Shown: in pieces, positions 1 to 64,000 of the stretch | How the letters are laid out: the number at the start of each line of letters is the position of its first letter | Position numbering within the stretch: the first letter of the stretch is position 1 | Source: an uncultured Planctomycetales bacterium | Lineage (GTDB): Bacteria > Omnitrophota > Gorgyraeia > Gygaellales > Profunditerraquicolaceae | Length of the DNA: 64,000 bases | Assembly (NCBI GenBank): GCA_964603585.1 | Contig: CAZRVK010000005.1 | Coordinates: forward strand, 90,027-154,026 | Direction: 5' to 3' | The notes under the pieces: generated by a model | Database searches by the model: none | Seen by the model: only the letters and a program-made list of their open reading frames with translations | What the model was told of the DNA's origin: nothing | Made by a program: the position numbers and the translations under genes

Positions 1-420
1 ATCAAGATCAGGTATTTAGAAGGCGGACTTGGCCTGTTGACCACGGTGCTTCTGGTCACCAAGCTTGGGGATATCGGGGCATATGTTGTCGGTTCTAACT
101 TAGGCAAGACCCCGCTTATGCCACGAGTCAGCCCTAATAAATCGGTAGAGGGTGCGATTGGCGGTTTATTTTTTAGTGTGATCGGGGCATTGATCAGCCG
201 CAGATTCTTGGATTTACCCTATCTGCACCTTATTTTGATAGGCATTATTTTCGGGATAATAGGGCAGTTAGGGGATTTGTCCGAATCGATGATAAAACGT
301 GATTGCCAGGTTAAGGATTCCGGGCATCTTTTGCCGGGTATGGGCGGGATATTGGATGAGATAGACAGCTTGCTTTTTACCGCGCCGGTATTTTATTTTT
401 ATCTGACTTTGGTAGTTTGA
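1..420 (+). CDS. cdsA: Phosphatidate cytidylyltransferase, C-terminal part (gene runs off the 5' window edge)
   Basis: Frame 1 is open from position 1. The C-terminal CdsA motif '...RVSPNKSVEGAIGG...' is present, along with hydrophobic TM segments. Confidence 0.8.
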   Translation: MKIRYLEGGLGLLTTVLLVTKLGDIGAYVVGSNLGKTPLMPRVSPNKSVEGAIGGLFFSVIGALISRRFLDLPYLHLILIGIIFGIIGQLGDLSESMIKRDCQVKDSGHLLPGMGGILDEIDSLLFTAPVFYFYLTLVV

Positions 421-423
421 CAT

Positions 424-1584
424 ATGAAAAGTATTGCTATCCTGGGTTCGACGGGGTCCATTGGCAAAAGCGCTTTAGAGGTTATCCGGAGCGCGCCGAG
501 GGAATTTCGGGTCGTGGCATTGACCGCTAATTCCAACAGCACCCTTTTAGAGTCTCAAATCAGAGAATTCAGGCCTAAGATAGTTTGTGCTAACGACCCG
601 GTTTCTGTCTCCAGGCTGGAGCGTAGGTATGCCGGTAAGCTCAAAGTCTTTGCCTTCTCCGATGGCTTAAAAGAACTTGTATCGGATAAAGAAATAGATA
701 TTGTCCTGGTGGCTATAAGCGGGGCGGCCGCGCTTGAGCCTTTGATCAGCGCTATCGATGCCGGCAAGGATATTGCCTTAGCCAACAAAGAGGCTTTGGT
801 AATGGCTGGGCCGCTTATCATGCAGAGGGCCGCGAAAAAGAAAGTTACGATCATGCCGGTAGACAGTGAACAATCGGCGATCTGGCAGTGTTTACGCAAC
901 GAACCTTCGCGTTTTTTAAAGAACATATACCTGACTGCTTCCGGCGGGCCTTTTCGCAAGACCGCTGTCAGCGCTTTAAGCAGGGTATCGGTTTCAGAAG
1001 TCATCCGGCATCCCCGCTGGGAGATGGGTAGAAAGATCAGTGTTGATTCTGCCAGCTTGATGAATAAAGGGCTGGAGGTGCTGGAGGCGGTGCATCTTTT
1101 TGGAGTGGCTCCGGAGGCGATCAAAGTCCTGGTCCATCCGGAATCAGTTATCCACTCTATGGTAGAATTCATTGATGGGGTGATCCTGGCCCAATTGTCG
1201 GTTCCGGATATGCGCATACCGATACAATATGCGTTTACTTTTCCGGGAAGGTTCGCCAGCAGTATCCCGGGGGTGGACTTTTTTAAAATTCGCAGTTTGA
1301 ACTTTGAAAAGCCGGATTTCAAGAAATTCCCTTGTTTGGGGCTGGCTTATCAAGTTGCGCGCAAGCTGGGGACAGCGCCGGCAGTTTTAAATGCTGCAAA
1401 TGAAGTCAGCGTTAATGAGTTTTTAAATAACCATATCGGGTTTCTTTCGATCCCCAGGATAATTGAACGGGTGCTTGAGTGTCACAAGAATATCAGTGAA
1501 CCAAAACTGGATGATATTATGTTGGCAGATGTCTGGGCGCGCCGCCAGGCAATGCGGATCATTAACTTACGAGGTAAAAGATGA
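424..1584 (+). CDS. dxr: 1-deoxy-D-xylulose 5-phosphate reductoisomerase
   Basis: N-terminus 'MKSIAILGSTGSIGKSALEV' is the Dxr NADPH-binding motif. Length is 386 aa. Order cdsA-dxr-rseP is the conserved order. Confidence 0.95.
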   Translation: MKSIAILGSTGSIGKSALEVIRSAPREFRVVALTANSNSTLLESQIREFRPKIVCANDPVSVSRLERRYAGKLKVFAFSDGLKELVSDKEIDIVLVAISGAAALEPLISAIDAGKDIALANKEALVMAGPLIMQRAAKKKVTIMPVDSEQSAIWQCLRNEPSRFLKNIYLTASGGPFRKTAVSALSRVSVSEVIRHPRWEMGRKISVDSASLMNKGLEVLEAVHLFGVAPEAIKVLVHPESVIHSMVEFIDGVILAQLSVPDMRIPIQYAFTFPGRFASSIPGVDFFKIRSLNFEKPDFKKFPCLGLAYQVARKLGTAPAVLNAANEVSVNEFLNNHIGFLSIPRIIERVLECHKNISEPKLDDIMLADVWARRQAMRIINLRGKR

Positions 1585-2660
1585 TTTCAATTTTAGTTTT
1601 TATTTTTGTTTTAGGCCTGTTGATCGTCGTCCATGAGTTTGGCCATTTCTGGGTAGCCAAAAAGCTGGGAGTAAGAGTGGAAAAATTCTCCCTGGGTTTT
1701 GGCCGGACGCTGTTCAGTAAAGAACATGACGGGACATTATATTCCATCAATGCCATACCTCTCGGCGGATTCGTTAAGCTTGCCGGGGATAACCTTCAGG
1801 AATATAAAGGTAATCCCGGAGATTATCTGTCCAAGCCTCCCCGTGCGCGTGCGGCGATCATATTCTTTGGCCCGTTTTTGAATTATTTGCTTGGGTTCTT
1901 ATGTTTCTGGATGATATTTTTTGTCGGATACCCTACGCTGACTACCAAAGTTGGCGGCTTAATCGATGGTTATGGGGCCCAATCCGCAGGGATCATCGCC
2001 GGGGATAAGATCATTGCCGTCGATGGGAAGCGTGTCTTGTATTGGGATGAAGTGCAGAAATATATTCAAGCCAAGAATGACGCTTCCGTAATAAGGTTAT
2101 CTATCCTTCGTAATGATCAGGAGTTCGATATCGATGTTAATATCAAAGCCAAACAAGTCAATGATATCCTGGGGCAGAAACATAATGTAGGTTTAGTCGG
2201 TATCAGGCCTGCTCCGGATGTCGTGATCCTACGCCATGGTTTCTGGAAATCATTCTCTTTAGGATTAAACAAAACCTGGGAGTTGACTGAACTGACCTAT
2301 AAGGCTCTTTGGCGGATGTTGACCGGCCGGCTTTCTTTTAAGGAATCGGTCACCGGTCCTTTAGGGATATTTTATATTACTTCTGAAGCGGCACACATCG
2401 GTTTTATTGCTGTTGCGCATCTTTTGGCCGTTTTAAGCATAAGCCTGGCGATATTCAATCTTCTGCCGTTGCCGGTTTTGGATGGCGGGCATATTCTGCT
2501 TTTAGCGATAGAAAAAATCCGGGGTAGGGCTTTAAGCCTTAAGGCGGAACAAATTGTTTCCAATGTAGGTTTTACCTTGATTATTTGTTTGGCGGTCTTT
2601 GCCACTTATAACGATATTATGCGTTTATTCGGAGATAAGATATCCGGTTTTTTTAAATGA
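1581..2660 (+). CDS. rseP: Site-2 protease, zinc metalloprotease RseP family
   Basis: HEFGH zinc motif at the N-terminus, a PDZ-like segment, and the C-terminal 'LLPLPVLDGGHIL' motif. Conserved position after dxr. Confidence 0.9.
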   Translation: MISILVFIFVLGLLIVVHEFGHFWVAKKLGVRVEKFSLGFGRTLFSKEHDGTLYSINAIPLGGFVKLAGDNLQEYKGNPGDYLSKPPRARAAIIFFGPFLNYLLGFLCFWMIFFVGYPTLTTKVGGLIDGYGAQSAGIIAGDKIIAVDGKRVLYWDEVQKYIQAKNDASVIRLSILRNDQEFDIDVNIKAKQVNDILGQKHNVGLVGIRPAPDVVILRHGFWKSFSLGLNKTWELTELTYKALWRMLTGRLSFKESVTGPLGIFYITSEAAHIGFIAVAHLLAVLSISLAIFNLLPLPVLDGGHILLLAIEKIRGRALSLKAEQIVSNVGFTLIICLAVFATYNDIMRLFGDKISGFFK

Positions 2661-3769
2661 GGCAAGATTCGATGCGGATCATAAGGCGTAAAGCCAGGAT
2701 AATGAAGATCGGAGATGTTTATATCGGAGGAAAGAATCCTGTCGCCATTCAGTCTATGGCAAAGCATAAGACATCCCATGTTGAAGCGGTTATCGCTCAA
2801 ATCGATTCCCTTAAAGAATGCGGGTGCGAAATTGTGCGCCTGGCAGTCAAAGATAATGATGACGCCAGGGCGTTGAAAAAGATCAAGCTTAAAGCTTCTT
2901 TGGCTTTGGTTGCGGATATCCATTTTGATTGGCGTCTGGCAATAGCGGCGATTGAGAGCGGAGTAGATAAGATCCGGCTTAACCCGGGTAATATTTATAA
3001 GAAAGAAGAAGTTGTGTATATAGCGCAAGCAGCCCGGGCGCATCGTATCCCGATAAGAGTGGGGTTGAATTCGGGTTCCTTGCCACCGCAAATTAGAAGC
3101 CACAAAGTCAGAAGCCACAGGGGCACAGGTATTGTTGAGCGGATGGTTGGGGGAGCATTAAAGTATATCCGTACCCTGGAAAAAGCAGGTTTCTATGATA
3201 TCGCGGTTTCTTTAAAGGCCTCGAATATACTGGATACGATTGCGGCGTATCGTAAGATTAGTCTGGCCTGTGATTATCCTCTGCATTTGGGGCTTACCGC
3301 GACCGGCCTGCCTTTGCAAGGAGCGGTCCACTCTTCGGTGGCAATCGGCGCGTTGTTATTAGAAGGAATTGGTGATACAATAAGGGTATCGCTTACCGAG
3401 AATCCAGAAGCAGAAGTGAGGGTAGCTAAGTCAATATTGGAGTCGCTGGATTTACGCCATTTCGGTGTCAAGGTTATTAGCTGCCCTACCTGTGGCCGGT
3501 GCGAGGTCAATTTGATCAAAATAGTCTCTGAATTAGAAAATAAACTCTCGGCACTTAATCATAAGTTCCGGGCTCATCCGCTGAAAGTGGCAGTGATGGG
3601 TTGTATTGTCAATGGCCCGGGGGAAGCGCGGGAGGCGGATATTGGGGTTGCCTTTGGAAAGGATAAAGGTCTTTTATTCAGAAAAGGCCAGGCAATAAGG
3701 AAAATACCTTTTGCTAATTGCGCAGATATACTCTTAAGGGAGGTGGCGAAGATAAAATGTCTAAGCTGA
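2657..3769 (+). CDS. ispG: 4-hydroxy-3-methylbut-2-enyl diphosphate synthase (GcpE)
   Basis: 'RRKARIMKIGDVYIGGKNPVAIQSM' N-terminus and the C-terminal 'CPTCGRC' Fe-S cysteine motif. Confidence 0.95.
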   Translation: MRQDSMRIIRRKARIMKIGDVYIGGKNPVAIQSMAKHKTSHVEAVIAQIDSLKECGCEIVRLAVKDNDDARALKKIKLKASLALVADIHFDWRLAIAAIESGVDKIRLNPGNIYKKEEVVYIAQAARAHRIPIRVGLNSGSLPPQIRSHKVRSHRGTGIVERMVGGALKYIRTLEKAGFYDIAVSLKASNILDTIAAYRKISLACDYPLHLGLTATGLPLQGAVHSSVAIGALLLEGIGDTIRVSLTENPEAEVRVAKSILESLDLRHFGVKVISCPTCGRCEVNLIKIVSELENKLSALNHKFRAHPLKVAVMGCIVNGPGEAREADIGVAFGKDKGLLFRKGQAIRKIPFANCADILLREVAKIKCLS

Positions 3770-5016
3770 TCAAGGATAAAATCAGGCAAAGGATCATTTC
3801 TCAATACAGCGGAATAATCTTATCGGATAAAGTTGATATCTCTGTGCTTAAAGAAAAGGTCTCCTCTATCGCTTCCGATATTATCTTGCGTGAATATGCA
3901 AGTTTGTCACCTTTGGATAAGGATAAGATCATTAATGAGCTGGTGGATGAGTTGACCGGTTTTGGCCCTTTGGAACGCCTGCTCAATGATCCGGGAGTTA
4001 CCGAGATCATGATCAACGGCCCGGGCAAGGTTTATGTGGAGAAAGACGGTAAAACGGTTCTTACCGATATCACTTTTGATGATGACCGGCAAGTGATGCA
4101 TATGGTAAATAAGATGCTTGTGGATACCCATAGGCATGTTGATGAATCGGTGCCTTATGCCGATTTTTCCCTCAAAGACGGTTCGCGGGTAAATGTAATT
4201 ATTCCTCCTTTGGCGGTAGATGGCCCTATGGTCACTATCCGTAAGTTCTTAAAGGAGATCAAATCTATTGGCGACCTGGTTAGCCTCGGGACTTTGGATA
4301 AAAGGATGGGGGATTTCCTGGTGGCTTCAATTAAGGCAAAGGCCAATATTATATTTTCCGGAGCTACCGGCAGCGGCAAGACTACCAGTGTAGGGGTGCT
4401 TTCCTCTTATATAGCAAATGATGAAAGGATCGTCACGATCGAGGATACGGCGGAATTGAAATTGAGCCAGGAGCATGTGGTGCGCCTTGAGGCCCGGCAG
4501 GCTAATATCGAAAGCCGGGGTGAAGTTACGATCAGGCATCTTTTTAAGAATTCTTTGCGTATGCGCCCGGACAGGATCATCCTCGGTGAAATCCGCGGGT
4601 CAGAGGCTTTGGATATGCTGCAGGCGAATTGTTCCGGGCACAAGGGTTCATTGGCCGTATTGCATGCCAGTTCTCCGCAGGATGCGGTTTACCGCCTGGA
4701 GACCATGATCCTTACTTCCGGGATCCCGATCAACCTTGATGCGATACACCGGCAGATTTCTGCGGCAGTGAATTTGATCGTTCAGCAGGAACAGTTAGTT
4801 GATGGGACAAGAAAGATAACCTATATCACCCAGGTTAACGGGTTAAAAGACGGCAGGGTTATACTTGAGGATATTTTCCGGTATGATCAGGAAGGTTTTG
4901 ATGCGCATGGCGCAGTTTTAGGGCGGTGGCGGGCAACAGGAGTGAAACCGGTTTTTTACAGCCTGTTTGTCAAATCCGGGATTAATTTAGCAGAAGAAAT
5001 ATTTAATCAGGGTTAA
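3757..5016 (+). CDS. CpaF/TadA-family type II/IV secretion ATPase (orphan)
   Basis: Walker A 'GATGSGKTT', Asp box, Walker B and His box typical of TadA/CpaF. The ATG at 3757 follows ispG. No other Tad or pilus genes are nearby. Confidence 0.85.
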   Translation: MSKLIKDKIRQRIISQYSGIILSDKVDISVLKEKVSSIASDIILREYASLSPLDKDKIINELVDELTGFGPLERLLNDPGVTEIMINGPGKVYVEKDGKTVLTDITFDDDRQVMHMVNKMLVDTHRHVDESVPYADFSLKDGSRVNVIIPPLAVDGPMVTIRKFLKEIKSIGDLVSLGTLDKRMGDFLVASIKAKANIIFSGATGSGKTTSVGVLSSYIANDERIVTIEDTAELKLSQEHVVRLEARQANIESRGEVTIRHLFKNSLRMRPDRIILGEIRGSEALDMLQANCSGHKGSLAVLHASSPQDAVYRLETMILTSGIPINLDAIHRQISAAVNLIVQQEQLVDGTRKITYITQVNGLKDGRVILEDIFRYDQEGFDAHGAVLGRWRATGVKPVFYSLFVKSGINLAEEIFNQG

Positions 5017-5028
5017 GCGGGGGATAAA

Positions 5029-6279
5029 ATGTTCTGGAGCAAGTCTTTAATACCTACCTTAAAGGAATCTCCGCAAGAAGCAGAGTCACTTGCCCATCAA
5101 TTAATGCTTCGGGCTGGCCTGGTGCGGATGCTGATGGCAGGGGTATATTCTTATCTGCCGATGGGCTTAAGGGTTTTGAATAATATCGAGCGTATTATAC
5201 GCCAGGAGATGAACAATTGCTCCGCCGCGGAGTTATTGTTGCCGGCATTACAGCCTAAGGAACTTTGGGCACGTTCCGGCAGAGACAAAGTTATGGGTGA
5301 AGTGATGTTGAGGTTTGTTGACCGAAAGGGCAGGAATATCTGTTTAGGCCCTACCCATGAAGAGGTGATCACAGAATTAGTGAAAAATAATGTTTCCAGT
5401 TATCGTCATCTTCCTCTTTTGCTTTATCAGATCCAGACCAAATTCCGCGATGAGATCCGCCCGCGTTTTGGCCTGGTCAGGGGTTGTGAGTTTATCATGA
5501 AGGACGCATACAGTTTTGATAAAGACCAAGCCGGTTTAGATAAGAATTATAAATTAATGTATGATGCCTACCTTAGGATATTCAAAAGGTGTGGGTTGGA
5601 TATCCTGGCAGTTGAAGCAGATTCCGGAGTAATGGGGGGAAGCGTTTCTCATGAATTCATGGTGCGTTCTTTGGAGGGAGAGGATAAGGTCCTGGTTTGT
5701 CCTCAATGTGCTGGTGCCAGGCCTTTTAAAGAAGGATCCACCGTACTTTGCCCTGAATGCGGTGTTAATTTCGAGCCGGTCAATACTTTGGAAGTCGGGC
5801 ATATCTTTCAATTGGGCACTAAATATTCACAGTCGCTTGAAGCGAAGTTTGTTGATGCCTCCGGGGCTTCTTCCTGTATTATCATGGGTTGTTATGGTAT
5901 CGGGGTTTCAAGGCTGATCCCGGCAATTATCGATAATAATCATGATGATCTTGGGATCATTTGGCCTGACGAGGTCAGCCCTTATAAAGTGCTGGTTATG
6001 GCTTTAGATATGAATGACGCAAAAATTGGTTCCCAGGCGGTTGCTATCTATAATGAATTGAACTCTTCCGGTATCGATTCCATCCTTGATGACCGGGATG
6101 AGCGGGCAGGGGTAAAGTTCAAAGACGCGGATTTAACCGGGATTAATTTGCAGATTATTGTCGGCAGGGATTTTCTCAAGCAAAATACAGTTGAGCTTAA
6201 GATCCGCCGTGAAAATAAAAAGGTGGTCGATAGTCCAGAGAATATCCTGGCTAAGGTAAAAGGCCTTTGCCGGGTATAG
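5029..6279 (+). CDS. proS: Prolyl-tRNA synthetase, short form lacking the INS editing domain, with a CxxC-x13-CxxC insert
   Basis: Class II aaRS motifs are present, and the N-terminus 'LIPTLKESPQEAESLAHQLMLRAGL' is ProRS-like. Length is 416 aa versus about 570 for bacterial ProRS. 'CPQCAGARPFKEGSTVLCPECG' sits where INS would be. Confidence 0.9.
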   Translation: MFWSKSLIPTLKESPQEAESLAHQLMLRAGLVRMLMAGVYSYLPMGLRVLNNIERIIRQEMNNCSAAELLLPALQPKELWARSGRDKVMGEVMLRFVDRKGRNICLGPTHEEVITELVKNNVSSYRHLPLLLYQIQTKFRDEIRPRFGLVRGCEFIMKDAYSFDKDQAGLDKNYKLMYDAYLRIFKRCGLDILAVEADSGVMGGSVSHEFMVRSLEGEDKVLVCPQCAGARPFKEGSTVLCPECGVNFEPVNTLEVGHIFQLGTKYSQSLEAKFVDASGASSCIIMGCYGIGVSRLIPAIIDNNHDDLGIIWPDEVSPYKVLVMALDMNDAKIGSQAVAIYNELNSSGIDSILDDRDERAGVKFKDADLTGINLQIIVGRDFLKQNTVELKIRRENKKVVDSPENILAKVKGLCRV

Positions 6280-6307
6280 TCCCGTGGCTGTTTTTATAGG
6301 AGAGAAC

Positions 6308-6769
6308 ATGTTGAAGCATGACCAAATCGCGCAGTTACGTCAGACAATCGGCAATTATCTCGAATCACAAGGTTTTGAGTTAGTGGATTTAGTATGCCAT
6401 TACCAAGGAAGGGATTTATCCGTAAAGATCCTGGCGGATCTACCTTTGGGCGGGATCAGTGTTAGTGAATGTACTCGCCTGAATCAGGCGATCGGCCTGC
6501 TTTTAGACCAAGACAACATTATTCAGGACCGGTATATCCTGGAAGTTTCTTCGCCCGGCCTGGACCGTATGCTGACTACACGCAATGATTTTGCCAGGTG
6601 CCGGGATAAAAAGGTTAAATTCTTCCTCAAAGAGATGTTTAACGGGAAATTGGAATGGGATGGACTGATCAATCAGGTCACTCAAGATACGGTTTATATA
6701 GATGTTAAGGGTGATATTTTAGAGATCCCATTAGCAAAGATACACAAGGCAAAGCAGTTAATCGAATAA
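6308..6769 (+). CDS. rimP: Ribosome maturation factor RimP
   Basis: Conserved position upstream of nusA-infB. RimP-like sequence. RBS 'AGGAGA' lies 5 nt upstream of the ATG at 6308. Confidence 0.85.
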   Translation: MLKHDQIAQLRQTIGNYLESQGFELVDLVCHYQGRDLSVKILADLPLGGISVSECTRLNQAIGLLLDQDNIIQDRYILEVSSPGLDRMLTTRNDFARCRDKKVKFFLKEMFNGKLEWDGLINQVTQDTVYIDVKGDILEIPLAKIHKAKQLIE

Positions 6770-6862
6770 CACGGAAGGTTGCAGGCAATGAGCATGATTT
6801 TTATACTTGTGACATTGTGACCAGGTAACCCAAAGCTATAAACTAATAATAAGGAGATACAT

Positions 6863-8065
6863 ATGAGTCAGGAATTGATTGCGATACTTGAACAATTAGA
6901 GAGGGAAAAAGGGATAAAAAAAGAGATCTTGATCGAGGCTGTGGAGAGCGCTTTAATGACGGCGGCCCGGCGGGCGGTTGATGTCGCTCCTGAAGATGAG
7001 ATTAAAGTCGAAATTGACCGGCAGAATGGCAAGATCCGGGCTTTTAAGAATAATGAGGAGATAACCTCAATGGATTTTGGCCGGATTGCCGCTTCAACTG
7101 CCAGGCAGGTAATCATTCAAAAGATCCGGGAAGCGGAGAAAGAGATCGTTTTTAATGATTTTCAGAGCAAGGTAGGAGAGATCGTTTCCGGGACGGTTTA
7201 CCGTTTTGAGAAGGGCAATATCATTATTGACCTTTTAGGTAAGGCTGAAGGGATCCTTTTGAAACGCGAGCAATCTCAAAAGGAAGATTTTAAGCAGGGC
7301 CAGAGGATCCGCGCTTTTGTCGCGGAGGTGAAAAAGGACGCTAAAGGCCCGCAGATATTTTTGTCCCGGGCCCATCCTAACCTGGTAAAAAAACTCTTTG
7401 AACTTGAAGTCCCGGAGATTTACGAGGGGATAGTCGAAATAAAGGCAGTGGCCCGCCAGGCAGGCGAGCGTACCAAGATCGCTGTTTCTTCCAAGAATGA
7501 TAAAGTCGATTCTGTCGGGGCATGTGTCGGGATGAGAGGCAATCGCGTGCGCAATATCGTCAACGAATTACAGGGGGAGAAGATCGATATCGTTCCTTTT
7601 AGTGATGATATGAAAGAGTATATTCGCGCTTCACTTTCTCCGGCGGAGATCGCAGAAATAAAGCTGGATAAAGAGAATCAAAAAGCGGAAGTGATCGTGG
7701 CCGATGATCAATTGTCCTTAGCTATAGGTAAACACGGGCAGAATGTTCGGCTTGCCTCCCGCTTGATCGGATGGGAGCTGGATATTCGTACAAAGGCTAT
7801 GCAGGCGGAAAATAAAGGAGAGTCCGCTAAATCAGAACCTGTCGTTTCAGAAAAAGAAGTAAAAGAAACTCTCAAATCCGGTATGCCGTTAGCGCAGCTT
7901 GACGGGGTGGGGGAAAAGACCGTGGAATCGTTTAAGCAGGCAGGTTATAATACTGTAGAAGATATTGCAAACTCCACTACCGAGGGTTTGATGAAAATAA
8001 AGGGTATCGGCCAGAAGAAAGCAGAGAAACTGGTAAAAGAGGCCAAGAAGTTAATCAAGAAATAA
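6863..8065 (+). CDS. nusA: Transcription termination/antitermination factor NusA
   Basis: 'MSQELIAILEQLEREKGI' N-terminus, S1 and KH domains, and a C-terminal HhH region. RBS 'AAGGAG' lies 6 nt upstream. Confidence 0.95.
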   Translation: MSQELIAILEQLEREKGIKKEILIEAVESALMTAARRAVDVAPEDEIKVEIDRQNGKIRAFKNNEEITSMDFGRIAASTARQVIIQKIREAEKEIVFNDFQSKVGEIVSGTVYRFEKGNIIIDLLGKAEGILLKREQSQKEDFKQGQRIRAFVAEVKKDAKGPQIFLSRAHPNLVKKLFELEVPEIYEGIVEIKAVARQAGERTKIAVSSKNDKVDSVGACVGMRGNRVRNIVNELQGEKIDIVPFSDDMKEYIRASLSPAEIAEIKLDKENQKAEVIVADDQLSLAIGKHGQNVRLASRLIGWELDIRTKAMQAENKGESAKSEPVVSEKEVKETLKSGMPLAQLDGVGEKTVESFKQAGYNTVEDIANSTTEGLMKIKGIGQKKAEKLVKEAKKLIKK

Positions 8066-8075
8066 GAGGTAATCT

Positions 8076-10268
8076 ATGGTCACTAAGACAAAAAAAGAAA
8101 AGGTTGTGGCGAAGAAAAAGGCCGTGGTAAAATCTAAACCAAAGGTATCCAAATCTGTTAAGCCGGCGCCGGTAAAATCGATTTCCGGTTCTACAGTAAG
8201 ATCTAAACCAAAGACAGCTGCAGAGAAAATAGTTAAGGCCACTAAGGCTCGGCGTAAGGCTGTTGCGACGGTTTCTGTTGAGGCGCCTGTAGCAAAGCCT
8301 GATGTTGCCGCGCCTGTAGCAAAGCCTGTTGCTGCGGTGCCTGTGGAGCCTAAGCCGGCGGTAAAACCTATGCCTGAAGGCGCGCAGTTAAAATCCGCCC
8401 CGATTTCGGAGGTTAAGCCGGCAATAAGAACTCAAGAGAAGGCACCTCTTCCTGTTATAGAAAAACCGGCGGATAAAGAGCCTCCTGCGCCAGTTGTGGT
8501 TAAACCAGAGTTAAAGGATCTTGAGCTGAAATTGCCGATTACGGTAAAAGATCTGTCGATCAAACTTCAGGAAAAGCCATCGGTTATTATAAAGATGCTG
8601 ATGAATATGCGCATGATGACCGGGATCAATCAATTCCTGGATGAAACCGTTGTGGCGGCAATTTTAGAGAAGTTCGGTTTTAAGATAAAACATGCCTTAG
8701 ATGCTGAGGGATTAGCGCTTAGCCTGCATCAGCAAGATGACAAAAGCCAGGATTTGCGCCTGCGTTCTCCGATAGTAACTTTAATGGGCCATGTTGACCA
8801 TGGGAAAACATCGCTTTTGGATGCAATCAGGAAAACCAAGGTCGCAGAGAATGAACATGGCGGGATTACACAGCATATCGGTGCTTACCGGGTGCATTTA
8901 CCCCATGGGGACATTACTTTTCTTGATACTCCCGGTCACGAGGCATTTACTGCTATGCGTGCGCGCGGAGCCAGCCTTACCGATATCGTGATTTTAGTAG
9001 TAGCGGCCGATGACGGGGTTATGCCGCAGACAAGGGAGGCAATCGACCATGCCCGGGCGGCAGGCGTTTCTATTATTGTCGCTATCAATAAGATCGATAA
9101 ACCGCAATCCGAACCCGACCGGGTTAAAAAACAGCTTGCAGAACTTGGCCTTAATCCCGAAGAGTGGGGTGGAAAGACCATTACCGTAGGAGTTTCGGCA
9201 AAAACAGGGGAAGGGATCGACGGTTTGCTGGAGATGATCCTTTTGGAAGCCCAGATGCTGGAGCTAAAAGCCAATCCTGACCGTCCGGCAAAAGGTGTTG
9301 TTGTAGAAGCTAAGATGTCAAAAGGCAAAGGGCCGGTTGCCACCCTGCTGATCCAAAACGGGACATTGCATTTAAATGAAAATATCGTTGTTGGCAACTG
9401 TTTTGGAAAGATCCGCGCTATGTTTAATCACCGCGGCCAGGCAGTAACCGATGCCCCGCCGACATATCCGGTGGAGATCCTTGGCCTTTCAGGGATACCT
9501 GCGGCCGGAGAGACGTTCTTTGTGATCGCTGATGAACGCCAGGCTAAAGAGCTGGTCCAGATGCGCCAGGAGAAGGAGAAACAGCTTCAGGTAAAGACAG
9601 TAAAAAGGGTCAGCCTGGAAGAACTGCATACGCAGATAAAAGAAGGCAAGATCAAAGAGTTGAAACTGGTTATTAAGGCGGATGTCCAGGGTTCATTAGA
9701 AGCGATCAAGGATGTCCTAGGTAAGATCGTTCATGAGGAACTCAAGCTGGAAATAATACATGAAGGGGTAGGTAATATTAACTCTTCGGATGTGATTTTG
9801 GCGGTGGCTTCAAATGCCTTGGTTTTGGGATTTAATGTAGTCCAGGATGATTTAGCAAAGGAGCTTTCTTCGAAGGAAGGCGTGGATGTAAAGATATACA
9901 ATATCATTTATGAATTAGGCAATGATATAAAATCCGCTTTAGAAGGCATGTTGGAGCCCAAGTTAAAGAAAGTGTTTATGGGCCGTGTAGATGTTCGTAA
10001 GGTATTTAAGCTTTCCCGTTCGGGCCTGGTTGCGGGATGTTTTGTCAGTAAAGGAAAGATCATCCGTCAAGCCAGTATCAGCGTTTTAAGGAACGGGGAA
10101 GTGGTGTTTGAGGGAAAACTTTCCAACCTTAAGCGGTTTAAAGATGACGTCAGAGAAGTTGCGGAAGGTTTTGAATGCGGGATTACTTTGAATGGTTTTG
10201 ATGGTATGCAAGAAGGCGATGTGATCGAAGCTTATAATGTGGAAAAGATCGCCAGGACAATAGATTAG
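8076..10268 (+). CDS. infB: Translation initiation factor IF-2
   Basis: G-domain motifs 'GHVDHGKTSLLD' and 'DTPGHEAF'. Lys/Ala/Pro-rich N-terminus. Order nusA-infB. Confidence 0.95.
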   Translation: MVTKTKKEKVVAKKKAVVKSKPKVSKSVKPAPVKSISGSTVRSKPKTAAEKIVKATKARRKAVATVSVEAPVAKPDVAAPVAKPVAAVPVEPKPAVKPMPEGAQLKSAPISEVKPAIRTQEKAPLPVIEKPADKEPPAPVVVKPELKDLELKLPITVKDLSIKLQEKPSVIIKMLMNMRMMTGINQFLDETVVAAILEKFGFKIKHALDAEGLALSLHQQDDKSQDLRLRSPIVTLMGHVDHGKTSLLDAIRKTKVAENEHGGITQHIGAYRVHLPHGDITFLDTPGHEAFTAMRARGASLTDIVILVVAADDGVMPQTREAIDHARAAGVSIIVAINKIDKPQSEPDRVKKQLAELGLNPEEWGGKTITVGVSAKTGEGIDGLLEMILLEAQMLELKANPDRPAKGVVVEAKMSKGKGPVATLLIQNGTLHLNENIVVGNCFGKIRAMFNHRGQAVTDAPPTYPVEILGLSGIPAAGETFFVIADERQAKELVQMRQEKEKQLQVKTVKRVSLEELHTQIKEGKIKELKLVIKADVQGSLEAIKDVLGKIVHEELKLEIIHEGVGNINSSDVILAVASNALVLGFNVVQDDLAKELSSKEGVDVKIYNIIYELGNDIKSALEGMLEPKLKKVFMGRVDVRKVFKLSRSGLVAGCFVSKGKIIRQASISVLRNGEVVFEGKLSNLKRFKDDVREVAEGFECGITLNGFDGMQEGDVIEAYNVEKIARTID

Positions 10269-10292
10269 TCCGTAAAAAGACCGTAAAAGGCT

Positions 10293-11288
10293 ATGAAAAA
10301 TAAAATATTGAGCGGTATGCGCCCTACCGGAAAACTGCATTTGGGGCATTTGCTCGGGGCTTTGGATAATTGGGTCAAGCTGCAGGATGCCTATGACTGT
10401 TTTTTTATGGTTGCCGACTGGCATGCCCTAATGGGTGAATATGAGAACCCTTCGGTTTTGTCCGAATCGATATTTGATAATGTTGCCGATTGGTTAAGCT
10501 GTGGGATTGACCCGAAACGTTCTGTAATTTTTATTCAGTCTCAAGTCCCGGGGCATTTAGAATTGCAAATGATATTATCCTGTTTGACCCCTTTAGGATG
10601 GCTGGAGAGATGCCCTACCTATAAAGAACAGTTACGTCAGGTCACTACCCGTGATTTAAATACTTATGGATTTTTAGGGTATCCGGTTTTACAGGCTGCG
10701 GATATCCTGCTTTATAAAGCGCAAAAAGTGCCGGTAGGAGATGACCAGCTTCCGCATCTTGAACTTACCAGGGAGATCGCCCGTCGTTTTAACAGCCTTT
10801 ACAATAGGGATGTTTTTCCGGAGCCCGAGGCGATCTTGACTTCTACCCCAAGGCTACCCGGTTTGGACGGTCGCAAGATGAGCAAAAGCTATAATAATAC
10901 CATTAATCTTTCCGATCCTCCGGAGTTGGTAAGGCGTAAGATCTTGGAAATGACGACTGACCCTCAAAGGATCAAAGTAAATGACCCGGGGCATCCGGAT
11001 GTCTGCAATGTTTTTTCCTATTATGCGGAATTTTTCCCGGAGATAAAACCGGATATTTTTGAAAAATGCACCCGCGCCGGTATTGGTTGTGTAGAATGCA
11101 AGAAGAATCTTGCAGCTTTATTAATAGATAAACTAAAGCCGGTGCATAAGAAAAGGGAAGAGTTTCTTAAGGATAAAACATTGATCAAGGGGATATTGGA
11201 TGCCGGAAGGCAATCTGCTGGTGCGGTGGCGGGGGCGACTTTAAAAGACGCATTGACGGCAATGAAAATGGAGTATGTTCTTAAATGA
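10293..11288 (+). CDS. trpS: Tryptophanyl-tRNA synthetase
   Basis: Class I HIGH motif 'TGKLHLGH' and KMSKS motif 'KMSKS'. Confidence 0.95.
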   Translation: MKNKILSGMRPTGKLHLGHLLGALDNWVKLQDAYDCFFMVADWHALMGEYENPSVLSESIFDNVADWLSCGIDPKRSVIFIQSQVPGHLELQMILSCLTPLGWLERCPTYKEQLRQVTTRDLNTYGFLGYPVLQAADILLYKAQKVPVGDDQLPHLELTREIARRFNSLYNRDVFPEPEAILTSTPRLPGLDGRKMSKSYNNTINLSDPPELVRRKILEMTTDPQRIKVNDPGHPDVCNVFSYYAEFFPEIKPDIFEKCTRAGIGCVECKKNLAALLIDKLKPVHKKREEFLKDKTLIKGILDAGRQSAGAVAGATLKDALTAMKMEYVLK

Positions 11289-12046
11289 GCTATAAAATCA
11301 AACTGGAAGTATTTGAAGGGCCTCTGGATCTGTTGTTATACCTGGTGAAAAAAGACCACCTTAACATTTATGATATCCCGATCGCTAAAGTCACCGAGCA
11401 ATATCTGGGTTATATCGAATTGATGCGTATGCTCGATCTTAATATTGCCGGTGAGTTCTTGGTGATGGCGGCGACACTTCTGGCGATTAAATCAAAAATG
11501 CTTCTGCCGGCAGAGGAAACCCCGGAGGCTGCAGATCCCGAGGATCCCCGGGCGGATTTGGTTAAACGTCTCCTGGAGTATGAGAAATTCAAGGAGATCG
11601 CCGAGAACCTGCGCCAGAAAGAAGCCCTCCAGCAAGAGGTTTTTAAGCGCACTAAACCCCAGGATACAACCCAATTTCCCAAAGCCCAGGATGAAGTTTA
11701 TTTTGAGTCCAGCATTTTCGACCTGATCAGCGCATTCACCAAGGCGATGCAGGATATCCCCAAAGAAATATTTTATGAGGTGATTAAGGATGAGTTTACG
11801 GTTGAAGAAAAGGTCCATCAGATACTGCATCTTCTTTTATTGCGCGATTCGGTGCTTATCTCGGAGTTGTTTGCGCAGTCAAAGAATAAGATCGAGATCG
11901 TAATTACTTTCCTGTCGATCTTGGAGCTGATCCGCATGAAAGAAATAATTGCCAGGCAAAAAGGTTTGTTTGATGAAATCGAAGTTATCCGCAATAAGGA
12001 GAATATCATACCGTATGACTCCCGAAAAGACGCAGAAACCAGCTAA
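11285..12046 (+). CDS. scpA: Segregation and condensation protein A
   Basis: 'LEVFEGPLDLLLYLVKKDHLNIYDIPIAKVTEQYL' is the ScpA signature N-terminus. Confidence 0.9.
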   Translation: MSYKIKLEVFEGPLDLLLYLVKKDHLNIYDIPIAKVTEQYLGYIELMRMLDLNIAGEFLVMAATLLAIKSKMLLPAEETPEAADPEDPRADLVKRLLEYEKFKEIAENLRQKEALQQEVFKRTKPQDTTQFPKAQDEVYFESSIFDLISAFTKAMQDIPKEIFYEVIKDEFTVEEKVHQILHLLLLRDSVLISELFAQSKNKIEIVITFLSILELIRMKEIIARQKGLFDEIEVIRNKENIIPYDSRKDAETS

Positions 12047-13139
12047 ACTGCAGAAGAAAACGGTTCTGGAAAAACGCACGCCTTATATTGATGCAGGAGA
12101 TACGGATGAAGCGCTGCCTGCTCCAGTACGTGCACAGCAAGAAACCGATGAGGATGTTGTTTTAAACATTTCTTTACGCCCGCAGAGGTTTGAAGAGTTC
12201 ATCGGACAAAATGATGTTTTGGATAATTTAAAGATTTGTATTACGGCGGCAAAGCAGAGAAAAGAGCCTTTGGAGCATCTGCTTTTTTCCGGGCCTCCCG
12301 GGCTGGGAAAAACCTCGCTTTCGCATATAATTGCCCATGAAATGGGGACAAAGATCACCGCAACCTCCGGCCCTGCGATCGAGCGGGCTGGGGACCTTAT
12401 TGGGATACTGACCAACCTGGGAAAAGGCGATATCCTTTTTATCGATGAGATCCATAGGCTTTCCAAGGTGGTTGAAGAATTCCTTTATCCGGCGATGGAA
12501 GGTTTTCAGATAGATTTTGTGATCGATAAGGGGCAGTTTGCCCGGACGATCAAGTTTAATCTTAAACCTTTTACTTTGATCGGTGCAACCACCAGAAGCG
12601 GCCTGCTGGCAGCTCCCTTACGCAGCCGGTTTGGGATATTCCATCACCTTGATTTTTATGACACAAAAGACCTGTCGCAGATCATCAAGAATTCAGCTAA
12701 GACATTTGCCGTGGATATAGACAGCCAGGCCGCTGATGAGATTGCCAGGCGTGCCCGAGGGACTCCTCGGATCGCCAACCGCCTGTTGCGCCGGGTCAGG
12801 GATTATGCGCAGGTTAAAGAGGTAAGAAAGATAAATTTAGAGATCGCTTCAATGACTCTTGATGAACTGGGGGTTGATACCGGAGGATTGGATGATATTG
12901 ACCGCAGGGTATTAAAGACCATTCTGGAGGTATATGACGGCGGTCCAGTCGGGGTTGATTCCTTAGCAGCTACTTTAAATGAAGAAGTCGATACCATTGT
13001 TGATACTATTGAGCCATTTTTGTTGAAAGCAGGATATCTAAAGCGTACTTCCCGCGGCAGAGTCGCGACGCAGCTTGCCTTTAAACATTTCGGATTAAAA
13101 TATAAGTTCGAGAAACAGGAAGAGTTATTCGAGAAGTAA
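12015..13139 (+). CDS. ruvB: Holliday junction branch migration ATPase RuvB, with a Lys-rich N-terminal extension
   Basis: 'LRPQRFEEFIGQ', Walker A 'GPPGLGKTS' and a C-terminal winged helix. The ORF is open from 11949. I chose the ATG at 12015 as start, which overlaps the 3' end of scpA. Confidence 0.85.
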   Translation: MTPEKTQKPAKLQKKTVLEKRTPYIDAGDTDEALPAPVRAQQETDEDVVLNISLRPQRFEEFIGQNDVLDNLKICITAAKQRKEPLEHLLFSGPPGLGKTSLSHIIAHEMGTKITATSGPAIERAGDLIGILTNLGKGDILFIDEIHRLSKVVEEFLYPAMEGFQIDFVIDKGQFARTIKFNLKPFTLIGATTRSGLLAAPLRSRFGIFHHLDFYDTKDLSQIIKNSAKTFAVDIDSQAADEIARRARGTPRIANRLLRRVRDYAQVKEVRKINLEIASMTLDELGVDTGGLDDIDRRVLKTILEVYDGGPVGVDSLAATLNEEVDTIVDTIEPFLLKAGYLKRTSRGRVATQLAFKHFGLKYKFEKQEELFEK

Positions 13140-13338
13140 TTGTTTATGAGTTATATTTGAGCTGGTATGAGCCAATAGATTGCGCTCATAGCTCATGGCT
13201 CATGGCTCATTGCTCATATGAGTTAATAGATTGCGCTCATGGCTCATAGCTCATTGCTCATATTAGTTAATAGAGTGTTCTTTATTAGTAATGTTTTTGC
13301 TTTTACCATGAGCCATGAGCCATGAGCCATGAGCTAAC
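13140..13338. repeat. Dense array of the heptad GCTCAT(N) and its inverse ATGAGC(N), forming a long imperfect palindrome
   Basis: About 9 forward 'GCTCAT' copies (13184-13261), two copies of a 45-bp unit 'AATAGATTGCGCTCAT...', and 4 tandem 'CATGAGC' copies (13308-13335) that are the exact reverse complement. Read directly from the sequence. Confidence 0.85.
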
Positions 13339-13890
13339 GTGTCTATGAAACTACTCTTACACATATGCTGTGCCCCATGCCTTATTTATCCCTTGTCCAG
13401 TTTAAAGGATCAGGGGGCAGAGGTAAAAGGGTTATTTTATAATCCCAATATCCATAGTTTTGCAGAGTATATTTTACGAAAAAACGCATTAGAAGAGTTT
13501 AGCAAAGCCGAGGGCCTGGAGGTAACTTATCCAGAGTATTTGCCGGCTGAATATTTTCATGCAGTAAACCTGAATGAGGATGATGAGAAAAGGTGTTTTC
13601 TTTGCTGGTCATTGCGGCTTAGGCAAACCGCTTCTTTTGCCAAAGAAAAAGGATTTGATGCTTTCTCTACTACTCTTTTGGTCAGCCCTTATCAAAATCA
13701 TGAACTGCTTAAGGCCATCGGCGAAGATGCGGCTCGTTCTTTCGGGATAATTTTCCATTATCAGGATTTTCGTCCCGGGTTTCGCCAGGCCAGGCAGAAG
13801 GCTGTAAAACGCGCGTTATACCTTCAGAAATACTGCGGCTGTATTTATTCGGAGATCCAGAGGTATAATCACAGGAAATTCCGCCAATGA
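13339..13890 (+). CDS. queH: Epoxyqueuosine reductase QueH (DUF208)
   Basis: N-terminal 'LLLHICCAPC' and additional Cys motifs typical of QueH. It sits in a cluster with queA and tgt. Confidence 0.75.
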   Translation: MSMKLLLHICCAPCLIYPLSSLKDQGAEVKGLFYNPNIHSFAEYILRKNALEEFSKAEGLEVTYPEYLPAEYFHAVNLNEDDEKRCFLCWSLRLRQTASFAKEKGFDAFSTTLLVSPYQNHELLKAIGEDAARSFGIIFHYQDFRPGFRQARQKAVKRALYLQKYCGCIYSEIQRYNHRKFRQ

Positions 13891-15027
13891 AATATAAGGG
13901 GGTTGTGATAATTGTATTTGTTCTTGTGGCTGTCTTTTGCCGGGAGGCGCCTGCCGCAGGCAGCCATACTGAAAGATATATCCGGGTTGCGATCATCCAG
14001 GATGCGGTATCGTTAAGGATCAAGATAAACGGGGCTTATCAGGTTAAAGATACTGGCGGTAGTAATAATTTCATCCGCGGAATAGATTTGAATACTACGG
14101 CTACAGTTTCTAAGAAAGGCGTATCTTTAGGAGTAGAGGAGTTTGTCTCCGGCAGGTTGTTAGTCATCCCCGATCAGCCGGATGCAATAATGATCAACGG
14201 CCGTTTCTTCCGCGGCAATATTGCATTGATAAAAAAACCTAACCAGCGTTTATTGGTAGTTAACCACGTAGATCTGGAAGATTATATCAAGGGGATACTT
14301 TACCATGAGGTATCGCATTATTGGCCTAAAGAGGTTTTGAAGGCACAGGCGATAGTTTGCCGTAGTTATGCGCTTTATCAGGCCCAGGAGAATAAATCCG
14401 GGGATTTTGACCTGACCAGTGATATTTATTCTCAAGTATACGGGGGCCGGACCTCGGAGCGGTACCGTACCAGCCGTATGGTCGAAGAGACAAGGGGCAA
14501 GGTTCTTTTTTATAATAATAAAATACTTCCGGCGTATTTCCATGCGACCTGTGCCGGCCATACTGAAGATGTATCCCGACTGTGGAATATGCGCCTTGCG
14601 CCTTTAAAAGGGGTGGAATGCAGTTTTTGCAAGAAATCACCGCATTTTAATTGGCACTTGGTTTTATCATTCTCGGAGATCGAAACTATCCTGGCAGGTT
14701 CAGCTTATAAAATAAAGGGCATGCATTCTATTCAGGTTGTTTCAAGGGATGCTTCCGGAAGGGTCATTAATTTAAAGATGGTTTCGTCTAAAGAAGAAAT
14801 CGAAGTTTCGGCTAAAGATTTCCGGAATCTGGTTGGCCCCAATCGTATCCGGAGCGCCAATTTTACTGTCAATACCTTTGGCAAGGACGTGGTATTTGAG
14901 GGCAGCGGTTGGGGGCACGGAGTGGGGTTATGTCAGTGGGGGGCGTATTTTATGGCAAAATCCGGAGTTAGCTATCAGAAGATCCTGAAACATTATTATC
15001 CCGGCTCGGAGATCGTTTCGATTTACC

Positions 15028-15035
<8 letters not shown>
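13887..15035 (+). CDS. SpoIID/LytB-domain protein (secreted amidase-enhancer / lytic transglycosylase-like)
   Basis: N-terminal signal peptide. SpoIID-family core 'YLKGILYHEVSHYWPKEVLKAQAIVCRSYALYQ' and C-terminal 'GHGVGLCQWGA'. Confidence 0.8.
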
Positions 15036-17174
<2,139 letters not shown>

Positions 17175-17200
17175 TTACGCAGGGCGAGAAAGGACGCAGG

Positions 17201-17908
17201 ATGAGGATTGATGTAATTACAATATTCCCCGGGATGTTCGAGCCGGTTTTATCTGAATCCATAGTTAAACGTGCGCAGGCTAAGGGTAAAGTAGAGATAA
17301 ACGTTCATGATTTGCGCAAGTTTACTGTGGATAAGCATCATAAGGTCGATGACCGTCCGTTTGGTGGAGGTTCGGGAATGGTAATCTGCCCTCAACCCGT
17401 ATTTGACGCAGTTAATGATTGCAAACATGGCCCTAAGGCAAAAACCATACTTTTGACCCCTCAAGGCAAGACTTTTAACCAGAAAATGGCAAAAAGACTT
17501 GCTAAATATAAGCACTTGATCCTTATCTGCGGGCATTATGAGGGGGTGGATGAAAGGGTCAGGCAGCATTTGGCAGATGAAGAGGTTTCCATAGGCGATT
17601 ATATTTTAACCGGAGGGGAATTGCCGGCAATGGTTTTGATCGACAGTGTGATCCGCCTGCTCCCCGGGGTTTTAGGCGATAAAAATTCCTTGAATTTTGA
17701 GTCATTTGAATGTAATCTATTAGAATATCCGCAGTATACCCGGCCGGCGGATTTCCGCGGTTTAGGCGTGCCGGATGTGCTTTTGTCAGGCGACCACAAG
17801 AAAATAGAAGCTTGGCGAAAAAAAGAATCATTAAAAAGAACAGTACAAAAGCGGCCCGATCTTTTAGGGGCGCAAAAACATAAGGAAAGGAAGAGTAAAA
17901 ATGAATAA
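17201..17908 (+). CDS. trmD: tRNA (guanine37-N1)-methyltransferase
   Basis: '[13 protein letters not shown]' N-terminus. Conserved trmD-rplS order. Confidence 0.95.
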
Positions 17909-18260
17909 GATCCAACTTATTGAAGCTGATTTTGTTAAAAAAGACGTGCCTAAATTCAATGTAGGAGATACGGTAAAGGTTTTAACCAAGATCCAGGAAG
18001 GACAGGATAAGGTGCGCCTGCACCCTTTTGAGGGGATTGTGATCGCCAAACAAGGTAAAGGTATAAAAACCAATTTTACCATAAGAAAGATCTCTTACGG
18101 CGAAGGTATCGAAAGGATATTCCCTTTATATTCACCTAATATTGAGCGTATTGAACTGATCCGCTCGGGAAAAGTAAAAAGGGCCAAGCTTTATTATCTA
18201 CGGGGAAAACTCGGAAAGAATGCGACTAAGATTGCAGAATCGACCGATAAACAACAATGA
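17901..18260 (+). CDS. rplS: 50S ribosomal protein L19
   Basis: 119 aa, 'FNVGDTVKV...' L19 signature. Follows trmD. Confidence 0.95.
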
Positions 18261-18280
18261 TCCGTTAGTAATGTTTTCTT

Positions 18281-18883
18281 GTGCTTTATTACGAAAACAA
18301 CCTTAAGAAGCAAGGTTATAAGATTATCATCGGCGTAGACGAGGCCGGGCGCGGTCCATTAGCCGGGCCAGTGGTTGCCGGTGCGGTGGTTTTAAGCGAC
18401 CGGTGTTTTAAGAGCCGCATAGATGATTCTAAGAAATTAACCCCCCTGCAACGAGAAAAGGCGTTTTTAGAGATTACCGCCGGATCTGTCTTTGGGATCG
18501 GAATAGTCAATGAGTCTGTCATTGATTCCTTGAATATACTGGAGGCGACCCGTATTGCCATGGAACGGGCAATAGACGCAGTTGTGCATAAATTAAAGCC
18601 GCATCGAAAAAAACAGATCCATGCCATTATCGATGGCAATATGAAATTTGACCTGGGTTTTGGTTATACCAGCATTATTCGCGGGGATTCTAAATCCAAA
18701 AGTATCGCTTGCGGATCTATTGTCGCCAAAGTGGCTCGAGACAGGATCATGGCGATTTACGATAAGGTCTATCCCCAATACGGTTTTTTGCGGCACAAAG
18801 GTTATCCGACCCTGGCTCATCGGCGGGCAATAAACAAATTCGGCCTATCGCTTATTCATAGAAAAAGTTTTTGCCATGTCTAA
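18281..18883 (+). CDS. rnhB: Ribonuclease HII
   Basis: 'IIGVDEAGRGPLAGPVVAGAVVL' active-site motif. The exact start is uncertain. The longest ORF starts at GTG 18281. Confidence 0.9.
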   Translation: MLYYENNLKKQGYKIIIGVDEAGRGPLAGPVVAGAVVLSDRCFKSRIDDSKKLTPLQREKAFLEITAGSVFGIGIVNESVIDSLNILEATRIAMERAIDAVVHKLKPHRKKQIHAIIDGNMKFDLGFGYTSIIRGDSKSKSIACGSIVAKVARDRIMAIYDKVYPQYGFLRHKGYPTLAHRRAINKFGLSLIHRKSFCHV

Positions 18884-19256
18884 AAAAAGATTTTATTTAG
18901 GCAAAAACGGTGAAGCCTTAGCAGAGGAGTTCTTGAAAAATACCGGCTATTCGATCTTAGCCAGGAATTATAGGACTAAATTAGGAGAGATCGATATTAT
19001 CGCCCGGGAAAAAGAGACCATCTGTTTTGTCGAGGTAAAAACACGCACAGGCGAAAGGTTTGGGCTGCCTGAAGAGGCTTTAACGTATCACAAACAACAG
19101 CGGATTTCCAGGGCTTCGCTTGTTTTCTTAAATGAAAATAAACTCTTTGATCAAAAGGCGCGATTCGATGTAGTCTCCATAATGCAAAGTGGGGATACAG
19201 CGAAAATCAATCTGATCCGTAACGCCTTTGAATTGGATGAAAGGTTTACCTGCTAA
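18876..19256 (+). CDS. yraN: YraN-family (UPF0102) putative endonuclease
   Basis: 126 aa. 'GEIDIIAREKETICFVEVKTRTG' is the YraN core. Conserved rnhB-yraN adjacency. Confidence 0.85.
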   Translation: MSKKRFYLGKNGEALAEEFLKNTGYSILARNYRTKLGEIDIIAREKETICFVEVKTRTGERFGLPEEALTYHKQQRISRASLVFLNENKLFDQKARFDVVSIMQSGDTAKINLIRNAFELDERFTC

Positions 19257-19257
19257 G

Positions 19258-20952
19258 ATGCTTCCTGATTTTAAGATCGCCCAAGCCGCAAAGAAACTGC
19301 CAATAGAGGATATTGCCCGCCAATTGGGGATAAACAAGAAGTACCTTTTCCCTTATGGCCGGTATATCGCAAAAATTGACCTGGATATCCTAAAAACCCT
19401 AAAAGGAAAAAAACGCGCTAAATATATCTTAGTTACTGCGATCACTCCTACACCTTTAGGTGAGGGTAAGACCGTTACTACCATAGGCCTTTCGATGAGC
19501 CTGAATCGCCTGGGTGAACTTACTTCGGCCTGTATCCGTCAGCCATCTTTAGGCCCGGTGTTTGGAATAAAAGGAAGCGCTGGAGGAGGCGGGTATTCAC
19601 AGGTTCTGCCCCGGGAAGATTTTGACCTGCATTTTACCGGTGATGCGCATGCCGTAGGACTGGCGCATAATTTAGCCGCGGCGTTCATAGACAATTCTAT
19701 CTTCCGCGGCAACCCCAAAAAGATCGCCGCTGATAAAATACATTGGAATCGGGTGGTGGATATCGGTGACCGCTCCTTAAGGCAGGTGAAGGTGGGTTTA
19801 GGGATTAAAAATGATCGTTTTTCCCGTCTTTCCGGTTTTGAGATCACCCCGGCATCCGAGATCATGGCAATACTGGCTTTAAGCAAGGATATCGGAGATT
19901 TAAGGAGGCGTTTGGGACGGATTGTCCTGGCAGAAAGCGTTGATTCCAAGCCGGTGACTGCGGAAGATTTAAAGGTCGCCGGTATCATGGCGGTGCTTTT
20001 AAAGGATGCGATCAAACCCAATTTGATACAGACTATAGAAAACACCCCGTGTTTTGTGCATACCGGCCCTTTTGCAAATATTGCCCATGGCAACAGTTCG
20101 ATAATTCAGGATGAGATCGCCATGGCTCTTTCTGATTATGTGGTTACCGAGTCGGGATTTGGGGCGGATTGCGGCGCGGAGAAATTCTTTGATATTAAGT
20201 CCCGGATAAGCGGGATCGTCCCTGATGCTGCGGTTTTAGTTTGTTCGATACGTTCATTGAAGGCACACAGCGGAAGGTTTAAGGTTATCCCAGGGAAACC
20301 TTTGGACCCTGGTTTGAAAAAAGAAAGTCTTTCTGCAGTAGAAGAAGGCTTAAGTAATTTAAAAAAACAGATTGAAAATGTAAGGATCTTTGGCGTGCCG
20401 GTCGTGGTAGCGGTTAACCGGTTTGAAACCGATACCCGCGCCGAGATTGACCTGGTCCGGCGGAAGGCTTTGGATTACGGCGCTTTTTCTACCGAAGTAA
20501 GCGAGGTTTGGCAGAAAGGCTCTTCTGGCGGCTTGTCATTGGCCAGAAGCGTGATTAAGGCCGCATCACTTGATAAAAGATATCGGTTGCTTTATTCCCA
20601 AGGAATTGGTATAAAAGAAAAGATAGAGTTAATTGCCAAGCGCCTTTATGGGGCGAGCCGGGTGGAGTATTCTGCTCTATCCCGGAATAAAATCAGGCTA
20701 TATACTTCCCGGGGATGGGATAAGCTTTTGATTTGTATGGCAAAAACCCCGCTTTCTTTATCCCATGACCCGGAATTAAAGGGGAGCCCGCAGGATTTTG
20801 TTTTGCCGGTAAGGGATATCCGGGCTTTCGTTGGCGCGGGATTCTTATCCTGCCTGTGTGGAGCGATCCAGACCATGCCGGGTCTTCCCAGCCATCCGCG
20901 GGGAGAAAATATCGATCTGGATAATTTCGGCCGTGTTATTGGCCTGTCTTAG
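19258..20952 (+). CDS. fhs: Formate-tetrahydrofolate ligase
   Basis: 'ITPTPLGEGKTVTTIGL' P-loop and full-length FTHFS similarity. I chose the ATG at 19258 (MLPDFKIAQ...). Confidence 0.95.
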   Translation: MLPDFKIAQAAKKLPIEDIARQLGINKKYLFPYGRYIAKIDLDILKTLKGKKRAKYILVTAITPTPLGEGKTVTTIGLSMSLNRLGELTSACIRQPSLGPVFGIKGSAGGGGYSQVLPREDFDLHFTGDAHAVGLAHNLAAAFIDNSIFRGNPKKIAADKIHWNRVVDIGDRSLRQVKVGLGIKNDRFSRLSGFEITPASEIMAILALSKDIGDLRRRLGRIVLAESVDSKPVTAEDLKVAGIMAVLLKDAIKPNLIQTIENTPCFVHTGPFANIAHGNSSIIQDEIAMALSDYVVTESGFGADCGAEKFFDIKSRISGIVPDAAVLVCSIRSLKAHSGRFKVIPGKPLDPGLKKESLSAVEEGLSNLKKQIENVRIFGVPVVVAVNRFETDTRAEIDLVRRKALDYGAFSTEVSEVWQKGSSGGLSLARSVIKAASLDKRYRLLYSQGIGIKEKIELIAKRLYGASRVEYSALSRNKIRLYTSRGWDKLLICMAKTPLSLSHDPELKGSPQDFVLPVRDIRAFVGAGFLSCLCGAIQTMPGLPSHPRGENIDLDNFGRVIGLS

Positions 20953-20963
20953 GAGAAAAAAAT

Positions 20964-21524
20964 ATGTACCGCAATCATACTTTATCAGAATACCTGGAAG
21001 ATCTTAGCGCAAGGCTTCCTGCTCCCGGAGGAGGATCGGCTGCGGCGGTGAATGCGGCGATGGGAGTGGCTTTGGTGAGCATGGTGGTTAATTTCACTAT
21101 CGGGAATGCAAAATATGCTAAATATGAAACTGACCTTAAAGATTTACTTGTGAGGTCAGAAAAGTTAAGGCTGGAATTCCTGAAGTTAGTGGATCTTGAC
21201 GTGGAGGCTTATAAAAGCCGGAATATCCGCGATTGCCTGAATGTCCCTTTTATGTTGGCCCGCCTGTGTTTAGAGGGTATGAAACTATGCCCGCCGCTTA
21301 TTAAAAAAGGCAATTTAAACCTGATCAGCGATGTGGCGGTCGCAGCGGTAATGTTAGAGGCGGCTTTTGCCAGCGCGTATTTTAATGTGGAAATAAATTT
21401 AAAGAGTTTAGGGGATGAGAAACTCGCCTCTGGTATAAGAAAAGAGCTGGATCAAAAACAGGCCCGGATAAAGAAGATAAGGCAACTAACGGAGGAAAAA
21501 GTTGGCAAAGTTATTAGAGGCTAA
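20964..21524 (+). CDS. fchA: Methenyl-THF cyclohydrolase / formiminotransferase-cyclodeaminase C-domain protein (FchA-like)
   Basis: 'LPAPGGGSAAAVNAAMGVALVSMV' FTCD_C-type motif. It sits between fhs and folD as in acetogen Wood-Ljungdahl clusters. Confidence 0.75.
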   Translation: MYRNHTLSEYLEDLSARLPAPGGGSAAAVNAAMGVALVSMVVNFTIGNAKYAKYETDLKDLLVRSEKLRLEFLKLVDLDVEAYKSRNIRDCLNVPFMLARLCLEGMKLCPPLIKKGNLNLISDVAVAAVMLEAAFASAYFNVEINLKSLGDEKLASGIRKELDQKQARIKKIRQLTEEKVGKVIRG

Positions 21525-22347
21525 TTCGATCGCCGCCCGGATTAAAGATAATATAATACAGGATATTTCCGTCTTGGGGTTTAAGCCGGTTTTAGCCAGT
21601 ATTGTGGTCGGCCAAAATCCCGGGGCATTGGCGTATGCCAGGTCTCAAGATAAATCGGCAGCCCAGTTGGGTATCGATTACAAGCTCTATAATTTAAAAG
21701 ATGACATTTCAGAAAAGTCATTATTTGAGATCATCCATAAACTCAATCGCGATAAATCGGTGAACGGGATAATGATCCAGATGCCGTTGCCGAAACAAAT
21801 AATCTGGAAGGATGTTATCGAAGAGATCCATCCTGAAAAAGACGTGGAGGGAATGCATCCGGAGAATATCGGCAGGGTTTTATTAAAGGATGCCCGGATT
21901 GTCCCCTGCACTGCGGCCAGTGTGATGGAGCTATTAGGCAGTACTGGGGTCAATTTAGAAGGCAAGGATGCGGTGGTCGTCGGCCACAGCGAGATCGTCG
22001 GCAAACCCTTAGCATTCTTATTGCTGGATAAATTAGCTACGGTTACGGTCGCGCATATCGGCACCAGTAAAGCCGGGAAATTAGAAGAACATCTTAAGCG
22101 CGCCGAGATCTTAGTTGTTGCGGTGGGCTGTCCGGGCTTGATTAAAGGCGATTCTATAAGGCCCGGTGCAATAGTCATTGATGTGGGGATTAACCGCCTT
22201 GATAATGGCAAGATCGTTGGGGATGTGGAATTCGATCCGGCACGAGAGCGCGCGTCCTATATCACTCCGGTCCCCGGAGGGGTTGGCCCATTGACGGTGA
22301 CAATGTTAATGCGCAACCTGGTAGAGGCCGCTAAATTACAGCGTTAA
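21502..22347 (+). CDS. folD: Bifunctional 5,10-methylene-THF dehydrogenase / 5,10-methenyl-THF cyclohydrolase
   Basis: FolD-family length (281 aa) and motifs: 'ASIVVGQNPGALAYARSQDK...', 'PCTAASVMELL', 'GHSEIVGKP'. Confidence 0.95.
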   Translation: MAKLLEANSIAARIKDNIIQDISVLGFKPVLASIVVGQNPGALAYARSQDKSAAQLGIDYKLYNLKDDISEKSLFEIIHKLNRDKSVNGIMIQMPLPKQIIWKDVIEEIHPEKDVEGMHPENIGRVLLKDARIVPCTAASVMELLGSTGVNLEGKDAVVVGHSEIVGKPLAFLLLDKLATVTVAHIGTSKAGKLEEHLKRAEILVVAVGCPGLIKGDSIRPGAIVIDVGINRLDNGKIVGDVEFDPARERASYITPVPGGVGPLTVTMLMRNLVEAAKLQR

Positions 22348-22356
22348 TGTAGCCCT

Positions 22357-22686
22357 ATGTTAACAATCCTGCTTTTGACCATATCTAATGTGTTTATGAC
22401 CTTTGCCTGGTATGGGCATTTGAAATACAAGCACTCTCCTTTATGGATCGTAATCCTTATCAGCTGGGGGATTGCCTTTGCCGAGTATTGTTTTCAGGTG
22501 CCGGCCAACCGCATCGGTTCTTACAAATATTCTGGCGCGCAGCTGAAAACGATCCAGGAAGTGATTACCCTGGTGGTTTTTACGGTGTTTTCCGTGCTTT
22601 ATCTCAAAGAGGAATTCAAATGGAACTATGCCGTAGGATTTGTTTTTATCCTGGCGGCGGTATTCTTTATTTTTAAAAAGTGGTGA
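22357..22686 (+). CDS. Small DMT-like membrane protein (DUF486-type, 3-4 TM)
   Basis: 109 aa, strongly hydrophobic. The architecture resembles the DUF486 half-DMT family. Confidence 0.45.
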   Translation: MLTILLLTISNVFMTFAWYGHLKYKHSPLWIVILISWGIAFAEYCFQVPANRIGSYKYSGAQLKTIQEVITLVVFTVFSVLYLKEEFKWNYAVGFVFILAAVFFIFKKW

Positions 22687-22700
22687 TGGGCGGATAATCC

Positions 22701-23570
22701 ATGACATTTAAAGAGAAAATACAATCGGACAAGTTTTTAGTGACCTCTGAAATCGATCCGCCAAAGGGGATCCAGAGCAAGCAGATATTGGACAATGCCC
22801 GCCTGCTTAGTTCCAGGGTAGATGCTTTTAATGTTACCGATCTGCAGAGTTCTTTGCTGCGGGTGGGGTCTTTGGCCTCGAGTATACTGCTTAAACAAAA
22901 TGGGTTTGAGCCTATCTATCAGCTTACTTGCCGCGACCGCAATCGCCTGGCTTTGCAATCGGATATTCTGTCTGCGGCGATGCTGGGTATTGAGAATATA
23001 CTGATTCTTACCGGTGACCATCCGGTTCAAGGCGATCATCCCGAAGCCAAGCCGGTATTCGACCTTGATTCTGTGCAGTTATTGCAGGTGGCAAATAAAC
23101 TTCAGCAAGGGCAGGATATGAAGGGATTCAAGCTGGTTGGTGTTCCTCCTAAGTTTTGCCTGGGGGCAGTGGTGAATCCAGGAGCAGATCCAATCGAGCC
23201 GCAGATCATCAGTATGGAGAAGAAGATCTCAAGCGGCGCGGAGTTTTTTCAGACGCAGGCGGTTTACGACCTTAAGGTGTTTGAGAATTTCTTAAAGAAA
23301 ACACGGCATCTCAAGACTAAAATTATTGCCGGAATCGTCTTGTTGAAATCCGCCGGGATGGCGCGGTATATGAATAAAAATGTCGCCGGGGTAAATGTCC
23401 CCGATGATTTGATCAGGGAGATGGAAGAAGCTTCGGATAAGGCAGCTCAATCCGTGGATATCGCATCACGGACGATACTTGAACTAAAATCAATGGCCGC
23501 CGGGGTGCATGTTATGCCGATTGGCTGGTATGAGATCGTTCCCAGGGTTTTGGACGCAAGCGGGTTATAA
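22701..23570 (+). CDS. metF: 5,10-methylenetetrahydrofolate reductase (acetogen-type small MetF)
   Basis: MetF TIM-barrel motifs 'LVTSEIDPPKG', 'AFNVTD', 'CRDRNR', 'LILTGDHP'. About 290 aa, the size of acetogen MetF. Confidence 0.85.
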   Translation: MTFKEKIQSDKFLVTSEIDPPKGIQSKQILDNARLLSSRVDAFNVTDLQSSLLRVGSLASSILLKQNGFEPIYQLTCRDRNRLALQSDILSAAMLGIENILILTGDHPVQGDHPEAKPVFDLDSVQLLQVANKLQQGQDMKGFKLVGVPPKFCLGAVVNPGADPIEPQIISMEKKISSGAEFFQTQAVYDLKVFENFLKKTRHLKTKIIAGIVLLKSAGMARYMNKNVAGVNVPDDLIREMEEASDKAAQSVDIASRTILELKSMAAGVHVMPIGWYEIVPRVLDASGL

Positions 23571-23586
23571 TTACAAACTTAAAACT

Positions 23587-24507
23587 ATGGCAAAAATAGT
23601 GGTTATTGGGAATTCGGCTGCCGGGTTTTCCGCCTGTCAGAGGCTTGTTGCACTGGGGCTAAAAGAGGTCACCGTGGTGACCAGGGAGAATACCATAGGT
23701 TATTACAAACCCAGGATTTTGGATTATTTATCTTCGGTTTCGACAGAGAAAGAGATATCAATATGTGCACAAGATTTTTATGCGCTCAATAACATAAATC
23801 TCCTGAAGAACAGCCAGGCCTGCCGGCTGGACACGAAAAAGCAGCGACTGATATTAAAAGACAATACAAAAATAAATTACGATTATTTGATCATTGCTTC
23901 AGGCGTAAGGCAGGAGTTAGGGGTTTTTACGGGTAAGAACAAGGAAGGGGTATTTGTTCTTAATGGTTTAGAAGATGCTATTGCCATTAAGAAACGCTTG
24001 CTTGTAACGAATACTATTTGCTTGATTGCAGAGTTGTCCTTAAGTTTGCGGCTTGCGCAGATATTTTTTGCTTTGGGAAAAGAGGTTAAACTGATCTCTG
24101 AATCCCCGGCTATACTTCCCGAACCATTATTATCGTCTGGAAAAGTTGAGTTGATTATGCAGGCTGCGGTGCAGGAGTTTATCGGCGACGGCGCGCAATT
24201 GCAGGCGGTAAAACTAAATAGCGGCAAGGTGATAGCTGCCGATATGGCGATTTTTGCAGGAGGATATACTCCCTGCACAGCTTTCTTAAAGGAAACCGAT
24301 GTTAAGATGGAGAACGGTTATATCCTGGTGGATGATGCGATGAGGAGTAATATTGATAACATCTTTGCCTGCGGGTCTGTTTGTAAAAAAACCTCCAGTA
24401 TGGATGAGCAAAAGAATTGGGAGCAGGCTTGGGAAGAAGGCTCTTTAGCTGCAGTGGAAGTAGCCCAATCAATTGAAAGGAGTAAGGCTGCATGTCAGAC
24501 GTTTTGA
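23587..24507 (+). CDS. FAD-dependent pyridine nucleotide-disulfide oxidoreductase-like protein (LpdA/Nox-like) with a degenerate second dinucleotide-binding motif
   Basis: N-terminal 'KIVVIGNSAAGFSA' FAD-binding fold. The expected NAD(P)H GxGxxG site reads 'ICLIAELSLSLRLA' instead. Sits between metF and acsB. Confidence 0.6.
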   Translation: MAKIVVIGNSAAGFSACQRLVALGLKEVTVVTRENTIGYYKPRILDYLSSVSTEKEISICAQDFYALNNINLLKNSQACRLDTKKQRLILKDNTKINYDYLIIASGVRQELGVFTGKNKEGVFVLNGLEDAIAIKKRLLVTNTICLIAELSLSLRLAQIFFALGKEVKLISESPAILPEPLLSSGKVELIMQAAVQEFIGDGAQLQAVKLNSGKVIAADMAIFAGGYTPCTAFLKETDVKMENGYILVDDAMRSNIDNIFACGSVCKKTSSMDEQKNWEQAWEEGSLAAVEVAQSIERSKAACQTF

Positions 24508-26675
24508 TCCAGTTGGGGGAAAAAGGCAATGAAGTGATTGGTTTGGCCGCCAGGACGTCTTTGGATGCGGCGATCAAATTCAAAGGCGCTCAACATAAAA
24601 TAGGATTTCCCCAGACAAATTATTATTTCCCTCTGGTTAATGCCTTATTGAAGATCGAAGTCAATACCCTGGGTGATTGTCTCCAGGTATTAAAAGAAGC
24701 GGAAAAATTGAATAATAACCAGGCCTGTTCCAGCGGATTGATCGAAAAAACCCTGGGCGGCATTCTTAATAAAGGGCTTGCGGTTCTATTTTGCGAAGAG
24801 GTATTGGCGGCTTTAGAGTATTTGAATCAAGGCCATCCCACAGAAGGATGTGCGGGGTTTTTATCGGATACTTTATTACGTTCATTGGGGATCCAGTTGG
24901 TTGATGGCCGGATAGCCGGGATCGCGGTTATCCTTGGTCCGGCTAAGGATGAAGATTCGGCGATGCAGTTGGTGCGGGATTTCCAGAAACGCAGTATTGT
25001 CAGCCTCCTGGCAGGCAATATCGGGGGGAACACTTTTAAAAAACAATTAGAGGCTAAATCGGTTGAACTGGGTCTGGAGAATTATATTGTGCCCTTAGGC
25101 AGTGATTATTTGTCCGTAATTTATGCTTTGAACTGGGCGGTGCGTGCGCCTTTGACTTATGGCGGATATAAGAGCGGGCAATGGCAGGAAATACTCAAAT
25201 ATACCAGGGATAAAGTCCCGGCATTTGTGGTGCTTTTAAGCCATGTCGATGAGACGATCGTTGCTACCGGCCTGGGGGCATTGGCGATGGGGTTTCCGAT
25301 TATCACCGATCTGGATCTGCCGCAGATAGGCAAGATCGATACTACTTCGTATGAAGCATTAGTGACACAAAAAGAATACAAGTCCCTGGCGGCACAATGC
25401 ATAGAGACCAGAGGCCTTAAGGTCAAAGTCGTTTCTGTCCCTGTCCCGGTGCCGTATGCCGCGGCATTCGAGGGTGAAAGGGTAAGGCGCGAACAATTAT
25501 ATGCCGAGTTCGGGGGCAAGGCCAGCACTGCATTTGAATTCCTGGTTACCAAAGGAATAAGCCAGGTCGAAGACGGCTTGGTAGAATTGTTTGGCCCGGA
25601 TATTGATGATCTTCCTCCGGGTGAAAGATCCATGCCTCTGGCAATCATCGTTGAAGTCGCCGGCAGAAAGATGCAAAAGGATTTTGAACCGATACTGGAA
25701 CGTCAGATCCATCGTTTTGTTAATTATGCCATGGGGTTAATGCATGTCGGGCAAAGGCAGATGAATTGGATCAGGATATCTCAAGATGCTTTTGCCAAGG
25801 GGTTCAGGTTAAAACATATCGGCGTGATACTGCATGCTATGCTGCATCAGGAATACAACGCTATTGTGGATAAAGTTCAAGTAAAGATCTTTACCCGGGA
25901 GGATGATGTAGGCAGGCTGTTACCGCAGGCGCTAAAGTCCTATGACGAGCGTGATGAACGATTAAGCGGAATGACCGATGAAAGTGTGGATACTTTTTAC
26001 TCCTGCCTGCTTTGCCAGTCTTTTGCCCCAAACCATATTTGCATGATCACTCCGGAACGCCTGGGTTTATGCGGGGCGTATTCCTGGCTGGATGGCAAGG
26101 CTTCCTATGAGATTATGCCAACTGGGCCGAATCAGCCGGTAGCTAAAGGCGAAGCGATAGATAAGAATCTTGGAGCGTGGAAGAATATCAACGATTTCTT
26201 TTACGAAAAGTCCAACAAAACCATCGAGCGTGTGAATATGTATTCTATGATGGATGCCCCGCAATCTTCCTGCGGGTGTTTTGAATGCATCGTGGCGATT
26301 ATACCGGAGGTGAATGGGGTGATGGTAGTGCACCGGGATTATCCCGGGATGACCCCCTGCGGGATGACGTTTACTACGTTGGCGGGTTCTGTAGGCGGGG
26401 GGGTGCAAACTCCGGGGTTTTTAGGTGTAGGCAAACTTTATATTGTCAGTAAGAAATTCATTTCCGCCGAAGGCGGACTAAAGAGAGTGGTTTGGATGCC
26501 TAAGGAATTGAAAGATGCCTTGGCGGATAAGCTGGATAAACGCGCCAAGGAGTTAAAAGAACCGGATCTGGTCAATAAGATAGCTGATGAAACGGTGGCG
26601 ACTACATCTGAAGAGCTTATCAGTTACTTGGAGAAGTTTGGTCATCCGGTCCTGGGAATGCCTCCGTTGTTTTAA
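24492..26675 (+). CDS. acsB: Acetyl-CoA synthase catalytic subunit (CODH/ACS alpha-type, AcsB/CdhC)
   Basis: Full-length similarity to AcsB, including A-cluster cysteine motifs 'DTFYSCLLCQSFAPNHICMITPERLGLCGA' and 'SSCGCFECIVAI'. Confidence 0.9.
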   Translation: MSDVLIQLGEKGNEVIGLAARTSLDAAIKFKGAQHKIGFPQTNYYFPLVNALLKIEVNTLGDCLQVLKEAEKLNNNQACSSGLIEKTLGGILNKGLAVLFCEEVLAALEYLNQGHPTEGCAGFLSDTLLRSLGIQLVDGRIAGIAVILGPAKDEDSAMQLVRDFQKRSIVSLLAGNIGGNTFKKQLEAKSVELGLENYIVPLGSDYLSVIYALNWAVRAPLTYGGYKSGQWQEILKYTRDKVPAFVVLLSHVDETIVATGLGALAMGFPIITDLDLPQIGKIDTTSYEALVTQKEYKSLAAQCIETRGLKVKVVSVPVPVPYAAAFEGERVRREQLYAEFGGKASTAFEFLVTKGISQVEDGLVELFGPDIDDLPPGERSMPLAIIVEVAGRKMQKDFEPILERQIHRFVNYAMGLMHVGQRQMNWIRISQDAFAKGFRLKHIGVILHAMLHQEYNAIVDKVQVKIFTREDDVGRLLPQALKSYDERDERLSGMTDESVDTFYSCLLCQSFAPNHICMITPERLGLCGAYSWLDGKASYEIMPTGPNQPVAKGEAIDKNLGAWKNINDFFYEKSNKTIERVNMYSMMDAPQSSCGCFECIVAIIPEVNGVMVVHRDYPGMTPCGMTFTTLAGSVGGGVQTPGFLGVGKLYIVSKKFISAEGGLKRVVWMPKELKDALADKLDKRAKELKEPDLVNKIADETVATTSEELISYLEKFGHPVLGMPPLF

Positions 26676-26694
26676 AGGATATTAAAAAATTAAC

Positions 26695-26722
26695 TTGACG
26701 TAATTTTATTTGTATGTATAAT
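26695..26722 (+). promoter_or_regulatory. Sigma70-like promoter: TTGACG, 16-bp spacer, TATAAT
   Basis: -35 TTGACG at 26695-26700 and -10 TATAAT at 26717-26722, in the AT-rich gap upstream of the TPR gene. Confidence 0.5.
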
Positions 26723-26742
26723 TAGTTTAAACACAAATACAT

Positions 26743-27594
26743 ATGCATATCCCTTCCTATAAAATAGTTTTAAATACCGCGCTTATAACATTATCCCTTG
26801 GATCATTATCTTTGGTGCATGCCTTTGAACTGGGTGATTTAGGCAAAGGATCTAATGGCAAGAACTGCGCAGTTAAATTTGAACCGGCTTCGAAAAAGGA
26901 ATCTCCAGTAAAAGCCAAGGCCAAAAAACCGGCGGTCAAAAAAGATGATGATTTGGATTTGACCGTGATGCAGAAGCAGGCAAGGCAGTACCGCGGGCAG
27001 GGATTTGAGGCGCAATCCCGAGGCGATCTGCAGAGTGCCACCAGTTTTTATCAAAAGGCTATCGAATACGACCCGAATTATCCTGTTCCTTATAATGATT
27101 TAGGCGTGATCTATGAGAAAAACGGGGAGATTGACCGGGCGGAAAAAAGTTATCAAAGGTCGATCCAGGCTGATCCGGGGTATTTAAGCGCTTATTCGAA
27201 TTTGGCGCTGATTTATGAGAATAACCGTGATTTGGAAAAGGCTGCCTATTATTGGGGAAAAAGGGCAGAGTTAGGAGAAGCCGGTGATCCTTGGACGATC
27301 AAGGCCCTTCAGCGGTATAACGATATACGTATCATTACCGGAGAGGTTTCTGTTGACCCGAGAGAACAGCAGTTATTGGATTTGGTAAATGATGTTTCTG
27401 CTAAAAAAGAGCTTTGGCGTAAGGATAACAAGGAACTTGCCAAACATTATATGGAAGAGGCCGAGATAAATTTCCGTAAAGGCAACGAAGTCCTTGCTTT
27501 GAAGAAAGCGCAAGACGCACAGCAGCTCGATCCCACGAATGACAAAATCATAGAGTTTATAGAGAAACTACGGATAAGGTTGTTATCAAAGTAG
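26743..27594 (+). CDS. Secreted or lipo-anchored TPR-repeat protein
   Basis: N-terminal signal peptide 'ALITLSLGSLSLVHA'. Repeated 'YxxAIxxDPNY'-style TPR motifs. Confidence 0.7.
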   Translation: MHIPSYKIVLNTALITLSLGSLSLVHAFELGDLGKGSNGKNCAVKFEPASKKESPVKAKAKKPAVKKDDDLDLTVMQKQARQYRGQGFEAQSRGDLQSATSFYQKAIEYDPNYPVPYNDLGVIYEKNGEIDRAEKSYQRSIQADPGYLSAYSNLALIYENNRDLEKAAYYWGKRAELGEAGDPWTIKALQRYNDIRIITGEVSVDPREQQLLDLVNDVSAKKELWRKDNKELAKHYMEEAEINFRKGNEVLALKKAQDAQQLDPTNDKIIEFIEKLRIRLLSK

Positions 27595-27650
27595 AAGGCT
27601 ACAACTATTAATCTCCTGCCAATATTTATTCCATGTGCAAATCATAGTTA

Positions 27651-30200
27651 ATGGCGAACAAGAGTTTATATTTAATTGATGCAACTGCTTTTTGTTACCG
27701 GGCATTTTATGCCTTGCCCGGGCTGGCTACTTCCTTTGGCCAGCCGACAAATGCAATTTACGGTTTTATTAATATCCTGAATAAGGTCATTAAAGACAAC
27801 CATCCGGATTATCTGGCAGTTTGTTTTGATGTGTCCCGGGATACCTTGCGCCAGCAGAAGTTCTCTGCATATAAAATACAGCGTCCTCCAATGCCTGACG
27901 GGCTTTCCAGCCAGATACCGCTGATAAAACAGATTGTCAAGGCTTACGGCCTGCCGATATTCGAGAAGAATGGGTATGAAGCGGATGATATCATTGCCGT
28001 TATGGCCAGATACGCAAGATCAGAAGGTCTATTGGTTACTATTGTTAGCTCTGATAAAGATATCCTGCAGTTGGTAGATGAGAGGATCGTGGTTTTCAGC
28101 CCGTATAAGGACAGTGGCACGCTTTATGACCGCTTAAAGGTAAGGGAGCGGTTCTCGGTTGATCCGGAGCAAGTCGCGGATATTATTGCTTTGATGGGTG
28201 ATGATGTGGATAATATTCCCGGAGTCCCGGGGATAGGAGAGAAGACTGCCGTTAAATTGATCGTTCAATTTGGCAGTTTGGCGCAATTATTGAAGAATAT
28301 CGATAAGATAGGCCCGGAGAAGATTCGTGCCTCTATCCGGGATAATATTGAGCAGATCAAGTTGAATGAGGAGTTAGTGCAGTTAGGACAGGGCCTGGAA
28401 TTAGAGTTTACCCTTGATGCGTTAAAGATAAAACCTGCCGATACCCAAGAGATATTCCGTTTATTCAAGTATCTTGAATTTAAGAAATTGATCAAGGATA
28501 TTGCCCCGGAAAAAGAAAGCCTTCCTGCAGAGGAGATTGTTCCTTTAAAGGATACCGAGATCGCAGAGGCCTTGCATCCGGGAGACGAACTGGCATTGGC
28601 CGGATCGGAATTGGATAACCTGGTATTCTTTGCTAACGGCAGGTTTTTTTCTTTAGATAAAGCCGGAACTCATATTAAGAATTTCCTGGAGGATCCGCGG
28701 ATAAAGAAAATAGGCCATGGGCTTAAAGAAAACAAACTTATGTTAGCTAAAAAAGGCATCATTTTAGAAGGGTTGTATTTTGACACCCTGATTGCCGGGT
28801 ACCTGCTTAATCCTTCCAGGCCGGAATACGGTCTGGAGGGGCTGGCTTTGGATTATCTGGATGCCTCTCCGCAAAAGGCAGGGCTTGATCCAGCTAAATC
28901 CCTGGATTTGATCTTAAAGTTAAGGCCTAAATTAGCCGCAGAATTAAAGGAAAAGTCCCTTCAGGAGCTGTTTATTAAAACAGAGATGCCGCTTGTAAAT
29001 ATATTGGCGGAAATGGAGCTTGTCGGTATAAAATTAGACTTGCAATACTTGAACCGGCTGTCTGGTGAACTGGCGGAAAAGCTTAAAGATTTAGTGGCCC
29101 GGATTTATGATATTAGTGGTATGGAATTCAATCTTAATTCACCAAAACAGTTAAGGCAGATCCTTTTTGAAAAGTTGAAGTTGCCGGTAACTAAAAGAAC
29201 CAAGACCGGTCCATCAACCGATGAGGAGGTTTTAAGGGGCCTGGCTTCTTCTCATAGTTTGCCGGCGTTATTATTGGAATACCGGCAGTTGACCAAATTT
29301 AAAAACACCTATGTGGATGCTTTGCCGCTGTTAGCCGATAAGAAAACAGCCCGCGTGCATACTTCTTTTAATCAGGCAGGTACTGAAACCGGCCGTTTGA
29401 GTTCCTCTAATCCTAATCTGCAGAACATACCAATTAAGACAGATATCGGAGCCAGGATCCGTAAGTGTATCATTTCTGGCGGATTGGGATGCCAGTTGCT
29501 CTCCTGTGATTATTCACAGATCGAATTGCGCCTTCTGGCGCATATGTCGGGCGATGCGTATTTGATCCGTGCTTTTCAGGACGATAAGGATATCCATAGA
29601 ATAACCGCTGCCCTTATCAATAATATTGATGAAGAACGCGTTACCGCTGCAATGCGCGAGATGGCTAAACGGATAAATTTCGGGATTGTCTATGGCCTAA
29701 GTTCCTGGGGCCTGGCCCGCGACTTGAACATGCCGGTAGAAGAAGCGCAGAATTTCATCGATGCTTATTTTGCCAGATACCCCGGGGTAAAGGAGTATAT
29801 TGATTCACAGATCAAACGCGCCCGTAGAGACGGGTTTGTTACGACCATCCTTGGGCGCAGAAGGTATTTGCCGCAAATCAATGACCGGAATCAAATGATC
29901 CGTTCCATGGCTGAACGCCAGGCAGTGAATACCCCGATCCAGGGGTCAGCCAGCGACCTGATCAAATTAGCCATGATCCATATTGATCAGGGTATCAGGG
30001 CGAGTTCTTTCAAGGCCCAGATGATCCTGCAGATCCATGATGAACTGGTATTTGATCTGCCAGTAGATGAATTGAACGAATTTTCCGGTTTAGCTAAAGA
30101 CAGTATGGAAAATGTTTTAAAGTTATCTGTGCCGGTCAGGGTGAGCATGAAAACAGGCAAGAATTGGCTGGAAATGGAACCTGTGCATTTTGCAGGCTAA
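27651..30200 (+). CDS. polA: DNA polymerase I
   Basis: 5'-3' exonuclease N-domain plus PolA motifs: A 'DYSQIELR', B 'RRxxKxxNFGxxYG', C 'QIHDELV'. Confidence 0.95.
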   Translation: MANKSLYLIDATAFCYRAFYALPGLATSFGQPTNAIYGFINILNKVIKDNHPDYLAVCFDVSRDTLRQQKFSAYKIQRPPMPDGLSSQIPLIKQIVKAYGLPIFEKNGYEADDIIAVMARYARSEGLLVTIVSSDKDILQLVDERIVVFSPYKDSGTLYDRLKVRERFSVDPEQVADIIALMGDDVDNIPGVPGIGEKTAVKLIVQFGSLAQLLKNIDKIGPEKIRASIRDNIEQIKLNEELVQLGQGLELEFTLDALKIKPADTQEIFRLFKYLEFKKLIKDIAPEKESLPAEEIVPLKDTEIAEALHPGDELALAGSELDNLVFFANGRFFSLDKAGTHIKNFLEDPRIKKIGHGLKENKLMLAKKGIILEGLYFDTLIAGYLLNPSRPEYGLEGLALDYLDASPQKAGLDPAKSLDLILKLRPKLAAELKEKSLQELFIKTEMPLVNILAEMELVGIKLDLQYLNRLSGELAEKLKDLVARIYDISGMEFNLNSPKQLRQILFEKLKLPVTKRTKTGPSTDEEVLRGLASSHSLPALLLEYRQLTKFKNTYVDALPLLADKKTARVHTSFNQAGTETGRLSSSNPNLQNIPIKTDIGARIRKCIISGGLGCQLLSCDYSQIELRLLAHMSGDAYLIRAFQDDKDIHRITAALINNIDEERVTAAMREMAKRINFGIVYGLSSWGLARDLNMPVEEAQNFIDAYFARYPGVKEYIDSQIKRARRDGFVTTILGRRRYLPQINDRNQMIRSMAERQAVNTPIQGSASDLIKLAMIHIDQGIRASSFKAQMILQIHDELVFDLPVDELNEFSGLAKDSMENVLKLSVPVRVSMKTGKNWLEMEPVHFAG

Positions 30201-30209
30201 GGAGGGCAA

Positions 30210-31598
30210 ATGAAGATAGCGATGTGCGCATCAGAAGTTGTTCCTTTCGCAAAGACCGGGGGTTTGGCGGATGTGGTGGGAGCGCTTCCCCAGGCATTGG
30301 AGGACCAATCCCAGGAAGTCATCATCATTATGCCGGCGTATAAGTCTATCCACAACGCAAAATGCAAGATCCAGAGGCTAAAAGGGGACATTTCATACTC
30401 TATAATAAAAAAGAATATTAAAGTCTACTTTATCGGCCATGCGGAGTATTTTAACCGCGATTGCCTTTATGGTGATAAGTCCGGAGATTATAAAGACAAC
30501 CTGGAGAGATTCTCTTATTTCTGCAAAAGTGCTTTGGCCTTATTGAAAGAATTGAATTTTCAGGCGGATATTATCCATGTGCATGACTGGCAGGCGTGTT
30601 TGGTCCCGGTATATTTAAAGACGATTTATAAGGATGATGCGTTCTTCCAAGGGACAAAGACAGTGTTGACCATTCATAATATCGGTTACCAGGGTTTATT
30701 TCCAAAGGATGAGTTTCCTAAGCTCGGTTTGGATTGGAGCTTGTTTGGTATTGAGGGCCTGGAGTTTTATGGCCGGATAAATCTCCTTAAGGCAGGAATG
30801 GAATTTTGCGATATCATGAATACCGTCAGCCCCACCTACAGCAGACAGATCCAGACCAAGGATTTCGGTTTCGGCCTGGATGGAGTGTTACTGAAGCGCC
30901 GGGATTTGTTGTTTGGGATCTTAAACGGTATCGATTATGCGGTTTGGAACCCGGCAACCGATAAATTCATCGCAAAGAATTTCTCCGCTTCCCACCCGCA
31001 AGGCAAGGCTGTTTGTAAAGAAGACCTGCAGGCATTTTGCAAGCTGCCGTGTAAGAAGAATGTGCCGCTTATCGGGATTGTATCGCGCCTTGCCGAACAA
31101 AAGGGTTTTGATATCCTTGCCGAGAGCATAGATAGTATCTGTAAAATGGATATTCAAATGGTGATTTTAGGCACCGGTGATTTAAAGTATCATCTTGTCC
31201 TGGAAAAAATGCTTAAAAAATACCCCAAGGTCATTTCCTTGAACCAGAAATTTGATGATCCTTTGGCGCATAAGATATACGCCGGATCGGATATATTCCT
31301 TATGCCTTCCAAATATGAGCCTTGTGGTTTAGGGCAGTTGATCAGTTTCCGGTATGGCACTGTTCCCCTGGTTTTTAAAACCGGAGGATTGGCGGATACG
31401 GTGTCTAAGGAGAATGGCTTTGTTTTTGATAAATATACTAAAGACGAACTTAAGAAAACGGTCAAAAAGTCGGTCACTGTTTTTGAAGATAAGCCGGCAT
31501 GGTCGCGCCTGATGCAAAGGGCGATGGATTATGATTTTTCCTGGAAGGAATCTGCGCGTAAATATATAGAGTTGTATGCTAAAGCTAAAAAAGGGTAA
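30210..31598 (+). CDS. glgA: Glycogen synthase (GT5, ADP-glucose type)
   Basis: 'MKIAMCASEVVPFAKTGGLADVVGALP' is the GlgA signature. 462 aa. Confidence 0.9.
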   Translation: MKIAMCASEVVPFAKTGGLADVVGALPQALEDQSQEVIIIMPAYKSIHNAKCKIQRLKGDISYSIIKKNIKVYFIGHAEYFNRDCLYGDKSGDYKDNLERFSYFCKSALALLKELNFQADIIHVHDWQACLVPVYLKTIYKDDAFFQGTKTVLTIHNIGYQGLFPKDEFPKLGLDWSLFGIEGLEFYGRINLLKAGMEFCDIMNTVSPTYSRQIQTKDFGFGLDGVLLKRRDLLFGILNGIDYAVWNPATDKFIAKNFSASHPQGKAVCKEDLQAFCKLPCKKNVPLIGIVSRLAEQKGFDILAESIDSICKMDIQMVILGTGDLKYHLVLEKMLKKYPKVISLNQKFDDPLAHKIYAGSDIFLMPSKYEPCGLGQLISFRYGTVPLVFKTGGLADTVSKENGFVFDKYTKDELKKTVKKSVTVFEDKPAWSRLMQRAMDYDFSWKESARKYIELYAKAKKG

Positions 31599-32193
31599 AA
31601 GGATCGTTATCGGGCTTACCGGTGGTTTTGCCAGCGGTAAAACCACTGTCGCCTCTATCTTTAAGGCGTTGGGTGCTAAGGTGATTGATGCAGACCTTAT
31701 CGCACATCAAGCCATCTGCCCGGGCGAATTGGCGTATAGAAAAGTGGTTAAGGCATTCGGGCAAGAGGTCTTAAACAAAGATTTGAGCATTAACCGGCAT
31801 AAATTAGGCAAAATAGTTTTTGCTCGCCAGAATTTGCTGAAATTGCTTAACCGCATTGTTCATCCGGAAGTGGTCCGCAGGATCAAACGCCAGATAAAAT
31901 TGTCTCCTAAAGGTCCGGTGGTTTTAGACGCGCCTTTATTGGTAGAGGCGGGCTTGGCTTGCCTTATGGATAGTATTATCGTGGTAAAATTGCCGCTGAC
32001 GGAACAAATTAAAAGGGCTAAAAAAAGAGACGGCCTGAAGAAGGAAGATGTCTTAAAAAGGATAAAAGCGCAATCATCACTCTCGGATAAGGTCCGTTTA
32101 GCGGACTTCGTAATAGATAATAGCGGTTCACGGGCAAAGACAAAAAAACAGGTTATGCAGATATGTTATAAAATGGGGCTGGCCGTAAATTAA
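31576..32193 (+). CDS. coaE: Dephospho-CoA kinase
   Basis: '[18 protein letters not shown]' P-loop. About 200 aa. The start overlaps the end of glgA. Confidence 0.85.
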
Positions 32194-32249
32194 ACATTAA
32201 ACGTTCTGGCCCTGCCGGCTTAAATGTTGGCATTATTAAGGAGGAAGTT

Positions 32250-33509
32250 GTGGAGAAATTAGATATTCGTAAGTTGAAGGATATGAAGATTACCGAATTG
32301 AATAAGTTGGCCAAGGAACTCAATGTCAACGGTTTTACCGGGCTTAAAAAACAGGATCTCATCTTTAAGATACTGCAGGGCCAGGCGGAGAAGGAAGGAT
32401 TGATGTTTGGGGAGGGTATTTTGGAGATCCTGCCGGAAGGTTTTGGTTTTTTGCGTTCGACCAATTATAATTACCTGCCCTGCCCGGATGATATTTACAT
32501 TTCTCCTTCTCAAATCCGGAAATTCGATTTAAGGACAGGGGATACGGTCAGCGGCGAGATCCGCCCTCCCAAAGAAGGGGAAAAATATTTTGCCCTTTTA
32601 AAGGTAGAAGCGGTTAATTTTGAGAATCCGGAACAGGCCAAAGAAAAGGTGCTTTTTGATAACTTGACCCCGATCTATCCCCGGGAGCATTTTATCATGG
32701 AAACTTCCCCCAGTGAGGTTTCTATGCGGATCATGGACCTTTTGGCTCCGATCGGTAAAGGCCAGCGTGGCCTGATTGTGGCCCAGCCGTACAGCGGGAA
32801 AACTGTTTTATTGCAGAAAATCGCTAATGCGATTACCACCAACCAGCCGGATGTGATCTTAATCGTACTTTTGATCGATGAACGCCCGGAAGAGGTCACC
32901 GATATGCAAAGGCATGTTAAGGGAGAGGTCATTTCTTCGACCTTTGATGAACCGCCGGAAAGGCATGTGCAGGTAGCAGAGATAGTTTTAGAAAAAGCCA
33001 AACGGCTGGTAGAGCATAAACGGGATGTAGTGATCCTCTTGGATAGTATCACCCGCCTGGCACGCGCATATAACTCCGTGGTCCCGCACAGCGGCAAGGT
33101 TTTATCCGGCGGTATTGATTCAAATGCCCTGCAAAAGCCAAAACGTTTCTTTGGCGCGGCGCGCGCGATCGAAGAGGGAGGGTCTTTAAGTATTATCGCT
33201 ACGGCGCTTGTCGATACTGGAAGCCGTATGGATGAAGTGATCTTTGAAGAATTCAAAGGCACCGGGAATATGGAGATCCAGCTTGACCGTAATCTATTCC
33301 AGAGGAGGATCTATCCGGCAATCGATATCAAGCGTTCCAATACCCGGCATGAAGAATTGCTTTTAAAGCCGGATATCCTGCAGCGGGTTTGGATACTGCG
33401 AAAGGTTTTAAATGAATTGAGCAATGTGGAGGCAATGGAACTTTTGATTGAGAAATTATTAAAGACCAAGAACAATGAAGAGTTCTTGAACAGTATGAAC
33501 CAGAAATAA
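32250..33509 (+). CDS. rho: Transcription termination factor Rho
   Basis: N-terminal RNA-binding domain '[12 protein letters not shown]' and RecA-like ATPase '[17 protein letters not shown]'. GTG start, with 'AAGGAGG' RBS 6 nt upstream. Confidence 0.95.
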
Positions 33510-33532
33510 CTACTCATAAGGAGGGAAACAAA

Positions 33533-33742
33533 ATGCAAGACAAAATTCATCCCAAGTACCAGGATTCAGTGATCATCTGCGCCTGCGGTAACACAGTGCA
33601 TACACGTTCTACCAAACCGAGTATCCGGGTCGAGGTATGTTCGAAATGCCATCCATTTTTTACCGGCAAACAGAAATTCGTGGATTCGGCTGGACGCGTG
33701 GATAAGTTCATGAAGAAATACAGTAAAAAAGCCGGCAAATAA
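33533..33742 (+). CDS. rpmE: 50S ribosomal protein L31 (zinc-ribbon type)
   Basis: 69 aa, 'MQDKIHPKY' N-terminus, CxxC...CxxC. Confidence 0.95.
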
Positions 33743-33751
33743 TCTCTAAAA

Positions 33752-34819
33752 ATGTTCGATCACTTAGAAAAGATAGAGAAGCGGTATGAAGAGTTGGAGC
33801 AGATCTTGGGGTCTAATCAGGCCATCTCCGACCGGGAGCAGTATAATCGATACGCCAAGGAACTTTCCGACCTGAAGGATGCGGTATCGTTATTCCGGGA
33901 GTATAAGGAAGTGCTCAAACAATCCAAAGATCTGGAAGGCGAATTGTCCCAAAAACACGACTTGGATTTCCTGGAACTGATAAAAAGAGAGATCGCCGAG
34001 TTATCCTCCAGGAAAATTGATTTAGAGGATAAGCTCAAAAAACAGCTTACCGGAGAAGATAAAGACCTGGGCCGGGATATAATGGTAGAGATCCGCCCGG
34101 GGACCGGCGGTTTGGAGGCAGGATTGTTTGCTGCGGATCTTTATCGGATGTATACGCAATATGCTGCGGCTAAAGGCTGGGGCACGGAAGTCATGTCTTC
34201 TCATTATACCGAATTGGGCGGGGTAAAAGAAATCGTCTTTAGCGTCAAAGGCAGAGAGGCTTATAAGCGGCTTAAGTTCGAAAGCGGTGTGCATAGGGTT
34301 CAGCGGGTTCCGGAGACGGAAGCGCAGGGCCGGATACATACTTCTACTGCGACGGTGGCGGTGATGGTTGAACCTAAAGAGGTTGACCTGGTGATCGAAC
34401 CGAAGGATTTACGTATCGATACCTACCGGGCAAGCGGCCCGGGCGGTCAGCATATGCAAAAGAGCGATTCGGCGGTAAGGATAACACATATTCCCAGCGG
34501 TGTAGTTGTAGCTTGCCAGGATGAGCGGTCGCAGTTAAAGAATAAGACCAAAGCCATGAGGATCCTGGCGGCACGCCTTTTGGATTCGAAAAAACAGGAA
34601 GAGGCCAAAAAGATGGCTCAAGAAAGAAAGTCCCAGATCGGCACCGGAGATAGAAGCGAAAAGATCCGTACTTATAATTTCCCTGACCGCAGGGTTACCG
34701 ATCACAGGATAAATTTCTCTCTCTACCGTTTAGAGGCTGTTCTTGACGGTGATTTGGATGAGCTTTCCGAAGCTTTGCTGGCGGCAGAAGCCGAAAGAGC
34801 CGGCGAGAATAAAGTTTAG
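33752..34819 (+). CDS. prfA: Peptide chain release factor 1
   Basis: GGQ motif 'SGPGGQHMQKSDSAVRITH' and the RF1-specific PxT region. Confidence 0.95.
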   Translation: MFDHLEKIEKRYEELEQILGSNQAISDREQYNRYAKELSDLKDAVSLFREYKEVLKQSKDLEGELSQKHDLDFLELIKREIAELSSRKIDLEDKLKKQLTGEDKDLGRDIMVEIRPGTGGLEAGLFAADLYRMYTQYAAAKGWGTEVMSSHYTELGGVKEIVFSVKGREAYKRLKFESGVHRVQRVPETEAQGRIHTSTATVAVMVEPKEVDLVIEPKDLRIDTYRASGPGGQHMQKSDSAVRITHIPSGVVVACQDERSQLKNKTKAMRILAARLLDSKKQEEAKKMAQERKSQIGTGDRSEKIRTYNFPDRRVTDHRINFSLYRLEAVLDGDLDELSEALLAAEAERAGENKV

Positions 34820-34836
34820 AAGAAAAGGAGGCCAAG

Positions 34837-35136
34837 ATGCTGGATCTAAATGCGATTGTGGATTTATTTGCGGATATATTCTCTAAGCCGGAAAACTTCG
34901 GGATATTGTTATTGGTTCTATTGCTCCTTTCTCTTTTTACTGTCCTTTGGATCGTTTTAGCTAACAAGGGTCGGTTGAAGTCCCTGGAAAGTAAAAAAGA
35001 TATCGAGATCCGGCTTTTGAAATCACAGCTTCAAGAATTACAGGCAAAGAATGATGCATTATCCAAATCCCAGATTTGGGATTCGGAAAAGAAAAAAACC
35101 GAGAACGCCCCTCATCGAGGGGAGGCCGCAAAATAG
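34837..35136 (+). CDS. Small bitopic membrane protein with coiled-coil (hypothetical, FtsB/DivIC-like architecture)
   Basis: 99 aa. One TM 'FGILLLVLLLLSLFTVLWIVL' followed by a heptad-rich, Lys/Glu-rich segment. RBS 'AAAGGAGG' upstream. Confidence 0.4.
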   Translation: MLDLNAIVDLFADIFSKPENFGILLLVLLLLSLFTVLWIVLANKGRLKSLESKKDIEIRLLKSQLQELQAKNDALSKSQIWDSEKKKTENAPHRGEAAK

Positions 35137-35139
35137 CAT

Positions 35140-35937
35140 ATGACAGAAGCAGAGTTTTTATTCTCGCAGATCATTGGTTGTGACCGGGCATCTTTATATC
35201 TTAACCGGGATATGCACTTAAATACGCGTGATGCCGGTTTTGTTTCCTCGGCCTTAAAACGCCGGTTTTTGGGTGAACCGATACAATATATCTTGGGCGT
35301 GGCGGATTTTATGGGGATAGAGTTTAAAGTAACGCCCAGCGTACTTATTCCCCGTCCGGAAACAGAGATCCTGGTCGAGACCGCGGTAAAGCTGCTTCCG
35401 TCGGCATTCTCCGGGGATATCCTGGATATTGGGACCGGTTCAGGCTGTATTGCGGTTTCCTTAGCCAGGGCTTTCCCGGGGGCGTCTATCAAGGCGGTGG
35501 ATATTTCTTTTGAAGCTTTGCAGGTGGCAAAAGCAAATGCGGTTTCCAATCATCTCCAGGCACAGATAGAATTCATCCATAATGATCTATTCCCGCCTCG
35601 TCATCATAGCCCCGGGAAATATGATTTGATCATCAGTAATCCTCCGTATATTATTTCGCAGGAAATAGATGGTTTGCAGATAGAGGTGCGAAAAGAGCCG
35701 CGGCTGGCTTTGGACGGAGGTATCGATGGCCTGGATTTTTATCGCCGGATCATTGAAGGATCTTTAAACTACTTGAATGGCTCTGGGCTTTTGATCATGG
35801 AGATGGGTTTCAATCAGGCCAAGGCGATAAAAAATAGTTTTCAAAAAAGCCGAAACTTTGAGATAATAGAGGCGGTTAGGGATTATAGCGGGATAGAACG
35901 GGTGATCGCCGCCAGGCTCATTAAATCTAAAAGGTGA
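35140..35937 (+). CDS. prmC: Release factor glutamine N5-methyltransferase (HemK)
   Basis: 'GTGSGCIAVSLA' SAM motif and 'ISNPPYI' motif. Conserved prfA-prmC linkage. Confidence 0.9.
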   Translation: MTEAEFLFSQIIGCDRASLYLNRDMHLNTRDAGFVSSALKRRFLGEPIQYILGVADFMGIEFKVTPSVLIPRPETEILVETAVKLLPSAFSGDILDIGTGSGCIAVSLARAFPGASIKAVDISFEALQVAKANAVSNHLQAQIEFIHNDLFPPRHHSPGKYDLIISNPPYIISQEIDGLQIEVRKEPRLALDGGIDGLDFYRRIIEGSLNYLNGSGLLIMEMGFNQAKAIKNSFQKSRNFEIIEAVRDYSGIERVIAARLIKSKR

Positions 35938-35943
35938 ATCATT

Positions 35944-37206
35944 ATGGATAAATTGATTGTTGAAGGCGGGTTGAAGCTAAAAGGAGAGGTTACTGTTTCC
36001 GGGGCGAAGAATGCGGTGTTGCCGATATTGGCGGCGACGTTACTTACGGATGATGCATGTATCATAAAAGGAATGCCGGATCTAAGGGATACCAATACTA
36101 TGCTTAAGATCCTGCGGTCTTTGGGAAAAAGCGCGGAATTCGAGAACCAAACCGCTATTATCAGCCAGGCGAAAAACGCCAATTTTATTGCCGATTACAA
36201 GCTGGTTTCTACTATGCGCGCTTCATTTTGTGTTTTAGGCCCGCTTTTAGGCAAGTTGCGAAAGGCCAAAGTTTCTTTGCCCGGAGGATGTATCATTGGG
36301 GTGCGTCCGGTAGATCTGCACATCAAAGGCCTCAAGGCTTTGAATGCCGCAATAGATATTGAAGGCGGTTATGTCGTGGCAAATGCCTCCAGGCTTCGTG
36401 GGTCGCATATATATTTGGGGGGAGTATATGGTTCTTCGGTTTTAGCTACTGATAACGTAATGATGGCGGCTTGTTTAGCCGAGGGGAAAACGGTCATTGA
36501 ATCTGCAGCCTGTGAACCGGAGGTTTATGATCTGGCGGAGTTTTTGATCAAAATGGGAGCCAAGATAAAAGGCCATGGCACTCCAACGATAGAGGTGGAA
36601 GGAGTAAAGCATCTGCATGGGGCAGAGCATAAAATAATACCGGATCGTATCGAAGCGGGGACGTTTATCCTTGCGGCTTTGATCACAAAAGGGGATATTA
36701 CGATAAAAAATGTTTCATCGGGGCATCTGGGAGCGGTTATTGACAAGCTTGAAGAATCCGGGGTTGTGATGAAACTAAAGGATAACGCTATCCGGGTTGC
36801 TTTAAAAAAGAAGCTTAAACCGGTAAATATAACTACTCTTCCTTATCCGGGGTTTCCGACCGATATGCAGGCCCAGATGATGAGCCTGATGGCAGTGACT
36901 CCCGGGATCAGCGTGATTACCGAGAAAATTTATCCTGACCGGTTCATGCATGTTGCAGAATTGAATCGTATGGGTGCCAACATTCAGAGGGAAGGGCCGC
37001 ATGCCATAGTTTCCGGGGTAAGGCAGTTATCCGGAGCTCCGGTTATGGCCTCTGATTTACGCGCGTCTGCTTCTTTGGTTTTAGCAGGTTTGGTGGCCAG
37101 CGGTAAAACTTCTATTTCCCGGATTTATCACTTAGAGCGCGGTTATGAGAATATCGAGGATAAATTGATCGCTTTAGGAGCCAGGGTGTGGAGGGAGAGG
37201 GAGTAA
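35944..37206 (+). CDS. murA: UDP-N-acetylglucosamine 1-carboxyvinyltransferase
   Basis: 'KLKGEVTVSGAKNAVLPILAATLL' and the active-site Cys region 'GGCIIGVRPVDLH'. Confidence 0.95.
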   Translation: MDKLIVEGGLKLKGEVTVSGAKNAVLPILAATLLTDDACIIKGMPDLRDTNTMLKILRSLGKSAEFENQTAIISQAKNANFIADYKLVSTMRASFCVLGPLLGKLRKAKVSLPGGCIIGVRPVDLHIKGLKALNAAIDIEGGYVVANASRLRGSHIYLGGVYGSSVLATDNVMMAACLAEGKTVIESAACEPEVYDLAEFLIKMGAKIKGHGTPTIEVEGVKHLHGAEHKIIPDRIEAGTFILAALITKGDITIKNVSSGHLGAVIDKLEESGVVMKLKDNAIRVALKKKLKPVNITTLPYPGFPTDMQAQMMSLMAVTPGISVITEKIYPDRFMHVAELNRMGANIQREGPHAIVSGVRQLSGAPVMASDLRASASLVLAGLVASGKTSISRIYHLERGYENIEDKLIALGARVWRERE

Positions 37207-37207
37207 A

Positions 37208-37771
37208 ATGATCTTAATGCTCGATAATTACGACTCATTTACCTATAACCTTGTCCAGTATTTGACGGAGTTGAATGCCGAGGTAAAGGTGTTTCGCAAT
37301 GACCAGATCAGTTTGGATAAGGTCAAACAACTTCATCCCGAGAAGATCGTGATCTCTCCCGGCCCGGGACGGCCGGAAAACGCAGGGATATCCTGTGATT
37401 TGATCAGGGAATTTGCGGGGAGTGTGCCTATTTTGGGCGTGTGCCTTGGCCATCAGGCGATAGGTTTTGTTTATGGCGGCAATATTATTTCTGCCGGACA
37501 ATTGATGCATGGCAAGACATCCCGTATTTTCCATAACCAAAAAACAATTTTTAAGGGGATTCCCAATCCTTTTGACGCGACCCGCTACCATTCACTATTG
37601 GTTGAGAGGGTATCTATTCCTGAATGCCTGGAGATAGTCGCCTGGACAAAAGAAAAAGAGATCATGGGATTAAAGCATAAGAGGTATCCGCTTTGGGGTG
37701 TGCAGTTCCATCCCGAGTCCATTTTGACTAAATCCGGCAAGGATCTCCTCAAGAATTTCCTGAAAATATGA
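37208..37771 (+). CDS. trpG: Anthranilate synthase component II / glutamine amidotransferase (TrpG/PabA)
   Basis: 'MILMLDNYDSFTYNLVQYL' and the 'GVCLGHQ' catalytic Cys motif. Followed by trpD-C-F. Confidence 0.85.
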   Translation: MILMLDNYDSFTYNLVQYLTELNAEVKVFRNDQISLDKVKQLHPEKIVISPGPGRPENAGISCDLIREFAGSVPILGVCLGHQAIGFVYGGNIISAGQLMHGKTSRIFHNQKTIFKGIPNPFDATRYHSLLVERVSIPECLEIVAWTKEKEIMGLKHKRYPLWGVQFHPESILTKSGKDLLKNFLKI

Positions 37772-38778
37772 TCTTAGACGCTATAGAGCTATTATCTAAG
37801 GGCCGGGATTTGACTGCCGGTCAGATGGCCTTGGTCATGGAAGAGATCATGTCCGGCCAGGCTATCCACGAAGAGATAGTTACTTTCCTTACTCATTTAA
37901 GCAAAAAAGGCGAAACTCCCGCTGAATTGGCTGCTGCCGTTTCCGTCATGCGCCGTTTTGCTGTGCAGATCAAAACAAAGCATAAGGTGGTCCTGGATAC
38001 CTGTGGTACTGGTGGGGACTGTTCCGGGACATTTAATATTTCAACCGCTGTAGCGTTTGTAGTTAGCGGTGCCGGTGTTGTGGTCGCTAAACACGGAAAC
38101 CGTGCGGTATCCAGCCGTTCGGGCAGTGCCGATACCCTGGAGGCATTGGGGATCAATATCCATTTAAACCCGCAGATGATTTCAAAATGCCTGGATGAAA
38201 TAGGGATCGCTTTTTTATTCGCACAAAACCTGCATCCGGCGATGAAATATGCCATGTCAGCCAGAAAAGAGATCAAATCCCGCACGATCTTCAATCTTTT
38301 GGGGCCGCTAAGTAATCCGGCCTCGGCTACGCATCAGTTGATCGGGGTTTACCATCGGCGTTGGGTTGAGGTCCTGGCAGAGGCATTGAAAAACCTTGGC
38401 GCGTTCCATGCCCTGGTAGTGCATGGCAGTGACGGGCTGGATGAAATTACGACTACCGGTACAACCTTTATCGTTGAGGCCAAACGCGGCAAGATCATAA
38501 AATATGATGTTTCTCCCGGGGATTTTGGGTTTAGGCCGGCTGTTTTATCTGATCTGGCAGGCGGGGTGGCAGCGGATAACGCTAAAATCATTCTTGAAAT
38601 ATTAAACGGCAAGAAAAGCTGCCGGAGGGATATCGTTATTTTAAATGCCGGGGCGGCTTTATACGCGGCTGATAAGGCCGCCTCGATAAAAGAAGGCATT
38701 CTCCTTGCAGAAGAATCCATTGATTCGGGGGATGCCTTAATGAAGCTTAATTCATTAAAGGAGTATGCACAATTATGA
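37768..38778 (+). CDS. trpD: Anthranilate phosphoribosyltransferase
   Basis: 'LDTCGTGGD' and 'VAKHGNRAVSSRSGSAD' motifs. Confidence 0.95.
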   Translation: MILDAIELLSKGRDLTAGQMALVMEEIMSGQAIHEEIVTFLTHLSKKGETPAELAAAVSVMRRFAVQIKTKHKVVLDTCGTGGDCSGTFNISTAVAFVVSGAGVVVAKHGNRAVSSRSGSADTLEALGINIHLNPQMISKCLDEIGIAFLFAQNLHPAMKYAMSARKEIKSRTIFNLLGPLSNPASATHQLIGVYHRRWVEVLAEALKNLGAFHALVVHGSDGLDEITTTGTTFIVEAKRGKIIKYDVSPGDFGFRPAVLSDLAGGVAADNAKIILEILNGKKSCRRDIVILNAGAALYAADKAASIKEGILLAEESIDSGDALMKLNSLKEYAQL

Positions 38779-39572
38779 AGAACCCGGATATCTTAAAAAC
38801 CATAGTCATGAAGAAAAAAGAGAAACTCGAACTGGCAAAGATTGCCTTGCCGCTTGAAGAACTAAAGAGCCGTGTGTCTGGGGTTGAGACATGCCGTAAT
38901 TTCCTTGAAGCGATAAATAAGCCGCGGCAGATCTCGCTTATTGCCGAGATCAAAAAGGCGTCCCCTTCAAAGGGAGTGATCCGGGATAATTTTGTCCCGG
39001 CAGAAATCGCCAAGATCTACCAGGAACAGGGTGCTGCGGCTATTTCGGTTTTGACCGAAGAGGATCATTTTATGGGCAATCTTTCCTATATTAGCGAAGT
39101 AAAAAAGGCGCAAGATCTGCCGGTATTGCGCAAAGACTTTATTTTTGATGCCTATCAGGTTTACGAATCGCGCCTTTACGGTGCGGATGCCATATTGCTG
39201 ATCGAGGATTTGCTTACCAAGGATCAATTAACCGAGTTAGTCATCTTAGCGGCATCTTTAGGTATGGATTGTTTAGTCGAGGTGCATGATGAAAAGGCGC
39301 TGAAAAAGGTGCTGGGCCTTAAGCTTAAGGATATTCCTTTTGCTATTGGGATTAACAATAGAGATTTGCATACGTTAGAGGTTGATCCTAAGACTACCGA
39401 ACGGCTTTTTATGCTTATTCCGCGCGGCAGGACGGTGGTGATAGAGAGCGGGATCAGGTCCCGCCAGGATGTTTCGTTCTTAAAGATCCTTGGTGCTAAC
39501 GCAGTATTGATCGGCCAGGCATTTATGGAAGCAGACGATATTGCTAAAAAAATGAACGAAATCATAATTTAA
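38775..39572 (+). CDS. trpC: Indole-3-glycerol phosphate synthase
   Basis: 'LIAEIKKASPSKG' and 'GINNRDL' motifs. Confidence 0.9.
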   Translation: MKNPDILKTIVMKKKEKLELAKIALPLEELKSRVSGVETCRNFLEAINKPRQISLIAEIKKASPSKGVIRDNFVPAEIAKIYQEQGAAAISVLTEEDHFMGNLSYISEVKKAQDLPVLRKDFIFDAYQVYESRLYGADAILLIEDLLTKDQLTELVILAASLGMDCLVEVHDEKALKKVLGLKLKDIPFAIGINNRDLHTLEVDPKTTERLFMLIPRGRTVVIESGIRSRQDVSFLKILGANAVLIGQAFMEADDIAKKMNEIII

Positions 39573-39652
39573 TCTTTGTATTTTGCAGGCGCTTTATCGC
39601 TTGTCGGGAATAATGCCAGTTGCAATGTCTATGCAACGTCTTGGGGGAAGAG

Positions 39653-40270
39653 ATGGTTAAGGTTAAAATCTGCGGGATAACCAATCTTAAAGATGCCTTG
39701 GCTGCAGTAGGGGCCGGGTGCGATGCTTTGGGTTTTGTGTTTTATAAAAAAAGCCCCCGCTATATTACACCGGCGAAGGCGGCCGGCATAATCAGATGCC
39801 TGCCGGCAGGTATTATTAAGATCGGTGTTTTTGTCGATGCCTCCGAGAAAACAATTAAGAGGATCTCTACTGTTTGCCGCCTTGATCTATTGCAGTTCCA
39901 TGGGCATGAGACAGCTGGCTTCTGCAAAAAATTCAGGGGTTTAAAGATCATTAAGGCATTTCGCATAAGGAATAAAGAGGATTTAGCGTGTGTCTTGGAT
40001 TATAAGGTTTTTGCTTATCTTTTCGATGCTTTTTCAAGGTCAGGCTTTGGAGGAACAGGCAAAAAGTTCGACTGGAAGTTGTTGAGGCATCTGAAAAAAC
40101 CTACCCGCCCGGTCTTTCTTTCCGGAGGGCTTACTGCCCGTAACGTCGGAAAAGCGATAAGTTTACTGCATCCTGATTGGGTGGATGCCTGTACTTCCCT
40201 GGAGGCAACCCCCGGCAAGAAAAACCACAAAAAACTGAAAGCCTTCATTTCCCGGGCAAAAAACAATTAA
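39653..40270 (+). CDS. trpF: Phosphoribosylanthranilate isomerase
   Basis: 'KVKICGITNLKDALAAVGAGCDALGFVF' is the TrpF N-terminus. Confidence 0.85.
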   Translation: MVKVKICGITNLKDALAAVGAGCDALGFVFYKKSPRYITPAKAAGIIRCLPAGIIKIGVFVDASEKTIKRISTVCRLDLLQFHGHETAGFCKKFRGLKIIKAFRIRNKEDLACVLDYKVFAYLFDAFSRSGFGGTGKKFDWKLLRHLKKPTRPVFLSGGLTARNVGKAISLLHPDWVDACTSLEATPGKKNHKKLKAFISRAKNN

Positions 40271-40275
40271 GGTCT

Positions 40276-41799
40276 ATGCTGCCAAAAGGTTGGCTAAAGA
40301 AAAATTATTTATTAGTGGCCTTTATCCTGGCGCTGGTTTTCAGCGCATTCCTGCATTTTCGAGGCCTTGGCGGCGTAACCATCCTGGACGATGATGAATC
40401 CCGGGCCTTTGTCCTCCAAGGGAGCGGCCCGTTAATCTATTTTATCTGCCGTCCATTTTATCTTTTATCCGGGCGTGATCAAGCCAGCGCGTTCTATATC
40501 GCCGCACTCCTTGGTTTTATCAATATCATTTTGTTTTATCTTCTCTGCCGCAAGTTGTTCGATAAGGACCTTTCGAAACTGGCGGCCATAATCTATGCCT
40601 TGTATCCTGTGCGCATGAATTACGCGCGCACTTTATATCCGGCGGTATTCATAGAAAGCGCGTTCTTATTAGCCCTGCTTTTTCTATTTTCGGGCTTAAA
40701 CACGCGTAAATCATGGCAGGGATTTGTTTTTGGGGTATCTACTGTCGCTATTTTCTTCATGCATTATTCCGGTTACGCCCTGGTCATTGCTCTGATATTG
40801 GCAGTGATAGGATTAGGCATATGGCGTAAGTATTTTCGATTGAGCCGTGAGTTTATCCTGGGGCTGGTTGCTGGCTGTTTCATCCCTTTGGTGTTGATAA
40901 TCTGGTTTTGGCCGGGTAATGATTATTTACAGCAGGTTGTCCAATTTATGGGAAGGTATAAGAGTTATATGACGCATACCGGGACCCTTTTATATTTTAA
41001 CCGGGCGATCTTCCAGCAGATGTTTTCCTCCTGGCAGTATATCTTTATCAGCCTGGTTACTGCGGTTTCATGTTTATTTGTGTCAGTATATCCCCGGGCT
41101 AAAAGGAATAAAACCCTGGATTTGTTGCTGCTTATTTCATGTATTGCTTTGTTCATATTACAATTTGCGACTTTCTTAGGAAGGCATCCGCTTAACATAA
41201 GACACATAGTTTGGCTGGTTTCCCTCTACTCTGTGTGCATAGCACAGTGCATTTTCTTTTTATTATCCCGAAGGCGAGCCTTTGTGAAAATAACTGCAGG
41301 GGTGGTTCTTGTTTTATTCATTTGCGTTACGGCGCAGGAGAGTTATCAGATCACGGCTGAAACCTTTACTTTGACCCCGATCAAGGATTGGCTTAAGGGA
41401 AATAATATCCTCAAACGCCAGGTTATTACTTCATGGTGGATGCTTAACCGCGCTGGTGAGATAGACGGCGTATCACTTGTTCCAACCGCGTTCCAGGATA
41501 ACGGCGGCTCTTTTGAGTTTGGGATTCTCTGGCCGCTTGTATTTGAGGCATACCGCAAAGGCAGCTGTAAATATATCCTTACTTCGGGAATAAGCGGAAG
41601 GTTTTGCCTTGGAGAAGGGGATATAATGCTTAAATATGTTGATCCTGTTATGTCATGGCCGCATCCATATTCTAAATTCAAACGCCGGCCGTTTTATGAG
41701 CCAAAAGAGGTCAATATAAGTCTTTACCGCTTGGATGATGTTTTCTCGGAATGGAATATCAATACTATACAGTTTAACGCAAGAAGAGACCCGGGCTAA
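40276..41799 (+). CDS. GT-C fold membrane glycosyltransferase (PMT/ArnT, GT39/GT83-like), paralogue A
   Basis: Multi-TM N-domain with a first-loop acidic motif 'ILDDDESRAF' typical of GT-C enzymes. C-terminal soluble domain. Paralogous to 57486-59030. Confidence 0.6.
   Translation: MLPKGWLKKNYLLVAFILALVFSAFLHFRGLGGVTILDDDESRAFVLQGSGPLIYFICRPFYLLSGRDQASAFYIAALLGFINIILFYLLCRKLFDKDLSKLAAIIYALYPVRMNYARTLYPAVFIESAFLLALLFLFSGLNTRKSWQGFVFGVSTVAIFFMHYSGYALVIALILAVIGLGIWRKYFRLSREFILGLVAGCFIPLVLIIWFWPGNDYLQQVVQFMGRYKSYMTHTGTLLYFNRAIFQQMFSSWQYIFISLVTAVSCLFVSVYPRAKRNKTLDLLLLISCIALFILQFATFLGRHPLNIRHIVWLVSLYSVCIAQCIFFLLSRRRAFVKITAGVVLVLFICVTAQESYQITAETFTLTPIKDWLKGNNILKRQVITSWWMLNRAGEIDGVSLVPTAFQDNGGSFEFGILWPLVFEAYRKGSCKYILTSGISGRFCLGEGDIMLKYVDPVMSWPHPYSKFKRRPFYEPKEVNISLYRLDDVFSEWNINTIQFNARRDPG
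40474..40815. repeat. 342-bp tract 100% identical to 57684-58025 (copy 1), internal to GT-C paralogue A
   Basis: Base-by-base comparison: 342/342 identical. The flanking 5' 145 bp are about 92% identical and the 3' flank diverges to about 70%. Confidence 0.9.
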
Positions 41800-41807
41800 G
41801 CATATTA

Positions 41808-43048
41808 ATATGTATAAAGTAATAGAAAAGTGCAGGATTTGCGGAAACCCTGATTTGGTTGAGGTTGTTAATTTAGGCAAGATGATGTTAACGGGTGTTT
41901 TTCCCAGATCAAGATCAGAAGGCATCACTTTCGGCCCGGTTAGCCTGGTGAAGTGCTTTGGCTCTACGCAAGCCTGCGGCCTGCTCCAGTTAAAACAATC
42001 ATATGATCCTGCCCAGTTATACGGGACAAATTACGGGTATCGTTCGGGACTTAATCGCAGTATGGTGGAACATCTGCATAGAAGGGTTGACCATATTTTG
42101 GATATGGTCAAGATTAAAAAGGGTGACCTTGTCATCGATATCGGCAGTAATGACGGGACAATGCTTTCGGTTTATCCTCCAGGTGAGTTTGATCTTGTGG
42201 GGTTTGATCCTGTCGCTGTTAAGTTTAAAGGGTTTTATGCCCCACGGATCAACCTCGTTTTCGACTTCTTTTCTAAAGATATATTAGCCAGGGACTTTAA
42301 GGATAAAAAGGCAAAGATCATTACCTCGTTTTCCATGTTTTATGACTTGGAATGCCCGCTTTCTTTTATGCGAGGAATTTCTGAATCCTTAGATCAAGAA
42401 GGGATCTGGCTGTTTGAACAGAGTTATATGCCGCTGATGTTAAAGAAGATATCTTTTGATACGATCTGCCAGGAACATCTGGAATATTATGCCTTAAAAC
42501 AGGTAAAATGGATGGCGGATAAGGCCGGACTAAAGATCATTGGGGTTGAGTTCAATGATATTAACGGAGGAAGTTTTTCTGTAACCGCGGCCAAAAGCAC
42601 TTCTTCTTATCCCGAAGCCGCTGATCTCGCCTGGCTTGTGGAGCAGGAAAGGCTTGCAGGACTTGATCTTTTGGATACCTATCATGAGTTTTCCAAAGAT
42701 ATTGAGAAAGCCAAGAAGGATTTGTGTGATTTTATCAATAAGGTTAAAGCTGAAGGGAAAAAGATCTTTGGGCTTGGGGCGTCCACAAAGGGCAATGTTA
42801 TCCTGCAATATTGCGGGATCACGGATAAGGATATCCCTTTTATTGGCGAGGTCAATCCCGAGAAATTTGCGGCCTACACTCCTGGAACATTTATCCCGAT
42901 CATCCCGGAAGATGATTTATTAGCGATGTTCCCGGATTACCTTTTGGTTCTGCCGTGGCATTTTAAGGATTTTTTCCTTAAAAGCCCTAAATTCAAGAAC
43001 ACTAAACTGGTATTTCCTTTGCCTGAAATAGAGGTTGTAGAAGCGTAG
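41808..43048 (+). CDS. NDP-hexose C-methyltransferase-like protein (TylCIII/NovU family: N-terminal Zn-binding domain, SAM MTase, C-MTase C-domain)
   Basis: N-terminal 'CRICGNPDLVEVVNLG' zinc-ribbon domain (Methyltransf_13-like). Class I SAM fold 'VIDIGSNDGT'. C-terminal domain of about 150 aa. Confidence 0.65.
43007..43048. repeat. 42-bp 3' end of the C-methyltransferase gene, duplicated imperfectly (36/42) at 44502-44543
   Basis: 'ctggtatttcctttgcctgaaatagaggttgtagaagcgtag' versus 'ctggtgttttctttgcctgaaatcgaggttgtataagtatag'. Both end in TAG. The pair brackets the B12-rSAM gene exactly. Confidence 0.75.
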
Positions 43049-44500
43049 ATGGCGAACATACTGCTGATTTCAATAAACGATTTTAATGCGGAGGGATTGC
43101 GTATTCTGTCTGCAGTGCTGAAGAATAACCAGCATCAAGCTCATATCGGTTTTATTAAGAGCTACGATATAGGCAAGAAAGCCGAGGAATATGATTGGAC
43201 CGGGATAGATAATACAGGCCGGGAGTTCCGGTATGCCCGAGGCTCTGCGATCAGTGATACGGAAAAAACGATCCTTCTGTCTTTGATCCGGGATATCGGC
43301 CCAGGGATAATCGGTATTTCAGTGACCACGCCATTAAGAAAGACAGCCGCAGAAGTTTCTATGTTGATTAAAGGCAGCTTTAAGACACCGGTTATTTGGG
43401 GAGGAGTTGATCCGACGATCAATCCGCGTGAATGCCTGTCTTATTGTGATTTTGTTTGTATAGGAGAAGGCGAGAGGAGTATTGTTGATATCGCCTCATT
43501 ACTGGACCAAAATCGCGATATTCGTCAGGTAAATAATTTAGCGTACTTGGCCGGGAGCGAGTTGATTAAAAACCGTCTTTATCCTTTGATCCCTGATTTA
43601 GCCAGCCTTCCGTTTAAGGATATAGATAGTAACGGTAAGTTCCTGATCGAAGATAATTCATTGCTGAAGGATTTTAATATAGCAAGTTACACGAATAACC
43701 ATTCCTATCATATCATGAGCGCCAGGGGCTGTCCTTATCGATGCGCATATTGCTGTGAAGATTTCTATAAGGAATTATATGACAATCAGGTGTTCTTAAG
43801 AAGAAGGACTCCTGTTCACGTGGTGAACGAGTTGAAGAAAGCAAAAGAAATCCTGGGGTATAAACATGTTATATTCCAGGATGAGGTGTTCTCCTGTGAT
43901 TATGAATGGCTCCGGGAGTTCAGCGCTATGTATAAAAAACAGGTCAGCAGTGAATTCGCATGCAATATTTATCCAAATAAAGATATTGAAAAATATGTGA
44001 AGGTCCTGAAAGAGACGGGACTGATTTTTGCTTGTTTAGGGTTACAGTCAGGCAGCCAGGCAATAAACAGCAAGGTATTTAACCGGGTGTTTGACCGCCA
44101 GCTGTTCATAAAAACCGCGAATTTACTGCATTCTGCGGGGATAGGTTATTACGTTGATGTTATAACCTTCAATCCGTTTGAACAGGAAAAAGACCTGCAA
44201 TCGACTTTAAGTGTGCTCAAAGAACTGCCGAAACCGTTTAGTTTGTGCGTCAATAAATTATATGCCTGTAAAGGTACCCGGATACACGGATTGCTGCAGG
44301 GTTATAAGAGATCCCGGGGAGAAAAACCCCTCCGGGAAGGCGTTTTTATATATTATAGCTGCCTGTTCTGGCTGGCAGTGAATCACAGCAAGGCACTGGT
44401 TGGATTAATAGATAATATGCGGATATTTAAATATCTGGTGTCCTTACTGCATCGCTTCCGGAAAATAAGATCTAGGTGTCTGTCAATTCAAGGGCATTAA
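43049..44500 (+). CDS. B12-binding domain radical SAM protein (class B rSAM, putative C-methyltransferase)
   Basis: N-terminal cobalamin-binding Rossmann-like domain followed by the radical SAM 'CPYRCAYC' (CxxxCxxC) motif. The ATG abuts the preceding stop codon. Confidence 0.8.
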   Translation: MANILLISINDFNAEGLRILSAVLKNNQHQAHIGFIKSYDIGKKAEEYDWTGIDNTGREFRYARGSAISDTEKTILLSLIRDIGPGIIGISVTTPLRKTAAEVSMLIKGSFKTPVIWGGVDPTINPRECLSYCDFVCIGEGERSIVDIASLLDQNRDIRQVNNLAYLAGSELIKNRLYPLIPDLASLPFKDIDSNGKFLIEDNSLLKDFNIASYTNNHSYHIMSARGCPYRCAYCCEDFYKELYDNQVFLRRRTPVHVVNELKKAKEILGYKHVIFQDEVFSCDYEWLREFSAMYKKQVSSEFACNIYPNKDIEKYVKVLKETGLIFACLGLQSGSQAINSKVFNRVFDRQLFIKTANLLHSAGIGYYVDVITFNPFEQEKDLQSTLSVLKELPKPFSLCVNKLYACKGTRIHGLLQGYKRSRGEKPLREGVFIYYSCLFWLAVNHSKALVGLIDNMRIFKYLVSLLHRFRKIRSRCLSIQGH

Positions 44501-44501
44501 G

Positions 44502-44543
44502 CTGGTGTTTTCTTTGCCTGAAATCGAGGTTGTATAAGTATAG
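44502..44543. repeat. Relic copy of the C-methyltransferase 3' end (see 43007-43048)
   Basis: Direct sequence comparison. Lies in non-coding DNA after the rSAM stop. Confidence 0.75.
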
Positions 44544-44589
44544 GCGGATAAAATAATTCCGGGTTCGATCCATATATTTTTATATTAAT

Positions 44590-45657
44590 ATGATTTTCAA
44601 CTGGGGTTGTATTTTTCATTCATTGGTCCTGACAGTTTCTTTTGTGTTTTCTTTTATCCTGGCAAGAAGGAACAGGTCTTTTTGGGCCTTTCTTTTTAGC
44701 TTGGGTATTGGTTTATTGCTTTTTGAGCTGGCAATAGCATTAATGCTATATTTTCCTCTGTTTGCCAGGTTAGGGCCGCGGGGGTTCCTGCGGAATATAT
44801 ATATGAGTGGGTATCGAAATATAATCCAGCTGGAACCGGAGTTTGCCCGTTACGATCCATATCTCAAATATACCCTCAAACCGGGAGTTTTTCTGTTCCG
44901 CAACCCGGAATTTGCTAATGAGTTCAGGGTTAACAGCCTTGGGGTACGTGACGATGAATTCTCTTCAGAGTCTCCCGAAATAGTCGTAGTAGGGGATTCC
45001 TTGCCCATGGGCTGGGGAGTTGGCCAGGATCAAACATTCGCTCAAGTGCTCGAACAATCAAGCGGGTTAAAAGTCTTGAATGCCGCTGTTTCTTCTTACA
45101 GTACTGTAGAAGCTCTGCGCATAATCGATAGAATAGATATTTCAAAGGCAAAATACCTCATTATCGCTTATGGGCATGGCAAGTATTTCGAGAACCTTGG
45201 TTACTATAAGGCGCAGGACAAGTTCAAGGTCTTGAGCCGTAAAGAATACGAGCAGGCATCGGACAGTTATCACAAGCTGAAAGAATACTTGCCAATGAAA
45301 TATACAAGCCTTGCCTTCCTGGAATTAAGAAACAGATTGTTCCATATTTCGCCTCCTGTAATTTCTATACCTATGGAGACAGAGGCGAAAGTTTTTCTAA
45401 ACGCCGTTGTTAAGGCAAGCCATAAGGATTTAAGCGGGATTAAAATAATTGTTTTATGCGAGAAAGATTTTGTCGAACCATTAAAAAGAGCTGTTGCCGC
45501 ATTTAAAACGCCCGGGCATTTTATAAGGGGGGTGACAATTATTGGTCAGCCGGAAATAATAGGCGATCGTGCATATATCCTTGATGATCATCCGACAGCC
45601 GAGTGGCATAAAGCTGTTGCCGTTGAAATAGCCGGGATTTTGAGGGAAAATGGTTAG
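44590..45657 (+). CDS. Membrane-anchored SGNH/GDSL-fold hydrolase/acyltransferase-like protein (paralogue 1)
   Basis: Two N-terminal TM helices. Block I 'VVVGDSLPMGWG' and block V 'DDHPT'. Confidence 0.55.
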   Translation: MIFNWGCIFHSLVLTVSFVFSFILARRNRSFWAFLFSLGIGLLLFELAIALMLYFPLFARLGPRGFLRNIYMSGYRNIIQLEPEFARYDPYLKYTLKPGVFLFRNPEFANEFRVNSLGVRDDEFSSESPEIVVVGDSLPMGWGVGQDQTFAQVLEQSSGLKVLNAAVSSYSTVEALRIIDRIDISKAKYLIIAYGHGKYFENLGYYKAQDKFKVLSRKEYEQASDSYHKLKEYLPMKYTSLAFLELRNRLFHISPPVISIPMETEAKVFLNAVVKASHKDLSGIKIIVLCEKDFVEPLKRAVAAFKTPGHFIRGVTIIGQPEIIGDRAYILDDHPTAEWHKAVAVEIAGILRENG

Positions 45658-45676
45658 TAAGGGATAAAGATTTGGG

Positions 45677-45711
45677 GCGGCAGGCAATTTCCCCTGCCGC
45701 TTTTACTTCTT
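45677..45711. terminator. Rho-independent terminator between convergent genes (8-bp GC stem GCGGCAGG/CCTGCCGC, 8-nt loop, T-tract)
   Basis: The hairpin is followed by 'TTTTACTTCTT' on the + strand. It lies directly downstream of the stops of both 44590-45657 (+) and 45703-46899 (-). Confidence 0.6.
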
Positions 45712-46899
45712 ATATTCGGCCAGAAAAATATCCGCCATTAAACGATGGCCTTTTTCATTAAAATGCATGTCGTCTTTAATGAAATATTCACTAACGGCCG
45801 GTTGCGCGCTGGTTTCTTTATCGCCGTCTACGAAGTAGGGGAAAGAGTTGATAAAATCCACCTTGCGCTTTTTACACCATTGGCTCCAGTGTTTGGCATG
45901 GATCGAGTCCAGATCATGATGGATGACTTGTAGCGGCCACGGGTAAACCACCACCGTAAGTTTGATCTTATTCTTTTTTAGCAGATCATACAGTTTATCC
46001 ATATAAAACTGCATTTCACGGATCCCTTGCTGGCCATATTCCCTATATAGTTTATCGTCAATTGTCCATGCGCTTATGTTATAAATGTCAACATCTCTTT
46101 GCAGGGTAGTTTCTTCCTTTGGGGCAAAGTGGCTGTATAAATTACTTATAATCGTATATGATAGTATCGAATTATTTTTGAAACTGGCTTTAAACCTTCT
46201 CCACAGGGTCATATAGTATCCTTCGGTTTTATCAATTGTGCATGCCGGCACGTATCCTTGCGCATCAGACCAGACAACGTTGCCGCTTTCGTCCAAAGAA
46301 TAGTTTGTTGCTTCATTAGCCGCGTCGCTTATATCCAGGAAAACGGCTAACCGGTCGAATTTTAAACCGGCATCTTCGATAAGATACTTTATCTTTCTCC
46401 AGTAGATGATCGGCGAATATGAGCTTACCCCGGCATTGAGTACTTCGATGTTTTCTTTGGATAATGCTGTATCGATCAGCCCGGCAAATGTATGTTCATA
46501 ATTTATGCCTAATCCTTCCGTAAAAGAGTCTCCGATAAGGACAAGGCGAATGTTCTCCGGGATCAAAGGGATCTGTCTTGTTGATTTGTCCCGGAATCCC
46601 AGGGAATTGGTATAATAATCTGACCTGTTGCATCCCCAAATGACCCCGAGAACGGTTTTATTTTTGGCCAGGTCATGATGGTATAGTTTCGATTGCTCCC
46701 GGTAAGCTTTTTCCAGCCTTTTATACTCGATATTGTGACGTTCTTCTTGTCTTGCCGCCCAGGAATACCCGTGCATGAACCTGTAGATATTGGCGCTTAA
46801 GTAATCAAGGGTAAGAGCGGTTATTATAAGAAAACACAGGATTGTTTTCTTGGGATGGCGTTCGAATAGGGCGGAATTACTATTTTTCTTGTTTTCCAT
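45703..46899 (-). CDS. Membrane-anchored SGNH/GDSL-fold protein (paralogue 2)
   Basis: N-terminal TM. 'LVLIGDSFTEGLG' block I and 'DDMHFN' block V. Confidence 0.55.
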   Translation of the reverse strand: MENKKNSNSALFERHPKKTILCFLIITALTLDYLSANIYRFMHGYSWAARQEERHNIEYKRLEKAYREQSKLYHHDLAKNKTVLGVIWGCNRSDYYTNSLGFRDKSTRQIPLIPENIRLVLIGDSFTEGLGINYEHTFAGLIDTALSKENIEVLNAGVSSYSPIIYWRKIKYLIEDAGLKFDRLAVFLDISDAANEATNYSLDESGNVVWSDAQGYVPACTIDKTEGYYMTLWRRFKASFKNNSILSYTIISNLYSHFAPKEETTLQRDVDIYNISAWTIDDKLYREYGQQGIREMQFYMDKLYDLLKKNKIKLTVVVYPWPLQVIHHDLDSIHAKHWSQWCKKRKVDFINSFPYFVDGDKETSAQPAVSEYFIKDDMHFNEKGHRLMADIFLAEYKK

Positions 46900-47052
46900 G
46901 CGGCTCCGTCTGCCTGGCGGTTTATCAGTTGCGCCAGGGGGGTATCTTTAATATATTATTATACACTGCAATTTAAGATATTTAAAGGCTTTAAGCCGTA
47001 TCCTGTGGAGAAATGCGATGTGATAATCTGTCCGGAATAAGGCAAAGATGCT

Positions 47053-47080
47053 TTGAATTTATGGCGGATAGCAGTATAAT
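47053..47080 (+). promoter_or_regulatory. Candidate sigma70 promoter (TTGAAT, 16-bp spacer, TATAAT) for the wzm-wzt-GT operon
   Basis: Located in the 245-bp divergent gap. An 'AAAGGAG' RBS precedes the ATG at 47145. Confidence 0.4.
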
Positions 47081-47144
47081 TAGCTCAAACAGCAGTTAAG
47101 CGGTGACTGCCTGTAAATAAATTGTCCCCGTATAAAGGAGATGT

Positions 47145-47927
47145 ATGTTTTCAAAAACCGGCGGTTTCTTAAAGTATTGGCAGTTGGTGTTTGTGTTTTC
47201 GGTTACATTCACTAAAATCCGGTATAAACAAACCTATCTGCGTTTTGCCTGGACGATGATCCAGCCTGTTTTTTCCCTGTTTGTGTTTACCTTTATTTTC
47301 GCCAAAATGGCTAAATTTCCTTCTGAAGGAGTGGCGTATCCGGCGCTTATTATAGCGGCGATCATCCCTTGGGCATTTTTTGCTTCTTCGGTCTCTTCCG
47401 GGGTAACTATTCTTTCCGATAACTTCAGCCTGATAACGCGGATAAACTTCCCTAAATCCACTTTGGTCCTCGGTACTATTCTTTCTAATCTTTATGATTT
47501 ACTGATATCTTTGGTCATAATGGTGGCAGTGTTTAAGGCCTATGATGTGCATCTGGGGGTTTACGCCTTCCTTTTTATCCCCATACTGATAATCCAGATA
47601 GTGTTTACCGCAGGAGTATGTTTAATAATTTCCGTAATTAACCTGTATTTAAAGGATATAAAGCATGCCATGGCGCTGATACTTCAAATATTAATGTTGG
47701 TCTCCCCGATAGGGTATTCTACCGGGATAATCCCGGAGGACTTAAGGGGGATTTATTTTCTTAACCCTATGGCGGGTTTAATCGAGAGTTACCGCTATGC
47801 ACTTTTGCATAACAGCCCTTTGGTTTGGGAGGATTTCTTTATGGCAGTGTTTATTTCCGGATTGACTTTATTGACCGGATATATAGTGTTTAAGAAAAAT
47901 GAGCCTATCCTTGCGGATATAGTTTGA
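47145..47927 (+). CDS. ABC-2 type polysaccharide export permease (Wzm/TagG-like)
   Basis: 6-TM ABC-2 permease pattern. 260 aa. Adjacent to the ATPase. Confidence 0.8.
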   Translation: MFSKTGGFLKYWQLVFVFSVTFTKIRYKQTYLRFAWTMIQPVFSLFVFTFIFAKMAKFPSEGVAYPALIIAAIIPWAFFASSVSSGVTILSDNFSLITRINFPKSTLVLGTILSNLYDLLISLVIMVAVFKAYDVHLGVYAFLFIPILIIQIVFTAGVCLIISVINLYLKDIKHAMALILQILMLVSPIGYSTGIIPEDLRGIYFLNPMAGLIESYRYALLHNSPLVWEDFFMAVFISGLTLLTGYIVFKKNEPILADIV

Positions 47928-47928
47928 T

Positions 47929-48636
47929 ATGATAAATACCGTCATTGAGTTCAAGAATGCTTCAAAGAGGTATCATTTACGGGAAAAGCTTTTTTCATCC
48001 CGGGATTACTTATGGGCTTTACGGGATATTTCTTTTACGGTCGCCAAAGGCGAATCCGTAGGACTGATCGGAGCAAACGGCGCCGGAAAGACTACGGTCA
48101 TGAGGCTGGTATCTTCTATTACCAGGCCTACAGAGGGAGAGGTGTCGGTTGCCGGTTTAGTAGTGCCGTTAATATCGGTTGAGGGAGCGGTTGATCTTAC
48201 CTTAACCTGCCGGGAGAATATTTATCTTATTTGTGCTTTATTCGGCCTTAATATGGCAGATATAAGAAAAGAAACGCCAGAGATCATCGAATTCGCCGGC
48301 CTTCGTGGTTTTGTCGATACGCAGCTTAAAAGGCTTTCGCGGGGGATGATCACACGCCTTTCGTTTTCGATATCCGTCCATGTGCCTGCGGATATCATGC
48401 TTATCGATGAAGTGCTGACTTTGGGAGATAGGGAATTCCAGGATAAATGTTTTACCAAGATCAATGAATATAAAAGATCGGGGAAAACCATAATATTCGT
48501 TTCGCATTCCATGGATGATCTAAGGAGAATCTGCGATAGGATAATCTGGTTTGATAAAGGAAGAATATTAAATGATGGCCCTAAGGACACTATTATAGAT
48601 GAATATTCCGCGGCCAAAGAAGATCCTCTTAGTTAG
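47929..48636 (+). CDS. ABC transporter ATP-binding protein (Wzt/TagH-like, short form without a carbohydrate-binding C-domain)
   Basis: Walker A 'GANGAGKTT', signature 'LSRGM', Walker B 'IMLIDEV'. Confidence 0.85.
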   Translation: MINTVIEFKNASKRYHLREKLFSSRDYLWALRDISFTVAKGESVGLIGANGAGKTTVMRLVSSITRPTEGEVSVAGLVVPLISVEGAVDLTLTCRENIYLICALFGLNMADIRKETPEIIEFAGLRGFVDTQLKRLSRGMITRLSFSISVHVPADIMLIDEVLTLGDREFQDKCFTKINEYKRSGKTIIFVSHSMDDLRRICDRIIWFDKGRILNDGPKDTIIDEYSAAKEDPLS

Positions 48637-49819
48637 CCATCTTTGCCGGGATAACTTCCTGGAAGGCGCAGGCCTTTATCTGCTGTGGCTGGGAGAAAAG
48701 ATCTCGCAATATGGTTTAGGGGAGCCGGTATTCTTATCTCCTGGCCCAGGCTCGGTCAATCGTTTGGCTGAAGTCTCCGGCCTTAAGCCTTTAATCAGGC
48801 ATTACGATCTATTCTGGGATATATGGAACTATGACCCGGATATTGAACGAAAGTTCTCTGATTTTGTCTGTACGAACGCTCTAACGGTCAAGGCCCTGCA
48901 GGAATTGTTCATTGCCAGCAAGATCGATCTTGTCGTGGTAAATTGCCTGGTTAACCCTTTGCCTGCGGTGGCAGCCAGCCGGCTGGGGATCCCGGTTATC
49001 TGGAATATCCACGAAACACTCGATCCATTTAATGGCGATAGGCATAAGATAATGAGGTTATTTAATCGCCGTCAGCATAAATCCGCGGTTTCGGGGATAC
49101 TAAGGAAGTTTTCCGTGCATCTAAATTTCGTATCAAACCTTTCTTTCGAGAGTTTTTCTTATAAGAATAACTTGCGCGGTCATTCAAGCATCATTCCACC
49201 ACCGGTAAGAGATTATCTTTTTCAGGACGCGCTTCTTTTTACTAAGAGGGAAGAACCGGAGATGCCTGTTATAGGATTTGCCGGTACGCATGTAAAACAT
49301 AAGGGGATAGAGGATTTCCTTAAGGCCGCGGGGGTGTTGATTGAAAATGGTTACCGGGTGAGGTTCCTGGTTTGCGGAGCAGATTCTTCGCAGGCATACC
49401 GTGTGCATCTTAAGGATCTTATAAGTAAATATAAATTAGAGGGGCATATCGAGATGCTTGGGCTTATAAGTGATATGCGTGGTTTTTACCGGAAGATCGA
49501 TATTTTCGTCATGCCTTCGTCTTATCTGGAGCCTTATGGGATGGTGGCCGCTGAAGCCATGGCATACGGGATCCCGGTCATTATTTATCGCAAATCCGGG
49601 GCAGGGGAGTTAATAAAGAATGGGGAGAATGGATTTTTGATCCGGGGTGATTATAGGTTGATAGTAAATGGCATCATCCGTTTATTAGAGGATGTGGAAT
49701 TGCGCCGGAATGTGGGAGTAATGGCATCTCGCAGCGTAAGGGAAAGGTTATCTCCGGACCGTATATTCGGGGAGTATCTAAATATCATCGAAAGATCACT
49801 GGCAACCGTCCGAAAATGA
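48599..49819 (+). CDS. GT-B glycosyltransferase (GT4 family)
   Basis: C-terminal 'EPYGMVAAEAMAYGIPVI' EX7E-type motif. Confidence 0.8.
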   Translation: MNIPRPKKILLVSHLCRDNFLEGAGLYLLWLGEKISQYGLGEPVFLSPGPGSVNRLAEVSGLKPLIRHYDLFWDIWNYDPDIERKFSDFVCTNALTVKALQELFIASKIDLVVVNCLVNPLPAVAASRLGIPVIWNIHETLDPFNGDRHKIMRLFNRRQHKSAVSGILRKFSVHLNFVSNLSFESFSYKNNLRGHSSIIPPPVRDYLFQDALLFTKREEPEMPVIGFAGTHVKHKGIEDFLKAAGVLIENGYRVRFLVCGADSSQAYRVHLKDLISKYKLEGHIEMLGLISDMRGFYRKIDIFVMPSSYLEPYGMVAAEAMAYGIPVIIYRKSGAGELIKNGENGFLIRGDYRLIVNGIIRLLEDVELRRNVGVMASRSVRERLSPDRIFGEYLNIIERSLATVRK

Positions 49820-51231
49820 CAAGAAAGATCAATTATTTGATCCCGGCTCTTATTATCATCATTGTTTTAACATACTATAAAGTGGTTTCCTTTTATTTTA
49901 GATATGACACTTTTGTTTGGCTCGATAAAACGATATTTGACCATTTTAACTGGCAGTATTTCTTTGGTTACAACAAAGCCGCCGCATTCTATTTGACCCC
50001 CGTGGGCAATTTATTCTTTCTTTTAATGTACAAAGCATTCGGGTTATCACCTGTAGGCTATCACCTGGTTTTACTGCTCATACATATTACAGCGGCACTT
50101 TTGGTGTATCGTTTAACTTTCAAAATCGCCCAAAATAATGAGTGCGCATTCCTGGCGGCGCTTTTTTTCGGTATATATCCGGCTAATATCGAGGCCGTAG
50201 TTTATATTGCGGCATTTCACCATTCTCTTTGCGCAGTTTTTATCATGGTGTCGTTCTTAATGTTTGTGCGTTTTAAGGAATTGCTTCAGACCAGGGCCTA
50301 TGTCTTGAGCTTGGTATTCTACACCTTATCCCTGGTGGTCAAACCAACGGCAATAATCGTGCCTTTATTGTTTTTGGGGTACGAATGTATTTTATCCCGT
50401 GGTTTTTCGATAAACCGGGATATCAGAAAATATATACCGTTTGCGATTATCTCTTTTGCCTATCTGCTGGTCAGTTTTGCAATCGGCAGCTTTAATCAGG
50501 CGTATTTACCCATGCAGAACCAGTATTACTATATAGGAAGGCATATCCTGGAGAATATTTTCGGTTACTTTAAATACATGGTATTTCCTTTTGATAATGC
50601 CGTTAAAGCGGTCGCGGATATTTTTAGCCCGCAGGTTAGCCGGGTTTTTGGGGCGGCACAAGGAATTTTTATGGGGGCGGTATTTTCTCTGGCGGTTTAT
50701 CTTTCCTTAAGGGACAAAAGGATAAGGTTCTTGTTTTTTTGGGTAATCGTTTCACTTTTGCCGATACTGCCGTTTGAATTTTCTCCGCAGTCACGGTATG
50801 TCTATCTTTCTTCAATAGGATTATGTGCCTTGTTTGCGTTGGCCTTAAGATCAGAGAAGTTCATGCGAAAATGGGTGTCAAGGGCTGTAACCCTGGTTTT
50901 TATCCTGCTTTATTTCTTATCCTGCCGGGTCAATCTGTATCAGTATGAAAATGATTATATCTTATGGAAAAACTGGGCTATGGATATCGGTTCCATTCCT
51001 AAACCTTTTCCTGAAAAGGGAAAGCTGTATTTACTGGATTTTCCGAAACTTGCAGTTTCCCGTGATGATGAGATAAGTTCTTTAGCGCGGGTGGTTTTGA
51101 ACAGCCGGGATTTGGAAGTGGAAGCGGTTTATCCACAAGCGCAGGGAGGATATTCTTTACCGGAGACGGAGGTTTATTCATTAAAATACGAGAACAGGAG
51201 ATTGATTCCGTTTAAAAGAGCGCCAAGATGA
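49816..51231 (+). CDS. Polytopic membrane protein, GT-C-like (PMT_2/ArnT-like) glycosyltransferase candidate
   Basis: About 11 predicted TM helices. Its N-terminal region resembles the other two GT-C genes, including 'YHLVLLLIHITAALLVYRL'. The first loop contains D/E residues. Confidence 0.45.
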   Translation: MTRKINYLIPALIIIIVLTYYKVVSFYFRYDTFVWLDKTIFDHFNWQYFFGYNKAAAFYLTPVGNLFFLLMYKAFGLSPVGYHLVLLLIHITAALLVYRLTFKIAQNNECAFLAALFFGIYPANIEAVVYIAAFHHSLCAVFIMVSFLMFVRFKELLQTRAYVLSLVFYTLSLVVKPTAIIVPLLFLGYECILSRGFSINRDIRKYIPFAIISFAYLLVSFAIGSFNQAYLPMQNQYYYIGRHILENIFGYFKYMVFPFDNAVKAVADIFSPQVSRVFGAAQGIFMGAVFSLAVYLSLRDKRIRFLFFWVIVSLLPILPFEFSPQSRYVYLSSIGLCALFALALRSEKFMRKWVSRAVTLVFILLYFLSCRVNLYQYENDYILWKNWAMDIGSIPKPFPEKGKLYLLDFPKLAVSRDDEISSLARVVLNSRDLEVEAVYPQAQGGYSLPETEVYSLKYENRRLIPFKRAPR

Positions 51232-51989
51232 CTGATCCCGGACTAAGCGTAGTAATGATCACTTTTAACCGCCAGGAAAAGATTGCCCAGGCCCTTGAAA
51301 GCGTAAAGTGGGCCGAAGAGATCATTGTCCTGGATAGTGGGAGTACGGATAATACCGTGGATATATGCCGGAAATATACTAATAAGATATTCTTGCCTCC
51401 GCAGGAGTTTATTGATAGAAAATGCCTGGGCCTTAACCTTATTAAGAACTTCGGGTTTGGCCTGGCAACGCAGGAGTGGGTATTAAGCCTTGATTCAGAT
51501 GAAGTGGTGACGCCTGCTTTAGCCGAAGAGATCCGCAGGGTGGTAAATAGCGGTTCTGATTATGCCGGGTTTTTTATCCCCAGGAAGAATTACTATTGGA
51601 AGAAGTGTGTCCGGAGTCTATCCCCGGATTATCAGTTAAGATTGTTCAAAAAAGGCTTTGGTAATTTCGCTGGTGAGTATGTGCACGAGAAGCTTGAATT
51701 ATCCGGTAAGGCAGGTTACCTTAGTGAGCCGCTGATCCATTATAATTATGATTCGGTCGGTGATTTTTTGATGCGCTTGGAATATTATTTGCCTGATGAG
51801 GTTTCAAGGCTCAAGCGGTTTTGTGCGCCTAAAACAATATTAAAATTGTTCACTGTTCCCGCCGGAAGCTTTCATTACTACTTTTTCAAACAAAAAGCGT
51901 ATAAGGATGGGGCCGCAGGTGTCATTGTATCCGCGCTTCATGCGTATTATCATGGCCGGGTATATTTACGGTATTTTTTCTCTCAATGA
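51228..51989 (+). CDS. GT2 family glycosyltransferase
   Basis: 'LSVVMITFNRQEKI...LDSGSTDNT...SLDSDE' is the GT-A DxD architecture. Confidence 0.8.
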   Translation: MTDPGLSVVMITFNRQEKIAQALESVKWAEEIIVLDSGSTDNTVDICRKYTNKIFLPPQEFIDRKCLGLNLIKNFGFGLATQEWVLSLDSDEVVTPALAEEIRRVVNSGSDYAGFFIPRKNYYWKKCVRSLSPDYQLRLFKKGFGNFAGEYVHEKLELSGKAGYLSEPLIHYNYDSVGDFLMRLEYYLPDEVSRLKRFCAPKTILKLFTVPAGSFHYYFFKQKAYKDGAAGVIVSALHAYYHGRVYLRYFFSQ

Positions 51990-52000
51990 ACGGTTAGGAT

Positions 52001-52933
52001 ATGGAATTACTTATAATCATCGTTAATTATCATAGCGAAAACCTGCTCTTTGACTGCCTGTCTTCCGTATATAAGAGCATCTGCGATCTTAAGTATAAGG
52101 TAGTTGTAGTTGATAATAATGAACAGGAATTTGCTTTCGAATGCCTAAGCAAAGTGTTCTCCGAAGTTCAATTCATTGTAAACAGAAAAAACATCGGGTT
52201 TGCCGCCGCTACTAATATCGCGCTTAAGTTATACCCGGCGCCGTTTACGCTTTTATTGAATCCGGATACAGTATTATATCCCGATGCGATCCAGGTTATG
52301 GTGGATTTCATGCGCAGCCGGGATGAAGCCGGGATAGTCGGGGCAAAGCTGGTGGATAAGGAAGGCGCCTCAAGTCCTAATCCTTCCTGTACCGGTATTC
52401 CGCAAAGCCCGGCGCAGGCACTGTTTGAATACACTTTTTTCGGTAAATTATTCCCCAGGCACAGGCTGGTAAAAGATTATTTTCTCACTGATTGGGGGCA
52501 CGATACTTTGCGTGAAGTAGCAATGGTGCAAGGGGCCTGTTTTATGATCAAAAAACCGGTTATCGACCAGATTGGGATCTTGGATGAAAGGTTCTTTTTG
52601 TATTGGGAGGAAGCGGATTGGTGTATGCGGGCAAAAAGCAAAGGCTGGCGGGTGTATTATCTACCCGGAGCGCGCTGTCTGCATCTCGGAGGGCAAAGCA
52701 CAAATAATAAAGAGCAGGATTATACCCAATTCTATAAAAGTATGTATAGATTCCATGCCAAACACTATGGATGGGGCATTTCCTTTATGTTAAGGTGTAT
52801 GATCATATTGTCCTTCTTCCTGGGATATCTTAAGCTTATACTGGTTTATTTGGCCGGCAACCTTTTTAAGAAAAATGAGAAAAGTCAAATCTCGGTAATG
52901 GGGCAAAAGATCATCGCCCAGTTCCGGTTTTGA
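52001..52933 (+). CDS. GT2 family glycosyltransferase (rhamnosyltransferase-like)
   Basis: 'LLIIIVNYHSENLL', 'VVDNNE' and 'LLNPDT' motifs. Confidence 0.8.
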   Translation: MELLIIIVNYHSENLLFDCLSSVYKSICDLKYKVVVVDNNEQEFAFECLSKVFSEVQFIVNRKNIGFAAATNIALKLYPAPFTLLLNPDTVLYPDAIQVMVDFMRSRDEAGIVGAKLVDKEGASSPNPSCTGIPQSPAQALFEYTFFGKLFPRHRLVKDYFLTDWGHDTLREVAMVQGACFMIKKPVIDQIGILDERFFLYWEEADWCMRAKSKGWRVYYLPGARCLHLGGQSTNNKEQDYTQFYKSMYRFHAKHYGWGISFMLRCMIILSFFLGYLKLILVYLAGNLFKKNEKSQISVMGQKIIAQFRF

Positions 52934-52942
52934 CCTTATAAA

Positions 52943-54082
52943 ATGAAAATAAAACTTCTTACTACATGGAATACCCGATGCGGGATCGCTGATTATTCAA
53001 AACGGTTGGTGAATGAGCTTTCTAAAAAGTGCAAGATCGAGGTTGTCCCTGTTTCGCCTTCTGCCAACCCGTTTTACTATTCGGCATTGGGTAAAAGGCT
53101 GAATGGGGCAGATATTGTGCATATACAGTATGAATATGGTTTGTTTATCCATAGCAATCCTTATATCGATCACTTTTCAATACTGATCAATCAGGTAAAA
53201 AGCCCTAAGGTATTTACCTTGCATTCCTTGCTTGTCCCGATTTCTCCTAAACCGCTTACCGGGGGCTTATTGAAGGATCTCGAGTTCGGATTAAGGAATA
53301 TGCTTTATGCTCCTTTTAATAACCAAATATGGCTTGAGCGTTTTTATGCTAAAGCGGATCATTTATTTCTGCATAACCGAAGAGATGCGTTGGTTTTAGA
53401 AGGCTTGGGGGTTAAGAAAGAAAAAATCTCTACGGACCTGCCGCCTGTCGTTCGCCGCACGGTTTGCGGTAGCGGTTCATCGGCCGCAGATAAATATGGG
53501 TTGAGGGATAAAATAATCCTGACAATCTTCGGGTTTATCAATCCTGCGAAAGGGTATGAAGTGGCGCTTGAGAGTATGCGGGGCCTTCCGGATAACGTTT
53601 GCCTGTTGATTGCCGGCGGTCTGCAGGGGGCCTCCGGGGCATCTTATTTGCGGCAGCTCCAGCGGTTGATCAGAATGAAGAACCTGGATAAAAGGGTAGT
53701 TATTACCGGGTACCTGTCAGAAGAAGATGCCGCCAGTATTATGGCTGCCTCTAACATTGTGCTGGCGCCTTTTACCAGCACCAATGGTTCAGGTTCGATG
53801 GGGCTGGGGATCTCTTATCATAAACCGGTCATTGCCTCTGACCTTTGTCCTAACAAAGAGGTGTATGAGGCTTGTGCTTGTATTGAGCTTTTCCACTCGG
53901 GTGATGCCAATGACCTGCTTGATAAAATAAAGAAACTTCTTTCTTCTAAAATGCGCAGGGATGAATTGTCGAAATCGGCTGAAAAATACTGTTTGAAATA
54001 TAATTATGGGCGATTGGCAGAAAAGACTATGGAGATTTATCATAAGCTTTTGTCTATGGATGGGTATAAAAACAATGGATAA
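52943..54082 (+). CDS. GT-B glycosyltransferase (GT4-like)
   Basis: C-terminal Rossmann domain with a 'GSMGLGISYHKPVIASD' nucleotide-sugar-binding-like segment. Confidence 0.7.
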   Translation: MKIKLLTTWNTRCGIADYSKRLVNELSKKCKIEVVPVSPSANPFYYSALGKRLNGADIVHIQYEYGLFIHSNPYIDHFSILINQVKSPKVFTLHSLLVPISPKPLTGGLLKDLEFGLRNMLYAPFNNQIWLERFYAKADHLFLHNRRDALVLEGLGVKKEKISTDLPPVVRRTVCGSGSSAADKYGLRDKIILTIFGFINPAKGYEVALESMRGLPDNVCLLIAGGLQGASGASYLRQLQRLIRMKNLDKRVVITGYLSEEDAASIMAASNIVLAPFTSTNGSGSMGLGISYHKPVIASDLCPNKEVYEACACIELFHSGDANDLLDKIKKLLSSKMRRDELSKSAEKYCLKYNYGRLAEKTMEIYHKLLSMDGYKNNG

Positions 54083-55013
54083 AAAAGAAGTGGTGGTGGT
54101 TATTCCGCATTTTAACGGGTTTCAGCATTTATCCGTCTGCCTGGATGGTTTAAAAAAGCAATCTTTTCCGGGTTTTGCAGTGATTATAGCCGATGATGGT
54201 TCAACCGATGGTTCGGCCGGTTATTTAAAAGAACATTATCCCTGGGTTAAGGTATTGTCCCTTGGCAGTAATAAAGGATTTGCCAAGGCGGTAAATTCCG
54301 GTATCGGCAAAGCCCTGGATGATAAAGAGGCGAAATACATCGTTTTGCTTAACAATGACACATATCCCGAATATGACTGGTTGGAAGAACTGGTTAAGGC
54401 AATGGAATCTGATCCTTCCGCCGGTTTTGCTGCGTCGAAAGTGCTTTTTATGGAAGACCGGAGTATTATTAATTCCGCAGGGGATAAACTTAGCAAAGCA
54501 GGATTTGCCTCTAACTGCGGCGCCTGGGATCAAGATGGGGCCAAGTTTAGCCAGCCGGGGTATGTTTTTGGCGCATCCGCCGCCGCTGCGATCTACCGCC
54601 GCAAGATGTTTGAGGATGTCGGCTTATTTGACGAAGATTTTTTTGCTTATTGCGAAGATGTAGATTTAAGCTTTCGCGCGCAGATCAAAGGGTATAAATG
54701 CCTTTATGTGCCGCGCGCCCGGGTTTATCATCATGGATTCCTTACCGGCAAGAATATCGCCGATTATTACAACGCCCGGAATACGCTCTTTGTGGTAATA
54801 AAGAATATGCCGTACAGGTTGATCTGCAAGTATCTTTTGTATTCATTTTATTCGCATTTTATTTATGTTTATGAAAAAAGGCGTATATTTTTTACCGTTC
54901 TTAGGGCTTACCTGGCGGCTTTTATTCAAGCCGGCAGGATGTTAAAGAAAAGAAAAGCCATTCAGCGCGGGATGAAGGTATCGGTAGAGTATATAGATTC
55001 TCTATTGGCGTGA
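54076..55013 (+). CDS. GT2 family glycosyltransferase
   Basis: 'VVVVIPHFNG', 'IIADDGSTDGS', 'LLNNDT' and 'YCEDVDLSFR' motifs. Confidence 0.8.
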
Positions 55014-55045
55014 TATAGGATTTTTACGGATCAAAAGGGTTTTAT

Positions 55046-56143
55046 ATGAACATCGGAATAGATGCCCGTTATATATCTGACAGGCGCACCGGACTGGGCC
55101 GGTATGCGTATGAGCTTTGCCGTAATCTCGATGCGCTTTTACCACAGGCGAAGTTCTTTCTTTACAGCAGCCGCCCGATCGAGATGCCGTTATGGTCTGG
55201 CCGCTGGATAAAACGGATTGATTCCGGTATTCCGCGCTTGTTTGCTCGCCAGCTTAATTTATGGCTGAAGACACGTTGTCATTGTCTCTGTAAAAATGAT
55301 CCTCTGGATATTTTTTGGGCCACAGCTACTCTTCTTCCGCATCTTCCCAGGAGCGTTAAAACCATATCCACCGTGCATGACCTGTGTTTTGCCGTCTCCC
55401 CGCAGAGTATGCAGATCAATTCCTTATTGATGCAGAAGTTGTTTTTTAAGAGCGATGTATTAAAAGCCGATCATCTGGTAGCGGTATCTTCAGGGACCGC
55501 CAAGCGCCTTTATGAATATTGCGGCAGGAATGTTTCTTTGATCATGCCTCCTTCAGCTTCGGAGCAATTTCGTGTTTATCCCCAGGAAGAAGTAGAAAAG
55601 GCACGGAGGCTTTATCATCTGGATTTTCCCTATATCCTTTCTGTGGCGACATGGGAGCCGCGGAAGAATATTGCTTTGTTAATGGAAACATTCATTGCAA
55701 TGAAGAATGAGGGGTTATTACCCGGATACAAATTAGTATTGATAGGCCAAAAGGGATGGAGATACCGCAGGATTCGCTCGATCTTGGATAAGCACTCCCA
55801 GGATATCGTTTGTTTAGGGTATGTAGAAGACAAATATCTTGCGCATATTTATCAAGGGGCAGGACTTTTTGTATTTCCTTCCATATACGAAGGATTTGGT
55901 CTGCCGGTTTTAGAGGCAAGGCGTGTAGGTACGGTGGTTGTGGCAAGCGACACCCCGGAACTAAGGGAAGCTGGCGGTAGTAGTACGCATTACGTATTTC
56001 CGGATAAGCAGGGGATACGCCAGGGGATCGTTCTTGCATTATCCGGCGATTTAAGCAAGAAGCCTTGTAGTGATTACGTGTATTCTTGGCAGGCCGGAGC
56101 AAAGGCACTCGCTCAACTTTTTTCTGAAACGGTTTCCAGGTAA
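55046..56143 (+). CDS. GT-B glycosyltransferase (GT4)
   Basis: 'FPSIYEGFGLPVLEA' motif. Confidence 0.8.
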   Translation: MNIGIDARYISDRRTGLGRYAYELCRNLDALLPQAKFFLYSSRPIEMPLWSGRWIKRIDSGIPRLFARQLNLWLKTRCHCLCKNDPLDIFWATATLLPHLPRSVKTISTVHDLCFAVSPQSMQINSLLMQKLFFKSDVLKADHLVAVSSGTAKRLYEYCGRNVSLIMPPSASEQFRVYPQEEVEKARRLYHLDFPYILSVATWEPRKNIALLMETFIAMKNEGLLPGYKLVLIGQKGWRYRRIRSILDKHSQDIVCLGYVEDKYLAHIYQGAGLFVFPSIYEGFGLPVLEARRVGTVVVASDTPELREAGGSSTHYVFPDKQGIRQGIVLALSGDLSKKPCSDYVYSWQAGAKALAQLFSETVSR

Positions 56144-57252
56144 AGTTGGTTTAAATCCCGGGTGATTATATCCCAAGAGTAATTTTTCAGCAAATCCCGG
56201 GGATATGAGGGGATCTGGTGTGCGGTTTCGATCGCTTCAGCGAATTGGTTTAATTCTGCGGTTTTTACCATGGGTATTAGATCGGGATATCCACGCATAC
56301 CGAATGGGGTTGAGACCACCTTTAAGTTAAAGGCCAGGTATTCCAGTATTTTAAATGATGTGCCTCCTCCAAAGGTAACAGGGTTTAGGCCAACCGGCGA
56401 AAGCGCGGCATATTCTGCAAAACCATCGATACGGTCGTCAATAAAAACATTCTTCATGCGGCAGGAATGAAACCTTTTGCCGCAACCTCCTTTGATTACA
56501 ATTGCCCATTCATCTTTTAGCTGTTGAGCCAGGTGATGGATGATCCAATCTGCTGCCGCGCGGTTATGCGGGACGTTACTTCCGCAAAAGACCGCGATTT
56601 TCTTGTAATTTTGCAGTCCGGGGCTGGTTTTTGCCAGTGTCTTTATGTATTCTCCTGGTTTTGGCTCCAGGTCTATTCCGTTTTGTGCGATATATATTTT
56701 TGAGCCGGATACTCCATATAGCTCGATGAACCTGGATTTGTCAGCCGCGGAACAGGCCAGGACTTTATCCGCCGCATGGACAAGCTTTTTTTCTAAACGG
56801 TATATTCTGCGGGAAACCAGGTCTTTTATTCCGGCCATCCGGCATTCGGAGCGCGAGTAATCGAACTCTACATTTTGTGCATTATATATTATAGTGCTTT
56901 CTTTAGGCAAACAATCCGTCAGGTCAGCGAAGCTGGCGTGTTCAAACTGGTATATATCCGAATGATCAAGATGCCTGTGGATAAGAAAACGGTATCCCGG
57001 ATGAAAGGAGGCGAGGAACTGGTATGGGAATGGCCGGTCAGTAAACAAAAATGAATGGATAAAAGGGTAATATATATTATAAAAACGCGGGTTATTCCCC
57101 GTGTTTTCTTTTTGCCTTATGTATCCGCATGGCGCAATGATATCGACGGCGAATCCTTGTGCCGCTAACCCGGAACAAATTTTGAATATCCGGATCTTTC
57201 CTCCGTAAGAAAGGGGTAAGACAGGGTAAGGCGAGATGCAGGTGATTTTCAT
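56113..57252 (-). CDS. GT-B glycosyltransferase (GT4-like)
   Basis: 379 aa, with a two-Rossmann GT-B layout. Convergent with, and overlapping by 31 bp, the preceding gene. Confidence 0.7.
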   Translation of the reverse strand: MKITCISPYPVLPLSYGGKIRIFKICSGLAAQGFAVDIIAPCGYIRQKENTGNNPRFYNIYYPFIHSFLFTDRPFPYQFLASFHPGYRFLIHRHLDHSDIYQFEHASFADLTDCLPKESTIIYNAQNVEFDYSRSECRMAGIKDLVSRRIYRLEKKLVHAADKVLACSAADKSRFIELYGVSGSKIYIAQNGIDLEPKPGEYIKTLAKTSPGLQNYKKIAVFCGSNVPHNRAAADWIIHHLAQQLKDEWAIVIKGGCGKRFHSCRMKNVFIDDRIDGFAEYAALSPVGLNPVTFGGGTSFKILEYLAFNLKVVSTPFGMRGYPDLIPMVKTAELNQFAEAIETAHQIPSYPRDLLKNYSWDIITRDLNQLYLETVSEKS

Positions 57253-57295
57253 ATTGCTTTGAATATATCATATAAATAATGATAATAAAAGCCAA

Positions 57296-57328
57296 AAACG
57301 ATTATGTGTGGGGGCGGTCTCGACCGCC
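57296..57328. promoter_or_regulatory. GC-rich palindrome / stem-loop in a divergent promoter region
   Basis: 'TGTGTGGGGGCGGTctcgACCGCCCCATACA': an 8-bp perfect stem with a tetraloop and imperfect flanking symmetry. No downstream T-tract on the + strand. Confidence 0.4.
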
Positions 57329-57372
57329 CCATACATGTATTGGCGGTATTTTCAAAACCAGGAACAATTGCC

Positions 57373-57400
57373 TTGATTTCTCGTCTTAAATAGGTATAAT
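57373..57400 (+). promoter_or_regulatory. Candidate promoter (TTGATT, 16-bp spacer, TATAAT) for GT-C paralogue B
   Basis: A -10 TATAAT at 57395-57400 lies 86 nt upstream of the ATG at 57486. Confidence 0.35.
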
Positions 57401-57485
57401 CAGACTCATAGTGGATATCCTCGTCATACTCCGGGCTTGAAAAATTAAAATCAATCAGTAAAACAACGATAAATAATTTATCCGT

Positions 57486-59030
57486 ATGTCCTTACTCCAT
57501 TGGTTAAATAAAAACCGGTTATCAATAATCCTGATATTTACGCTGGTTTTCAGCGCATTCCTGCATTTTCGGGATCTTGGCGGCGTAACCATCCTGGATG
57601 ATGATGAATCCCGTGCCTTTGTCCTTCAAGGGAGCGGGCCGTTACTCTATTTTATCTGCCGGCCATTCTATCTTTTATCGGGGCGTGATCAAGCCAGCGC
57701 GTTCTATATCGCCGCACTCCTTGGTTTTATCAATATCATTTTGTTTTATCTTCTCTGCCGCAAGTTGTTCGATAAGGACCTTTCGAAACTGGCGGCCATA
57801 ATCTATGCCTTGTATCCTGTGCGCATGAATTACGCGCGCACTTTATATCCGGCGGTATTCATAGAAAGCGCGTTCTTATTAGCCCTGCTTTTTCTATTTT
57901 CGGGCTTAAACACGCGTAAATCATGGCAGGGATTTGTTTTTGGGGTATCTACTGTCGCTATTTTCTTCATGCATTATTCCGGTTACGCCCTGGTCATTGC
58001 TCTGATATTGGCAGTGATAGGATTAAGCATCTTTACCCGGGATAAGATCAACAGGTTGTGTTGGTTCCAGTTTAACGTTCATTTTGTGCTGGGGGTGGTA
58101 TTAGGGTATTGCCTGTTCTGGTTCCTGTTATTCTGGCATTCTCCGGGGTATGATTATCTGGGACAGCTTTTTTGGTTTATGAAAAGAGAAGAAACGTACA
58201 TGGCACATATCCGTACCCCGGTATATTTTCACAGCGGGATATTCTACCAGATGTTCTCTTCTCTGCAATATATCCTGATAAGCTCGGTTACGGCGATCTC
58301 CTGTTTATACGTATTGGTTTATTCAATCATCATACGGAAGAAGCCGGTATTATTGTTCTTTTCCGTTTTTTGCATCGCCGCATCTCTTTTGGCGGTTGTC
58401 GCGTTTTTAGGACGGCATCCTTTAAAAATACGGCATTTAGTCTGGATGGTTTCTGTTTATGCCGTCTCTATTGCACAGTTAATTTCTTTTTTGTCTGCCC
58501 AAAGAAAGTGTATTGCAAATTTGGCAGCTAAAGTTATCCTTTGCGTATTTATCTCTGTTGCCGCTTACGAAAGTTACCAGATTACCGCCGAAACATTCAA
58601 TTTAACGCCTATTAAGAGCTGGCTTAAACAGAATAATATCCCCAAGAGCCAGATCATAACTTCATGGTGGATGCTTAACCGGGTGGATGACCCGGATGTA
58701 GCTTCATTTATCCCCACTGATTTTCGCAAAAACGCCGGTATCGGCGGCTCTTTCGGTTTTGTACTGATCTGGCCGTTTATTTTTGATGCATACCAGCAGG
58801 GCAGTTGTAAATACATCCTTACTTCAGGCATAAGCGGCAGGTGTTATATCGGTTATGACGATATAATGCTTAAACACGTAAAACCGGTTATGTCATGGCT
58901 GCATCCGTATTTTAAGTTCAAGCGCCGGCCTTTTTGCCGTCCGGTACCGCTTTATATCAATCTTTACCGGTTGGATGATGTTTTTTCGTCTTCTAATCTG
59001 GGGTCTCTAAAATCACGCGGTGAGGAGTGA
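57486..59030 (+). CDS. GT-C fold membrane glycosyltransferase (PMT/ArnT-like), paralogue B
   Basis: Same architecture as 40276-41799. Contains the 342-bp identical tract, and the C-terminal domain is conserved at protein level ('ESYQITAETF.LTPIK...GSCKYILTSGISGR'). Confidence 0.6.
   Translation: MSLLHWLNKNRLSIILIFTLVFSAFLHFRDLGGVTILDDDESRAFVLQGSGPLLYFICRPFYLLSGRDQASAFYIAALLGFINIILFYLLCRKLFDKDLSKLAAIIYALYPVRMNYARTLYPAVFIESAFLLALLFLFSGLNTRKSWQGFVFGVSTVAIFFMHYSGYALVIALILAVIGLSIFTRDKINRLCWFQFNVHFVLGVVLGYCLFWFLLFWHSPGYDYLGQLFWFMKREETYMAHIRTPVYFHSGIFYQMFSSLQYILISSVTAISCLYVLVYSIIIRKKPVLLFFSVFCIAASLLAVVAFLGRHPLKIRHLVWMVSVYAVSIAQLISFLSAQRKCIANLAAKVILCVFISVAAYESYQITAETFNLTPIKSWLKQNNIPKSQIITSWWMLNRVDDPDVASFIPTDFRKNAGIGGSFGFVLIWPFIFDAYQQGSCKYILTSGISGRCYIGYDDIMLKHVKPVMSWLHPYFKFKRRPFCRPVPLYINLYRLDDVFSSSNLGSLKSRGEE
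57684..58025. repeat. 342-bp tract 100% identical to 40474-40815 (copy 2)
   Basis: Direct comparison, 342/342. Confidence 0.9.
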
Positions 59031-59057
59031 CCGGATTGAGGTTTAAGGAGGTAAAAT

Positions 59058-60785
59058 TTGTCAGTTATCCTGGGAATTGTAAATAAACGCGTTCATTCGG
59101 GTTTTGACGAGGATACGCTCTCTGGATTCCGCGATTGCCTTTCCTTGGGTGGACAGCGTAAGGTCTACAGCCTTGATTGCGGCAAGGCTATGTTCTATTG
59201 TGCGGATCATCCGGATGTAAATCAAAATTTAATAGCCCGCGATGAACGCAATGCACAGGTAACTGTATTTGGAGGAAGGATCCTTGAATACCGGGGCGCC
59301 GATAAAGCGGCATTTTCCTGTAAGCCTTGGGTGGACCCGGCGCTTTTCTGCCTGGAAGGTTTTTCTCAATCTGGGGTATCATTCTTAAAGGGCCTCAATG
59401 GTACCTTTGGAGTGGCATTATGGGATAAAAGAAAAGAACGGTTGATTTTGGCAGGCGATACATTTGGGCTTTATCCGTTGTTTTATTATGATTCCAATGA
59501 AATATTCATTTTTTGTTCAGAATATCAGCCGATACTAAAATACAAGGAGCTTAAACCTGTCCTTGATCCGCAGGCAGTTGCAAAGTATTTTATCTTTGGT
59601 GCAGTTATGGGAGAGAGGACCCTGATTAAAGGCGTCTTAAGGCTTCCACCGGCATCGGCCTTAACACTGAAGGATGGTTTAGCCGGGATAGATGCTTATG
59701 AACATGTGGATATCCATATCCAGAGGGACAGGCCAAAGGGATATTTCATTGAGCGTTTCGAAGACAGGCTAAGGCATGTGGTAACATCCGGGTTAAGTCG
59801 GTTTGACATAGACCACTGTGATTTATCCGGAGGCTTGGATACCCGGTTCATTCTTGGCCTAATCCCGGTTGGGGCGGCCCAGGGCTTGAAGTTTATTACG
59901 TATATGAACGCGTATCTTGATGAAAAAACGGACAGAAACGTCATTTGCGCAAAACGCCTGTCCCGGCAGTTTAAATTGCGCCACAATGTGATTGCCGGCA
60001 CCAAACCGGTTGATTTTTCTCCGTATTTTTTTGAGCGAATAAGGTATGTAGAAACAAATAACCCTGCGCTTTCTGGTAGGGGCGGAGGGGAATTCTTAGG
60101 AGGGGAGTTCATTAAAATCTATAACCAGTTCTTCAGGCCGAGTAATGATCCCGGGCAGTTAAGGCGCCAGTTACTCGGGTATTTTTCAAAACGGTTTGTA
60201 AATAGCCTCGGATGCCTGGAAGACTTACTGGTCCGCCGCCTGAACAGCAAAGAGGCTTTAGCTCGAGAAAACACGGTTTTTTTATCCTCGGTTGAACTGA
60301 TCTTCCGGTCGTTCCTTTCGTCGCTTTATTACGGAAGTTTCCGCGGCACGGCGTTTACCTGCCCTTGGGAATGCTTTTTAGGCACTGAATTTTCCCCGTT
60401 TACCGATAAGGAGTTCTTAAAGCTCATAGCTATAACCCCTCCGGAATATCTTATGGATTACGGCTTGTATATCGCTATTCTGAAAAGACACCACCGCAAT
60501 TTATTGAAACTGCCGTATTTCTCCTGCGCATGCCGGCATCCCGGGATCAGGCATTTTGGGCCTGGGAGGCATACTTTTATGCGCAAAGAGAACCGGCATA
60601 TTAAGTTTATCAATACCTGCATTAAGGATCCGGATGCCTGGGTTAAGCAAAATCTTATCTGCCGGCAAAAGGCAAAGTCGCATCTTAGGTATTACCATTC
60701 GGTGCGGGACCTCTTTGATCAAAAGATGTATGAACTGGCAAAGGTCACCGATTTCCAGGCATGGCTTAACTACATAAAAAACTGA
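59058..60785 (+). CDS. Asparagine synthetase B-like amidotransferase (Ntn-type N-domain with Ser in place of the nucleophilic Cys; PP-loop ATP pyrophosphatase domain)
   Basis: TTG start with 'AGGAGG' RBS 8 nt upstream. N-terminus 'MSVILGIV' versus the canonical 'MCGI'. 'GTFGVALWDKRKERLILAGDTFGLYPLFY' is AsnB-like. The PP-loop reads 'DLSGGLDTR'. Confidence 0.75.
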   Translation: MSVILGIVNKRVHSGFDEDTLSGFRDCLSLGGQRKVYSLDCGKAMFYCADHPDVNQNLIARDERNAQVTVFGGRILEYRGADKAAFSCKPWVDPALFCLEGFSQSGVSFLKGLNGTFGVALWDKRKERLILAGDTFGLYPLFYYDSNEIFIFCSEYQPILKYKELKPVLDPQAVAKYFIFGAVMGERTLIKGVLRLPPASALTLKDGLAGIDAYEHVDIHIQRDRPKGYFIERFEDRLRHVVTSGLSRFDIDHCDLSGGLDTRFILGLIPVGAAQGLKFITYMNAYLDEKTDRNVICAKRLSRQFKLRHNVIAGTKPVDFSPYFFERIRYVETNNPALSGRGGGEFLGGEFIKIYNQFFRPSNDPGQLRRQLLGYFSKRFVNSLGCLEDLLVRRLNSKEALARENTVFLSSVELIFRSFLSSLYYGSFRGTAFTCPWECFLGTEFSPFTDKEFLKLIAITPPEYLMDYGLYIAILKRHHRNLLKLPYFSCACRHPGIRHFGPGRHTFMRKENRHIKFINTCIKDPDAWVKQNLICRQKAKSHLRYYHSVRDLFDQKMYELAKVTDFQAWLNYIKN

Positions 60786-62282
60786 ATGAAAGAAGAACTT
60801 TCCCTAAAACCCGGTATTGTGCTGGTCCATTCCCCGTATATGTATATCCCACAAACTTACGGAAATGGAGGTGGGTTTATCCGTCCTCCTTTGGGGGTGG
60901 CTTCTCTTTCTGCATACCTTAAGCAAAAAGGTTTTGCTCCGTTTGTTTATGACTTAAACATTAAATTATTCCTTGGCGTTTCATCCGGGCATAGGTATCT
61001 CTGGGATAAGGAGTCCAAGCACCTTTGGATGAGGCGGGAAAAGTTTTTTAAACAAGTGCTCCCTAAAATACGCGCCGAGGTAGAAACTACGGCGGAAAAT
61101 ATTATCGCGCATGCTCCTGACCTGGTTTGTTTTTCAGTTTATAAGACCTCTATTGTTTTTTCCTTGTATTTAGCCGGTTTACTTAAAGAAAAAAGAAAAG
61201 ATATTTCCGTAATTTTGGGTGGCCCTGAATGCAAGGCATCTAATGCCGCAGAGATTATCGATAGTTCCCCGGTAGATGCAGTTGTGGTCGCAGAAGGCGA
61301 GGAAACCCTTAATGAAATAGTGCATAATTTCCGAAATAAGCGCATGTTAATTCCCTGCAGAGGTGGTTTTTTCCGTTCTGAAGGTAAGATCATCTTTGGC
61401 GGGCACAGGCCGTTTATTTCGGAGATCGATAAATTGCCGCTCCCGGATTTTTCCGGCATAATCGATGATTATTACAGGCTTAATAAGGACAATCTGGCCT
61501 TACCGATCTTGTGGCTGCGCGGATGTACTAACAAATGCACATTTTGTTCCAGTCCGTTACTGTGGGGTCATGCCCGTTCAAAGTCTCCGCAGGTGATTTT
61601 CCGGGAATTCAAAGAACAGAGCACTAAATATGGAATTTCACGTTTCATTAAGAATGATTCCATTTTGTCTGGTTCCGCTCAACACATAGATGAGGTATGC
61701 GACCTTTTAATAAAAAATGGCCTGGCTGTTCAATGGGGAGGGTCATCCCGGATCGATGATTTCTTAAGGCCTGAACTACTGACCAAAATGCGTAAGGCCG
61801 GATGTATGCATTTGAGTTATGGTATAGAAAGCGGCTCGCAAAAGATCATCGATGCCATGAATAAGAATTTCTCACTCTCCTTTGCCCGGGAGGTTTTGTC
61901 TGCGACTAAGCGCGCCGGGATCCGGGTTTGCGTTTATATCATGTATGGATACCCGGGGGAATCACTGGTTGATTTTTTTAAGACCATCGCGTTTCTTATT
62001 AAGAACAGGCGGTATATCGATTCCCTTGATTGTTCCCGGTTCGGTATTTCTTACTCCCTGTTAGCGGTTCATCCCGCCAAATACGGGATATCCCTGGATA
62101 AAAACGGAAGGTACCGTCCCCGGTATTATTTTATTTTTGATATTCTCACCAAAGCAAAAGGCCTTTTCCTGGCCCTGTATTGTTTTATTGCTTATAGGGA
62201 AGTCTTGGATAATACTGTCGGAAGCATTTATAAGCCTTTACGGTTCATCCGGAGCAGATTCTTCAGGAAAAATATACCTTGA
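60786..62282 (+). CDS. B12-binding domain radical SAM protein (second class B rSAM)
   Basis: N-terminal B12-binding-like domain followed by 'GCTNKCTFCSS' (CxxxCxxC). The start abuts the AsnB-like stop. Confidence 0.8.
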   Translation: MKEELSLKPGIVLVHSPYMYIPQTYGNGGGFIRPPLGVASLSAYLKQKGFAPFVYDLNIKLFLGVSSGHRYLWDKESKHLWMRREKFFKQVLPKIRAEVETTAENIIAHAPDLVCFSVYKTSIVFSLYLAGLLKEKRKDISVILGGPECKASNAAEIIDSSPVDAVVVAEGEETLNEIVHNFRNKRMLIPCRGGFFRSEGKIIFGGHRPFISEIDKLPLPDFSGIIDDYYRLNKDNLALPILWLRGCTNKCTFCSSPLLWGHARSKSPQVIFREFKEQSTKYGISRFIKNDSILSGSAQHIDEVCDLLIKNGLAVQWGGSSRIDDFLRPELLTKMRKAGCMHLSYGIESGSQKIIDAMNKNFSLSFAREVLSATKRAGIRVCVYIMYGYPGESLVDFFKTIAFLIKNRRYIDSLDCSRFGISYSLLAVHPAKYGISLDKNGRYRPRYYFIFDILTKAKGLFLALYCFIAYREVLDNTVGSIYKPLRFIRSRFFRKNIP

Positions 62283-62294
62283 GTCCAAACTTCG

Positions 62295-63533
62295 TCATGG
62301 CGAAGGGACAATTCTTTTGCTTGTCAGGTAATCCAGCAATTCCTCGGCGTAGAATTGGTGTAATATACGGCTGGGGTGGCCGTTGGCAGGGTTGGCCCAT
62401 AATTCCTTCCTGATTTGTTGCGGAGTATAACTGCCGAAACGCGCGTTCGCTTTCGGGTACAGGTCAAGGTAATCAATCCCATTTTCATCAAGCACTTTAA
62501 AAAGCATCCCGTAGTAATATCCAAGGTCCTTTAGTTTGCCCTGATAAGATACCCGGTTGTATCTTTCCATGGTCGGCAGGGTAATAAAGAGGCAGGGTAT
62601 TTTTATTTTTTGTAAATGGTCCTTTAATTGCGCGACCACTTTTTTATACTCCTGCCAATTCCCGCCGGAATAAAGATCCCTCCAATACATTTCGTAGGTA
62701 ATAGACTCGATCCCGCGGTTAATAAGATAAGCAGTGTTCTTGAATAAATTGTTCTTTATGCGCAGGTAGCGGCGGGGTTTTGCCAGCCCTCGTACCTCGG
62801 GGTCATTCTTTACGAACCCGATGATAAGATAATCGATCTGGAATTTGCTGCCTTCGCCAGTTAAGAAATCGAGTTCATCCTGGGTGCTCCATCCGTGCCG
62901 ACCCCAGGTCAATACTTCGATCTTATTCCCGTATAATTTTTCTAATTGTGCCGCCAGGATGTGGCTGAAGGAATCCTTTCTTTCTAATCCGGAACCCCAG
63001 ACATAGGAATCGCCCAGGATTGCTATCCTAAAGGCCGTTTGCCGGGATTTCTTATACTCACGGTGTTTGTCATCAAAACCCCAGCGGTTGCTGTTTTTTA
63101 TCTTTTCGGCATTGATTGCTTTGTCATCGGCCAGGTATTTTACAGAACCAAGGATTTTCTGGTTATTTTGCGTGCTTAAATAATATTCGGTCAAGGTTAA
63201 GGTGGATAATAAGAGAGACAGGTTTATTAGGAAGATGGTAATGCGGCTTTTTTTCTTGAATATATAATCCAAAAAGAAGGTTGCGGTTATAATCGAGATA
63301 ATGGCGAGCCAGTTTTTTGCGGCCTTAAATGCCAGAGCTTGGCAATAGCTGGATAGTAAAACAAAAGATGGGTTCCGGCAGAAAGCATACACCGCATTCA
63401 GCAGTTTATGTAAATACCCGATTATTGATAAACTGTCAAAACTGTAGCAGAACACGGATATTACCACCAGCATTATCGATGCAAACTTAAGTTGGCTGAA
63501 AAACCTATATTTTTTCTTTTCGGATGATTTCAT
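62295..63533 (-). CDS. Polytopic N-terminal membrane domain fused to an SGNH/GDSL-fold domain (paralogue 3)
   Basis: 3-4 N-terminal TM helices. 'IAILGDSYVWGSGLE' block I and 'ANGHPS' block V. Confidence 0.5.
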   Translation of the reverse strand: MKSSEKKKYRFFSQLKFASIMLVVISVFCYSFDSLSIIGYLHKLLNAVYAFCRNPSFVLLSSYCQALAFKAAKNWLAIISIITATFFLDYIFKKKSRITIFLINLSLLLSTLTLTEYYLSTQNNQKILGSVKYLADDKAINAEKIKNSNRWGFDDKHREYKKSRQTAFRIAILGDSYVWGSGLERKDSFSHILAAQLEKLYGNKIEVLTWGRHGWSTQDELDFLTGEGSKFQIDYLIIGFVKNDPEVRGLAKPRRYLRIKNNLFKNTAYLINRGIESITYEMYWRDLYSGGNWQEYKKVVAQLKDHLQKIKIPCLFITLPTMERYNRVSYQGKLKDLGYYYGMLFKVLDENGIDYLDLYPKANARFGSYTPQQIRKELWANPANGHPSRILHQFYAEELLDYLTSKRIVPSP

Positions 63534-64000
63534 CGTATATTTGGGCCCGTTTATCCCAGGTGTGTTTATTCAAGATGAGCCGGATAGCGTGTTTTTTATC
63601 CCAGGCCTTTATGTTGGCGGCTGTTTCGATATCCTGGGCCATGGCCTTTGGTTTTGAGTTTGGGCTGATAAATCCCAATTTAGCATCGATAAGGAGTTTT
63701 TCGTTGGGGAACCCTTTTTCCATGACTGTAGGAAGCCCTGCCCGGAGATAGTAGTATAATTTGGTGCTTTCGTTATTGTTTACTTTTTTAACCGGAGAAA
63801 GCACGATCCCTATATCGGCATGAAAAATGTATTGCCAGCTTTCCGGGTAAGGGATCGCCCCCAGGTGGGTTATGGCTTTAGGGTCCAGCTTTGTTATATC
63901 TCCCCGGCCGCAGACAAAAAGGCGGATATTCTTTTTTGCCAGTAGATTGCCGAGCGTGTTAAGTTTTTCTACCAGGATTGCGTTTGCCTCCGGCTGGGTA
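63505..64000 (-). CDS. GT-B glycosyltransferase, C-terminal part (gene continues beyond the window end)
   Basis: The minus-strand frame is open from 64000 down to the stop at 63505. It encodes '...NIRLFVCGRGD...YLRAGLPTVMEKGFPNEKLL...', a GT1/GT4 C-domain. Confidence 0.5.
   Translation of the reverse strand, partial: TQPEANAILVEKLNTLGNLLAKKNIRLFVCGRGDITKLDPKAITHLGAIPYPESWQYIFHADIGIVLSPVKKVNNNESTKLYYYLRAGLPTVMEKGFPNEKLLIDAKLGFISPNSKPKAMAQDIETAANIKAWDKKHAIRLILNKHTWDKRAQIYDEIIRKEKI

Follow-up and report, generated by a model that had tools for sequence, protein, structure and literature searches.

The 64,000-nt stretch of a Candidatus Omnitrophota genome analysed here (the window) encodes an AsnB-like protein that is a member of an uncharacterised, distinct clade of the AS-like superfamily, and we propose, with a probability of roughly 0.55, that this protein tailors a glycan by forming an amide in an ATP-dependent reaction that is independent of glutamine. 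Since the clade occurs in surface-sugar clusters, has radical SAM neighbours and has kept the ATP-using half of the protein, an amide bond is probably made on a sugar building block. The gene is located in an operon in which a GT-C (PMT_2-like) transferase is followed by the AsnB-like gene and a B12 radical SAM gene (Table 1).

Table 1. Features of the AsnB-like gene and its surroundings; positions are those of the window.
Feature	Position	Strand	Details
Promoter-like site TTGATT-16-TATAAT	57373..57400	+	Ahead of the operon, in a divergent intergenic region of 234 nt
PMT_2-like (GT-C type) membrane glycosyltransferase, first operon gene	57486..59030	+	514 aa; Pfam PF13231, 38.7 bits
Shine-Dalgarno AGGAGG	59047..59052	+	5 nt upstream of TTG
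AsnB-like (AS-like) protein	59058..60785	+	575 aa; TTG start
Ser2 codon TCA	59061..59063	+	At canonical Cys nucleophile position
PP-loop LSGGLDTR	59823..59846	+	aa 256-263
SGRGGGEFLGG	60072..60104	+	aa 339-349; counterpart of canonical LSGxGGDExFGGY
TGA-ATG junction	60783..60788	+	AsnB-like stop (60783-60785) abutting radical SAM start (ATG at 60786)
Class B (B12-binding) radical SAM protein	60786..62282	+	498 aa
B12-binding domain	61065..61319	+	aa 94-178; PF02310, 52 bits
CX3CX2C radical SAM cluster motif CTNKCTFC	61524..61547	+	aa 247-254
Membrane-anchored GDSL/SGNH protein gene, convergent	62295..63533	-	412 aa

Translation from the TTG codon gives the N-terminus MSVILGIV. The first-pass annotation of this DNA had described a TTG start with a good ribosome-binding site, which is borne out by the AGGAGG box and by homologues that align from residue 1 and start at the same aligned position with MSLIFGF or MSIIFGF, the MSLIFGF homologue opening with an ATG codon. 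An upstream Met-Cys start, which the annotation itself had raised as the alternative, is impossible because of an in-frame TAA (59052-59054) that lies two codons before the TTG and overlaps the last base of AGGAGG. The protein is thus, as had been claimed, an AsnB homologue lacking the N-terminal Cys, with Ser as residue 2. Its N-terminal part (approximately aa 1-200) is an Ntn-fold domain without Cys1, which is followed by a PP-loop synthetase-like domain at the C-terminal end (approximately aa 225-575). Two further ORFs of the window were considered as relatives and rejected: the ORF at 19228-20952 (574 aa, TTG start) is a formate-tetrahydrofolate ligase without similarity to the AsnB-like protein, and the unrelated ORF at 40177-41799 is a paralogue of the PMT_2-like protein of the operon (68% identity).

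The full-length fold of the protein is AsnB-like. Its AF2 model (pLDDT 89.3, pTM 0.92) has as best PDB matches in Foldseek TsnB9 (E 9e-21), E. coli AsnB, beta-lactam synthetase, carbapenam synthetase and human ASNS, and the N-domain contains the Ntn-type four-layer fold and resembles the N-domains of AsnB, GlmS, PurF and EgtC. Furthermore, the profile of the clade aligned over its full length with a canonical MCG profile (hhalign probability 100, E 1e-53). Pfam GATase_7 matched the protein with 51.2 bits (cut-off 25), and Pfam Asn_synthase did not reach E 0.01. The equivalog model of glutamine-hydrolysing asparagine synthase, TIGR01536, yielded 85.7 bits against a cut-off of 267.1 and covered aa 99-312 only, so that the protein is not a member of that family. 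The clade comprises about 58 clusters at 50% identity, and genome contigs were scanned with an alignment of 10 of its sequences. Literature searches returned nothing usable on a characterised member or a described function of the clade, on Cys-less AsnB homologues in polysaccharide clusters or on the archaeal threonine-attaching enzyme AglU. Nor did the literature give a described function that would make the clade one of the known inactive or glutamine-independent AsnB paralogues considered in the first-pass annotation.

The N-terminal Cys by which class II (Ntn) glutamine amidotransferases are recognised is absent, residue 2 being Ser. A proposed recurrence of Ser2 within a clade was confirmed in 31 of 53 representatives, with a small residue in 41 of 53; the binomial p of about 4e-13 for this excess assumes a background of roughly 15% Ser at second positions and ignores shared ancestry. 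The other residues found at this position are A, V, L, P, G, K, N, E or R. Ser is probably the ancestral state, and non-Ser tips are dispersed across the clade tree, which contains at least 12 independent replacements by non-nucleophiles, each with the PP-loop intact. In three members starting MKSL... Ser is the third residue, and Met removal alone therefore cannot expose it. The canonical invariants C2, R26, R45, N70 and D95, among them Cys1, Arg49, Asn74 and Asp98 of E. coli, are not kept in the clade; profile-profile alignment and column counts covering Arg49, Asn74-Gly75, Asp98 and the HRG motif showed that only two Gly of the glutamine-binding and oxyanion residues are retained. The Asn74 position is occupied by S, G or A, and no consensus residue emerges in the columns that correspond to Arg49 and Asp98 (the latter mostly P, S or L), with D50 and P94, respectively, in the protein of the window. 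Instead, the clade has its own N-domain motif, DFSLxGxR, with a well conserved Arg34 (35/40). A MAFFT alignment suggested that Arg34 is the equivalent of E. coli Arg49, which was rejected, as profile-profile alignment and the order of secondary-structure elements put it at the Asp of HRGPD.

The claim that Ser replaces Cys as the nucleophile could therefore not be upheld: the clade does not conserve counterparts of Arg26, Arg49, Asn74 and Asp98, and position 2 has repeatedly been taken by non-nucleophiles. Judged from these alignments, Ser2 is not a functional, like-for-like stand-in for the Cys nucleophile, and the N-terminal Ntn domain of the clade is a folded remnant predicted to be catalytically dead. 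At about 60%, well above background, Ser2 may have some role; most likely it is kept because a small second residue permits the removal of Met and suits the packing of the buried N-terminus, and not as a nucleophile.

In agreement with the first-pass annotation, the synthetase PP-loop is intact. LSGGLDTR corresponds to the SGGxDS signature of AS-like PP-loop ATP pyrophosphatases, and L[ST][GA]GxD[TS]R is present in all 65 aligned clade sequences from bacteria and archaea, including all 15 without Ser or Thr at position 2. E345, located within SGRGGGEFLGG, is conserved in 56 of 65 sequences. Asp351 of E. coli and the Lys of the K.GF motif are, we presume, catalytic in AsnB and beta-lactam synthetase. 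In the clade, G, S or T occupies the position aligned to D351, with E345 nearby, and the K.GF Lys is not retained, with basic residues nearby at 507 and 510; the alignment is weak in the C-terminal region, which has a pLDDT of 72-75. The Lys following PFLD was also considered as the catalytic lysine and was rejected, since its position varies even among canonical sequences. Because these canonical catalytic residues are not conserved, adenylation activity of the clade is something that we infer, as we do that the C-terminal PP-loop domain carries its function.

The downstream gene encodes a class B radical SAM protein, containing both a B12-binding domain and a radical SAM core (PF04055, 63.8 bits) with the CX3CX2C motif. 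As had been noted, the stop codon of the AsnB-like gene abuts its start (...AAC TGA ATG AAA...). No Shine-Dalgarno or GGAGG-like box is present within 30 nt before the radical SAM ATG, and with a stop abutting a start and no separate ribosome-binding site the two genes are a candidate translationally coupled pair. The best NCBIfam matches of the radical SAM protein are the RiPP families ApyD (NF050148) and TIGR03975 (RiPP maturation C-methyltransferase), both at about E 1e-41, with scores of 142.9 against a cut-off of 750 and 140.2 against 281.85; the protein falls under every curated family cut-off. Its closest homologues are unnamed and occur in glycan loci with GT, PMT_2 and Wzm/Wzt genes.

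The stretch from 40177 to the window end carries GT2, GT4, PMT_2, Wzm/Wzt and GDSL genes and constitutes a glycan cluster, the setting that the first-pass annotation had recognised; the cluster is of the ABC-transporter type and extends past the window end. The stop of the convergent GDSL/SGNH gene lies 12 nt beyond the radical SAM stop. Upstream of the operon, the promoter-like site fits 10 of 12 consensus positions, and since the 234-nt intergenic region has no excess of such sites over its shuffles, only the position of this site is suggestive. No UDP-sugar dehydrogenase or epimerase was identified among the annotated ORFs of 40177-64000, beyond which the cluster continues, and no other obvious carboxylate source was found among the annotated genes of the cluster or in those clade loci that were annotated gene by gene. 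Beta-lactam pathway genes are absent from the cluster in the window around the AsnB-like gene. The analogy to RiPP tailoring drawn in the first-pass annotation does not hold for the window, which contains no precursor peptide, leader-motif ORF, RRE/PqqD homologue or leader protease and leaves no room for a leader-like ORF inside the tightly packed operon; moreover, the radical SAM protein has its closest relatives in glycan loci.

Members of the clade adjoin Wzm/Wzt, Wzx, GT2, GT4, PMT_2, GDSL and DegT genes in both bacteria and archaea, including PMT_2 genes in loci L007 and L056 and GDSL-like genes in loci L026 and L027. Radical_SAM was the commonest neighbour family in 10 further loci, accounting for 10 of 79 ORFs (p about 4e-6 with an assumed background of 2%), and SPASM-type radical SAM genes adjoin several members. 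No UDP-sugar dehydrogenase was found beside members annotated gene by gene; the pooled scan of 79 ORFs listed the 25 commonest families, so that a single dehydrogenase match could be missed there. The closest homologue of the AsnB-like protein, P0002 in locus L003 (39% identity), has two PqqD/RRE genes downstream of it, together with a leader-like ORF of 33 aa that matches YxxPxLx3Gx5T exactly, the sole match in six frames of the window and the loci examined. When the window and all loci were scanned for both PqqD homologues and the lasso-type leader motif, L003 alone was positive. The neighbours of P0002 indicate that at least some members of the clade may act on a peptide.

We propose that the AsnB-like enzyme would use ATP to adenylate a glycan precursor at a carboxylate, which could belong to a sugar acid or to an acyl or amino-acid substituent. 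The amide would then be formed with a nitrogen nucleophile that does not derive from glutamine hydrolysis and could be free ammonia or the substrate's own amine, as in beta-lactam synthetases and lasso cyclases. The radical SAM enzyme would modify the same building block, most likely by C-methylation, and the GT-C enzyme would transfer the completed unit outside the membrane.

The more specific reading of the first-pass annotation, an ammonia-dependent amidation of a uronic acid to a uronamide (WbpS-type) coupled to radical C-methylation of the same sugar, draws on the glycan cluster, the intact PP-loop and the abutting radical SAM gene. It also accommodates a dead glutaminase, with which any ammonia must come from solution; canonical AS enzymes also accept free ammonia (PMC13060819). 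We nevertheless regard it as unlikely, since neither 40177-64000 nor the Pfam-annotated clade neighbours include a UDP-sugar dehydrogenase or epimerase, the protein scores far below the cut-off of the glycan amidotransferase model TIGR03108 and nothing links the AsnB-like and radical SAM enzymes to one sugar. Were Ser2 instead a true nucleophile, as in Ser-Ntn hydrolases, the N-domain could split an amide donor other than glutamine and pass the amine to the synthetase site. Such a function would suit the majority and probably ancestral state of Ser at position 2, the DFSLxGxR motif with Arg34 and the precedent of TsnB9, whose gamma-glutamyl donor is not glutamine and in which Ser likewise takes the place of the oxyanion Asn. 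It is, however, quite improbable given the at least 12 independent replacements with the PP-loop intact in all, the loss of the oxyanion Asn and of the Arg and Asp that hold the alpha-carboxylate and alpha-amino groups of the donor, and the Ser third in the MKSL... members.

A peptide or protein carboxylate might also be the target, modified in the manner of TsrC, PesC, FzmA or lasso cyclases, with the radical SAM enzyme as a peptide C-methyltransferase and the glycan neighbours either coincidental or peptide-glycosylating. The surroundings of P0002, the RiPP families among the top matches of the radical SAM protein and the SPASM-type genes beside several members would fit, and very short scaffold peptides are easily overlooked (PMC13622209). 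This has little chance of applying to the window, which lacks a PqqD homologue and a leader-like ORF and offers no space for the latter in the operon; the scores against the RiPP radical SAM families (143 versus 750 and 140 versus 282) and the lasso cyclase model (79 versus 525) are far under the cut-offs, and the nearest radical SAM relatives sit with GT, PMT_2 and Wzm/Wzt genes. The lost glutaminase site and the lack of conserved equivalents of D351 and the K.GF lysine would be compatible with a pseudoenzyme that has no catalytic role and instead assists the radical SAM enzyme or the GT-C transferase as a scaffold or by binding substrate, a reading that we consider very unlikely because the strict PP-loop (65/65 in bacteria and archaea) and the conserved GGE.LGG are hard to explain without ATP chemistry.

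A glutamine-independent, amide-forming enzyme acting on a glycan thus remains our preferred reading. More tentatively, and with considerable doubt, the clade as a whole might be a new class of glutamine-independent amide ligases that act with B12 and SPASM radical SAM enzymes and provide a hitherto undescribed, amide-bearing and C-alkylated decoration of surface glycans or glycosylated scaffold peptides in Omnitrophota, Bacteroidales, DPANN or methanogenic archaea, the N-domain (Ser2, Arg34, DFSLxGxR) having been re-purposed to bind or deliver the amine partner. Antibiotic and RiPP pathways include AS-like enzymes that have lost their glutaminase activity, and to our knowledge each of them proved to carry out unusual carboxylate chemistry, yielding lactams, lasso rings, hydroxamates, hydrazides or nitriles. 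With the clade, this kind of chemistry would also reach the cell-surface glycans of bacteria and archaea that are largely uncultured. Radical SAM enzymes are, as far as we know, rarely documented in polysaccharide assembly, and their repeated pairing with the clade points to sugar modifications without chemical description so far. For annotation, we suggest that proteins of the clade, with an MS[LIV][IL][LF]G N-terminus and LSGGxDTR, should not be named glutamine-hydrolysing asparagine synthase.

AsnB and ASNS (PDB 1CT9, 6GQ3; Foldseek E 2e-17) share with the AsnB-like protein the two-domain fold of an Ntn-type N-domain and a PP-loop synthetase, as well as the SGGxD[ST] PP-loop and the PF.D motif. 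In contrast to these enzymes, the AsnB-like protein has no equivalents of Cys1, Arg49, Asn74 and Asp98, and its gene belongs to a glycan operon and not to amino-acid metabolism. Glycan amidotransferases of the WbpS-like and TIGR03108 types are glutamine-dependent and contain the Cys. AsnB homologues of surface-glycan clusters, including WbpS-like proteins, TIGR03108 (XrtA/PEP-CTERM) and Tanf_01265 of T. forsythia, are presumed to function in sugar-acid amidation or acetamidino formation (PMC6120980). The AsnB-like protein reaches 78 bits against a cut-off of 817 for TIGR03108 (EPS-associated amidotransferase), and the co-encoded UDP-sugar dehydrogenase expected of a WbpS-type uronate amidotransferase is absent among the annotated ORFs of 40177-64000. 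With GenK, Fom3, TIGR03975 and ApyD, class B radical SAM methyltransferases, the partner protein shares the B12-binding domain, the core and CX3CX2C; in contrast to the GenK/Fom3 class, its reaction could be methylation or something else.

AS-like enzymes, which have a buried N-terminus, adenylate carboxylates for the formation of amides, lactams, hydroxamates, hydrazides and nitriles (PMC13060819, PMC13622209). McjC-type lasso cyclases, TsrC, PesC and FzmA are adenylating members with non-canonical substrates, and a signature typical of such RiPP systems, with RRE and leader peptide, is seen in locus L003. The AsnB-like protein, however, scores 78.9 bits against a cut-off of 525 with the lasso cyclase model NF033535, and the window is devoid of precursor, RRE and protease. 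The hydroxyamidotransferase TsnB9 (PDB 7YLZ) is the best PDB match by both sequence and structure, and in both proteins the residue that precedes the conserved Gly of the NGE motif is not Asn, Ser replacing the oxyanion Asn in TsnB9 (YSGETYN). TsnB9 is reported to take hydroxylamine from a gamma-glutamyl donor, with a polyketide acid as the acceptor (PMC13622209); the AsnB-like protein differs in lacking the nucleophile and the donor-binding residues. Beta-lactam synthetase (1JGT) and CarA (1Q15) are structural matches at E about 1e-16, yet share only 12-14% identity with the AsnB-like protein, and their profile match covers the N-domain only (E 9e-6). The N-domain of beta-lactam and carbapenam synthetases is without a Cys nucleophile, and the carboxylate adenylated by their synthetase domain is subsequently attacked by an amine of the substrate. 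Their biosynthetic context is a different one and nothing suggests lactam formation by the AsnB-like protein; as an analogy of mechanism only, these synthetases are the best available model for its putative reaction.

The AS-like (asparagine-synthetase-like) gene starts with TTG, is preceded by an AGGAGG motif, and encodes a protein with the N-terminus MSVILGIV and an intact PP-loop (LSGGLDTR). The TTG start with a good ribosome-binding site, the N-terminus, the intact PP-loop, the abutting of the stop codon on the start of the following gene and the identity of this neighbour as a B12 radical SAM gene were described in the first-pass annotation and are all present in the sequence. A longer form with a Met-Cys start is impossible because an in-frame TAA lies two codons upstream of the TTG. 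Alignment with relatives, whose first residues coincide with that of the target (MSLIFGF, MSIIFGF, MAAIFGY), one of them encoded from an ATG, also supports the proposed start. The gene belongs to a tightly packed unit, in which a PMT_2-like membrane glycosyltransferase (GT-C) gene is separated from it by 27 nt and the AS-like stop codon abuts the ATG of the radical SAM gene, which has no Shine-Dalgarno-like sequence in front of it. The unit is followed after 12 nt by a convergent gene encoding a GDSL/SGNH protein, and the intergenic region 5' of it contains a promoter-like site.

On the AS-like protein, the only Pfam match was GATase_7 (51 bits), the class II amidotransferase N-domain. In NCBIfam the protein matched four families, each over part of its length, below the cut-off and with almost the same score, namely asparagine synthase (85.7 bits; cut-off 267), lasso cyclase (78.9 bits; cut-off 525), PEP-CTERM amidotransferase (78.3 bits; cut-off 817) and N-acetylglutaminylglutamine amidotransferase, and the protein is therefore approximately equidistant from all named families. 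Over both of its domains, a confident AlphaFold2 model built with 40 clade sequences (pLDDT 89.3, pTM 0.92) matches TsnB9, E. coli AsnB, beta-lactam synthetase, carbapenam synthetase and human ASNS. The clade profile aligned over its full length with a profile of 30 canonical MCG-type relatives (probability 100, E 1e-53).

An exhaustive search of 1.84 billion cluster representatives (E < 1e-30) identified 58 clade clusters, whose representatives share the N-terminal consensus MSLILGIYSKK. Of the 53 full-length representatives, 31 have Ser at position 2 and 41 have some small residue there (S, A, G, T, P or V), so the Ser reported for this gene in place of the nucleophilic Cys does recur in a clade. 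A role as replacement nucleophile nevertheless appears unlikely. Members with other residues (A, V, L, P, G, K, N, E, R or T) occupy at least a dozen separate tips of a neighbour-joining tree, including tips within the target's own subclade (P0005 with MA, P0006 with MV, P0130 with MP and P0143 with MR), and the PP-loop is intact in each of the 15 aligned members whose second residue is neither Ser nor Thr, so that the conserved function is independent of Ser2. Profile-profile alignment further showed that the clade has lost the arginine of HRG and the equivalent of E. coli Arg49. The oxyanion Asn74 is replaced by S, G or A (by G in the target) and Asp98 mostly by P, S or L (by P in the target), so that two glycines alone are kept among the canonical glutaminase positions compared. 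Judged from sequence, the scattered non-Ser tips, the PP-loop retained without Ser or Thr and the lost glutaminase invariants argue that Ser2 is no substitute nucleophile. A small residue at this position fits the need for Met removal and for packing of the N-terminus, which is buried in AS-like enzymes (PMC13060819).

The N-domain carries a clade-specific motif, DFSLxGxR, whose Arg34 is kept in 35 of 40 sequences and in 11 of the 15 members without Ser2, and aligns with the Asp of HRGPD in canonical enzymes. Its pairing with Arg49 in an initial MAFFT alignment was a misalignment, as judged from the profile alignment and from the sequence of secondary-structure elements along the model.

In the synthetase half, the PP-loop motif L[ST][GA]GxD[TS]R occurs in all 65 aligned sequences, with Gly259, Asp261 and Arg263 invariant and Leu256 present in 63. 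The clade motif G..GGE[FL]LGG is the counterpart of LSGxGGDExFGGY, with E345 kept in 56 of the 65 sequences, and further conserved motifs are D[KR]DV[IV][IC]A, PF.D and VP.EYL. The sequences thus give good support to ATP binding and PPi release as predicted activities of the clade. The columns aligned with E. coli Asp351 and the lysine of K.GF, which are catalytic in AsnB and beta-lactam synthetase, are not conserved and have acidic or basic residues close by; full adenylation competence is therefore something we infer.

Positions of features in the window, or in other sequences where named, and gene content of loci that encode relatives of the AS-like protein
Feature	Position	Strand	Details
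Wood-Ljungdahl genes	19228-26675		formate-THF ligase, FTCD_C (cyclodeaminase-like), FolD, MTHFR, ACS/CODH beta subunit
Rho	32250-33509		91-94% identical to Rho of Candidatus Omnitrophota MAGs
Glycan cluster	40177 onward
First module	40177-46899		PMT_2, TylC3-type C-methyltransferase, B12 radical SAM, unknown gene, convergent GDSL
97.6%-identity patch, PMT_2 paralogues	40331-40820 and 57541-58030		490 bp
ORF	44590-45657		355 aa, no Pfam match
Wzt ATPase	47929-48636		235 aa, no Wzt_C domain
ORF	49816-51231		471 aa, no Pfam match
Second module	57486-63533		PMT_2-like, AS-like, B12 radical SAM, convergent GDSL
AGGAGG	59047-59052		5 bases 5' of TTG
In-frame TAA	59052-59054
AS-like ORF	59058-60785	+	mechanical ORF, 575 codons, TTG start
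DFSLxGxR	59130-59159		aa 25-34, clade alignment A1
LSGGLDTR			aa 256-263
AS-like stop TGA	60783-60785
B12 radical SAM gene	60786-62282		498 aa; B12-binding domain, radical SAM domain, CTNKCTFC motif
L003	L003:3540-4306		ENA ERZ27283557 k119_2188894; PqqD/RRE genes and MPEKNNSSQKTKKKYTKPKLTKYGNLKVITTLS ORF, two GT2 genes next
L004/L009/L025 (P0004 locus)	PCWA01000089.1, about 1-21700		Candidatus Omnitrophica CG11 scaffold
L004, L008			glycosyltransferases, SPASM radical SAM (mutually fused in L004), DUF2334 (deacetylase domain in L004)
L005			Wzm/Wzt (with Wzt_C domain), B12 radical SAM, FemAB-like beside AS-like
L007 (Woesearchaeota)			two GT2, AS-like, PMT_2-like, B12 radical SAM related to that of the window (E 5e-39)
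L010			Wzm and Wzt, AS-like, then B12-type radical SAM
L011			radical SAM on both sides of AS-like, the upstream one a single base away
L026, L027			GDSL-like genes beside AS-like
L033			convergent radical SAM beside AS-like
L034	L034:5973-12227		ketosynthase, SDR, 4,6-dehydratase-like gene, DegT aminotransferase beside AS-like
L056			PMT_2 and Wzx-type flippase beside AS-like

The first 40 kb of the window contain housekeeping genes, including those of the Wood-Ljungdahl pathway, which together with the high Rho identity mark an anaerobic Omnitrophota bacterium. The glycan cluster that follows encodes two PMT_2-like GT-C proteins, Wzm/Wzt, three GT2 and four GT4 glycosyltransferases, a sugar C-methyltransferase, two B12 radical SAM enzymes and two GDSL proteins; the window end truncates a Glycos_transf_1-like ORF that would be a fifth GT4 gene. 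One of two ORFs without a Pfam match, the 355-aa ORF, is weakly similar (E 1e-7) to a GDSL-like protein adjoining a clade member in L026. The short Wzt lacks the Wzt_C carbohydrate-binding domain present in Wzt of L005 and L023, and chain termination is therefore probably not read by Wzt through a terminal cap.

The AS-like gene lies in one of two similar modules of this cluster, each with genes for a PMT_2-like protein, a tailoring enzyme and a B12 radical SAM protein and with a GDSL gene that converges on them. The tailoring slot is filled by the TylC3-type sugar C-methyltransferase in the first module and by the AS-like protein in the second, and only the first contains the additional 355-aa gene before the GDSL gene. 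The two radical SAM proteins are only 22% identical. The PMT_2 paralogues are 68% identical overall and about 74% or less outside a 490-bp patch of 97.6% nucleotide identity, a mosaic that suggests gene conversion between them.

Clade members were identified in Omnitrophota, Bacteroidales, Bacteriovoracales, Woesearchaeota and Methanosarcinales. Radical_SAM was the top Pfam family among their neighbours, with 10 of 79 ORFs in ten further loci (four with B12-binding and four with SPASM domains; p about 4e-6 against an assumed 2% background). The proteins most similar to the radical SAM protein of the window (34-46% identity) are encoded together with GT2 and GT4 glycosyltransferases, two or three PMT_2 proteins and Wzm/Wzt. 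For both genes the glycan reading thus has good support. These homologues are not always paired with an AS-like gene; the association is real and modular. The P0004 locus contains at least eight radical SAM genes, among them ones in which glycosyltransferase domains are fused to radical SAM-SPASM domains (1175 and 705 aa), an unusual combination. A 654-aa Polysacc_deac_1-DUF2334-Asn_synthase fusion is encoded directly upstream of the AS-like gene there.

Starting from the observed fold, dead glutaminase site, conserved PP-loop, operon, glycan setting and recurring radical SAM neighbours, we propose that the AS-like enzyme would adenylate a carboxylate that belongs to a glycan precursor or to a substituent of it, and that an amide would then form with an amine substrate or with dissolved ammonia. 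The same glycan unit would be altered by the radical SAM enzyme, most probably by C-methylation, and the GT-C transferase would install the finished unit outside the membrane. Amidation of a uronic acid, as suggested in the first-pass annotation, has no direct support. No UDP-sugar dehydrogenase is encoded in the annotated part of the cluster, which is cut by the window end, or beside those relatives whose neighbours were annotated individually. In some loci an amino sugar could be the nucleophile, as hinted by aminotransferase genes close to the AS-like gene in L004, L034 and L058. In L034, the AS-like gene is located between fatty-acid-type SDR/ketosynthase genes and the sugar 4,6-dehydratase-like and DegT aminotransferase genes, a setting that would be appropriate for an enzyme joining an acyl carboxylate and an amino sugar.

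A peptide substrate is the minority alternative. It draws on P0002, the closest homologue of the target (39% identity), downstream of whose gene lie two PqqD/RRE genes and an ORF of 33 codons, MPEKNNSSQKTKKKYTKPKLTKYGNLKVITTLS, that exactly matches the lasso-type leader motif YxxPxLx3Gx5T with just three residues after the Thr. This was the sole match in six frames of the window and of the loci scanned. A similar arrangement is that of FzmZ/FzmA, where a short scaffold peptide is modified at its C-terminus by an AS-like enzyme (PMC13622209), and by analogy the ORF looks like an FzmZ-style scaffold peptide whose C-terminus would be modified by the AS-like enzyme. Against a peptide substrate for the target itself, neither a PqqD homologue nor a leader-motif ORF was found in the window. 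The P0002 locus shows, though, that the substrate class may vary within the clade.

A search covering part of the literature found no description of the clade. Beta-lactam synthetase, carbapenam synthetase and lasso cyclases are established AS-like enzymes without the Cys. Others with unusual nitrogen chemistry keep emerging, including TsnB9, PesC and FzmA (PMC13060819, PMC13622209). The principle of losing the nucleophile is therefore not new, and Ser in the place of Cys is no novel catalytic device. The novelty lies in the clade itself, comprising about 58 clusters at 50% identity from bacteria and archaea that have neither a curated family nor a name, and in its recurrence within surface-glycan loci adjoining radical SAM enzymes.
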